NCBI GenBank assembly: GCA_913020725.1
Contig: CAJWCD010000012.1
Location: 1-38,718 of the forward strand
Source of the DNA: an uncultured Pseudomonadota bacterium
Lineage (GTDB): Bacteria > SAR324 > NAC60-12
Reading direction: 5' to 3'
Length of the DNA stretch: 38,718 nt
The position numbers and the translations under genes are program-made. Below are positions 1 to 38,718 of the stretch, one piece after another. Positions within the stretch are counted from its first letter, which is position 1. Each line of letters begins with the position of its first letter. The notes below the pieces were generated by a model that saw only the letters and a list, made by a program, of their open reading frames with translations, did no database searches and was not told the origin of the DNA.

Positions 1-372
1 GTTGTCGATGAACTGCACACATTTGACGGAGCCCAAGGTTCAGACCTTGCCTGTCTTATTCGCCGCCTAAAGAAAAGGCTGGACACAGCACCTAAACATC
101 TCTGTTGTATTGGTACCTCTGCGACCTTGGGTAACGATAAAGAACAGACTCAACTTCTTGAATATTCTTCTACTGTATTTGGCTAGGAGTTTGCGACGGA
201 TTCGATAATCACGGAATCACGTCTGAGCGCAGGTGTGTTTCTTGGAGACAGCTTAATATCTCACACGGATATTGTTTCACAGGACAAATCAACAGAACTT
301 GATCCTGTTAATTTTGACCATTATGAAGCATATATTAAAACCCAATACAGGTTATGGTTTGGCGAGGATATT
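1..372 (+). pseudogene. Fragment of an SF2 DEAD/DEAH-box helicase (YprA/DruE-like large helicase) with an in-frame stop
   Basis: Frame 1 reads VVDELHTFDGAQGSDLACLIRRLK...CIGTSATLG (motif II DExH, motif III SAT). TAG lies at 184-186, and helicase-like sequence continues in frame (EFATDSIITESRLS...YRLWFG) to about 370. The gene runs off the window start. Confidence 0.75.
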
Positions 373-780
373 AATGGTGAATTTACTATTTCATATCAAG
401 CGCTAGATGGGGCTCTCTTTTCTGAGGTTGCATCACTAACAATTGAAATCTTACCGGTAAATGATCCACCTACTATATCAAATATTCTTAACCAGAGCAT
501 AGATGAAGATGAGAATTTTGTTTATTATCTTAATGCCGTTGATGTTGATAGTGAAGCATTAGAATTCTCTGTAGATGGTATTGATTATGCAAATGTGACG
601 ATTGACGGACAAACATTGTCAGTGATTCCTGATCAGGATTACAATGGATCACTAACAATTAATGTACATGTTTATGATGGAGAGTATTCTGATTCAGAAC
701 AGTTTATTTTAGATGTATTACCAGTAAATGATTCTCCAGTATTAGATGAAATTGCCAATCAAAATTCATTAGAGGATGAA
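373..780 (+). pseudogene. Internal fragment of a cadherin-like / tandem Ig-like repeat protein (middle of ORF 235..1035)
   Basis: Two PVNDxP repeat boundaries (LPVNDPPTI, LPVNDSPVL) about 90 aa apart, with D/E-rich beta segments (AVDVDSE, PDQDYNGS, VYDGEYSD). Boundaries are approximate. Confidence 0.7.
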
Positions 781-1035
781 CTCAAGGAACACTTCACTTT
801 GATAACTCAAGAAAGATTTGAGGAAGCACAAGAAAAGGTGAAATTTGTTATTCACTCACTTGTTCAGATGATGGATGAAGCAACTGCGATAGTTGGATTC
901 TTTGAGAAATGGGATGAAGTCAAGAGAGTGAAAAGAGATATAAAAAGAACGGTTATTGAAGAGTTTGATGATTTGGACTTGGTGAAACCTGTAACTGACA
1001 GGTTCATGGAACTCGCAGAGGTGAAGTTCAAATGA
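781..1035 (+). pseudogene. hsdR: C-terminal fragment of a type I restriction enzyme R subunit (HsdR)
   Basis: IVGFFEKWDEVKRVKRDIKR...VTDRFMELAEVKFK* resembles HsdR C-termini, and the stop overlaps (ATGA) an M48/YgjP peptidase gene, the usual hsdR neighbour. Confidence 0.55.
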
Positions 1036-1733
1036 TCCTGAAGACTGATTTCCCAGTTGAGATTTTTAAGACTGACAGAAGGAAAACCGCATCTATCAAG
1101 ATTGTGGATGGGGGAGTTCATGTGATTGTCCCAAAACGATTATCAGATGCACGAGTGAAGGATCTGATACTAAAACGAACCTCATGGATACAGCAGAAAC
1201 TTCGTATTCAATCAGAAACCGTTCCTCCAAAACCAAAAGAATATGTGAGTGGAGAGAATTTCACCTATCTTGGAAAGAACTACAAATTGAAACTCATTCC
1301 CAATGGTGATGGCGAAGTTAAGATGAAGGGGAAGTATCTAACATTAGGGTATCCCAAGATATTATCTGAGACAGACAGAAAATCATTTGTGAAGGGTTCT
1401 CTTGAAGACTGGTATAAGGGGCATGCCCTAAGCAGACTGACTGAAAAAACAAAAAGATACGGAAAGATGCTTAGAGTGAACCCTCAGTTGGTATCCATAA
1501 AAAACTACAAATCCAAATGGGGTTCTTGCTCAAGTACAGGGGAGATCTTCTTCAACTGGAGAATCATCATTTCCCCTCATCGGATCATTGATTATGTGGT
1601 CGTGCATGAACTCTGTCACATATTGGAACATAACCATTCAGCAGCATACTGGAGTCATGTGAAGAGTATCATTCCAGACTTCAATCAGGACAGGCAGTGG
1701 TTGAAGGTGAATGGAGTGGGGTTATTTGTTTAG
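1032..1733 (+). CDS. M48/SprT-like zinc metallopeptidase (YgjP/DUF45 family)
   Basis: RRKTASIKI...VIVP, YVSGENFTYLG, KSKWGSCS and IIDYVVVHELCH...NHS (HExxH zinc motif). Confidence 0.9.
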   Translation: MILKTDFPVEIFKTDRRKTASIKIVDGGVHVIVPKRLSDARVKDLILKRTSWIQQKLRIQSETVPPKPKEYVSGENFTYLGKNYKLKLIPNGDGEVKMKGKYLTLGYPKILSETDRKSFVKGSLEDWYKGHALSRLTEKTKRYGKMLRVNPQLVSIKNYKSKWGSCSSTGEIFFNWRIIISPHRIIDYVVVHELCHILEHNHSAAYWSHVKSIIPDFNQDRQWLKVNGVGLFV

Positions 1734-1894
1734 AAAAATTCCAAGTTTCAGACAAACTCAATTGATTCTTCTCTGCAACTTTAACCAATTGCTCGTGTAT
1801 ATGCTACCTCAGGTAAATGGAGGATTTCTTTCTCTTCCATCCTCTCTCTGTTGTATACCAACTCATTGTTGTCCTCCTTTGTCCTTTATGTTCC

Positions 1895-2047
1895 TCATTT
1901 CGTCACCTTCACCACAGTCACCACATCAGTTTCCTTCAACCCCTTGTTGATTGCAGTGTGAAGAATGTTCTCAAACTTCTTCTGGTGCTGGGGTACTTGG
2001 TTCTGAGGAACTGAGAGTTTCACTTCATATTTGACTATCTTGTCCAT
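1895..2047 (-). CDS. Small hypothetical protein, 50 aa (below the ORF-track cutoff)
   Basis: ATG at 2047 with purine-rich AAAGGGAAAGAAG upstream. Reads MDKIVKYEVKLSVPQNQVPQHQKKFENILHTAINKGLKETDVVTVVKVTK*. Confidence 0.4.
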   Translation of the reverse strand: MDKIVKYEVKLSVPQNQVPQHQKKFENILHTAINKGLKETDVVTVVKVTK

Positions 2048-2345
2048 CTTCTTTCCCTTTCTGATTTGTTGGAGGTTAATTCCTCACAGATCGTTTCATG
2101 TATATTTATGTCAAAGGAGAACTGAGGATGGAGGAAAATTTATTTACCAGACACTAAATAAAGAGTGTTGAATTCTTAAATATTATAAATACTTCTGTAA
2201 GAGGTTGACGAAAGGGATAGGGTGATGAAACAGAATGAGAAAAAACTGGAAAAACTGAGGATACAAAGTATCCGAATTTATCGAAAGAAGTGAGGGAATG
2301 AGTAAGTGACTAGGTGACGGAAAGGATAATTGTATCAACTCGCAA

Positions 2346-3230
2346 TCAACCAGATGCAATCACTTTTGTCTTTGACATTGTTATTTCAAAAAAACTATAT
2401 ACTGCTACACTTGCCATAACAATTATTCCACCATATAATGTTTCTTGTGAAATTGTTTCATTTAAAAAAACCCAAACCCAAAAAGGTCCTAATGAAAACT
2501 CTAAAAGCATAAAGAATGTAACTTCAGAAGCAAGAAGAAATCTAGTGGAAAAAATAAATACACTATTCACAAATCCAGATAATACTCCTCCCCATAAAAA
2601 ACATAACAAAATATCTTGAATTGGAATGTTTATATTTCCAAGACTAGTTACAAAAGAAACAGTTAATAGGAGAACGCTAGATATGAGACTCGCAGGCATC
2701 ATATCAATACTCTTATATTTTCTTATAATAATAACAAATGTAGAAAAACTAAAAGCACAAGATAATGCTATAATGTTCCCATAAAAACCACCAGTTTCCA
2801 ATCCATCTTTAATCATAATAAATATTCCAATAAAAGCAAAAAACATTATAATAATTGTTCTTAAAGATATTTTCTCTTTTAAAAATATGAATGCTAGAAT
2901 CGCTGTAATAAAAGGGATCGAACTTAAGGTAAACAATGCATTTGCAACTGAGGTATTAGCAAATGATTGAATAAATAAGAGATTGGCAAGCATCAGGAAA
3001 AAACCACCTGTCATACCAGGATAACCAGTTTTTTTGATGTTTGTTACAATTGCAAATCTGTATCGATGAAAAAGAATTAAAGTAATGGAAAAGAGAAATG
3101 CCAATGCTCTATAAAAAGCGATCTGCCAAGGATCGGCATTATTAATATTTCGCATTATCAGACCTCCAAAACTGATGCCAACTGAACCAATAATAAGCAA
3201 TAAAATGGATAGTTTGCGATTTGAGATCAT
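2346..3230 (-). CDS. DMT/EamA family transporter
   Basis: 294 aa, about 10 hydrophobic segments, with WQIAFYR, LAFIFLKEKIS and LLEFSLGPFWVWVFLNE motifs. The DNA is very AT-rich. Confidence 0.9.
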   Translation of the reverse strand: MISNRKLSILLLIIGSVGISFGGLIMRNINNADPWQIAFYRALAFLFSITLILFHRYRFAIVTNIKKTGYPGMTGGFFLMLANLLFIQSFANTSVANALFTLSSIPFITAILAFIFLKEKISLRTIIIMFFAFIGIFIMIKDGLETGGFYGNIIALSCAFSFSTFVIIIRKYKSIDMMPASLISSVLLLTVSFVTSLGNINIPIQDILLCFLWGGVLSGFVNSVFIFSTRFLLASEVTFFMLLEFSLGPFWVWVFLNETISQETLYGGIIVMASVAVYSFFEITMSKTKVIASG

Positions 3231-3286
3231 GAAATTAGTATCTTCTAAAAGATTATGAGTTTAACTTTGGATATTAATTTGTTGTA

Positions 3287-3496
3287 TTAAATTACAGTGA
3301 CGTAATATCCCATCTGATTTTGATCATTGATGAGAAGGTCTTTCGCAAGAGATTCAACTGATGCGACTCCACCGTTCTTCAGAAGGGTCATCAACATCAC
3401 AGGTTGGTAGATGTGAGACATCCTCATGCGGTTGATGAGGAAATCTTTGCGGTCAGAGAAGGTCATTTCAGATGTCTGATCAATTTCACTATCCAT
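3287..3496 (-). pseudogene. Truncated N-terminus of an HNH/HIT-domain protein
   Basis: FLINRMRMSHIYQPVMLMTLLKNGG...LAKDLLINDQNQMGYY matches my recollection of the N-terminus of HNH endonuclease/HIT fusion proteins. It stops a few codons later, where the AT-rich DMT block begins. Confidence 0.55.
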
Positions 3497-3660
3497 CGAA
3501 TCACAACGATGGGAGAAATAAAACGAATACCGAAACGGAACAATTTCAAAAATAATTGTCGGTATTCAATTCTGACATTATGTTTGTCCCTCCAAGGTTT
3601 CGTAACGATCCAAACGACTATCAGGAACAAACCTCCAAAGATCAAAATTCTAACCCACAT
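3463..3660 (-). CDS. Small membrane protein, hypothetical
   Basis: 65 aa, with an N-terminal hydrophobic helix (ILIFGGLFLIVVWIV) and a basic amphipathic tail. Same strand as its neighbours. Confidence 0.4.
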   Translation of the reverse strand: MWVRILIFGGLFLIVVWIVTKPWRDKHNVRIEYRQLFLKLFRFGIRFISPIVVIRWIVKLIRHLK

Positions 3661-3922
3661 CGTTCTGTCCCAATCCTTTGCGAGCTCTCAGGTTGATCCC
3701 AAGAATCTCACTCAGGGATTTCAATCTGTATCTGTCATCGGTCTTTCGTCTTGGTGGGAGTTTTCTCAAAGTCTCCCGAAAATTCCTCCCATGTCTTTGT
3801 CCCAATTCGGAAATCGGTCTGTCTCCCACGACTTCAAGGAACAGATTAAGTGAAATCTCATATTCCTCCAAAGTCTTCTCCTTCACTCGTCCCATTTCTC
3901 TAAGAGTTTTTCGTGCTGTCAT
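3650..3922 (-). pseudogene. Tyrosine integrase remnant (core-binding domain)
   Basis: KTLEEYEISLNLFLEVVGDRPISEL...FRETLRKLPPRR resembles integrase core-binding domains. There is an in-frame TAG just upstream and no catalytic domain. It lies about 265 bp from the tRNA 3' end. Confidence 0.6.
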
Positions 3923-4186
3923 GAATTCCTCAAACTACTTGATTTCAAGGAAATTTGAAACCCTGACTGTCCGAAGTGAGTCCTAAGATTTTTAGGGATG
4001 TAAGACCTAAAAAGGTAGGATGATGAATTACTTTTTTGAAAAACGAGACATGATTTGAACGACATGGGATTCCAACCAAATAATAGATTTTGAAATCCCC
4101 AAACTCATACTCAAACAGTAAGTGTTCAGTCTGTCAATAGGTGTTGGGAGGTGTTCATCTCCCTAAGTCATTGATATTAAATGACC

Positions 4187-4285
4187 TGGCGGAAGTGTGT
4201 GGGAATCGAACCCACCTGCGACAGGATTAGTGCCGCACGCACGGTTTTGAAGACCGGGGCGCCCACCAGTGACGCATCCACCTCC
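4187..4285 (-). tRNA. selC: tRNA-Sec (anticodon UCA)
   Basis: Minus strand GGAGGTGG...CGGT CTTCAAA ACCG...long variable arm TGCGGCA/TGTCGCA...GTGGG TTCGATT CCCAC ACACTTCC GCCA. 99 nt, G discriminator, encoded CCA. Confidence 0.95.
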
Positions 4286-4297
4286 GGGAATTGAGGC

Positions 4298-4326
4298 AGT
4301 CTGGCGCAAAGCCGGAGAAGAGTCCA
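4298..4326 (-). promoter_or_regulatory. Possible sigma70 promoter for selC
   Basis: TGGACT-N17-CAGACT ending 12 nt upstream of the tRNA 5' end. Confidence 0.3.
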
Positions 4327-4406
4327 GTCGCCGAATTTGTGTCGCGGGTTGCTCGGAAATGCGGGATACTGGAGGAAGCAATACCGTTTCCATTTTTTAA
4401 GCCGTC

Positions 4407-5351
4407 ATGCGCAACTTCAAATCCGAATTAGCTGAACTCACTGCCGCCCTCCGGACTCTGCGTTTTTGGTGGGTGTTGGGACTGGTCGCGGTGGGCTGCC
4501 TGCTTTTCAGCACGGTCATCCACGGCATCCTCATCCCACAGAATTTCTACAGCGCCGGGATCACGGGGCTGGCCTTGTTGCTCCACGATTTTTTGGGCGG
4601 AAAACTGTCCATCAGCGAAATCTACCTGCTCCTCAACATCCCGATCTTCGTGGTGGGTTATCGGGAATTCGCACTCAAGTTTCTTGTCGCTTCCCTGTTG
4701 GGCATGGCGATTTTCGCGACCATGCTCGAACTCATGCAGGGGATCGTGATTCCCACCAAAGACCCTCTGCTGGCGGCGATTTTGGGCGGAGTGCTGTCCG
4801 GAGGTGGGACGGGGTTGTACCTCCGCTTTGGAGGGAGCGTCGGCGGGCTTGACATCGTGGGGTCGGTGTTGAAAAAACGCTTCGCGCTTCCCATCGGCGT
4901 CACCTTCAATTTTGTCAACTTCATGGTCCTCGCCACCAACGCCTTGCTCTATGAACTCGATTACGCGCTCTACACGGGCATCTTCATCTTCGTGTTTTCA
5001 TGGACCATGCAGCGCGTGATCACGGGATTCTCGCAGCGCCGCTCTGTCTTCATCATCTCGGATCACCCGGAGGAGGTGCTGGAAAACGTGATCCGCCCGC
5101 TGGATCGGGGAGCCACCTACTTTCTCGCCACCGGAACCTTCCGGAACGAACCCAAGCGTGTCATCTACACGGTCATCAACTTATTCGAACTTGGGCGACT
5201 GAAGGCCGCACTGGTGGAAATCGACCCGGAGGCTTTCGTCGCAGTCCAGAGCACCGAAGAGGTGATCGGCAGTCGTTTCCTGACGTGGGAAGATGAAGGC
5301 TTTCGCCCGGAACGCTCCCAACCCCATTCCTCGGCCCAAATTGAGGTTTGA
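4407..5351 (+). CDS. YitT family membrane protein (DUF161 + DUF2179)
   Basis: GITGLA, LLNIPIF, LLAAILGG, GGSVGGLDI, IISDHPE, DRGAT and IDPEAFV motifs. Confidence 0.92.
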   Translation: MRNFKSELAELTAALRTLRFWWVLGLVAVGCLLFSTVIHGILIPQNFYSAGITGLALLLHDFLGGKLSISEIYLLLNIPIFVVGYREFALKFLVASLLGMAIFATMLELMQGIVIPTKDPLLAAILGGVLSGGGTGLYLRFGGSVGGLDIVGSVLKKRFALPIGVTFNFVNFMVLATNALLYELDYALYTGIFIFVFSWTMQRVITGFSQRRSVFIISDHPEEVLENVIRPLDRGATYFLATGTFRNEPKRVIYTVINLFELGRLKAALVEIDPEAFVAVQSTEEVIGSRFLTWEDEGFRPERSQPHSSAQIEV

Positions 5352-5455
5352 AACGGACCACCGACCTTCGGTTTTCGTTTGACTTCCGCAGTAATTCCCG
5401 TCAGTTTGCTACTTGGCATTTCAAGCGGCCACCCCATCCCAACACCCTCAGTTTT

Positions 5456-5530
5456 GGGCTCGTAGCTCAGTGGGAGAGCGCCTGCCTCACACGCAGGAAG
5501 TCGCTGGTTCGAACCCAGCCGGGCCCACCA
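5456..5530 (+). tRNA. tRNA-Val (anticodon CAC)
   Basis: GGGCTCG TAGCTCAGTGGGAGAGC G CCTGC CTCACAC GCAGG AAGTC GCTGG TTCGAAC CCAGC CGGGCCC ACCA. Canonical cloverleaf with CCA. Confidence 0.96.
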
Positions 5531-5694
5531 CGCAAATCACCTTGCTAGGATCAGTATTTTTGCTGGAGCAGTGGTTTTTCTTGCAACAGGCTTTTTGGGC
5601 CTCAGTGAGTGACGTCATTGCATTGTCCTTGCGATCTGGCCAGTAGAATCGTATCGTAGCGGGGTTTGTTCATTCGTATCAGTCGGGAACCATC

Positions 5695-7005
5695 GTGAAA
5701 CCCAAACTTTTCCAGTTCGACACCCTCAGCCTGCACGGAGGGCAGCGTCCGGACCCCACGACCGGGGCGCGGGCAGTGCCGATCTACCAGACGACCTCGT
5801 ATGTCTTTAACGACAGCGACCACGCCGCAGCGCTCTTCAATCTGGAGCAGGGTGGGCACATTTACAGCCGCATCTCCAATCCGACGGTCGCAGTATTGGA
5901 GGAGCGTATTGCAGCGCTGGAGGGCGGCACGGGTGCAGTTGCCACAGCCTCCGGACAGAGCGCTCTCTTCCTGTCGTTGCTCACCTTACTGAACTCCGGG
6001 AGCCACATTGTTGCTTCGGCCTCGCTCTACGGCGGCAGCATCAACCTGCTCCGGCACACACTCCCACGCTTCGGGATCACCACCACCTTCGTGCATCCTC
6101 GCGACCTCGAGGGCTTCCGCAAAGCCATCCGTCCGGAGACGCGGCTTGTCTTCGGTGAGGTGATCGGCAATCCGGGGCTGGAAATCCTTGACCTTAAAGC
6201 CGCATCGAGCATTGCCCACGAGGCCGGGGTGCCCCTGCTGATTGACGCGACCTTCAACACGCCTTACCTCTGCCGACCCTTCGAATGGGGCGCGGATTTG
6301 GTGATGCACTCCGTGACGAAGTGGATGGGTGGACACGGTGTTGCCCTCGGTGGGATTGTGGTGGATAGTGGCCTTTTTGACTGGGAAGCCAGCGGCAAGT
6401 TTCCCACGCTCACCGAACCCTATGCGGGCTACCACGGCATCAACTTCATGGAGGAATTCGGCGCGACCCACGCCTTTACAATGCGAGCGCGTTCGGAGGG
6501 AATGCGCGACTTTGGCCCGGCGATGAGCCCGCAAAACGCCTTCTATTTGCTGCAAGGGCTGGAAACTTTATCGGTGCGCATGGATCGCCATTTGGCGAAC
6601 ACCGAAAAAGTGCTGGCGTTCTTGCAGGAGAGCGAGGACGTGGTTTGGGTGAGCCATCCAAACCTGCCCGAACATCCGGATCATGAACTTGCCAAGCAGC
6701 AATTGCCCAAGGGGGGCGGATCGATGATTAGCTTTGGCATCCGTGGGGGGCGCGAAACTGGAGCCGCCTTCATCAATGCCGTGCAACTCGCATCGCACTT
6801 GGCAAACGTCGGCGATGCGAAAACCCTCGTCATCCACCCTGCCACCACCACGCACGCGCAGATGGACGCCGAGGCGATGGAAAAAGCCGGGATGACGGAG
6901 GATTTGATCCGGCTTTCCGTCGGGATGGAGGATCCGGGAGACATCATCGAGGATTTGCGGCAGGCGTTCCGGGTGGCTCGCAAGGCAACAGGAGGTGCAG
7001 CATGA
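5695..7005 (+). CDS. metY: O-acetylhomoserine aminocarboxypropyltransferase / sulfhydrylase
   Basis: ARAVPIYQTTSYVF, YSRISNPT, HSVTKWMGGHG (PLP lysine), HLANVGDAKTLVIHPATTTH and LIRLSVG. Confidence 0.92.
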   Translation: MKPKLFQFDTLSLHGGQRPDPTTGARAVPIYQTTSYVFNDSDHAAALFNLEQGGHIYSRISNPTVAVLEERIAALEGGTGAVATASGQSALFLSLLTLLNSGSHIVASASLYGGSINLLRHTLPRFGITTTFVHPRDLEGFRKAIRPETRLVFGEVIGNPGLEILDLKAASSIAHEAGVPLLIDATFNTPYLCRPFEWGADLVMHSVTKWMGGHGVALGGIVVDSGLFDWEASGKFPTLTEPYAGYHGINFMEEFGATHAFTMRARSEGMRDFGPAMSPQNAFYLLQGLETLSVRMDRHLANTEKVLAFLQESEDVVWVSHPNLPEHPDHELAKQQLPKGGGSMISFGIRGGRETGAAFINAVQLASHLANVGDAKTLVIHPATTTHAQMDAEAMEKAGMTEDLIRLSVGMEDPGDIIEDLRQAFRVARKATGGAA

Positions 7006-7799
7006 AACTTCAAGTTCGCGGGGTCGAAACCTTTGCCACTACGGGAGGGCGTCCGTTTGTCCCTGAGCAGCCCACCATAGTCTTTGTCCACGGTGCCGGG
7101 ATGAATCGCATTGTGTGGTATCTCCAGACGCGCTACTTCGCCCACCACGGACACGCAGTGCTCGCAGTAGACCTTCCTGGACACGGGAGATCGCAAGGCA
7201 CGTTGCTGGGCAGCGTTCAGGAACTGGCGGACTGGATTCCGGATTTGCTGGATTCGGCAGGGGTGGCCAAGGCCACACTGGTTGGACATTCGATGGGGTC
7301 GCTGATCGCACTGGAAAGCGGGGCACGGCATCCGGATCGCGTGAGCAAGCTCGCCTTACTGGGCGCGGCTTCAAAAATGCCCGTGCATCCGGATTTGTTG
7401 GAGGCCGCCAATGCGGACGATCCTTTGGCCTATGATCTGATGATGGATTGGGGCACGGGGCCGGTGGGGCATTTCGGCAGACATCCGGTGCCGGGAATCT
7501 CTCTGATTTCCGGAGGTCGGAACCTGTTGCGGATGGAGAATTCCGGCGTGCTGGGAAATGACCTTGGACTCTGCAATGACTACCAGAGCGGGATGGAGTC
7601 CGCCACGAAAGTGAGCTGCCCAACGCTGGTGGTTGCAGGGGAGGTGGACCGGATGACTCCGGTCAAGCAGGGACTCAAACTCTGCGGAGCGATTTCTGGA
7701 GCAGAAAGTCAGGTGATCGCCAAAGCAGGGCACCTGATGATGATCGAACACTCCGGTGAAACCCTTGCCACTCTGAAGGGTTTTCTCCAGGCGGGCTGA
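7002..7799 (+). CDS. Alpha/beta fold hydrolase
   Basis: FVHGAG, DLPGHGRS, GHSMG nucleophile elbow and AGH catalytic His. ATGA overlap with metY and a GGAGG RBS. Confidence 0.9.
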   Translation: MKLQVRGVETFATTGGRPFVPEQPTIVFVHGAGMNRIVWYLQTRYFAHHGHAVLAVDLPGHGRSQGTLLGSVQELADWIPDLLDSAGVAKATLVGHSMGSLIALESGARHPDRVSKLALLGAASKMPVHPDLLEAANADDPLAYDLMMDWGTGPVGHFGRHPVPGISLISGGRNLLRMENSGVLGNDLGLCNDYQSGMESATKVSCPTLVVAGEVDRMTPVKQGLKLCGAISGAESQVIAKAGHLMMIEHSGETLATLKGFLQAG

Positions 7800-8125
7800 C
7801 TGAAAAAGTCGCAATCGACTCCGAAAATAACAGCGGTCTTTTGGCGCAAAAATTAAATTTTTAGTAAAAATGCCCCAAGGGGTGGGGTATTAGACTCGAA
7901 TATTCTCAATAAATAGTTGATATTATTGTAAATTTTTCAATGCGAGCCATTGATCTGTTCGCCGTGATCGATCGCCTAGTCGGTGTTCCTTTCCGATGCA
8001 TGCACAGGGTTTTTGTGGGAATATAGGCTAAAAACTCTGCATTTGAACACCTCAAAATCAGACAAACACATTGATTTATTTGATGAAAATAACTTCCCCC
8101 CCGAGTCGATTGCGACTTTTCCCAG
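7800..8125. mobile_element. MITE-like non-coding element with terminal inverted repeats
   Basis: Perfect 18-bp inverted repeat AAAAGTCGCAATCGACTC (7804-7821) / GAGTCGATTGCGACTTTT (8103-8120) around an AT-rich, ORF-less interior. Confidence 0.65.
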
Positions 8126-8143
8126 CATGTTCGAAAAAAAATG

Positions 8144-8171
8144 TTGACTCGAGCTAACTGATCATTACAAT
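8144..8171 (+). promoter_or_regulatory. Sigma70 promoter for the flotillin-amide ABC operon
   Basis: TTGACT-N16-TACAAT about 80 nt upstream of the ATG at 8252, followed by TAAGGAG. Confidence 0.55.
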
Positions 8172-8251
8172 ACTCTTGCTCGGTAGATCTGGTGGTTCAG
8201 ATCTTTCTAATGTACCGAAAATCGTGAACTAATAAGGAGTTTCGTCTGCTT

Positions 8252-9835
8252 ATGTATTGGGTCTGGTTGATCGCATTGGGTATTGCCATAATTGTGGTAA
8301 TTGTCCTACTAAACCGCTTTTATCGTAAAGCATCCCGTGAAGTTGCTCTGATCCGAACAGGGCTTGGCGGGCAGAAAATCATTATAGATGGGGGTTTTCT
8401 TGTTCTCCCATTTCTTCACCGTATTTCAGAAGTCAACATGAAAACGACGCGACTTGAAGTTGTTCGCGCCAATGAGAATTCGGTAATCACAGGAGATCGT
8501 CTGCGTGTAGACGTGACGGTCGAGTACTATGTGCGGGTCGATCCAAGTGACACAGGTGTCGCGACAGCAGCTCAGACCTTAGCAGGTAAAACCTTTCACT
8601 CAGATGACCTTGCTGAGACCTTGGAAGGAAAACTGGTTGATGCGTCCTTATCTGTTGCTGCCAACTACACCATGGACGAACTCCAAAACGAGCGCGGTCG
8701 GTACGTTACTCAGATCGAGGAAATTTTGAAGCCAAAGCTGTCTCAAAACGGCCTCCTATTGGAATCAGTTTCATTGACACGATTGGACCAAACACCTTTC
8801 CACACGCTCGATGAAAATAACGCATTTAACGCAGTTGGGCTTCGACGATTAGCTGAGATTGTTTCAAATAGTAAGAAAGAACGTGCTGTAATTGAGGCTG
8901 ATACGGACGTTGCAGTGCGTAAGAGTAAGCTTGCCGCCACGAAGCAGCGCCTGAATATTGAGCAGGAAGAGGAGGAGGCCCAAATACAGCAAAGGCTGAG
9001 CATTGAAAGAGAGCGTGCTGCGAGTGATGCCGCGATAGCAGAAGAGCAGTCCGGCTCTGAGCAGCGTAGAGAGATTGCAAGAATAGAAAAAGAAAAGGAG
9101 GTTAAGACAATAGAGATTCAAACTGCACGGGAAATCCGAAAGGCTGAACTGGAAGCTGCACAGTCATCTGAATTGAGACGACTTGAAAGGGAGATTGCGA
9201 TTGCTGAACAATTGGCAGAGGTGGCAAAGGCTCAGGTCAGGGTAGAAGCAGCAAAAGCAGAAGAGGTTTTGGCAAAAGAGAACACTGTGAGAACCAAGGA
9301 TGTTGCGGTCGCTGAACGTGAACGGGAGTTGGCGGTGATCCGTGCCTGTGAGCAAGCTGAGGTCGATGAGACTCGAGTTGGCAGTGAGACGGGCACTCTG
9401 CTTTCAATGGCAAAAGCTGAAGCCGATGCAATAATGACCCGAGCCGAAGCTACACGGGCCGAGTTGATGGCGAGGGCAGAGGGTGAAACGGCCTTGATTG
9501 CTTCGGAAAACAGTCAAAGTGATGATCTCATCGACATGAAATTGCAAATGCGTAAGCTGAAGATCTTGCCTGACATCGTTGAAAGCATGGTGAAACCTGC
9601 TGAAAAAATCGACAGCATTCGGATCAATCACATTACGGGGTTTGGTCAATCCGCAGGAGGTGGAGGCCAAGACGGCGGCGGGGACAAGGCAGTTGTCAAC
9701 CAGATCATGGACGGAATTCTTTCAATGGCACTGCAATTACCCGCAGTAAAGAAACTCGGCGAGGAAATTGGTGTCAATATCGGTGATGGAATCAAGGGCA
9801 TCTCTGATGAGATGTTGAAGCCTTCAGATAAATAG
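8252..9835 (+). CDS. Flotillin family (SPFH/band 7) membrane protein, YqiK-like
   Basis: N-terminal TM helix, RTGLGG, ITGDRLRVDV..YYVRV SPFH domain, DENNAFNAVG, an Ala/Glu-rich coiled coil and C-terminal VKPAEKIDSIRI. Confidence 0.92.
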   Translation: MYWVWLIALGIAIIVVIVLLNRFYRKASREVALIRTGLGGQKIIIDGGFLVLPFLHRISEVNMKTTRLEVVRANENSVITGDRLRVDVTVEYYVRVDPSDTGVATAAQTLAGKTFHSDDLAETLEGKLVDASLSVAANYTMDELQNERGRYVTQIEEILKPKLSQNGLLLESVSLTRLDQTPFHTLDENNAFNAVGLRRLAEIVSNSKKERAVIEADTDVAVRKSKLAATKQRLNIEQEEEEAQIQQRLSIERERAASDAAIAEEQSGSEQRREIARIEKEKEVKTIEIQTAREIRKAELEAAQSSELRRLEREIAIAEQLAEVAKAQVRVEAAKAEEVLAKENTVRTKDVAVAERERELAVIRACEQAEVDETRVGSETGTLLSMAKAEADAIMTRAEATRAELMARAEGETALIASENSQSDDLIDMKLQMRKLKILPDIVESMVKPAEKIDSIRINHITGFGQSAGGGGQDGGGDKAVVNQIMDGILSMALQLPAVKKLGEEIGVNIGDGIKGISDEMLKPSDK

Positions 9836-9954
9836 GTCGTAGAGCTTTCCTCTAAGATCAAGTGTTGTTTAGGCAAGCACCCTGAAACAACGCTGAGTAT
9901 CACAGCGGTTCTTTTGTAGGGGTCGTTGAAATTTTAACCAAAGGAGATCGAGTC

Positions 9955-11208
9955 ATGAAAATCAATCGAAGAAAATTTTTGAAGAGTGCCTCAGCAACTG
10001 CTGCAGTAATGGCGGCTCCTGCGTTTATCAGCCAGACGCAGGCAGCAAACTCACTGAAAATGGCTGTCATTCTTGATCAAAGCGGAGGTCTTGATATCTA
10101 TGGCCGTCCAATGGTCGATGCAAGCCATTTGGCAATCGAGGAGATCAATGCGGCGGGTGGGTTGCTGGGCAAACAGGTGGAACTCACAGTCTATGACCCT
10201 CAATCGACTATTCAGTTTTATACCCAGTACGCCACGAAAGCTGCTACTAGTGACCGAGTGGACGTGGTTCAGGCTGGAATCACGTCGGCATCACGCGAGT
10301 CAATCAGACCGTTATTGAATCGATACCGAACCCTCTATTTCTACAACACTCTGTACGAAGGAGGTGTATGCGATACCAATAATTATTGCACGGGGTCAAC
10401 TCCAGGTCAGACAGTAGAAAAACTTGTGCCCTATGCAATGAGAAAATGGGGCAAAAAGGTTTACATTATCGCTGCTGATTACAACTACGGCCATATTACA
10501 GCTAGCTGGGTTCAGAAATATGTCCGTGACAATGGTGGTGATCCTGTAGAAACGGAGTTCTTTCCGCTGGATGTCACTAACTTTGGGCCGACCATCAAAA
10601 AGATTCAGGCGGCAAAGCCAGACATGGTCATGTCTGCGTTGGTCGGCGGTGCTCATGTGTCGTTTTACCGTCAGTACGCTGCTGCTGGTATGAATAAGAG
10701 TGTGCCGGTTGCGTCTACTACCTTCGGTGTTGGCAATGAGCACAAGATGATTTCAGCCGAAGAAGGCGATGGAATGATCGTTGCCTACAGCTACTTTCAG
10801 GAAATCGAATCTGCGGATAATAAAGCGTTTGTAAAGCGGTTCCAGGATCGATTCGGAACGGATGCTCCGTACCTCAACGAACTCGCTGCACGTCAGTATG
10901 AGGGCATCTACCTTTGGGCAGAAGCTGTTAAAGCTGCCGGGACTGCTGATCGAATGAAGGTTATTGAGGCGCTTGATGCACCGACGAGCATTAACGGGCC
11001 TAGCGGTAAACTCACAATTGACCCCCAGACCCACCATGCTGTCCAGAATGTTTACTTGGCTGAACTGATGGACCAAAGATTCAACATCATTCAGACCCAC
11101 GAACAACAACAGCCGACAGATACCCAACTGGTTTGTGATCTTGTTGCCAATCCAAACCAATCGACCTTCTATTTTGAGAATGGCTTGAAGGCTGCTGGTA
11201 TCGAATAA
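9955..11208 (+). CDS. Urea/short-chain amide-type ABC substrate-binding protein (UrtA/FmdD/AmiC-like), Tat-exported
   Basis: Tat signal NRRKFLK, EEINAAGGLLG, GITSASRESIRP, YFYNTLYEGG and AADYNYG. GGAG RBS. Confidence 0.88.
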   Translation: MKINRRKFLKSASATAAVMAAPAFISQTQAANSLKMAVILDQSGGLDIYGRPMVDASHLAIEEINAAGGLLGKQVELTVYDPQSTIQFYTQYATKAATSDRVDVVQAGITSASRESIRPLLNRYRTLYFYNTLYEGGVCDTNNYCTGSTPGQTVEKLVPYAMRKWGKKVYIIAADYNYGHITASWVQKYVRDNGGDPVETEFFPLDVTNFGPTIKKIQAAKPDMVMSALVGGAHVSFYRQYAAAGMNKSVPVASTTFGVGNEHKMISAEEGDGMIVAYSYFQEIESADNKAFVKRFQDRFGTDAPYLNELAARQYEGIYLWAEAVKAAGTADRMKVIEALDAPTSINGPSGKLTIDPQTHHAVQNVYLAELMDQRFNIIQTHEQQQPTDTQLVCDLVANPNQSTFYFENGLKAAGIE

Positions 11209-11245
11209 ATTCAGTCTGTCGTTGATACTTGTTCGGAGACCGATA

Positions 11246-12115
11246 TTGGATCTCTTTGCATCCCTTGGGCTACAGATCATCTACGGCATTGCCAACCTGG
11301 TACTAATCAGTATCGGGTTGGCCGTGATTTTCGGGATGATGCGAGTGATCAATCTTGCCCACGGTGAATTCCTCATGCTAGGCGGGTACACGGTGATCGT
11401 GTCTACGAACAACGGTGTGAACATCTGGGTTGCGATGTTCATACTGGCTCCATTAATCGTAGGCATTATCGGTCTGATTGTTGAGTGGACACTAATTCGG
11501 TTTTTGTACGGCCGCATGGTCGATACACTGCTCGCAACTTGGGGACTTAGCCTATTTCTTATTGGACTCATTACGACTATATTTGGAGCGCAAACAGAAA
11601 CAACAATTGCGCCTCCTTTTGGGCCAATTTTTATCGGTGAGTACAGTTCGAGTGGTTACGAGTTGTTTCTTATAATTATTACCATCCTCCTAGTCATTTT
11701 GTTATACCTGCTATTGCGATACACCAAGTTGGGTCTGCTTGCCCGCGGAACTATGCAGTCCGCAGACATGGCGGCTGCGCTGGGCATTAGCACACAGCGC
11801 ATCTACTCGACGACCTTTGGGATCGGAGCGGCTTTATCGGGCTTTGCTGGTGGCCTGCTTGCCCCAGTCACGGGTGTATTGCCGACCATAGGAGCGGTCT
11901 ATATAGGCAAGGCATTTATTACCGTCATTTCAGGTGGCACGGCCATCCTTGCTGGAACATCGTCAGCATCATTCCTGCTTGGTGGTATAAACGGCATCGT
12001 TAGTTTTGTCGTAGGCCCAACAATGGGTGAAGTGGCGCTTCTTCTGTTCGCAATTGTCTTATTGCGATTGATGCCACGGGGCATTACTGGTCATTTCTTC
12101 AAACGAAGTCTGTGA
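11246..12115 (+). CDS. HAAT-family ABC permease (LivH/UrtB-like)
   Basis: GLAVIFGMMRVINLAHGEFLMLG and DTLLATWGLSL. The TTG at 11246 follows GGAG (the track start is 11222). Confidence 0.9.
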   Translation: MDLFASLGLQIIYGIANLVLISIGLAVIFGMMRVINLAHGEFLMLGGYTVIVSTNNGVNIWVAMFILAPLIVGIIGLIVEWTLIRFLYGRMVDTLLATWGLSLFLIGLITTIFGAQTETTIAPPFGPIFIGEYSSSGYELFLIIITILLVILLYLLLRYTKLGLLARGTMQSADMAAALGISTQRIYSTTFGIGAALSGFAGGLLAPVTGVLPTIGAVYIGKAFITVISGGTAILAGTSSASFLLGGINGIVSFVVGPTMGEVALLLFAIVLLRLMPRGITGHFFKRSL

Positions 12116-13173
12116 AGCGATCTCAGGAAACTAACGCCCTCATCTTGATCGGGATAATTGGGTTAGTCACTCTTTTTGGAGTGCCACTAACTCTTGATCT
12201 TTATTCAGTGATTAGTCTGACTACTGCGGTCAGTCTTGCCATACTTGCCCTCAGTCTCGGTTTAATCTGGGGCTTCGGAGGAATCCTCTGTTTTGGACAG
12301 ACAGTGTTTTTTGGCATCGGTGGATATGCCTATGCAATCGCAGCACTGAATTTAGGAGGCAGTGCGATTGCTATTATTGTGGCGGTACTCGTTGCTGCGG
12401 CAGCGGCAGTTTTTTTGGGTTACTTTATGTTTTACGGACGCCTAAGCGACGTATACCTTGCAGTCATCACTCTGACAGTCACCCTCATTCTCTACAGTGT
12501 AATCAGGCGAACATCTGGCCCAGAATATAAGATTGGTATTGCTAAAATTGGAGGATTTAACGGCATCAATGTGCCACCAATTAATTATCCTTGGGATGTA
12601 AACAAATTTTTGTACCCTGAAGACTTTTTCTACGTCGCCATGGTTGCTTTACTCGTTACTTATTTTTTGTGTGTGTGGTTGACAAAAACGCATTTTGGGC
12701 GAGTGTCTGAATCAATCCGCGAAAATGAGGTGCGGACAGAGCTTTTGGGGTATGACGTTCGAATTTACAAACTATGTATGTTCACCATTGGTGGTGCCAT
12801 CGCTGGACTTGCTGGGACTATGTTTGCGAATTCAATTGGGCGTATTACTCCCGATGTCTTTAACCTTTATAACGCCGCCCTGACAATCATCTGGGTCATC
12901 ATTGGAGGCCGTGGAACCCTGATAGGGCCCGTTCTTGGTGCATTGATTTTCTTTTACATTACTTCTTTACTTGGCCAGCAAAATGTTGTGAATATTAATT
13001 TATTCCTTGGGTTAGTGCTGATTATTTTTGTGCTAGTCGTGCCTAAAGGTATCGTTCCTTCGCTGGTACAGATCTGGGTCAGAAGGCGATCTCGCAGGTT
13101 GACGACGCACTCCGCTCGAAGAATGAGACGTCGCGGGCGATCCCGAGTCACAGAGGTTGCCGTTGAGGAATAA
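12112..13173 (+). CDS. HAAT-family ABC permease (LivM/UrtC-like)
   Basis: LIWGFGGILCFGQTVFFGIGGY, IRENEVRTELLGYD and WVIIGGRGTLIGP. Confidence 0.9.
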   Translation: MKRSQETNALILIGIIGLVTLFGVPLTLDLYSVISLTTAVSLAILALSLGLIWGFGGILCFGQTVFFGIGGYAYAIAALNLGGSAIAIIVAVLVAAAAAVFLGYFMFYGRLSDVYLAVITLTVTLILYSVIRRTSGPEYKIGIAKIGGFNGINVPPINYPWDVNKFLYPEDFFYVAMVALLVTYFLCVWLTKTHFGRVSESIRENEVRTELLGYDVRIYKLCMFTIGGAIAGLAGTMFANSIGRITPDVFNLYNAALTIIWVIIGGRGTLIGPVLGALIFFYITSLLGQQNVVNINLFLGLVLIIFVLVVPKGIVPSLVQIWVRRRSRRLTTHSARRMRRRGRSRVTEVAVEE

Positions 13174-13888
13174 CGTGGTACTCGAAACCCGGGCGTTATC
13201 AATGCATTTTGGGGGGGTGGTTGCGGTTGATCGGGTGGACTTTTCCCTCCGGGAAAACGAATTACGTTGTTTGATTGGTCCCAATGGTGCCGGTAAGAGT
13301 ACATTTTTTAAATGCCTCTCTGCCCAGTTGCGCCCTACGGCTGGTGACGTTGTTATCCGGGATTTTAATGTCACCGAGAGCGAGACACACCAAGTAGCCC
13401 GAATGGGAGTCGGTATCAAGACACAGGTGCCTAATGTGTTTGACGGACTGGATGTCGAAGAAAATATCTGGCTGTCAGCCAGCCAGTCAACCAGCATAAA
13501 GCGTGCTCGTGTCATAACTTCAGAGGTCATTGAGCGGCTTCAGTTAGGTAGCGTACGGAAAGCGCAGCTTGGAGCATTGGCACATGGTCAGCGGCAGTTG
13601 GTGGAACTCGGAATGGTTCTTGCCGGTGAACCATGGCTGGTGATTTTGGATGAGCCCACTGCGGGAATGACGCAGGACGAGGTTGTTCGTACAGCCGAGA
13701 TCATCCAAGAAATAAATAAAAGCGCGACTATGATCGTTGTTGAACACGATATGCAATTTATTCGAATGATCGCGCAAAAAGTCACGGTGTTTCATCAGGG
13801 GCGGATTCTGATCGAAGGTGATATGGACGAGGTGTCATCCGATGAAAGGGTCCGTGAGGTTTATCTCGGCCATCGCAGACCCCAATGA
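13157..13888 (+). CDS. ABC ATP-binding protein (LivG/UrtD-like)
   Basis: Walker A GPNGAGKST, LAHGQRQ signature, LDEPTAG Walker B and VEHDM. Confidence 0.92.
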   Translation: MPLRNNVVLETRALSMHFGGVVAVDRVDFSLRENELRCLIGPNGAGKSTFFKCLSAQLRPTAGDVVIRDFNVTESETHQVARMGVGIKTQVPNVFDGLDVEENIWLSASQSTSIKRARVITSEVIERLQLGSVRKAQLGALAHGQRQLVELGMVLAGEPWLVILDEPTAGMTQDEVVRTAEIIQEINKSATMIVVEHDMQFIRMIAQKVTVFHQGRILIEGDMDEVSSDERVREVYLGHRRPQ

Positions 13889-16227
13889 GTGACGCATTTA
13901 TCCTTAATGTTCGTGATTTGCACGCAGGCTACGGTCGTGTTCCCGTACTGCATGGGGTTGACCTCTCTGTCAAAGAAGGTCAGATCGTTGGGGTTTTGGG
14001 CCACAACGGCATGGGCAAGACCACACTGCTGAAGACGTTGATGGGAATTCTCCCGGTTACCTCCGGTCGGATACAGTTTGACGGAATGGATATTTCTCAT
14101 GAACCGACGCATGAACGCTCACGGCTTGGGATCGGGTATGTGCCGCAGGGTCGTGGAATATTTCCTCAGTTATCGGTCTACGACAATTTGAGAATGGGAG
14201 TCGTGGAGCATGGCGAGGACGAAAACGAAGCCATTGAATCCGTGTTGCAGGAGTTTCCACAGCTTCAACCCCTCTTGGATCGCTCAGGAGGTGCTCTGAG
14301 TGGAGGCGAACAGCAGATTCTGGCGTTGGCACGCTGCCTGATCAGCAAACCGGACTTGGTGCTCTTGGATGAGCCTACAGAAGGAATTCAACCTTCTATT
14401 GTCGATGGCATCATTGAACTGCTAAAACGACTCAACACAGAGCAGGGACTCACGGTCGTTCTGGTTGAACAGAATTTGGAATTCATCACATCCTTGTCCG
14501 ACCGTGTATTACTGTTGCAGAAAGGTTATATCACGGGTGAAGTGGGTGACGGTCAGTCGTCAGACTCAGAACTTATTGAAGGATTCGTGGGTTTTGGATC
14601 CGGCTCATCAGCACCTGTTCGTACAAATCACGCTGAACCACCTAGAGCAACTCCACCTGAAGCAACTCCATCTCAAACGATGGAAATACAACACAAACAA
14701 AGGTTTGACTATATGAGTGTCAAGAGACCTACCCATGATCAGTTGAAGCAGATCACCTTAGATTTGGGAATGCACCTGTCTGATGAACGGACCGCCGAGT
14801 TCTTGGATGTCATGGAAGATACGATGAAAGTCTATGACTTAATCGACACCATGCCCGACTATCTACCAAAGGTAGATTACCCAAGAACACCAGGTTATCG
14901 ACCACCACCAGAAGAAAACCCGCTAAACGCTTGGTACATAAAATGTGAGGTAAAAGGTGCCCTACGTGGACCACTCACTGGAAAATCCATTGTATTAAAA
15001 GACAATATCAGCCTAGCTGGTGTGCCGATGATGAATGGTGCATCGACTCTTGAGGGATATATACCGGATATTGATGCTACTGTCGTCACACGAATTCTGG
15101 ATGCAGGTGGCATTATCGCTGGAAAAGCACACTGTGAATATTTTTGCCTTTCAGGAGGGAGTCACACCAACGCTACGGGACCTTGCCACAACCCTCATAA
15201 GATGGGTTATTCGGCTGGAGGTTCCTCTTCAGGACCCGGCGCGCTGGTCGGTGCTGGTGAAATCGATATGGCCATAGGCGGAGATCAGGGTGGTTCAATC
15301 CGCATGCCTGCTTCCTACAGTGGTTGTTACGGATTGAAACCTACCCATGGATTGGTGCCTTATACAGGCGTTATGCCCATCGAGACCACTATTGACCACA
15401 TCGGACCCATGACGCAGAATGTCGCAGATAACGCGCTTCTGCTTGAGGTGATTGCTGGACAAGATGGTCTTGACCCTCGGCAGTATGCACCCAAAGTAGA
15501 TCATTACACATCTGCCTTGGGTCGCGGGGTTCGCAGTCTGAAAATAGGGGTAGTACAGGAAGGATTCGGACGTCCGGAATCAGAGTCGGATGTTGATGCT
15601 AAGGTGCGCACAGCCTCTGACAAGTTTCGTGAGTTGGGTGCAAATGTGGAAGATATTTCGATTCCCATGCACAACGAAGGCGCAGCTATCTGGACTCCAA
15701 TTGCACTCGAAGGTCTGACTAATCAGATGATGAATGGAAACGGATTTGGTACAGGCTGGAAAGGTCTCTATTCGACAAGCCTGCTGGACCATCATTCAAA
15801 CTGGCGGAACCGAGCCGACGAGTTATCTGACACGCTGAAGGTCTGTATGTTCATTGGGGAATATTTTCTCCGGCACTACCGTGGTCATTTTTACGCAAAG
15901 GCTCAGAACCTCAGTCGAAAACTAAAAAAGACCTATGACGATTTTCTCGATCAGTATGATCTTCTGTTAATGCCGACACTTCCGATGAAAGCAACGCCAC
16001 TGCCTCCGCGAGACGCGCCGCTTGCACTCTATTGCCAAAGGGCATTTGAGATGCTTGGTAATACCTCTCCATTCGATGTAACAGGGCATCCAGCGATGTC
16101 GATCCCTTGCGGGATGAGTGAAGGTCTGCCGGTAGGAATGATGCTGATTAGTCGCGACTACGGCGAATCTACGATCTATCAGGCAGCGCATGCCTTCGAG
16201 CAACTAGAAAACTGGAAACAAATGTAG
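13885..16227 (+). CDS. Fusion of an ABC ATPase (LivF/UrtE-like) and an amidase-signature family amidase
   Basis: aa 1-~237 contain [23 protein letters not shown] and VEQN, followed by a Pro/Ser linker. From M277 (14713) the amidase has VLKDN, CEYFC, GGSSSG and GGDQGGSIR (Lys-cisSer-Ser triad). Confidence 0.9.
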
Positions 16228-16228
16228 A

Positions 16229-17989
16229 TTGGTTACTGATAAAAAGTATCAACGTATGGTTGTAGTTAAGACTGGTTTGGAATCTTCTAATTTGAGTCTA
16301 GGGTCGAAGCTTGCCCATGTCAAAGGTGCATCGTACCCCGATCTGGAAGAGATCACGATCCCAGATTTCTTTGCACGTACTGTATCCCGTTATCCAAACC
16401 GGGAGGCCTGTGTTTTTAAAAAATCCGGTGAATGCTGGACGTGGCTTGAATTGGCTCGAAAAATCGATCAACTATCAGCAGGGCTACTTGCCTTGGGCAT
16501 CTACAAAGGGGAGCGGGTTGGGATCCTGTCACCCAACAGGCCAGAATGGGTGCTTACTCAGTTCGCTACGGCTCGCATCGGTGCAATCCTCGTCAATATC
16601 AACCCAGCTTACCAGCGGGCGGAGTTAGAATATGCTTTGGTTAAAGTCGGTGTTAAGGCTCTGATAACTGCGGAGTCATTCAAGTCAAGCGGATACCTCA
16701 AGATGTTGGTCGACCTTGCACCTGAACTCTCCAAAAGCAGACCGGGACGGCTGGCTGCGGCCAAGTTTCCACTGCTCAAATCCGTCATTCAGACCGGTGA
16801 TGCTCATGTCCAAGGCATGTTCAGATTTGTGGATGTGATGGCGAAGGGAGGCAGTGGACAGCAAGCACGTTTAGACGCCATTGGGCGTAAGTTGTTTGTC
16901 GATGAACCGATTAATCTACAGTTCACTTCAGGGACGACTGGCTCGCCTAAGGCTGCCACGTTGACTCACAGAAATGTCGTGAATAATTCGCGTTATGTCG
17001 CCAAGTGCATGAATCTTTCTCAAAAAGATAGACTTTGTATTCCGGTACCTCTTTATCACTGCTTCGGTATGGTACTCGGAAACCTGACTTGTGTCGCTGC
17101 CGGAAGTACCATGGTTTTTCCAGGCGAAGGGTTTGATGCCCTACAAACACTGGAAACTCTGGATAAGGAGCGTTGTACCGCTGTCCATGGTGTGCCGACC
17201 ATGTTCAGTGCCATGGTGAATTGCCCTGAATTTTCTCAATTTGACTTACAGAAACTCAGAACTGGGATCATGGCGGGTGCTCCCTGCCCAATTGAACTCA
17301 TGACTCAGGTGGTATCAAAGATGAACCTTAGACAAATGACGATTGCTTACGGCATGACCGAGACCAGTCCCGTGTCGTTCCAGAGCGCTGTAAACGATCC
17401 GATCGAACGTCGAGTATCGACAGTTGGAAGAATCCAACCGCATGTGGAAGCTAGGGTCGTGGATACATCAGGTGAGATTGTTGCCGTTGGGGAACAAGGC
17501 GAACTGCATACCAGAGGTTACCATGTGATGCGTGGATACTGGGATGATCCAGAGCGCACTGCCGTGTCAATCGACGCTGAAGGATGGATGCATACCGGGG
17601 ATCTTGCGAGTATTGATGCCGAAGGCTATTGCAACATCGTTGGTCGGGTAAAAGATATGCTGATTCGGGGTGGCGAAAATGTTTATCCAAGGGAGATCGA
17701 GGAGTTTCTCCTAGGACATCCTGAAGTTCAGGATGTCCAGATTTTTGGGGTTCCGGATGAGAAATACGGTGAGGAAATTTGTGCTTGGATCGTCCCAGTT
17801 TCAGGGACTCAACTATCGCTAGAAAATATCCGAAACTACTGTGAAGGGCAGATTGCACACTACAAAATACCCCGGTACGCAAAAATGGTCCCAGAATTTC
17901 CAATGACTGTGACAGGTAAGCCTCAAAAATATGTCATGCGTGAAAAGATGATCGAAGAATTGAAATTGACTGAGATGGCTACAGCCTAG
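16229..17989 (+). CDS. AMP-dependent acyl-CoA synthetase (ACSF2/YngI-like)
   Basis: [48 protein letters not shown] and [10 protein letters not shown]. The start could be the ATG at 16256. Confidence 0.92.
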
Positions 17990-18031
17990 AAGCCTGTTGA
18001 CAATCAGCTAAAAAGTACAGAAACGAGTGTT

Positions 18032-18080
18032 GTCATTCCCAAAACGGGAATCCAGCGGCTGTTTGCTTCTGGGTTCCGGC
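18032..18080. repeat. Degenerate REP-like palindromic element / possible bidirectional terminator
   Basis: GTCATTCCC-AAAAC-GGGAATCCAG...CTGGGTTCC resembles GTCATTCCCGCG...GGGAATCCAG-type REP repeats. It lies between convergent genes. Confidence 0.5.
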
Positions 18081-18141
18081 TAGGTCTGTAAGGTGAGTTC
18101 TCATCCTGACCACATTTTCATAGAAAACACTATAGGTGGGC

Positions 18142-19464
18142 TTACTTGCCGACAGCGGCCTTCGCCTCTTGCTGGCTTTTGCGCTTGGCCTCGATGAGCC
18201 GCAGTTTGTCCTCAAGGTTCTCGCGCTTCATCATGCAGTTGCGGGCTTTTTCGGAAAGCCCCTGATCCATGTAGAGATGCTCTAGCAAGCTGAGCAGCAG
18301 CACCATCTGCCGCGCTCGCTCCAGTGGTTGCACCCGTGCTTGCTTGAGGGCGGCAAGTCCGAGCAGGGCGTGCTTGGTTGCTAGCTTGGTTTCATCCCGG
18401 TGCGAGAGGTTGAAGGCGATTTGGTACTGGGCGCGGTGTCGGTTTCCAAAACGTGGCCTTGTGCAAGCCTGCATGTAGAGCCAGTTCGCTTGGCGGATCA
18501 GTGAGTTTAGCGTCTTGCGGATAGCCACGGGACTTTTGCCCGTGAGCGGCAGAAGCGGCCGTTCGGGGTAGCGGAAGTTGTAGCGGTGGACGAAGGACTG
18601 GAGCTTGCCCATGTCCTTGATCGTGTCCCGCTCCGGCTCGCCGAGGACAACTTTTGCGTAGAAGTCGATCATGCGCTGCATCACCATCGCTTGCCGGAAC
18701 AGCAATTCACCATGTTGCGCCTGATGCACTTGGGGCTGCAACTCCTGAAGGATGCGGATGAACTCCAGCATCTGGATAAACGCCTCATAGTAGCGGTGCC
18801 CCTGAAGATAGAGCCGGATGATGCGCTCGCGGGAGATGAGGTCTTGGGGATTCTTCTTTTCCACCAGAACCTTGCCCATTTCCCGTTGCACATCTCGCTC
18901 AATGTAAAATGCTGCCCGATTCATGAAGGCCGTTGCCTTGAACACGGTGGTGCAAAGCGCAGCGGAGGTGAGATTCAGCCGGTCTGGGGAAACCTCAATC
19001 GCCATTGATGCGAAATCGAGTGCCTGATAGAGTAGGAAACGCTGACGCTCAAGGTTGCTCTGCTCCATTGCTGCGGCTTCAAGCAGGACACGGCCAATCA
19101 CCTCCAAGCAGTTCGGCCCATGCTCTGGCAGCTTCAGGTAGAGAATCATGGCTTCATGGAGCATCCGGGTCATCTCCACCACCGAAGGGTTTTTGTTCTG
19201 GAGCAGATCCGTGACATGTGCAACCGAGGCGTGTTCGCGGCGGCTGAAGAAGCGGTGCTGGCGCTTGCGGTCCCAGTCCAGCACCTTTTGGGTGATTGGC
19301 TTGCCCTGAGCGTCGAAAGCGAACTCAAAGCAGGTGTTGACTCCGGGGCGTGGAGTGGGCCGAGGCGGCGGAGCGTCCTGCGGCTCTTCCGGAACAGAAG
19401 AGGCAGATGGCTCCCCGGCAATGCGGTCGGCGAGGGACTCGACGTGTTGTTCGAGCAGGGACAT
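18142..19464 (-). CDS. Hypothetical all-helical protein (440 aa)
   Basis: Long ORF with host-like GC-rich codons and an amphipathic helical composition. No family recognised. Confidence 0.75.
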   Translation of the reverse strand: MSLLEQHVESLADRIAGEPSASSVPEEPQDAPPPRPTPRPGVNTCFEFAFDAQGKPITQKVLDWDRKRQHRFFSRREHASVAHVTDLLQNKNPSVVEMTRMLHEAMILYLKLPEHGPNCLEVIGRVLLEAAAMEQSNLERQRFLLYQALDFASMAIEVSPDRLNLTSAALCTTVFKATAFMNRAAFYIERDVQREMGKVLVEKKNPQDLISRERIIRLYLQGHRYYEAFIQMLEFIRILQELQPQVHQAQHGELLFRQAMVMQRMIDFYAKVVLGEPERDTIKDMGKLQSFVHRYNFRYPERPLLPLTGKSPVAIRKTLNSLIRQANWLYMQACTRPRFGNRHRAQYQIAFNLSHRDETKLATKHALLGLAALKQARVQPLERARQMVLLLSLLEHLYMDQGLSEKARNCMMKRENLEDKLRLIEAKRKSQQEAKAAVGK

Positions 19465-19706
19465 GGAAGGCGGCTATAACGGTGCGTGTCTGGGTGGCGC
19501 GTTTCCGGCGAGGGCGTCCCCTCTCCAGAGAAATACATTTTAATGCACCAAGACAAACAAAAACCTGCCAAAAGCATACCATGTGCGGCGGAACTCAAAA
19601 CCACTAGGTGCGGCACAGCCCGTGAATGGGAGTCTAGGCAACGAATGCCCCTTCTGGATTTGCACCCGGCACCGGATGCCGATTTCAATGGAACTGAAGG
19701 AAGCTC

Positions 19707-19904
19707 ATGAATTGGCTGACTGAAACTCTGATCGCCCATCCAGTGTTTTCGCTCCCCATCTTGGGGGTGGCGGTCGCCGTGGTATCGTTTTTGACGTTCC
19801 GGCAACTAGCGCTGGGATTTCGGATGTTTCAGCGCAAACGAGTGCTGCTTCAGGAACTCGTGGGGGCGGTTGTCCGCCCCCGGAAACAGCGTGTTCGGGC
19901 ATGA
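19707..19904 (+). CDS. Small single-TM membrane protein
   Basis: GAAGGAAG RBS, then 65 aa with one hydrophobic helix and a basic tail. Confidence 0.55.
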   Translation: MNWLTETLIAHPVFSLPILGVAVAVVSFLTFRQLALGFRMFQRKRVLLQELVGAVVRPRKQRVRA

Positions 19905-19931
19905 GTTTGCAAAATTAATGATGGAAATGGC

Positions 19932-19960
19932 TTGCCAAAATTTTTCCCAGTCTTTACATT
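19932..19960 (+). promoter_or_regulatory. Sigma70 promoter upstream of the act operon
   Basis: TTGCCA-N17-TACATT preceded by an AT-rich stretch. Confidence 0.5.
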
Positions 19961-20208
19961 GTGGCCGTTAAGTGGGATTCGCTCTGGGGTGCTTTGATGC
20001 GTCCACAGAGTCCGGATTTATGAAAATGGGTCGCATTTTGAGACTCCACATCCTTCTCGTCCTAAAAACTGCTCGACTGTGCAAGTGAACCGGGAAACAC
20101 GGCGACGGGGTTTCGCCATGAGAAAGGTTGGGCTTGCACCAGCAGCGTGACTCCCAAAATCCAGGATTTTCTTGTGAGGCGTTTGAACCTCTCATCGAAC
20201 CAACTGTT

Positions 20209-20964
20209 ATGATCCGTTCTCGATTCAGCCCTCTTGCTCTGCCGTTTCTGGTAGTGGCCACTGTTCTGCTGCTGTGCGTGTCCGTCACGCCGGCTTGGGC
20301 AAACCCCAAGCTGATCGAGCAACCAATCGCGTTCAGCCACAAGCTGCACGTCTCCCAGAATGGGATCGCGTGTCAGTACTGCCACCTCTACGCCCGGCGT
20401 TCGTTTTCCGCAGGCGTTCCTCCGGTCAGCACCTGTGTGGGTTGCCACGGTAGCAACGAGATGAAGATCGTCGCTCCGGACAGCGCCGAGGTGAACAAGA
20501 TGCGCGACTACTGGGCACAGAGCGAGCCGATCCCTTGGGCCAAGATACATGACATTCCGGATTTTGTGCGCTTCCCTCACAAAAAACACATCAATGCAGA
20601 AAGCAGCCGCTTTGTGGATGAAGCTGGACAAGGTTGCGACCTAGACAAGGCGCCACGTTCGCTGGAATGCCGACTCTCCCTGTTCCGAGCTGGAGGCGAC
20701 CAACGTTGTCAGGCCTGCCACGGAGCAATTCCCCAGATGGAGGTGGTTTACAAGGTTGACGACAATTTTGGAAGCATGGGCTGGTGCCTCGAATGCCACC
20801 TCCAAGTTGACGGGGCCGTGGAACGCAAACGGGCCGGAAGCACCTTAGCTGGATGGTTCCATGCTAAAGAGAATGATGCCAAACGCGAAGCCGCCGCGCA
20901 ACTTGTGAGCGACAAGGGGTACCACAACTCCAACCTGAGTGACTGCGTCACTTGCCACTACTGA
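20209..20964 (+). CDS. actA: Alternative complex III pentaheme cytochrome c subunit
   Basis: EQPIAFSHKLH, five CxxCH motifs (CQYCH, CVGCH, CQACH, CLECH, CVTCH), IPWAKIHDIPDFVRFPHKKH and SMGWC. Likely start is the ATG at 20209. Confidence 0.9.
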   Translation: MIRSRFSPLALPFLVVATVLLLCVSVTPAWANPKLIEQPIAFSHKLHVSQNGIACQYCHLYARRSFSAGVPPVSTCVGCHGSNEMKIVAPDSAEVNKMRDYWAQSEPIPWAKIHDIPDFVRFPHKKHINAESSRFVDEAGQGCDLDKAPRSLECRLSLFRAGGDQRCQACHGAIPQMEVVYKVDDNFGSMGWCLECHLQVDGAVERKRAGSTLAGWFHAKENDAKREAAAQLVSDKGYHNSNLSDCVTCHY

Positions 20965-20995
20965 CCAAAACACCCGGAAGTTTTAGGAGATACGC

Positions 20996-23986
20996 ATGAA
21001 AAAAGGGCTGAGTCGGCGAAACCTGTTCAAGTACATGGGACTCGGCGGGGTCACTGCCGTTGCCGCAGGTTGCGAGCAGAAGCCAGAAAAGCTGATCCCC
21101 ATGTTGGTTCCGCCCAATGACTTCGAGTACACCCCGCAGACCGCGTACCAGTACATGACCACCTGCCGCGAGTGCGAAGCGCGTTGCGGTATGATGGTGA
21201 CGGTGCGGGAAAACCGGGCGCAAAAGGCGGAGGGCAATCCGCTGCACCCCCTCAACAACGGGGCGCTGTGCGCACGGGGTCAGGCCTCGATGCAGAACCT
21301 CTACAACCCTGAGCGCGTTGCCCAACCCGGAAGTGGCCGTGGCGATGCTCGTAAATCGGTTTCGTGGGAAGACGCCCTCAAGCAGTTCGTCAACAAGGTT
21401 CGCAGTGCTAACGGCAAAGTCGTGTACCTCGGCAAGCCCACCTCCGGAAGTGAAGGTCGTTTTCTGGACGAGTGGCTGAAGTCTGTGGGTGGGGGCAGTC
21501 GCATCGAGTTCAGCCTGCTGAATCAGAACGCCCAGCGTGAAGCGAACCGCCTCGCCTTTGGTCGCAGCGACCTTCCGGAACTGTACTTTGAGGAAGCGAA
21601 ATTGCTGCTCAACTTCAGCAGTGATTTTCTGGAAACGTGGGGCAACCCTGTCGAGCAGGCACGGCGTTTCACGGACATGCACGCCTACGAGGGCAAGGAT
21701 CGCCACCGCTTCATCCACATCGGCCCACACATTTCGCTGACCGGTGCCAAGGCTGACCGCTGGTTGCAAATCCAACCGGGGTCTGAAGCCCTTGTCGCAC
21801 TTGCGATTGCTTCGGTGATCCGGGCAAAGCAAGGCAGCCACGCTTGGTTGGCATCCTACCTCGGCAATTACAGCCCTGCAAAAGTTGCAGACGCCACCGG
21901 AGTTTCCGCTGAGAAAATCACGGAACTCGCAGAGGATGTGATGGAACACAGCCCCAGTCTCGCGCTGGGGGGCAGCAGCATTGCCGCGACAAAGGACGGA
22001 CTGGCGCTGCACAATGCCGTCAACATCCTCAACACCGTCGCGGGCAACCTCAACAAAACTGTTCGCTTCAACCGTACTTCCGGATCAGTGCCCAGTTCGC
22101 ACGGCGATGTGGTTGCGCTGATCAACGAACTCAACGCTGGCAAGGTCAAGCTGCTCATCGTGGACGACAGCAACCCGGCCTACGCGCTTCCAGCCTCATT
22201 TGGGTTTGCAGCAGCAGCAGAAAAGACGTTTGTCGTCAGCCTCTCCTCGTTGCAGAGCGAGACGGAACACGCTGCCGACCTTGTGCTTCCAGCCCTCACG
22301 GCTTACGAAACGTGGGGCGACGCCACGCCGCGTCCGGGCCTTTACAGCATCCAACAGCCCGTGATGGCTCCGGTCAACACCTTTGACGCCCGCGGGCGCG
22401 AAGATGTGCTGATCGCTACCGCCCAGCAGGTCAACCCGCAGGCGTTTCCTGATTTGGCAAGCTATCTGGATTACCTCCGGAACGCTTGGCAGGACGTGCA
22501 GCAGGCGGTCGGCGATTCCCAAAATTTCGAGAACTTTTGGATTTCGGCCTTGGAGTCCGGAGGCGTGTTCCAGTCCTCGCGTTCGTCTCAGGTCAACCTC
22601 AGGCGGCGAGTCACCCAAGTGCAAACCTCGGCTCCAAACGTTGGCGGTTCCGGATTGGTGTTGTTGCCCTCCCCCTCCCTGTTTATGGGAGACGGAAGTG
22701 GGGCCAACAAGCCGTGGTTGCAGGAAACTCCCAATCCGATCAGCCAGATCGTTTGGGATTCGTGGGTGGAGATCAACCCGGACACGGCCCAGAAGCTGGG
22801 CATCACCGACCGCGAGTTGGTCACGGTCAAGACACCTCAAGGAGAAATTCAGGGCACTGCTTACTTCCACTTTGGCATCCACCGCGATGCCATCGCCATC
22901 CCGCTGGGGCAAGGGCACCAGCACTCCGGGAAGGCCGCAAACGACTACGGTGTCAACGTGCTGGACCTGCTTCCGGCCACACTGGACGCCGCCGGAAGCG
23001 TGGCGTTCGTCAGCACACGGGCCGAGATCACTGGAACCGGAGAGCGCACCTACACCGTCAACACGGACGGCAATGCTCGACAGCTTGGGCGCGACATTGC
23101 GGCTGCGACCACGGAAAAGGAACTGCATAACGGCAAACACCACGAGGCGGGGCACCGTCCGCAGGAGATCGTCGAATTCTACCCGGATCGTGCCGAAACC
23201 GCTGGCTACTACAAGCCCTACCGCTGGGGGATGACGATTGACCTCGACCGCTGCAACGGCTGCTCGGCTTGTGTGGTCGCGTGTTATTCGGAGAACAACC
23301 TTCCGGTGGTGGGCAAGGAGCGCATGGCGCTTGGGCGGGAGATGTCATGGTTGCGCATGGAACGCTACATCGAGGGCTACGGGGATGATTTTGAAACTCG
23401 AATGGTTCCAATGCTCTGCCAACAGTGCGGCAACGCCGGCTGTGAGGTGGTCTGCCCAGTCTATGCGACCTACCACAATCCGGAAGGGATCAACGCGATG
23501 ATCTACAATCGTTGCGTGGGGACTCGTTATTGCTCAAACAACTGCGCGTACAAGGTCCGGCGCTTTAACTGGTTTAACTACGATTTCCCTGCTCCTCTGG
23601 ATCAGCAACTGAACTCGTCCATCACCACCCGCGATGTTGGAGTGATGGAGAAGTGCAACTTCTGCATGGGGCGCATCATGGATGCAAAGTATCAAGCGCA
23701 GGAGCTTGGGCGCGATGTCCAAGACGGCGAGTTGGTGAGCGCATGTCAGCAAACATGCCCGACACAGGCGATCACGTTTGGGAACCTCATGGACCCGGAG
23801 AGCAAAGTCTCGAAACTAGCCATGCGCGACGAGCAAGAAAAGCGAGACCGCCAGTATGAGGTCATGCCCGAACTCAACTACAAGCCTGCCATCACCTACC
23901 TCAAGAAGGTGAACACACGGGAAGTGCAGGGGCTGCACGGCGGGAACAAGGGCAGCGAACACAACGGCGACGAAAGTCACTCATAA
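20996..23986 (+). CDS. actB: Alternative complex III molybdopterin-oxidoreductase-like / Fe-S fusion subunit
   Basis: Tat signal SRRNLFK with AAGC, EGNPLHP, ANKPWLQETP, WGMTIDLDRCNGCSACVVAC, CQQCGNAGC, RCVGTRYCSNNC and MEKCNFC. Confidence 0.92.
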   Translation: MKKGLSRRNLFKYMGLGGVTAVAAGCEQKPEKLIPMLVPPNDFEYTPQTAYQYMTTCRECEARCGMMVTVRENRAQKAEGNPLHPLNNGALCARGQASMQNLYNPERVAQPGSGRGDARKSVSWEDALKQFVNKVRSANGKVVYLGKPTSGSEGRFLDEWLKSVGGGSRIEFSLLNQNAQREANRLAFGRSDLPELYFEEAKLLLNFSSDFLETWGNPVEQARRFTDMHAYEGKDRHRFIHIGPHISLTGAKADRWLQIQPGSEALVALAIASVIRAKQGSHAWLASYLGNYSPAKVADATGVSAEKITELAEDVMEHSPSLALGGSSIAATKDGLALHNAVNILNTVAGNLNKTVRFNRTSGSVPSSHGDVVALINELNAGKVKLLIVDDSNPAYALPASFGFAAAAEKTFVVSLSSLQSETEHAADLVLPALTAYETWGDATPRPGLYSIQQPVMAPVNTFDARGREDVLIATAQQVNPQAFPDLASYLDYLRNAWQDVQQAVGDSQNFENFWISALESGGVFQSSRSSQVNLRRRVTQVQTSAPNVGGSGLVLLPSPSLFMGDGSGANKPWLQETPNPISQIVWDSWVEINPDTAQKLGITDRELVTVKTPQGEIQGTAYFHFGIHRDAIAIPLGQGHQHSGKAANDYGVNVLDLLPATLDAAGSVAFVSTRAEITGTGERTYTVNTDGNARQLGRDIAAATTEKELHNGKHHEAGHRPQEIVEFYPDRAETAGYYKPYRWGMTIDLDRCNGCSACVVACYSENNLPVVGKERMALGREMSWLRMERYIEGYGDDFETRMVPMLCQQCGNAGCEVVCPVYATYHNPEGINAMIYNRCVGTRYCSNNCAYKVRRFNWFNYDFPAPLDQQLNSSITTRDVGVMEKCNFCMGRIMDAKYQAQELGRDVQDGELVSACQQTCPTQAITFGNLMDPESKVSKLAMRDEQEKRDRQYEVMPELNYKPAITYLKKVNTREVQGLHGGNKGSEHNGDESHS

Positions 23987-24027
23987 TCTGACTCCATGAG
24001 ATACCTTAGGCAGAGAGGAGAACCATT

Positions 24028-25488
24028 ATGGGGGTGATCACCTACGACTACAACGCGGCTGAAGGCCGGGTGGTGATTGACGAACACAAGGGACATCCGG
24101 GCATTGAGAGTACGACTTACTCCTATGCCAAGATCAACGATGAGATGTTGGCGATGTTGGAAATACCGCGTCCATCGTACCTGCTGCTGCTGCTCGGTTT
24201 TCTCAGCGCACTGGGGCTAGGCGCGCTCTGCCTCTCGATTCAGGTGGACGTTGGCATCGGTTACAGCGGCATCAGCCATCCCATTGGCTGGGGTTTCTAC
24301 ATCACCAACTTCGTCTTCTGGATTGGAATTGGACACGCTGGAACCCTGATCTCGGCAGTTTTCTATCTCACCCGTGCTCCGTGGCGCACCGCGATTTACC
24401 GGGCCGCAGAGGCTATGACCGTCTTTGGGGTGATGACCGCAGGGCTCTTCCCGCTGCTGCACACCGGACGCCCGTGGTTGGCCTATTGGCTCATTCCCTA
24501 TCCGAACGAGCGGATGCTCTGGGTGAACTTCAAATCACCCCTGCTCTGGGACGTGTTTGCCGTCACCACCTACCTGACGGTTTCGGTGCTGTTCTTCATG
24601 CTCGGGTTAATCCCGGATATGGCGATTCTGCGGGATGAAGCCTTCCGCAAGGGCCAGAAACTCAAGGGGATGCTTTACACGCTGATGGCGCTCAACTGGC
24701 GAGGCACCAACCACCAGTGGGTCCACTACATGCGTGGCTATCTGATTTTCGCCGCCCTTGCCACCCCGCTCGTCTTCTCGGTCCACTCCATCGTGAGTTG
24801 GGACTTTGCGATGTCCTCGGTTCCGGGTTGGCACACCACAATCTTTGCCCCGTATTTCGTTGCTGGCGCGATCTTCTCCGGGCTCGCGATGGTGATGACC
24901 GTGCTGATTCCCGTTCGAGTGGTCTTTGGATTGGAGGGTTACATCACGGATCATGTCATACAAAGTGTCTGCAAAGTGATCCTCTTCACCTCGTTCATCG
25001 TGGGTTATGCCTATGGCACTGAGTTCTTCATCGGCTACTACAGCGGTAGCCCTTACGAGCGAGCGATCTTCTACTACCGGCCTTTCGGGGAGATGCAAAG
25101 TTGGACATTGCTGGGCGACAACCAGATCAACTTTCCACAAATCGCTTTCTGGCTGATGGTCTTCTGTAATGTCATCTCACCCATCCCGCTCTGGCGTTGG
25201 AAGGTGCGTAACAACCTTATTGCAGTCTGGATCATCTGCGTGTTGATCAATGTGGGCATGTGGTTTGAGCGTTTCAACATCGTAGGCAGTTCCCTCCAGC
25301 ATGAGTATGTCCCCGCCGCTTGGGGCGAGTACTGGCCGACTATTGTTGAAACCGGTATCACGATCGGCAGCTTCGGCTTCTTCTTTACGCTCTTCACTCT
25401 CTTCGCCAAGGCACTGCCGCCGATGGCGATCACGGAGTTAAAGGAAAACACTGAACCACCCTTGCAAAATCCACCGAAGGAACACTGA
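24028..25488 (+). CDS. actC: Alternative complex III NrfD/PsrC-type quinol-binding membrane subunit
   Basis: ITNFVFWIGIGHAGTLISA, HTGRPW, NFKSPLLWDVFAV, SVHSIVSWDFA, PYFVAGAIFSG and GMWFERF. Confidence 0.95.
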   Translation: MGVITYDYNAAEGRVVIDEHKGHPGIESTTYSYAKINDEMLAMLEIPRPSYLLLLLGFLSALGLGALCLSIQVDVGIGYSGISHPIGWGFYITNFVFWIGIGHAGTLISAVFYLTRAPWRTAIYRAAEAMTVFGVMTAGLFPLLHTGRPWLAYWLIPYPNERMLWVNFKSPLLWDVFAVTTYLTVSVLFFMLGLIPDMAILRDEAFRKGQKLKGMLYTLMALNWRGTNHQWVHYMRGYLIFAALATPLVFSVHSIVSWDFAMSSVPGWHTTIFAPYFVAGAIFSGLAMVMTVLIPVRVVFGLEGYITDHVIQSVCKVILFTSFIVGYAYGTEFFIGYYSGSPYERAIFYYRPFGEMQSWTLLGDNQINFPQIAFWLMVFCNVISPIPLWRWKVRNNLIAVWIICVLINVGMWFERFNIVGSSLQHEYVPAAWGEYWPTIVETGITIGSFGFFFTLFTLFAKALPPMAITELKENTEPPLQNPPKEH

Positions 25489-26009
25489 TGAGCAGATTCA
25501 CGGGCGTCTGGGGCTCCTTCACCCACTTGGACGCAACCACCGACACCATTGAGCAGGTGCGCGACAAGGGAGTGCAGCCCACCGTGCTTTCTCCGTGCCC
25601 GCGTCATGAGATTGAGCATGCTCTCGGAGATCCGCAGAGTTCCGTTCCTTGGATTGCACTCGTGTGTGGAGCAATGGGGACATTCATCGGCTTTAGCTTT
25701 CCGGCATGGACTGCTTCGGACTGGGTGCTTCCCGTCAGTGGAAAACCGATTGTCGCAATTCCTACATTTGCAATCATCGGTTTCGAACTGACCATCCTGC
25801 TCGCTGCGCTCTCCACCTTGCTTGGACTGAGCTTGCTTGCGGTTTTTGATTCCTTCAAGAACCCCATTCCAACAGCGGCCAAACGCTACCTGCGTTTCCA
25901 GCGCGATCGCTTCGGCGTGGTGGTTCGCTGTGACTCTGCCCAAGCAGAGGAGTTCGCGGAAATCCTCAGGCGCAACGGTGCAGAGGAGGTGCATGTTGAA
26001 AAAGACTGA
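25488..26009 (+). CDS. actD: Alternative complex III subunit D (DUF3341)
   Basis: SPCP, VSGKP, IIGFELTILLAA, DRFGVVV and GAEEV. Located directly after actC. Confidence 0.88.
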   Translation: MSRFTGVWGSFTHLDATTDTIEQVRDKGVQPTVLSPCPRHEIEHALGDPQSSVPWIALVCGAMGTFIGFSFPAWTASDWVLPVSGKPIVAIPTFAIIGFELTILLAALSTLLGLSLLAVFDSFKNPIPTAAKRYLRFQRDRFGVVVRCDSAQAEEFAEILRRNGAEEVHVEKD

Positions 26010-26682
26010 AGGGTTTCGGATGGGGAAGGTCACTTCGTTGCTGGCAGTGCTGCTGCTTGGTAGCGTCACCCTTGCTAGTGCGGCGGATCTCTATCCTTAC
26101 TTTGATCCGCAAAAAGGCGGTTACAACGATGAGGAGGACGACCGACCGTGGTTTGACGGGAAACCCTACCCCTTTTTTCAGGACATGTTCGACGGTAAGG
26201 GGATCAAGCCACAAGAAGAGGGCACCTATCAGCACTTCCCCAGCACTTCCGTGCCCATCCGGATCGTTCTCGGAAAAATCCAGCGCATCTACGATCCGTT
26301 CATTCCGGCGGTGGCGGGAGACGGTTCCGGAGCCAAAGGCCATCCGCGTGAGTATTCACCGCAGAACCCCACCCGTGCTACTCCGGATTCCACCGCCCGC
26401 GGTCGTATGCTCTACAACACCTACTGCGCGGCGTGTCACGGCACGGACGGCTTGGCCAACACGGTCGCAGTCCAGAAGGGCGTGCCCGCCCCCCCGATTG
26501 TGGCGATTGTCAAGATTTCCACAGCACAGTCCCATCTCTACAACAAGATCAAGTACGGCTCTTTCTTCCAAGAACCGAGGGGGTTCATGCCCGCCTTTGG
26601 CGCACAGACCTCCGTGAGAGACCGCTGGGACATGGTCAACTACTTGATAAGTGAAGGATTCGGCAAGGAGATCACGCAATGA
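25993..26682 (+). CDS. actE: Alternative complex III monoheme cytochrome c subunit
   Basis: GAGGAGG RBS before the ATG at 25993, DMFDGKGIKPQE, RGRMLYNTYCAACHG, MPAFG and DRWDMVNY. Confidence 0.88.
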   Translation: MLKKTEGFRMGKVTSLLAVLLLGSVTLASAADLYPYFDPQKGGYNDEEDDRPWFDGKPYPFFQDMFDGKGIKPQEEGTYQHFPSTSVPIRIVLGKIQRIYDPFIPAVAGDGSGAKGHPREYSPQNPTRATPDSTARGRMLYNTYCAACHGTDGLANTVAVQKGVPAPPIVAIVKISTAQSHLYNKIKYGSFFQEPRGFMPAFGAQTSVRDRWDMVNYLISEGFGKEITQ

Positions 26683-27959
26683 CGACCAAGGAGATCGCAG
26701 AACGCTCTCTGTTTGAGATTCCCGCAGGCACCCGCAAGTTTCTCTGGACCCTTGTGGCCTTGGGAGTGGGAATGTTCATCGTCGGTCTGTTGATGGACGG
26801 GGAAAGCCGCCTCCGGGTATGGCAGACGCTGCTCATCAACACCGTCTTTTGGGGGGGGCTTGCTCAGGCCGGGGTGATCTTCGCAGTCATCTGGCAGATC
26901 ACGGACGCCAAGTGGGGGCGGGCCTTTAAGCGGCTCGCAGAAGCCTGTGCTGGATTCCTGCCCGTGTCCTTTGTCATGTTCATCCTCGTCTTCTTCGGAA
27001 GCAACGACCTCTACGAGTGGAGCCACACCCCCTTTCTGCACCACGGGGAGGCGGTCAAGGCGGGCTGGCTGAACCTGCCCTTCTTCATCAGCCGCAACCT
27101 CTTCTGGTTCCTGCTGCTCTACGGAATTTCCTTCTGGTTTGTGAAAACCTCCATCAAACCAGACCTCGCCCTCGCCCGCAAACTGCTTGGTAGCGATTGG
27201 GGCGGCAAGTTCGCCGACCGAATGCTCCAAGACTACGGCGAGCATGAGGACGAGGTGATGCGGCTCGAACGGCTTTCCCGCAAGATCGCCCCGGCGCTTG
27301 CCATGCTCTATGCCATCGGCATCACCTCCATCGCTTGGGATTTCGTGATGTCGCTGGACCAAGAGTGGTTCAGCACGCTCTTCGGCGTCTTTTTCATGAT
27401 CGGCAACATGCACGCCTTCCTCGGGCTCATGCTTGCCATCAGCGTGACCGTCCGGGAACGCTTCGGATTGCACGAGTACATCACAATCAACCGCATCCAC
27501 GACTTGGCGAAGTTGACCTTTGCGTTTTCGTTGCTGTGGGCCTACATGGGCTACTCGCAGTACCTCGTCATCTGGTTCGCTGACCTTCCGGAAGAGACCC
27601 CTTTCCTTGTGATCCGTTCGATGACACAACCGTGGCAGACGCTGTTCATCATCATTTTCTTTTGGGTGTTTGTTTCAGTGTTCCTAGGTTTGCTCCCAAA
27701 GACGCTCTGCCGCACCCCCAACTATGTCAGAGCAATGGGCATTTGGGTGGTTGCTGGACAGTGGTTGTCCATTTACCTGATGGTGGTTCCCTCCTTACAG
27801 CATTTCGGTCACTACCATGTGTACCTTGGTCTGCACGAACTGCTCATCACGCTCGGCTTCCTTGGTGCTTTTTTTCTGAGCTACCTGAGTTTCCTCGGCA
27901 AGCTGCCGTTGCTGCCCATTTCGGACAGGCACCTCTGCAAGTCCTGGCACGGACACTAA
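26679..27959 (+). CDS. actF: Alternative complex III membrane subunit F
   Basis: AKWGRAFKRLAEA, WLNLPFFISR, DFVMSLDQEWFSTLFG, HDLAKL and YSQYLVIWFADLPEE. Confidence 0.92.
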   Translation: MTTKEIAERSLFEIPAGTRKFLWTLVALGVGMFIVGLLMDGESRLRVWQTLLINTVFWGGLAQAGVIFAVIWQITDAKWGRAFKRLAEACAGFLPVSFVMFILVFFGSNDLYEWSHTPFLHHGEAVKAGWLNLPFFISRNLFWFLLLYGISFWFVKTSIKPDLALARKLLGSDWGGKFADRMLQDYGEHEDEVMRLERLSRKIAPALAMLYAIGITSIAWDFVMSLDQEWFSTLFGVFFMIGNMHAFLGLMLAISVTVRERFGLHEYITINRIHDLAKLTFAFSLLWAYMGYSQYLVIWFADLPEETPFLVIRSMTQPWQTLFIIIFFWVFVSVFLGLLPKTLCRTPNYVRAMGIWVVAGQWLSIYLMVVPSLQHFGHYHVYLGLHELLITLGFLGAFFLSYLSFLGKLPLLPISDRHLCKSWHGH

Positions 27960-27976
27960 TCCGCATCTTAGGGAGG

Positions 27977-28723
27977 GTGTTTGCCCTCCCTGCCTTATTA
28001 CCCCGCCTCCTTTTTCCGTTCACGCTCACCCTGTTGCTGTTTTCTGCAAGCGGGATACTCTACGCCCAACTGGACCCGCTGCTGGACGACCCCTACCTTG
28101 ATCCGGAAACTGTGGCCGCGCTGCTCCCGGACGAAGCGGACACTCCCATCGTTGATTCCGCTTTCATGATTGGCACGGGCTGGGGAATTCATCCCATTCA
28201 TCTCTTCGGCCCCCCCATCATGCTCGGGTACCACCGACATCCGTGGACGTTGGGTTTCGAGTACAGCGACACAGACAAGCTCAACGTGTTTGCCCAGCAG
28301 CGCACGGAGAATTTCGGTCCCTCGCGGGCAACGGGAACGGCCTTCTATGTACGACGGCAGTTGTGGGGCGGGATTTACGGCTCGGTGGGTTATGAAAACC
28401 GTCAGGGATGGCTCTGGAACCGGACCTACAACCGCACAGGATTTATCGATCAGTGGGTTAGGACAGCGCGCTACGATTTGTCTTTTGAGACCAAGGTGGT
28501 GACCTTGGCCACAGGCTTCCAACATTTCAGCGATGCAACCTTCTTGGTGCTCGACATCATACGTTACAATGTCTTTTTGCAGCAAACCGACAAGGCGACG
28601 ATCCACATAAACACTTGGACGGTCAACCAATTAAACGAGGATATGCAGGATCACAAGGACAACTGGAACGCCATCCTTGCGTACAACGCAACTCTGGTGG
28701 TGACGTGGGGGCTGCATTTCTAG
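27977..28723 (+). CDS. Hypothetical exported protein, possible outer-membrane beta-barrel
   Basis: Signal-like N-terminus, alternating beta-strand patterns and C-terminal VVTWGLHF. The start is uncertain, since the track ORF 27632 overlaps actF. Confidence 0.6.
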   Translation: MFALPALLPRLLFPFTLTLLLFSASGILYAQLDPLLDDPYLDPETVAALLPDEADTPIVDSAFMIGTGWGIHPIHLFGPPIMLGYHRHPWTLGFEYSDTDKLNVFAQQRTENFGPSRATGTAFYVRRQLWGGIYGSVGYENRQGWLWNRTYNRTGFIDQWVRTARYDLSFETKVVTLATGFQHFSDATFLVLDIIRYNVFLQQTDKATIHINTWTVNQLNEDMQDHKDNWNAILAYNATLVVTWGLHF

Positions 28724-29355
28724 CCGCTGTGACTAGACGGATTGGGAAGGAGGGGTTGGTGTTGAAACACGGTTTCCACGGTCTGGACGATGATCTTGAC
28801 CGTGTGATCGAACTCAAGGTTGACCAGAGCGCCCACCTTTGCGGTGCCAAGGATGGTTTGGGAAAGGGTTTCCGGAATCAGAGCGACCGAGAACCAATCC
28901 TCACCCACCTCGACAATCGTCAAACTCGCACCATCAACCGCAATCCAGCCCTTGGGAATCCGGAGTTGCTGCCACTGTAGATCATGCTCCACCACGACCT
29001 CGCGGTTGTTGGGAGCATCCCGGATTTCTCGGAGCATCCCGGTGCCGTCAATGTGGCCACTAACGTGGTGTCCGCCAATTTCATCCCCAACCTTCGCGGA
29101 GCGTTCGATGTTGACGAGATCCCCGGACCACAACGAACCGAGGTTGGTGCAGCGCAGGGTTTCGGCAATCACGTCAAACTCCACCCAGCCGTCTTGGATG
29201 TCGGTGGCGGTCAGGCAAGTTCCATTGACCGCAACGCTGGCTCCACGCTTCAAACCCCCGGCCAGGTTGTCGAGTTGAATCCGCAGCCGTCGTCCGCCCT
29301 CAAACTCCTCAACAGCAGTCACGGATCGGGTGCCCTGTACAATTCCGGTAAACAT
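28720..29355 (-). CDS. ribE: Riboflavin synthase (alpha chain)
   Basis: MFTGIVQG start at 29355, GASVAVNGTCLT, VNIERS, GGHHVSGHIDG, KGWIAVDGASLT and VNLEFD. Named ribC in E. coli. Confidence 0.95.
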   Translation of the reverse strand: MFTGIVQGTRSVTAVEEFEGGRRLRIQLDNLAGGLKRGASVAVNGTCLTATDIQDGWVEFDVIAETLRCTNLGSLWSGDLVNIERSAKVGDEIGGHHVSGHIDGTGMLREIRDAPNNREVVVEHDLQWQQLRIPKGWIAVDGASLTIVEVGEDWFSVALIPETLSQTILGTAKVGALVNLEFDHTVKIIVQTVETVFQHQPLLPNPSSHSG

Positions 29356-29365
29356 TGTTCTATTC

Positions 29366-29746
29366 TTAAGAATGATGCCTGTGGAGGTAGCCGCGCATTT
29401 GCTGCCGGATCCACTTGGCCAACTCTTCGCGACAGACGGGGACAAGCAGAAGGAACCCCAAGGCGTCCGTCACCACACCCGGAACCACCAAGAGCATCCC
29501 GCAGATCCAGAGCAGAAAATCGTTGAGCAGTTCCTCTGTGGGCAATCGCCGGTTCTGCAACTCCGTTTCGATCAGCGTCCACAGCGAAAAATCCTCGCCG
29601 CGCATGAACCACCAACCCGCCCCCGCCGTGACCCCGCACAGTGTGAATAGCGAAATCAGCGGCAGCAGTTCCGCCAGTAACAGCAGCAGCGTGATTTCCA
29701 GTACCGGAACTAGGAACAGGACCAGTGTGAGAACTCCCCCCACCAT
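29366..29746 (-). CDS. fxsA: FxsA family membrane protein
   Basis: FLVPVLEITLL and GMLLVVPGVVTDALGFLLLVP. Confidence 0.85.
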   Translation of the reverse strand: MVGGVLTLVLFLVPVLEITLLLLLAELLPLISLFTLCGVTAGAGWWFMRGEDFSLWTLIETELQNRRLPTEELLNDFLLWICGMLLVVPGVVTDALGFLLLVPVCREELAKWIRQQMRGYLHRHHS

Positions 29747-29761
29747 GCGGATGCTATCTTG

Positions 29762-30172
29762 TTAATGTGGAGGAATCGAATAAGTGCAAGTTGCGTGGGC
29801 AACCAACCCGGACTCGCCCTCTGAGTAAATGCGCACCTCGGCAACTGCAAGCCGCCGACCAAGTTTGAGCAACTGTGCCTCGCCGATCACATCCCGATTC
29901 GACGCAGGTTTGCGCATGAAATTGATGGTCAGGTTCGTCGTCACGGCCAGTACCACGGGGCCGATTTCTGCAAGAATCGCCAGATACGTCGCCGTGTCTG
30001 CAAGTGTCATCATCGTAGGTCCGGACACCGTTCCGCCCGGACGCAGGTGCTGTTCTTTGATGGGAACCCGGACCCGTGCCCAGCGCGGTCCAATTTTCTC
30101 AAGCACGACATCGCATTGCGAAAACTGCTCGCGTAGCAGTTGCTGAAGTTCCTCCACCGTGAGTTGGGACAT
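29762..30172 (-). CDS. PaaI family (hotdog) thioesterase
   Basis: HLRPGGTVSGPTMMTLAD, AVTTNLTINFMRKP and LLKLGRRLAV. AAGGAG RBS before the ATG at 30172. Confidence 0.9.
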   Translation of the reverse strand: MSQLTVEELQQLLREQFSQCDVVLEKIGPRWARVRVPIKEQHLRPGGTVSGPTMMTLADTATYLAILAEIGPVVLAVTTNLTINFMRKPASNRDVIGEAQLLKLGRRLAVAEVRIYSEGESGLVAHATCTYSIPPH

Positions 30173-30252
30173 CACTCCTTTCGTTGGGTTGATCATAAAA
30201 TGGTTTGCTGATGCATTGGTTGATCAAGGTACAATACCACGACTGCATTCGC

Positions 30253-30309
30253 GACACCACCCCACTTGCATCATTGGCCACCCTGCTTGACAGCCTCAAC
30301 CTCCGGCAG
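30253..30309 (+). repeat. 57-bp direct repeat, copy 1 (duplicate of the helicase gene 5' end)
   Basis: 53/57 identical to 31023-31079. Confidence 0.9.
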
Positions 30310-30920
30310 AAACACTGGAGCGGTTGTGGATGATGTTGGCACACAGCCAAGGAATCTGCTGAACGCTGCAAAGCTGGCTGCAGGATTGGGGGTTTCCTCA
30401 CCAACGATCACCAGTTACCTTGGATTGTTGGTGGGCCTGCTGTTACTGCGCCGCCTGCCGCCTTACCTTCCCAATGTCCGGAAGCGGCCCGTCAAATCCC
30501 CGAAAACCTATGTGCGCGACAGCGGCCTGCTCCACGCCCTGTTGGGCATCCACAGCGTGGACGAACTACTGGGGCATCCCGGTCGCAGGCATGAGTTGGG
30601 AAGGTTTCGTGCTGGAGAACCTGCTGGCCGCGGCTCCGGACATGTCCGGGCTGCGTTTTATCGAACAGCGGCGGGTGCAGAGATTGACTTGGTGCTGGAA
30701 TTGGGCGGATGCGCCGGAATCTGGGCGGTCGAGGTTAAGAAGAACTCGGCGCCCAAGTTAGAGAGAGGATTTCATTCGGCGCTGGAAGACCTGCAACCGG
30801 GATCATGCCTTCGTCGTTTACACCGGATCGGATCGCTACCTCAAGTCACAAAATGTCACCGTCCTCAGCCTGCGGGAGTTGGCTCAGGAACTCGCTCGCC
30901 TGGACACCGGGACCGTGTGA
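30303..30920 (+). pseudogene. AAA+ ATPase / DUF4143 family pseudogene (C-terminal half, frameshifted)
   Basis: Across frames it reads PAETLERLWMMLAHSQG / LLNAAKLAAGLGVSSPT...VKSPKTYVRDSGLLHALL / SWEGFVLENL / FYRTAAGAEIDLVL..AVEVK / AFVVYTG. The Walker A region is missing. Confidence 0.85.
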
Positions 30921-31022
30921 CTCAACGGAACCAGAACGACGGTCTGACTTCATGAAACTCCGATCACAGAGAACCCCCTTGCCGTCTTGGGCGGAGCATG
31001 AGAGAATCGTTTTCCTGTTTGA

Positions 31023-31079
31023 GACACCACCCCACTGACATCGTTGACCACCCTGCTTGACAGCCTCAACCTCCGGCAG
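31023..31079 (+). repeat. 57-bp direct repeat, copy 2 (contains the helicase start codon)
   Basis: GACACCACCCCACT..CATC.TTG.CCACCCTGCTTGACAGCCTCAACCTCCGGCAG matches 30253-30309. Confidence 0.9.
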
Positions 31080-33071
31080 CGCGAAGCCGTGACGACGGCA
31101 CAGGGTCCGGTGTTGGTCCTCGCCGGGGCCGGAAGCGGCAAGACCCGTGTTATCATCCACCGCATTGCCCACCTGATCCAAACGCTGGGTAAACCTCCGG
31201 GGAGCATCTTGGGCGTGACCTTCACGAACAAGTCGGCGGGCGAGATGCAGGAGCGCTTGCGTGAAATGCTAGGAAAGGCCAGCCGGGGGGTTCACCTCAG
31301 CACCTTCCACTCGCTCGGGATGTCGCTGCTCCGCAAGTCGATCAAGCATTTGGACTACCGCCCGAATTTCGTGATCTACGACACGCAGGATCAGCGTGGG
31401 TTGTTGAAGTCGCTGCTGGAGGAACACGATTTTGGAAACGACGAGGGCTTGGTGGATTTGAAATCTGCGCATGCTGAAATCAGCCGTGCCAAAACCGCCG
31501 GGCTGGATGCCGAGTCCTTTGGGCAATCAGGGGATCGCCGACTGCAGATCATTGGGCAGATTTATCAGGAGTACCAGCGCACACTCAAGGGCTGCAACGC
31601 GCTTGATTTTGATGACATCCTCAACCTCACCCTGCAACTTTTCGAGCAGCATCCGGAGGCGATGCTTCCAGTGCAGGAGCGGTTTTGCTACATCTTGGTG
31701 GACGAGTATCAGGACACCAACCGCGTGCAGTATCGACTGCTCCGGCACCTCACGCGCCTGCACCGCAATCTCTGCGTGGTCGGCGACGACGACCAGTCCA
31801 TCTACGCTTGGCGCGGTGCGGACGTGCAAAACCTGCTGAGTTTCGAGCAGGACTATCCGGACGTGAAGGTGATCCGGCTGGAGCAGAATTACCGCTCGAC
31901 GCAGGTGATCCTCGATGCAGCAAATCAAGTGATCGCCAACAACCCGCAGCGCATGCCCAAGCAGCTTTGGTCCGAACGTTCCGGAGGGGAGCGGATCGAC
32001 TGGATCGCTGCGGAATCGGAACAGGAGGAACTGGAAACGGTGGTGCGCCGTATCCGGATGCAAGCCTTGCGGCATGGGCGGGGGCATCAGGATTTCGCGG
32101 TGCTGTACCGCTCAAACTTTCAGGCGCGGGCGATTGAGGAAGCGTTCCGCGATGGCGGGGTGCCCTATCGCGTGGTGGGCGCGACCAGCTTCTACGAACG
32201 GCAGGAGGTCCGGGACGTGTTGGCCTACCTCAAGGTGGTCTACAATCCCCGCGATGAAGTGAGCCTCCACCGCGTCATCAACACCCCTCGGCGCGGCATC
32301 GGTCAAACCTCGCTGATGCAAGCGAACACCTTGGCACGAACCCGTCGGGATGCACTGTTCCGGATTTTTGAACAAGCGAGTCAGTTTCCGGAAATCCCAC
32401 GAGAATCCGCCGCCTCGATGGAATCCTTTGCGTGGCGCATCCGCAAGTATCAGGAGCAGTTTGCCGAAGCTGAACTTGGCACCACGGTTCGGGCCTTGCT
32501 CGAGGAGGTCGGCTATGTGCGCTATGTGGAGAAGCAGCCCGGTGATCCCAAGACGCGGGAGCGGCGCAGGAACTGTGTGCTGGAACTGCTCAACGGGATC
32601 GACAAGTATTCCCGTGACCAGCCTCAGCGTGGGCTGCGTGACTATCTGGAGCGCGTGATGCTCTTCACCGAGCGTGACAACGAGGGCGATGCCTCCGGAA
32701 ACCAAGTGACGCTGATGACCCTGCACAGCGCAAAGGGGCTGGAGTTTCCTTACGTTTTTCTCGTCGGCATGGCCGATGGTGTGTTTCCGAATCAGCGCGC
32801 CCTCGACGAAAGCGGGGAGGACGAGGAGCGCCGCCTCTGCTATGTGGGCATCACGCGGGCACAGCGCGAACTCACGTTTTCAATGGCCAAATTCCAAAAA
32901 CGCTACGGCGAGCTTATCAAGCGTGACCCCTCGCGGTTTCTGCTTGAAATCGACCCAGAACTGTTCTCAACTCCCGTGATCGGCGAGGCCAATCCCGTGC
33001 AGAAAACCAAGCAGCGTGAGCAGTCGCGCTCTGATTTTTTCCTACAACTCCAACAGATGAAAGCCAGTTGA
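31044..33071 (+). CDS. UvrD/Rep/PcrA family ATP-dependent DNA helicase
   Basis: LAGAGSGKT, VTFTNK, VDEYQDTN, VGDDDQSIY, LEQNYRS, TLHSAKGLEF and EERRLCYVGITRA. The short C-terminus is Rep-like. Confidence 0.95.
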   Translation: MTTLLDSLNLRQREAVTTAQGPVLVLAGAGSGKTRVIIHRIAHLIQTLGKPPGSILGVTFTNKSAGEMQERLREMLGKASRGVHLSTFHSLGMSLLRKSIKHLDYRPNFVIYDTQDQRGLLKSLLEEHDFGNDEGLVDLKSAHAEISRAKTAGLDAESFGQSGDRRLQIIGQIYQEYQRTLKGCNALDFDDILNLTLQLFEQHPEAMLPVQERFCYILVDEYQDTNRVQYRLLRHLTRLHRNLCVVGDDDQSIYAWRGADVQNLLSFEQDYPDVKVIRLEQNYRSTQVILDAANQVIANNPQRMPKQLWSERSGGERIDWIAAESEQEELETVVRRIRMQALRHGRGHQDFAVLYRSNFQARAIEEAFRDGGVPYRVVGATSFYERQEVRDVLAYLKVVYNPRDEVSLHRVINTPRRGIGQTSLMQANTLARTRRDALFRIFEQASQFPEIPRESAASMESFAWRIRKYQEQFAEAELGTTVRALLEEVGYVRYVEKQPGDPKTRERRRNCVLELLNGIDKYSRDQPQRGLRDYLERVMLFTERDNEGDASGNQVTLMTLHSAKGLEFPYVFLVGMADGVFPNQRALDESGEDEERRLCYVGITRAQRELTFSMAKFQKRYGELIKRDPSRFLLEIDPELFSTPVIGEANPVQKTKQREQSRSDFFLQLQQMKAS

Positions 33072-33778
33072 CGATTTTAGAAAAAGTATTCAGGAGTCAG
33101 GAGCCAGAATGTCGGTTGTCGGTTGTCGGTTGTCGGTTTTGTTCTGCCTTCTGGATGGTCTGGGTTGTGCTGCTGCTGGGCGTTCTGGTTTTTTCCGGAA
33201 CGACAGGGCTGGCTGCCGAGCAAATCCGCATCCTCGCCTTGGGGGATTCGCTCACAGAGGGCTTTGGCGTTGATGAAACGGAAGCCTACCCTGCGGTGCT
33301 GGAGCAACTGCTTTTGCAAAAAAATTACTCCATCCGGATGATCAACGGTGGGGTTAGCGGTTCCACGAGTGCTAGTGCGCTCTCGCGCCTGAAGTGGTAC
33401 GCCCGCATCAAACCGCACTTCCTCATCCTCGCACTCGGCGCAAATGACGGGCTACGCGGCCTCAGCGTGGAGCGCATGAAGAGCAATCTGGGTGCGGTGA
33501 TTGCCTTTGCCAAAGAGCGTGGGATGGTTGTTTTGCTCGCCGGGATGCAGATGCCGAAGAATTACGGAGCGGAGTACACCACCACCTTCCGCAACGCTTT
33601 CCCGGAACTCGCGGAAACGCATGAGATCGTGCTGCTCCCGTTTTTGCTGGAAGGCGTGGGAGGGCTTCCAGACAAGAACTTGCGCGACGGCATTCATCCC
33701 AACCCGGACGGACACCAGATCATCGCCCGGACGATGCTGCGCCATCTGGAGCCGTTGCTTGAACAACACGTTCCTTGA
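33068..33778 (+). CDS. SGNH/GDSL arylesterase (TesA-like)
   Basis: GDSLTEG, INGGVSG, LGANDGLRG and DGIHPN. Signal peptide present. The start is ambiguous (TTG 33068 or ATG 33155). Confidence 0.9.
   Translation: MTILEKVFRSQEPECRLSVVGCRFCSAFWMVWVVLLLGVLVFSGTTGLAAEQIRILALGDSLTEGFGVDETEAYPAVLEQLLLQKNYSIRMINGGVSGSTSASALSRLKWYARIKPHFLILALGANDGLRGLSVERMKSNLGAVIAFAKERGMVVLLAGMQMPKNYGAEYTTTFRNAFPELAETHEIVLLPFLLEGVGGLPDKNLRDGIHPNPDGHQIIARTMLRHLEPLLEQHVP
33110..33137 (+). repeat. Heptamer tandem repeat (TGTCGGT)x4
   Basis: Four perfect units, preceded by CAGGAGT CAGGAGC CAGAA at 33091-33109. Confidence 0.9.
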
Positions 33779-33858
33779 AGGTGCCCGGACGTGGCACTCT
33801 CCCTGCAACAGCCTGAGCGACAAGCAACCAAGGAACGTGTTTGGATTTTCCGACCCTC

Positions 33859-34029
33859 ATGTCTGCACCTTCAACTTCTCCAGACCCCTCGGAGACCTCC
33901 AGTCAGGTTCTCCGGGGGATGCTCATCTTCAGCGCCCTCCAGCGCGGCAAGAAGCCCATCGGCTACAACGCGCAGGGTGGCTTCCGCAACCAGTCCCTTT
34001 CCGGACAAACGTTCACCCGCCAAATCTAG
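33859..34029 (+). CDS. Possible small hypothetical protein
   Basis: MSAPSTSPDPSETSSQVLRGMLIFSALQRGKKPIGYNAQGG... with host-like codons. It fills the gap between co-oriented genes. Confidence 0.35.
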   Translation: MSAPSTSPDPSETSSQVLRGMLIFSALQRGKKPIGYNAQGGFRNQSLSGQTFTRQI

Positions 34030-34140
34030 TCCAGCACAAACGGGTTTTCCTTTCACACGGGTTTGGTGTATCCTGCATCTTCCGGAATGGGATTTGCTTT
34101 TCATTGCCCCAGCACCAACCCGCTGTCCAAAGGAGTCCTA

Positions 34141-36003
34141 GTGACTAGAGGCATCCAAGCACTCTTCTCGATTCTGATCATCTTTCAACTCTGGAGCTTT
34201 TCTGGTTTTGCCCAAGAGTGGCTACCGGTTTCCAAAGACGGCTCAAAATCTTATCGGCACCTCGTCGAGCAGCAGATGCTCTCGCAGGTCAATGCGAACG
34301 GCTTTGGCGTGGCACCACAATTGGAAGAGGAATGGCTCAATCGTGTGGTGAGCGCCGGCCAAGAGTGGACCCGCAATCTCCGGGAATTGGAGCGCGAGTA
34401 CCGCCGTGCGGTGGCCAGTGCCCGCAAAGCCCGACTCACCATCCGGGCGCGTAAGGCAGTGCTGGAGCAACTCCAACCCTACCACGCCAGCCTGCTTGAG
34501 GAAATAGACCGCTACCGTGACCAGATTGCACGGATTGAGGAGGAGAAGCAGAAATTTCTGGAATCGCTCACCAGCACCAGTTTTTCGGTTCTGGTGGTCA
34601 TCCGGAGCCAACTCACCAGTGATCTTGTCCAGAAACTCCCAGCACTGGTGCAGGACGACACGCTCTTCAAAAACTCCGGAGGCATCGCCATCAGCGCCGT
34701 TTCCGAACGCTACTCCACCCGCAGTTCGTTTCCCTTCAAGTCCGGGCGCTTTCAGGTCAACTTTCTTTACCCCGAGAACATCTCACGGCTCAACAAGGAC
34801 ATCAGCGAGTTTGTCTACCTCTTCGCCCGCATTGACGTTTTTCCATATGTCGAACAACAGCAGGCGGGCCTGTCCGGAACTCTTGACGGGCAGGAAGCAC
34901 TCACCTTCTTTGACGCAGATGCCTTGCTTGCCTACCTCCAGCAGGAGCAGATCAAAGATAATCGGCTGGAGGCTTGGGCACAGGGAGAACTCTCCTCGCT
35001 GGCCGTTCACAATGACCAAGTGCTGAAAGCCTTCAACAATGCCCTCTCGCACTACGAGCATCTCAAGTCCGGGTTTGGCGAAGACCTCGCCAAGCTGGGT
35101 CAGGAAGAGCAGCAAGTGCAGCAGGACATTGGGAACCTGCGCAAGGAGATTGAACAGGGAGACATCGCGTTCCAAAAGATGGACGACGTACTGACGAACT
35201 ACGCAGCTCACTTCCGGAGCAAGAAGGTGATGTGGCTGGAACGCTTCCTGATGGCGGAAGACGGAGTGTTGCGGACAGATTCCTCCAAGATCGGCGAACT
35301 CCAGCCCGTCTTGCTTGGGCTGCGCAGCAACGCACTCACGAGCGACACCAGCCAGGCGATCCAGCTGATTGGACGACCGCTGGTGAGCGTGTACTCTGAA
35401 ATGGTGGACCGCTCCAATCAGCTCAAACTGGAGGTCAACAACCTTCCGGAAACGTCGGTTTATTTCGCCCAACCCAACCTGAAGGATTTTGAGCTGGTGA
35501 AGCTCAAGTGGGGGGTGAAGGGCCATCATTACCAACTGCTGCACCTCTCACGCAGGGTAGCAGGATCACAAACCCAGTTTGGATTGCTGGTCGCCCGTAA
35601 GCTTGAGTTGCAATCCACAACCACACCTCCGCAGTACAATCACGACACTTGTGCGTTCACGGTGCTGTTCTCGCCAAAGCGATTCAAACTCACCAAAGCC
35701 GCCAAGCAGGCGATCAAGCAAAGCGCACAATGCATGAAGGACAATCCGGGACAGTTCATTCATGTCATTGGTCACACCGATCGGCGGATTTTCAGCAAGT
35801 ACGGCAAGCAGGACAACAACGCCAAGCTGGGCTTGCGGCGGGCGCTTTCCGTGATGGATGCCTTGGTTGAGGCGGGAATTGACCCGGATCGGATTGCCAC
35901 CGTGTCCTCCAAGGGTTCCAGCGAACCAGCGGTGCTGGGCATGGATCGGTCGGCGCATCGGGCAAACCGACGGGTGGAGGTGTACTCCGATCCCACACTT
36001 TAA
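34141..36003 (+). CDS. Exported coiled-coil protein with a C-terminal OmpA/MotB-like peptidoglycan-binding domain
   Basis: AAGGAG before the GTG at 34141, signal peptide ending GFA-Q, two coiled-coil segments, IGHTD, NAKLGLRRA and NRRVEV. Confidence 0.85.
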   Translation: MTRGIQALFSILIIFQLWSFSGFAQEWLPVSKDGSKSYRHLVEQQMLSQVNANGFGVAPQLEEEWLNRVVSAGQEWTRNLRELEREYRRAVASARKARLTIRARKAVLEQLQPYHASLLEEIDRYRDQIARIEEEKQKFLESLTSTSFSVLVVIRSQLTSDLVQKLPALVQDDTLFKNSGGIAISAVSERYSTRSSFPFKSGRFQVNFLYPENISRLNKDISEFVYLFARIDVFPYVEQQQAGLSGTLDGQEALTFFDADALLAYLQQEQIKDNRLEAWAQGELSSLAVHNDQVLKAFNNALSHYEHLKSGFGEDLAKLGQEEQQVQQDIGNLRKEIEQGDIAFQKMDDVLTNYAAHFRSKKVMWLERFLMAEDGVLRTDSSKIGELQPVLLGLRSNALTSDTSQAIQLIGRPLVSVYSEMVDRSNQLKLEVNNLPETSVYFAQPNLKDFELVKLKWGVKGHHYQLLHLSRRVAGSQTQFGLLVARKLELQSTTTPPQYNHDTCAFTVLFSPKRFKLTKAAKQAIKQSAQCMKDNPGQFIHVIGHTDRRIFSKYGKQDNNAKLGLRRALSVMDALVEAGIDPDRIATVSSKGSSEPAVLGMDRSAHRANRRVEVYSDPTL

Positions 36004-36022
36004 TGACCAAAGAGCTTTGACC

Positions 36023-36643
36023 ATGCTGAAAATTTGGGGACGCGCCAATTCCGTGAATGTACAGAAGGCCGTCTGGGCCGCTGCTGAGGTGGGGGTGCGC
36101 TTTGAGCGGTTGGATGCCGGACTTGTTTTTGGAAAGAACACCGAGGATTGGTACCTCGCGCTCAATCCCAACGGTAAAGTCCCCTTGCTGCAAGATGGGG
36201 AGTGGTCGCTCTGGGAGAGTAACGTGATCGTGCGCTACCTTGCACATTGCTATGGCACTGGAACCTTGTGCCCGGACGACCCGCAACAGCGCTTCACCGC
36301 AGAGCAGTGGATGGACTGGACCGTGTCGGAACTGCTCCCGGCAATGACTCCACCGTTCTGGGGTTTGGTGCGTACTCCTCCGGAAAAGCGCAACTGGGAG
36401 GCGATCAATGCAGGAATCAAGGAGTGCAACCGACTGTTCGGCCTGCTGGACCGCCACCTTCAACAACAGGATTACGTTGCTGGAAACGAGTTCTCGATGG
36501 GCGACATCCCTGCCGGGGCACTCGTTTACCGCTGGTACAATCTCGACATCGAACGCGACGAATTACTAGGAGTTCACGCTTGGTATGAACGGCTCCAAAT
36601 CCGTTCGTCCTACGGGAAACACGTTATGCTTCCCGTGACCTGA
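36023..36643 (+). CDS. Glutathione S-transferase (GstB/YliJ-like)
   Basis: MLKIWGRANSVNVQK, LNPNGKVP, LWESNVIVRYL, EQWMDW and FSMGDIP. Confidence 0.93.
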   Translation: MLKIWGRANSVNVQKAVWAAAEVGVRFERLDAGLVFGKNTEDWYLALNPNGKVPLLQDGEWSLWESNVIVRYLAHCYGTGTLCPDDPQQRFTAEQWMDWTVSELLPAMTPPFWGLVRTPPEKRNWEAINAGIKECNRLFGLLDRHLQQQDYVAGNEFSMGDIPAGALVYRWYNLDIERDELLGVHAWYERLQIRSSYGKHVMLPVT

Positions 36644-36671
36644 GCGTCCGGGTTCCCATTAAATCCGCGTT

Positions 36672-37619
36672 TCAAAAATTCAGTGCATAACGTTGCTCGG
36701 TGACTTGCTGGCCGCCGACGGTTGCTGAGCGTTCCTCTGCCACTCGGAAACCCAGCAACTGGTAAAGCCGAGCGGCGGGTTGCAACGCATCCACCGTCCA
36801 AAGGAACACGGATTCATGCCCGGAGGACTGGGCGAACTCCAAGGCTTCCGTGACCAGCTTGCGCCCCAAGCCTTGCCTCCGATGGTCCGGGTGCAGCAGC
36901 AGCCAGCGCAGTTGTGCGGCTTGCTCAGACACACTCTCAAGGGCGAGCGACCCCCGGACTTGCTCCTCTTTTTCGACAATCCAAATCCGGTTGTGCGGGT
37001 TCCGGGTTTGCGCGAATTCGGCAAGTGCCGCAGCAATGGACAATTCAAAGGTGGCGTCAAACCCAAGCTCCTGCCCATAAAGTAACCCGTGCATCTGCAC
37101 AATGGCTCCGAGGTCTCCCGGACGCCACTCATTGCGGATCAGGCCCCCTCCAGTTCCGGAGCCGCCGGAGTTGCGGGATGCTGTGGAATCGAACTCCAGT
37201 CGTTTGCCAAAGCTTAGGGCGGCGTCTTCGGTGTAGCCGATACGGCGATAAAAAGCTTGGGCCGTGGAGTTAGAAATTCGCAGTTGCAGATTGATTTTCG
37301 GGCAGTCGAATTTCCGCAGTTCGGCTTCTGCGGCTTCCATTATCCGGCGACCCCAACCCTGTTTTTGATAATCCGGATGTGAGGCAAGGTAGTTGATCCA
37401 GCCTCGATGTCCGTCAAATCCAGCCATCACCGAGGCGACAATCCGACCGTTCTGCACCCCGACGAGAAACAGTTCAGGCTGCATTTTCTGTTTCCGGAAA
37501 ATATCTTTTTCCGGATGATTCCACGGACGGGTCAAGTCACAGGCGGTCCAAAGCTCGACGACAGCTTTTGTGTCACTTTCGGAGAATGCTCGAATATGAG
37601 CTTCGGGGTTTTGCGGCAT
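36672..37619 (-). CDS. Tandem GNAT acetyltransferase (YpeA-like domain plus a second GNAT domain)
   Basis: Domain 1 has LTRPWN, SVMAGFDGHRGWINYL, QKQGWG and CPKINLQ. Linker SGGSGTGGG. Domain 2 has PGDLG, AQLRWLLL, RRQGLG and LWT..ARLY. Likely start is the ATG at 37619. Confidence 0.88.
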   Translation of the reverse strand: MPQNPEAHIRAFSESDTKAVVELWTACDLTRPWNHPEKDIFRKQKMQPELFLVGVQNGRIVASVMAGFDGHRGWINYLASHPDYQKQGWGRRIMEAAEAELRKFDCPKINLQLRISNSTAQAFYRRIGYTEDAALSFGKRLEFDSTASRNSGGSGTGGGLIRNEWRPGDLGAIVQMHGLLYGQELGFDATFELSIAAALAEFAQTRNPHNRIWIVEKEEQVRGSLALESVSEQAAQLRWLLLHPDHRRQGLGRKLVTEALEFAQSSGHESVFLWTVDALQPAARLYQLLGFRVAEERSATVGGQQVTEQRYALNF

Positions 37620-37847
37620 GTGGACGTTCGAGGAAAAAGCGGAAATACCCACTTTAATGAGCAGGCGGAGCCAAAGGCAAGCAGAACCCCAGCGCATCGT
37701 TGCGGAACGAAGTTGATTTTTATGGAGAAACTGTCGGGCGAAAGCTCGCTCCCGGCTTGCACTGGAGGGCAAAATAGGTCATCCTAACTCGTCACCCCTG
37801 AGCTAAATTGGTGGCGTTTTCAAACCCATTCATCCTGAGGAGAGAGT

Positions 37848-38718
37848 ATGGTACCTAATTCCACCAGGTATCTGATGATCGGTGCTGGGATTCACGGACT
37901 CAGCACCGCCTACCACCTTGCGCTGGAGTTGAAGCAGCGCGGCCTTGGCAGCGGCAAGGACATCCTGGTGATCGACAAATCGGGCGTCGGCGCGGGCGCT
38001 TCTGGCATTGCCTGCGGTGTGGTGCGCAACAACTACTTCCAGCCTGCGATGCGTGAATTGATGGCACACAGCGTCGAGGTCTGGGAGAGCGATCCCAAAG
38101 CCTACAGCTACCACCCGGTGGGCTACATGCAGATCAGCCCGGAAGTGATGCATTCTGATATTGCCACAATCTATGAACAACAGCAGGACATAGGCTACCC
38201 TTCAGAATTTATCGAGGGCAGTGCTGATTCAACGGTTTATATGCGGGGTTTGTTTGACGACTGGCAGGCAAAGGGCATAACTTCGGTGTTGCATGAAAAA
38301 AAAGGCGGCTTTTCCAACAATATGAAATGCATGGAGGGACTTGCGGCAAAAGCTGAAAGCGAGGGAGTTACTATTACCGGAAATGTTGAAGTAACCGGTG
38401 TTGAATATTCCGGTAAAGCAATCTCTGCGGTAATCACAAATCATGGGACGATTCAGACGGATTATGTAGTTGTCGGCGCCGGTCCGTGGGTAAATACTTT
38501 CTGGAAAATGCTGGATCTTCCTTCAAAAATCAGAGTCAAGGATGGAGATGAAGTTCATGAAAATGTAGAAATGTGGCGTTACTACTGTCTCCAGGAAGGG
38601 ACTCTTGGTGTTGACCCAAATATGCTTAAAACAAATGATGGTAACAGCCCGCCGGTGATTCACGTTGATACTGATGCACCACTCTACTCTGACATTGACG
38701 GACGTTTGATCACTGATA
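37848..38718 (+). CDS. FAD-dependent oxidoreductase, DAO / sarcosine oxidase-beta / MgdA-like (partial, runs off the window)
   Basis: Absent from the ORF track because it has no stop. GAGGAGAG RBS, then MVPNSTRYLMIGAGIHGLSTAYHLA...GAGASGIACGVVRNNYFQPAM...VLHEKKGG...VVGAGPW. Open to the window end. Confidence 0.88.
   Translation, partial: MVPNSTRYLMIGAGIHGLSTAYHLALELKQRGLGSGKDILVIDKSGVGAGASGIACGVVRNNYFQPAMRELMAHSVEVWESDPKAYSYHPVGYMQISPEVMHSDIATIYEQQQDIGYPSEFIEGSADSTVYMRGLFDDWQAKGITSVLHEKKGGFSNNMKCMEGLAAKAESEGVTITGNVEVTGVEYSGKAISAVITNHGTIQTDYVVVGAGPWVNTFWKMLDLPSKIRVKDGDEVHENVEMWRYYCLQEGTLGVDPNMLKTNDGNSPPVIHVDTDAPLYSDIDGRLITD

Follow-up and report, generated by a model that had tools for sequence, protein, structure and literature searches.

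How does a flotillin come to head a putative operon for the uptake and breakdown of an amide, and what could it do there? The function and the clients of bacterial flotillins have been a question for a long time; the genes usually occur alone with an NfeD partner and the phenotypes are pleiotropic. The question is raised here by a block of seven genes at 8144-17989 on contig CAJWCD010000012.1. All coordinates refer to the forward strand of this contig, and its 38,718 nt are called the window in the following. The original prediction, made from the letters alone, held that the block encodes a line which imports, hydrolyses and activates a dissolved amide, with a dedicated flotillin organising it at the membrane.

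The seven genes and their RNA

All seven co-oriented genes are found as + strand ORFs at the predicted positions with the Pfam domains expected. The first one (8252..9835) encodes a flotillin of 527 aa with Flot and Band_7 domains. A spacer of 119 nt, in which a weak hairpin of five pairs, four being G-C (9891..9907, + strand), precedes a stretch rich in T, separates it from the gene for a substrate-binding protein (9955..11208; Peripla_BP_6 2.8e-82, Peripla_BP_5 6.8e-82), a periplasmic protein of the same kind as UrtA, FmdD and AmiC. Next come a UrtB-like permease (11222..12115; BPD_transp_2 6.1e-30), a UrtC-like permease (12112..13173; BPD_transp_2 3.8e-40), a UrtD-like ABC ATPase (13157..13888; ABC_tran 4e-27), a single frame of 780 aa in which an ATPase is fused to an amidase (13885..16227; ABC_tran at residues 22-165, Amidase at 356-764) and an ACSF2-like acyl-CoA ligase (16229..17989; AMP-binding 8.8e-92, AMP-binding_C 5.9e-17). 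From the first permease to the end of the block the genes overlap or abut, as had been claimed. It should be noted that the start of the ligase is ambiguous: it could be TTG 16229, two bases past the amidase stop, or ATG 16256, which yields the 577-aa protein of the database record.

The block was also said to be lower in GC than its flanks, and this is the case: 1-kb segments lie at 0.44-0.51 inside and at 0.55-0.60 on either flank, and the block as a whole has 48.5% GC compared to 56.8% for the genome. Both the fusion and the flotillin are missing from two genomes of the same genus (92% and 89% complete). In the amidase tree the window copy clusters with marine and Rhodobacterales copies and not with the copies from its own order (G028, G042), and plasmids of cultured roseobacters bear the cassette. 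The seven-gene cassette is horizontally acquired and has a foreign base composition.

A sigma70-like promoter candidate, TTGACT-16-TACAAT, is located at 8144..8171 on the + strand, 80 nt 5' of the flotillin ATG, with 10 of 12 matches to the consensus. The region has 13 promoter-like sites where shuffles lead one to expect 12.3, and they are thus no commoner than by chance; a TTGACT hexamer is found about 110-135 nt 5' of the flotillin ATG in 9 of 9 aligned close relatives. Parts of the window were found in 24 RNA runs from 23 studies. In the eight seawater metatranscriptome runs examined all seven genes are covered by RNA-library contigs, mostly at least 99% alike, with the caveat that DNA may be present in such libraries. 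The binding-protein segment forms a separate contig which is deeper than that of the rest of the block. In all eight runs this contig starts between 9639 and 9863 (at 9639, 9720, 9763, 9793, 9801, 9850 and 9863 in seven of them), leaving the greater part of the flotillin gene on its 5' side, and the deep contigs terminate at 11223-11541 in six runs. Contigs at the ligase end stop at 17991-18058 in four runs. The proposed co-transcription from one promoter is thus upheld in part: the site is present, the seven genes are covered and the flotillin stop is bridged in 5 of the 8 runs, but the binding-protein segment is apart and deeper. A further start of transcription, or processing of the RNA, is therefore likely, and the flotillin may be regulated apart from the binding protein. 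A hairpin of 14 pairs with a T-rich tail lies within the 5' part of the first permease gene (11291..11322, + strand), which hints at a possible attenuator that would keep the binding-protein messenger in excess.

Importer, amidase and ligase

The transporter has the five-part layout of UrtABCDE (UrtA of Prochlorococcus marinus MIT9313, PDB 8HIC), with two permeases and two ATPases besides the binding protein. The cassette differs in that its UrtE-like subunit has a 500-residue amidase and in that the operon adds a flotillin and a ligase. Urt families are the best NCBIfam matches for all five parts, each below the equivalog cut-off: the binding protein scores 371 bits with TIGR03669 (cut-off 495) and 244 with TIGR03407 (cut-off 493), the UrtB-like permease 206 with TIGR03409 (cut-off 250), the UrtC-like permease 182 with TIGR03408 (cut-off 296), the UrtD-like ATPase 252 with TIGR03411 (cut-off 304) and the UrtE-like domain 268 with TIGR03410 over residues 7-229 (cut-off 286). 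The leader of the binding protein is of the twin-arginine type (RRKFLK).

Trp120, Ser122, Gln144, Tyr190 and Asn246 are reported as the urea-binding residues of UrtA, and mutants of Asn246 and Trp120 as having weakened or abolished urea binding (PMC10392092). In the window protein W120/Q144/N246/S274 are replaced by I/L/V/G and S122, Y141, E146 and Y190 are retained; the pocket reads I-S-Y-L-E-Y-Y-V-G against W-S-Y-Q-E-Y-F-N-S in UrtA, and the carboxamide-holding half of the urea pocket is kept. The fetched loci yield 85 binding proteins, of which 62 have the pocket ISYLEYYVG and 16 have ISYQEYYVG; Val and Ile stand at the Asn246 and Trp120 positions in 84-85. Since Asn246, Trp120 and Gln144 have become Val, Ile and Leu, urea is an unlikely ligand, and the binding protein is predicted from these residues to bind a carboxamide. 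The pocket is the same whether or not a cluster has flotillin and ligase, and therefore nothing in it accounts for why some clusters have these two genes.

The claim that the substrate is probably not urea agrees with the scores below the Urt cut-offs, with the three needed residues being aliphatic and with the urease alpha family (PF00449), which gave no match in the whole 93.3%-complete genome. Within the window there are no urease or nitrile hydratase genes, as had been stated; nitrile hydratase alpha and beta genes are found on another contig of the genome with no adjoining amidase.

AmiC (PDB 1PEA) is homologous to the binding protein (E 1.4e-26) and both have Val at the position of UrtA Asn246. 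AmiC is an acetamide sensor, and AmiC/AmiR are the regulators of the amide-inducible amiEBCRS operon of Pseudomonas aeruginosa. In contrast to that operon the window encodes neither a sensor like AmiC nor an AmiR antiterminator nor an AmiE amidase of the nitrilase superfamily. In variant cassettes the flotillin is preceded by an additional Peripla_BP_6 gene, similar to AmiC, and by a MarR regulator. Another related arrangement is a Urt-type importer beside an amide hydrolase, of which FmdDEF of Methylophilus methylotrophus is an example. Others are reported in Bradyrhizobium japonicum, in which Urt-like transporters adjoin formamidase/aliphatic amidase genes (blr0968-0973; PMC3098086), and in Pseudomonas (fmdA-urtABCDE; PMC13209695); short-amide import has been inferred for such clusters. 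As far as the relevant parts of these two papers describe them, they have neither flotillin nor ligase, unlike the cassette (PMC3098086, PMC13209695). Their hydrolase is a separate protein, FmdA/AmdA or the nitrilase-superfamily AmiE, whereas in the cassette an amidase-signature enzyme is fused to the ATPase.

The fusion starts with a UrtE-like ABC ATPase domain (residues 1-235; 13885..14589) which has a Walker A motif (GHNGMGKT, 39-46), a signature motif (LSGGEQQ, 138-144) and a Walker B motif (158-163). A Pro/Ser/Thr-rich linker (residues 236-276; 14590..14712), poorly conserved in an alignment of 26 fusion proteins, leads to an amidase-signature domain of the Rhodococcus N-771 amidase type (residues 277-780; 14713..16227). 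This domain scores 809.1 bits with NF005565/PRK07235 over residues 277-779 (cut-off 545), compared to 139-180 bits with the allophanate hydrolase and AtzE models (cut-offs 426-511). Lys372, Ser447 and Ser471 form its triad and are identical in all 26 fusions of the alignment. The best solved relative is PDB 3a1k (E 5.3e-137 over residues 291-775), the triad of which we take to be Lys96, Ser171 and Ser195, an offset of 276 to the numbering of the fusion. The Rhodococcus sp. N-771 amidase (PDB 3A1K/3A1I) is the partner of a nitrile hydratase. It has the Lys-Ser-Ser triad and an N-terminal extension in common with the cassette enzyme, but it is free-standing and cytoplasmic, whereas in the cassette a Pro-rich linker of 40 residues joins the enzyme to an ABC ATPase. 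The fusion occurs in more than 120 protein clusters, named merely 'amidase' wherever a source gives names, and in the literature searched we found no paper on it.

The ligase scores 826.1 bits with the ACSF2-like family NF009233/PRK12583 (cut-off 832), and both AMP-binding and AMP-binding_C are present. Ligase relatives with 57-61% identity adjoin enoyl-CoA hydratases, and one relative is placed 3' of a quinohemoprotein amine dehydrogenase and an aldehyde dehydrogenase. Acyl-CoA dehydrogenase and methylcrotonyl-CoA-carboxylase-like genes come next after the ligase in one cassette.

The flotillin and its linkage to the cassette

The flotillin matches PF15975 (Flot) with 124.8 bits at residues 387-508 (cut-off 27; 2.8e-36) and PF01145 (Band_7) with 57.9 bits at residues 32-181 (cut-off 23.6; 1.7e-15). 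The order of domains, an N-terminal membrane anchor, SPFH, an Ala/Glu-rich middle and a C-terminal Flot domain, is that of the canonical SPFH2 flotillins (YqiK, FloT/YuaG). Hydrophobic residues 3-21 are followed by the basic residues R22, R25, K26 and R29, which fits an N-out/C-in orientation according to the positive-inside rule, and the bulk of the protein is therefore predicted to be cytoplasmic. It is the sole flotillin-type SPFH gene of the genome. In nine pairs of relatives its dN/dS is 0.04-0.15, the other cassette genes having 0.01-0.21, and the flotillin is under purifying selection.

An operon partner of the NfeD/YuaF/YqiJ kind is described as typical of bacterial SPFH2 flotillins (PMC2636767). 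No such partner gene was found here, the 452-nt gap at 7799-8252 being without a + strand ORF of at least 80 aa, and the gene 5' of the flotillin in annotated cassettes encodes a substrate-binding-domain protein, not NfeD/YqiJ. Canonical relatives with 39-46% identity, such as those on plasmids of Paracoccus denitrificans, Phaeobacter and Thioclava, do have the YqiJ/OB-fold partner gene. The cassette flotillin thus differs from the canonical ones in having no NfeD-like partner, in heading a catabolic transport operon and in being inherited together with it.

The original prediction would have the flotillin and the ligase syntenic with the transporter in other genomes as well. We followed the flotillin through the best 80 metagenome loci, counting only loci with enough downstream DNA: the binding-protein gene adjoins the flotillin on its 3' side in 61 of 61, the amidase is present downstream in 27 of 27 and a ligase in 24 of 24. 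When the fusion was used as the seed, flotillin and ligase were both present in six loci and both absent in six, with no mixed cases. The expected synteny is therefore found. The flotillin group is strictly linked with the cassette and co-occurs with the ligase; it is tied to the ligase-bearing version and not to the importer-amidase as such. The six fused importer-amidase clusters that have neither gene indicate that the flotillin is dispensable for import and hydrolysis.

The linkage holds down to 36-38% flotillin identity, in marine, soil and plasmid copies, and persists after transfer to another phylum-level lineage. The flotillin and amidase trees have three subgroups in common and are compatible with a single origin of the flotillin-ligase layout. 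The loci are kin, and the linkage counts are therefore not independent events. One flotillin with 45% identity (G026) is flanked by SDR and glyoxalase genes, and NfeD-partnered flotillins reach 46%; sequence likeness alone therefore fails to mark the cassette clade, the monophyly of which hinges on where the root is placed in the flotillin tree. Upstream of the flotillin-linked loci an isochorismatase-family hydrolase is found in ten and a second amidase in eight, which leaves room for more complex substrates, urea-derived or other.

What the cassette may do

The reading we prefer, to which we give a probability of about 60%, is that the cassette is a foreign importer-amidase-ligase line for a small aliphatic carboxamide with an NfeD-less flotillin taking part in the same process. 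The amide, and not urea, would be taken up by the Urt/Fmd-type ABC importer and hydrolysed at the transporter by the amidase fused to the second ATPase subunit; the released acid would be converted to acyl-CoA by the ACSF2-like ligase, and the flotillin is predicted to act at the cytoplasmic face of the membrane. We infer that the substrate is an alkyl amide, short or medium and perhaps branched, that hydrolysis is coupled to import, that the carbon is recovered through the ligase and that the flotillin organises the system at the membrane. The predicted order of import, hydrolysis and activation gains from the synteny and the non-urea pocket, both of which came out in its favour.

As to the flotillin, we favour an oligomer that would hold or enclose the importer-amidase and the ligase, so that the membrane-permeant acid would be caught as acyl-CoA before it escapes. 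The strongest form of this idea, a flotillin cage on the cytoplasmic face which acts as a reaction chamber and traps the acid (and ammonia) until acyl-CoA is formed, is speculative and we consider it unlikely. HflK/HflC with FtsH is an SPFH assembly with a defined client, and the cassette flotillin would similarly be an SPFH-family oligomer serving one membrane protein complex. HflK/HflC, however, is on the periplasmic side and serves a protease that is not part of a catabolic operon.

The line could also be real with a flotillin that is no scaffold at all, being instead a stress or fluidity factor which shields the membrane from a substrate that is amphiphilic or from the fatty acid that the amidase releases. 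This has some chance of being right, though a small one. It would account for the flotillin travelling with the ligase, the other gene that handles the free acid; the two are gained and lost together, clusters of importer and amidase exist without them, and the binding-protein RNA segment excludes the greater part of the flotillin gene. Bacterial SPFH proteins are reported to have roles under membrane stress (PMC8581546, PMC11222466). On the other hand, the small, urea-like pocket argues for short amides, the acids of which are weak membrane perturbants, and a general factor would need neither the loss of NfeD nor the fixed position at the operon head in 61 of 61 loci. A flotillin that is a mere passenger, an ancestral neighbour in front of the operon which provides its promoter and is retained for this or for some general role in the cell unrelated to amide use, seems quite improbable to us. 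Close canonical flotillins do occur in unrelated contexts, and one origin with joint inheritance fits the trees, so that many linked loci may represent few events. This is at variance with a purifying selection on the flotillin frame as strong as that on the enzymes, with linkage retained at such low identity, in such different settings and across a phylum-level transfer, with its being the only flotillin of the recipient genome and with the loss of the partner gene usual for free-standing flotillins.

Least probable is a transporter for urea or a derivative (biuret, allophanate or a ureide) with an amidase acting on the same compound and a ligase unrelated to the amide carbon. The Urt families are the best matches for all five parts, Gln144 is kept in 16 of the 85 binding proteins, and the isochorismatase family, upstream in 10 flotillin-linked loci, includes biuret hydrolase. 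Every Urt score is nevertheless under its cut-off; the amidase is of the Rhodococcus aliphatic/aromatic type (809 bits with NF005565, against 139-180 for allophanate hydrolase/AtzE), and the ligase, retained in all 24 loci, would be pointless unless a carboxylic acid is made. The two residues reported as needed in the UrtA mutants (PMC10392092), Asn246 and Trp120, are replaced by Val and Ile in 84-85 of the 85 binding proteins.

Returning to the importer-amidase-ligase line with a participating flotillin, we found no description of such a cassette in the literature searched. In it a flotillin group is fixed to a single operon whose biochemistry offers a clear read-out, and it thereby gains a predicted and testable client. 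Cultured carriers exist, Sulfitobacter sp. THAF37 for example, and include plasmid-bearing roseobacters; the flotillin is therefore directly open to genetic and localisation tests. If the cage were true, a genetically defined client and a role in metabolic channelling would be on record for a bacterial flotillin for the first time. The ATPase-amidase fusion is widespread and would couple catabolism to transport, and the presence of the cassette in seawater RNA libraries of many studies points to the amide as an oceanic source of nitrogen and carbon.

The gene block and its RNA coverage

The original prediction described seven co-oriented genes, and all seven open reading frames were found on the + strand where it had put them, every domain being borne out by Pfam. 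They are a flotillin (8252-9835), a binding protein (9955-11208), two permeases (11222-12115 and 12112-13173), an ATPase (13157-13888), an ATPase::amidase fusion (13885-16227) in which ABC_tran and Amidase lie within a single frame of 780 aa, and a ligase (16229-17989) whose start is ambiguous (TTG at 16229 or ATG at 16256). The coordinates agree with the claim that the genes overlap or abut from the first permease onward; the spacer between flotillin and binding protein is 119 nt and holds a weak hairpin. The block is indeed lower in GC than its flanks, with 48.5% for the cassette against 56.8% for the genome and 0.55-0.60 for both flanks.

The promoter postulated for the block corresponds to a promoter-like site at 8144-8171, but the region has about as many such matches as chance would give (13 found, 12.3 expected). 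In 9/9 aligned close relatives a TTGACT hexamer precedes the flotillin ATG by a comparable distance. The promoter-like site is separated from the alpha/beta-hydrolase gene upstream by a 317-nt AT-rich stretch (7804-8120), single-copy in the genome, which is enclosed by a perfect 18-nt inverted repeat (7804-7821 / 8103-8120).

Parts of the stretch are contained in 24 RNA runs from 23 studies, mostly seawater metatranscriptomes. Eight runs were examined, bins without contig cover being left out of the evidence. All seven genes were covered by contigs, mostly at least 99% alike. The binding-protein contig was deeper (~5-21) than the flotillin gene (~0-6) in all eight runs, the flotillin stop was bridged in five of them, and in four runs contigs ended just past the ligase stop, at 17991-18058. 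The deeper binding-protein contigs start at 9639-9863 in seven runs and end at 11223-11541, and a 14-pair hairpin (11291-11322) is found near these ends. A single sharp RNA 5' end before the binding protein was considered and rejected: 9850 and 9863 were seen in two runs with adapter letters in front, against 9763, 9793 and 9801 in four further runs, in one of which the earliest listed piece was at 9945. As to the proposal of one promoter for the block, all genes are covered and the flotillin stop is bridged in five of the eight runs, but the binding-protein segment is separate and deeper. These observations fit read-through from flotillin combined with a second start or processing site raising the amount of binding-protein mRNA; the contigs are no proof of single transcripts, and DNA may be present in RNA libraries.

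Downstream and convergent with the ligase is an open reading frame of 440 aa (18142-19464, - strand) belonging to no Pfam family, over which RNA-library contigs also lie. It is followed by an alternative-complex-III-like cluster (20128-27959) with a multihaem cytochrome carrying an MtrC/MtrF-like domain, a 996-aa molybdopterin and 4Fe-4S protein, an NrfD-like membrane protein, ActD, and two open reading frames (426 and 363 aa) that match no Pfam family.

Linkage and inheritance of flotillin and ligase

Searches seeded with the fusion gave 80 loci kept of 597 candidates in the genome collection, and a locus was counted when its gene was fused and its neighbours could be seen on either side. The complete order flotillin-binding protein-permeases-ATPase-fusion-ligase is present in six (L011, L013, L014, L017, L022, L023), with flotillins of 36-82% identity; another six (L018, L019, L024, L027, L029, L033) lack flotillin and ligase alike, and none has just one of the two. 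A second set was seeded with the flotillin alignment alone. Among its best 80 metagenome loci (flotillin identity 47-100%; one, L094, is identical to the window) the flotillin is followed by a binding protein in 61/61 loci with at least 700 nt downstream, by an amidase in 27/27 with at least 6.5 kb and by a ligase in 24/24 with at least 8.3 kb. The expected synteny of flotillin and ligase with the transporter is found elsewhere in both sets, in the fusion-seeded one at six of the twelve loci. The ligase is 55-75% identical to that of the window, except in L136, L145 and L170 (40-43%), where it may have been replaced by another ligase.

In 88 genomes of the window's phylum, flotillins of 46-47% identity stand at the head of full cassettes in G028 and G042, and in G043 the contig stops right after the flotillin. 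The flotillin of G026 (45%) lies between an SDR gene and a glyoxalase gene, and three further genomes with flotillins of 35-37% identity have no cassette within the fetched stretches. Prokaryotic flotillins are described with NfeD/YuaF partners in PMC2636767. Flotillins on plasmids of Paracoccus denitrificans, Phaeobacter and Thioclava (39-46% identity) have a YqiJ/OB-fold partner gene, whereas this partner, present with the canonical relatives, is never present in the cassette.

In a quick flotillin tree a single well-supported group unites the seven non-cassette flotillins, and all others are the 44 cassette flotillins, so that the latter can be called a clade only with the root placed on the branch to the non-cassette group. 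The subgroups agree with those of the amidase tree, likewise a quick tree, in which clusters without flotillin and ligase, together with unfused amidases, make up one supported group of 14. The dN/dS of flotillin is 0.04-0.15 in nine pairs of relatives, that of the other genes 0.01-0.21. Taken together, trees and dN/dS fit a single origin of the flotillin-plus-ligase layout, which would then have been inherited jointly for a long time under selection. The linked loci, though many, are related and not independent events.

The cassette is taken to be of foreign origin. The full-length fusion occurs in 2/41 related genomes, the window's own and G028, which is of the same order and another family; two genomes of the window's genus (92% and 89% complete) have neither fusion nor flotillin. 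In the amidase tree the window copy sits with those from marine metagenomes, from an Acidiferrobacteraceae MAG and from Rhodobacterales, and G028 and G042 from its own order cluster with soil-type copies. In cultured roseobacters the cassette is located on plasmids, among them the mobilizable pSMR1-3 of Pseudosulfitobacter pseudonitzschiae, and the RefSeq names of its genes are generic. In Sulfitobacter sp. THAF37 (pTHAF37_e) the genes for MarR and a substrate-binding-domain protein come ahead of the flotillin, which is followed by the binding protein, two permeases, the ATPase, an "amidase" of 794 aa and an AMP-binding protein. Aquibium sp. ELW1220 is another cultured carrier. In the window, Pfam found no integrase among 20 flank ORFs scanned, a search for direct repeats flanking the cassette gave none, and no tRNA genes are found at the cassette edges.

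The window's two tRNA genes are at 4187-4285 (tRNA-SeC) and 5456-5530 (tRNA-Val). Beside the former ends a second region of much lower GC (1-4400; 0.31-0.41), encoding a cadherin-like repeat protein, a YgjP-like metallopeptidase and an EamA transporter, which looks like another foreign insert.

The proteins and a proposed role of flotillin

All five transporter parts have an Urt family as best NCBIfam match, and all five score under the curated cut-off. In the fusion, a UrtE-like ATPase whose Walker A, signature and Walker B motifs are all intact occupies residues 1-235, followed by a Pro/Ser/Thr-rich linker of ~40 residues. The remainder, residues 277-780, is an enzyme of the amidase-signature family (809 bits with NF005565, cut-off 545) whose nearest solved structure is the Rhodococcus amidase 3A1K (5.3e-137); Lys372, Ser447 and Ser471 are invariant in 26/26 aligned fusions. 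With the ACSF2-like family NF009233 the ligase reaches 826.1 bits (cut-off 832), and its relatives are generically called "AMP-binding protein" or "fatty-acyl-CoA synthase". The flotillin (Band_7 and Flot in Pfam) is the single flotillin-type SPFH gene among the four SPFH genes of the genome. Its N-terminus is hydrophobic and then basic, which predicts that its bulk is cytoplasmic, on the same side as ATPase-amidase and ligase.

Judged from the protein families, the most likely scheme has four steps. After export by the Tat route the binding protein would capture a small carboxamide, the importer would carry it inward, the tethered amidase would split it at the importer exit, and the ligase would turn the acid into acyl-CoA. 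For the flotillin we favour a model in which it organises or encloses the ligase-bearing version of this system; the rival explanations are that it has a membrane-protective role or that it is a passenger. A complex prediction with ligase and flotillin residues 27-410, both as alignments, gave no answer (score 0.00) and is no evidence on binding in either direction.

Amide import has been ascribed to Urt-like transporters encoded next to formamidase or AmiE genes (PMC3098086, PMC13209695). The literature search turned up no publication that deals with flotillin together with an amide ABC importer, with an ATPase-amidase fusion or with PDB 8TG1, which is the closest solved structure to the binding protein, and it yielded no characterised system with the seven-gene layout, in line with the original prediction. 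The "amidase" of one flotillin paper is a peptidoglycan amidase and no precedent.

The substrate

The pocket was mapped by alignment to the 8HIC chain of UrtA, the urea-binding protein of Prochlorococcus marinus MIT9313, an offset of 23 reconciling it with the numbering in PMC10392092. There nine pocket residues are named, urea is hydrogen-bonded by Ser122, Gln144, Tyr190 and Asn246, and binding is lost in the W120A mutant. UrtA Trp120, Ser122, Tyr141, Gln144, Glu146, Tyr190, Phe192, Asn246 and Ser274 correspond to Ile109, Ser111, Tyr130, Leu133, Glu135, Tyr176, Tyr178, Val230 and Gly258 of the window protein, respectively. The window protein retains the residues that hold the carbonyl oxygen and one of the nitrogens, and has aliphatic side chains in place of those for the second nitrogen, which would be expected with an alkyl group instead of one NH2 of urea; Val at the Asn246 position is shared by AmiC, an acetamide sensor. 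In a set of 85 binding proteins from the fetched loci the pocket reads ISYLEYYVG in 62 and ISYQEYYVG in 16, the Ile, Val and Gly changes being near-universal and Gln144 retained in a minority. That the substrate is probably not urea agrees with the three aliphatic changes, with the absence of urease alpha from the window's genome and with the Urt scores under their cut-offs.

Some ligase relatives adjoin enoyl-CoA hydratases. Downstream of the cassette ligase of L022 lie genes for acyl-CoA dehydrogenase and methylcrotonyl-CoA-carboxylase-like proteins, and on a Leisingera caerulea plasmid (L215, 3714-14662) a 57%-identical relative comes after genes for quinohemoprotein amine dehydrogenase and one for an aldehyde dehydrogenase, which would place the ligase family in a primary-amine breakdown route there. 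These gene contexts suggest aliphatic acids of short, medium or branched chain. The upstream genes vary: an isochorismatase-family hydrolase at 10 loci, MarR with a second binding-domain protein at 8 and a second amidase at 8.

Of G008 and G017, which belong to the same family as the window's genome, one complete genome has at least six unfused paralogues of this amidase (53-60% identity), two with in-frame TAA stops and one truncated. The fusion is the sole Rhodococcus-type amidase seen in the window's genome. On another contig of this genome (C10, 6151-7474) there is a nitrile hydratase alpha gene with a short beta-N-terminal gene and no adjoining amidase; if this nitrile hydratase is active, its amide product would require an amidase from elsewhere.

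Follow-up and report, generated by a model that had tools for sequence, protein, structure and literature searches.

Where a single reading frame joins the ATPase of an ABC importer to a complete amidase, the question is whether the join is genuine and, if so, what a transporter would do with an enzyme attached to it. Such a gene lies at positions 13885..16227 (+ strand) of the window, as we call the whole 38,718-nt stretch of DNA that was analyzed.

Architecture and distribution of the fusion

The gene is a single unbroken frame of 780 aa encoding a UrtE/LivF-like ATPase, a linker and an amidase, an assignment drawn from the ORF, Pfam, NCBIfam, homologues and contig support. The initial annotation had described one uninterrupted ORF with an intact LivF/UrtE-type ATPase and a full-length amidase with its catalytic triad, and these points were all borne out. 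The ATPase domain (residues 1-237; 13885..14595, + strand), placed by Pfam, NCBIfam, motifs, a structure model and a fold search, matches ABC_tran over residues 22-165 (E 5e-35) and scores 268 bits against the NCBIfam UrtE profile, under its cut-off of 286. Walker A (GHNGMGKT, 39-46), the Q-loop, the ABC signature, Walker B with its catalytic Glu and a VEQN motif with Q at the H-switch are all present; this Q is also found in 11/11 unfused ATPases compared. Across 142 fused proteins, Walker A is recognized in 140, the ABC signature in 142 and Walker B in 135. From these intact motifs, we infer that the ATPase assembles into the transporter.

The amidase-signature enzyme (14713..16227, + strand), 504 aa from M277 and predicted to be made also as a second, free product, was identified from NCBIfam, the residues K372/S447/S471, a CX3C motif and an internal ATG. 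Pfam places the Amidase domain at residues 356-764 (E 1e-91), and the PRK07235 (NF005565) profile of NCBIfam, which defines the subfamily, matches residues 277-779 with 809 bits against a cut-off of 545. The GGSS(S/G)G signature is present, and the Ser-cisSer-Lys triad K372, S447, S471 is in place and aligns with K96, S171 and S195 of 3A1K. Among the 142 fused proteins, KDN is kept in 142, GDQGGS(I/V)R in 141 and the exact GGSSSG in 124, and the CX3C motif, C417-EYF-C421 here, in 134; in the available text of PMC8393822, this motif of signature amidases is tied to nitrile cleavage. The closest known enzyme is RhAmidase of Rhodococcus sp. N-771 (PDB 3A1K/3A1I), which is both the best sequence match (E 5e-137) and Foldseek rank 1 at 43% identity, has the same triad and aligns over its N-terminal helical region. 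RhAmidase (521 aa) occurs as a free enzyme, whereas the window's amidase stands behind an importer ATPase and is likely free as well. An AlphaFold model of the fusion reached moderate confidence (mean pLDDT, 67.5; pTM, 0.54) and offers no domain-domain contact to interpret; a fold search with it returned the two expected families and nothing else.

Contigs from three of four DNA runs (X8, X9 and X12, from three studies) run through the ORF from end to end, differing from it by 1-2 substitutions and showing neither an indel nor a stop; each of these runs is flagged as a possible source of the window's DNA, and the fourth, X3, of which 57% was read, contributed no real coverage. One contig from an RNA library crosses the junction as well (14451-14931), and RNA-library contigs from four studies cover parts of the gene cassette to which the fusion belongs; they may include DNA carry-over, rank no genes and hold no information on internal promoters. 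The best 120 whole-protein hits, one of which is the window's own cluster, all possess both domains, at 65-100% identity, and fused forms extend across Alpha- and Gammaproteobacteria and the window's own order. At the level of genome loci, 78/80 are fused and the remaining 2 end at a contig edge. The initial annotation had named a recent stop loss, with the fusion appearing nowhere else, as the case against its reading. We rejected this, together with assembly error, and see practically no chance of either in the window's genome, since the DNA contigs are unbroken and the same architecture recurs in 119 other 90%-identity clusters.

Because a whole-protein query favours fusions, the search was repeated with the amidase alone. 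The best 120 hits then comprised 111 fused proteins and 9 stand-alone 504-aa entries; the one of these nine that could be placed, at locus L146, is a rearrangement and not a new stop. Among 80 metagenome loci found with the same query, 60 are fused, 10 run into a contig edge, 3 are cut within the amidase, 4 have no upstream ATPase and 3 are split, these last being near-identical outgroup operons with a separate UrtE, at 65% identity. A sample of 401 genomes from the alphaproteobacterial class held a close amidase in 41, both fused and unfused. The carriers include a cultured strain, Sulfitobacter sp. THAF37, in which the plasmid-borne protein (WP_152467583.1) is annotated in RefSeq as a plain "amidase." Collectively, these findings establish that the fusion is genuine, old and conserved, and that it occurs in many marine and soil bacteria. 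A quick tree of 78 rows left the monophyly of the fused amidases unsettled; in a reduced tree of 36 rows, they form one clade (SH-aLRT, 96). The rows dropped to obtain it were 6 on long branches, 5 near-duplicates, the five 504-aa proteins whose gene context was lacking, 3 that were edge-cut and 23/45 fused ones. A single origin of the fusion is therefore likely.

The cassette itself is likely to have been acquired horizontally. Its GC3 is 0.44-0.53, against 0.72-0.74 in three host genes, its nearest relatives (85-90% identity) are in Acidiferrobacteraceae/Arenicellales MAGs, and the amidase query found no match in two genomes of the same genus (92% and 89% complete). The apparent direction of transfer is from Arenicellales/Acidiferrobacteraceae-like bacteria to a host that is likely SAR324, the label borne by a close relative of a neighbouring host protein.

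Origin of the linker

The two domains are joined by a hypervariable, Ala/Pro/Ser-rich linker (residues 238-276; 14596..14712, + strand), which alignment, composition and pLDDT together predict to be disordered. Measured from the EFxGF end of the ATPase to M277, it is 39 aa long, in line with the initial estimate of roughly 40 aa; its description as a Gly/Ser/Pro linker did not hold, however, as the composition over 73 fused linkers is 22% A, 16% P, 10% S and 9% G. Linker length ranges from 32 to 99 aa in the 74 loci scored, and pLDDT in the AlphaFold model stays below 50 across residues 236-279. The in-frame 15-bp tandem duplication reported earlier does exist (14646..14675, + strand) but is imperfect, with 13/15 positions matching (TRF call, 14638-14670, 2.2 copies, 88%). 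Comparison with relatives marks it as lineage specific: it is missing from the closest ones, whose proteins are likewise 780 aa long. We therefore regard the repeat as incidental and reject it as a meaningful feature of the linker.

The origin of the linker can be read from operons in which the two genes are separate. In Tistrella mobilis (pTM2) and Pleomorphomonas (pSM30-1), a MarR-AmiC-SBP-B-C-D-E operon is followed by an amidase gene in the same order as in the cassette; the transporter is orthologous (48-62% identity in 10/12 split operons) and the amidases are 59-69% identical. These operons, known from annotations, differ in having a stop after the ATPase, and neither the flotillin nor the acyl-CoA ligase of the cassette was found in 12/12. 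In 11 of them, the ATPase stop lies a few residues past EFxGF, 17-372 nt upstream of the amidase ATG. Since the stop of the unfused relatives sits where the linker starts, the linker is most likely an ancient read-through of the ancestral intergenic spacer after loss of the UrtE stop. This reverses the initial view of the segment as protein linker rather than read-through intergenic DNA. Off-frame readings of the linker DNA contain a stop in 63/146 cases (43%), while no in-frame linker stop was found among 60 fused close relatives or 78 fused genome loci. A stop here would simply separate the two proteins again, with no obvious cost to the cell, yet none is seen, from which the join would seem to be under selection.

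A probable internal start for the amidase

The ORF may encode more than one protein. Upstream of the amidase ATG lies a Shine-Dalgarno-like AAAGG (14699..14703, + strand), found by anti-SD pairing and alignment, which is in frame, includes the rare AGG codon for Arg and is weak in the window (-3.8 kcal/mol). This site, the internal ATG and a free amidase had no place in the initial annotation. The amidase-start Met is present in 116/120 proteins. In 76/78 fused sequences, the stretch before it pairs with a generic anti-SD motif at -3.5 kcal/mol or stronger, compared with 595/2417 other in-frame ATGs; this set includes the window and leaves out L009, in which the start pattern failed. A second set, overlapping the first in kinship, gave 54/59 against 412/1734 other ATGs, and all 13/13 representatives below 80% identity passed the pairing threshold. 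These counts are not independent, because the relatives share one origin.

The signal is also visible in codon choice. Where an Arg occupies one of the codons -5 to -2, AGG encodes it in 51/60 cases, compared with 160/3535 elsewhere and 17/272 in the rest of the linker. The GG core is found in all three codon phases and beneath varying amino acids, as would be expected if the constraint acts on the RNA. It keeps a fixed distance from the ATG (81-89% have G at -11 and -10), and mRNA folding is weaker at the amidase ATG (-6.0 versus -9.6 kcal/mol). Two exceptional loci bear on the same point. In L093, the amidase Met is gone and a new AAGGAG-ATG has appeared 58 codons upstream; in L146, the ATPase is lost and the amidase stands alone, retaining a linker remnant and the SD-like site. 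Synonymous reshuffling per locus, on the other hand, was significant in just 16/78, mostly falling short because the amino acids at this place (ER, EG, QE) themselves favour purines. The local mRNA fold in the window is not especially open (-7.6), and two divergent fused loci have weak sites as well (L114, -3.5; L115, -1.7). In L188, the AGGAG of a substitute ATG is oddly spaced, at 13 nt from it.

The internal start is thus probably functional, and two products, one tethered and one free amidase, are likely, because the amidase's own ATG and SD-like site survive in frame. If the full fusion were instead the sole product, the SD-like site would be a vestige or an interdomain ribosome pause, and the Met structural. 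We consider this distinctly unlikely: the short product is known as a prediction, the Met is missing in 4/120 proteins and some of the sites are weak, but a vestige would account poorly for the fixed spacing of the two G residues, the open fold at the internal ATG, the compensating SD-ATG of L093 and the stand-alone derivative L146, which uses the same junction. One gene yielding a full-length and a C-terminal product that form a hetero-oligomer is described for the phage endolysins CTP1L (PMC4777826) and LysP7951 (PMC9430671), as far as the available text of these papers goes. In these lysins, the shorter protein tends to be a binding domain, whereas the one predicted from this transporter gene would be a complete enzyme.

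Operon context, substrate and proposed function

The cassette runs, on the + strand, in the order flotillin, binding protein, two permeases, UrtD, fusion and acyl-CoA ligase. Its first gene (8252..9835) encodes a YqiK-like flotillin with SPFH/Band_7 and Flot domains in Pfam. It is followed by a periplasmic binding protein of TAT type with the UrtA/AmiC fold (9955..11208), placed by Pfam, below both urea cut-offs of NCBIfam and with a carboxamide pocket predicted from a pocket alignment. Pfam and NCBIfam then identify a UrtB/LivH-like permease whose start codon is uncertain (11222..12115), a UrtC/LivM-like permease (12112..13173) and, together with the ORF, a UrtD/LivG-like ATPase (13157..13888), whose stop overlaps the start of the fusion gene (ATGA); an overlap of the ATGA/GTGA type is found in 56/64 fused loci. 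Downstream lies an acyl-CoA ligase gene (16229..17989; probable start, 16256), PRK12583-like by Pfam and NCBIfam, with a score of 826 bits where the cut-off is 832. Flotillin is present in 65/65 fused loci whose upstream flank reaches 5 kb or more; the ligase lies directly 3' of the fusion in 64/71 loci and is missing in 7/71. In hand-picked operons, flotillin accompanies 11/11 fused but 0/12 split forms, and the ligase 10/11 fused but 0/12 split forms. The link may reflect one inherited event or gene order, but it has persisted while the flotillins of fused loci diverged to 37-58% identity. Many loci are preceded by genes for MarR and an AmiC-like sensor. Often there is also, close by, a gene for a second amidase, a formamidase/acetamidase or a hydrolase of the isochorismatase family.

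Urea, the substrate suggested by the family of the transporter subunits, was rejected. All five score under the Urt cut-offs (TIGR03407-03411): UrtA, 244/493; UrtB, 206/250; UrtC, 182/296; UrtD, 252/304; and UrtE, 268/286. The available text of PMC10392092 describes W120, S122, Y190 and N246 of UrtA as essential for urea binding, with S122 and Y190 holding the carbonyl and one nitrogen, N246 holding the other nitrogen and W120 having a positioning role. In the binding proteins of the cassette, with positions mapped through sequence alignment to UrtA, W120 is replaced by I in 63/63 and N246 by V in 62/63, whereas S122, Y141, E146 and Y190 are invariant (S122 and Y190 in 63/63); Q144 is kept in 40/63 and is L in the window. 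With the urea contacts W120 and N246 replaced and S122 and Y190 kept, the pocket is predicted to accept R-CONH2 and not urea. Urease had no match above cut-off in the window's genome (93% complete); a nitrile hydratase is encoded on another of its contigs. The substrate is thus likely a carboxamide.

These observations suggest a model in which import is coupled to local hydrolysis by two proteins of a flotillin-importer-amidase-ligase operon. The binding protein would capture a small carboxamide, and UrtD and the fused UrtE would power its import. The full fusion would tether the amidase at the cytoplasmic face of the transporter, where the amide would be hydrolyzed near the exit to a charged acid and ammonium, and the ligase would fix the acid as a CoA thioester; through hydrolysis and CoA capture, we propose, a small uncharged substrate could not leak back out. 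Flotillin would cluster these complexes and so make proximity worthwhile. The free amidase would either pair with the tethered copy or serve as a bulk cytoplasmic enzyme. A transporter of this type holds one UrtE-type subunit, and the closest solved amidase is homodimeric (RhAmidase is given as a dimer of ~107 kDa in the available text of PMC11732141), so that the free copy may complete the tethered dimer. As a whole, we judge this model to be evenly poised between right and wrong. Its narrower form, an import-and-trap machine in which the importer has its own catabolic enzyme, the dimer is completed by the internal-start subunit and flotillin holds the clusters beside the ligase, is a tentative proposal with the balance tilted against it.

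How close the coupling would be depends on the linker. The initial annotation had proposed that the enzyme is tethered to the cytoplasmic exit of the transporter, allowing substrate channelling or trapping. Tethering follows if the ATPase assembles; a tunnel or strict channelling is unlikely, because the linker is predicted to be disordered and varies from 32 to 99 aa, and capture would instead act locally, by proximity. Small amides diffuse across a cell within milliseconds, so a flexible tether alone would give little kinetic gain. It is likely that imported amides are broken down at the transporter, and plausible that the tethered amidase acts by proximity or trapping.

Two other readings of the fusion were weighed against this one. 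The amidase domain might regulate or organize the transporter instead of trapping its substrate, with the binding of substrate or product, or amidase dimerization, switching the ATPase or cross-linking transporters in flotillin-held clusters. Regulatory C-terminal domains have precedent on the importer ATPases MalK, MetN and CmpC/NrtC, two tethered copies of a dimeric amidase family could connect two transporters, and flotillin occurs with the fused operons only. The unconstrained length of the linker, its pLDDT and the pTM of the model nevertheless fit a tether better than an allosteric contact, and the catalytic triad is nearly fully conserved in fused proteins; we consider regulation improbable, though not negligible. 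Alternatively, the fusion could be a frozen accident, in which, after a single loss of the UrtE stop, translation of the amidase continued at its original start codon and the copy attached to the ATPase was merely tolerated as a passenger. The read-through origin is well supported, cultured Tistrella and Pleomorphomonas have the same transporter in split operons, and a free amidase would suffice for catabolism. Against this, reversion by a linker stop should be easy and harmless, yet the fused relatives and genome loci contain none even though off-frame readings of the same DNA stop often, and we give the accident little credence.

Every part of the cassette comes from a known family; what sets it apart is the arrangement. 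The five-part layout and ATPase types are shared with UrtABCDE/LivKHMGF-type (HAAT) importers, from which the cassette differs in the sub-threshold scores of its subunits, the replaced W120/N246 and the fusion of UrtE to an enzyme. In Pseudomonas chlororaphis B23, a nitrile pathway reportedly places an amidase before an acyl-CoA synthetase, converting amide to acid to acyl-CoA, and is said to do so without a fused importer ATPase. An ABC importer and a separate amidase for amide use are combined in the MeAmi operon (bioRxiv 10.1101/2024.02.22.581678), and urtABCDE lies beside amiE/fmdA in one operon for amide use (PMC13209695); in the available text of both sources, the binding-protein or amidase families are others and an ATPase-amidase fusion is not seen. 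A CbiZ-BtuD fusion, considered as a precedent, was not confirmed in the parts of the literature accessible to our search. Judged by titles and abstract openings, the open-access literature yielded no paper on the ATPase-amidase fusion or the cassette, nor did we find one there on an importer ATPase carrying an enzyme that consumes its substrate. Importer ATPases with regulatory add-ons are known.

The natural occurrence of fused and split versions provides a clean genetic test of whether enzyme tethering helps to retain a membrane-permeant nutrient. The cassette also links a flotillin with a single defined cargo, a rare case among Gram-negative flotillins. It is present in seawater RNA libraries and points to an amide in the ocean that serves as a source of nitrogen or carbon. 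If the import-and-trap proposal is true, amides prone to leakage would be turned into ammonium and acyl-CoA on entry, in a manner resembling group translocation and suited to dilute waters.

Composition and edges of the transporter-amidase cassette

Across the entire cassette encoding the flotillin, binding protein, two permeases, UrtD, ATPase-amidase fusion and acyl-CoA ligase (window 8252-17989), GC3 was 0.44-0.53, compared with 0.72-0.74 for three host genes, marking it as a low-GC3 island. The nearest relatives of the same interval were found in Arenicellales/Acidiferrobacteraceae, and the cassette was likely moved by transfer into a SAR324-type host. At the left edge of this low-GC cassette, directly past the stop of a hydrolase gene, lies a perfect 18-bp inverted repeat (window 7804-7821 and 8103-8120, arms 281 nt apart). 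The element between the arms is single-copy, and one arm-like sequence was found on contig C24; the repeat is possibly a mobile-element remnant or a regulatory site. Adjoining the other end of the cassette, and on the strand opposite to it, is a 440-aa ORF (window 18142-19464, minus strand) for which Pfam and NCBIfam searches returned no match.

Amidase start, linker and gene order in related loci

In the related locus L146, the match (2501-4012) is a stand-alone amidase, with unrelated DNA in place of the ATPase part. This locus retains ~105 nt of the linker together with the SD-like site, which is stronger there, and its stand-alone amidase is a descendant of the fusion. The first Met of the amidase was lost in a subgroup comprising loci L093 and L188 and proteins P0055, P0060, P0072 and P0085, all of which possess a longer linker with a Met further upstream; the SD-like site of this upstream Met is clear in L093 and distant in L188.

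Gene order also varied. A second amidase-like gene occupies the acyl-CoA ligase's place directly 3' of the fusion in Rubrimonas cliftonensis (L009:11094-12624), and a ~3 kb insertion separates urtC from urtD in a gammaproteobacterial locus (L028:4936-8000).

Other genes in the window and a possible amide source

GC content is also low, at 31-41%, in a second stretch covering window 1-4000. The ORF at window 235-1035 encodes cadherin-like domains followed by a C-terminal part of unrelated appearance, and could represent a chimera, a rearranged gene or a misjoin; the next gene encodes a YgjP-like metallopeptidase. Further along, an alternative complex III-like respiratory operon (window 20128-27959) encodes a multihaem cytochrome, a molybdopterin/Fe-S subunit, NrfD and ActD. 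A DUF4143 fragment (window 30266-30955), which apparently runs out of frame, is probably a broken gene. Outside the window, the same genome encodes a nitrile hydratase alpha subunit (G000:C10:6151-6771; locus L081), and this nitrile hydratase may supply amides.
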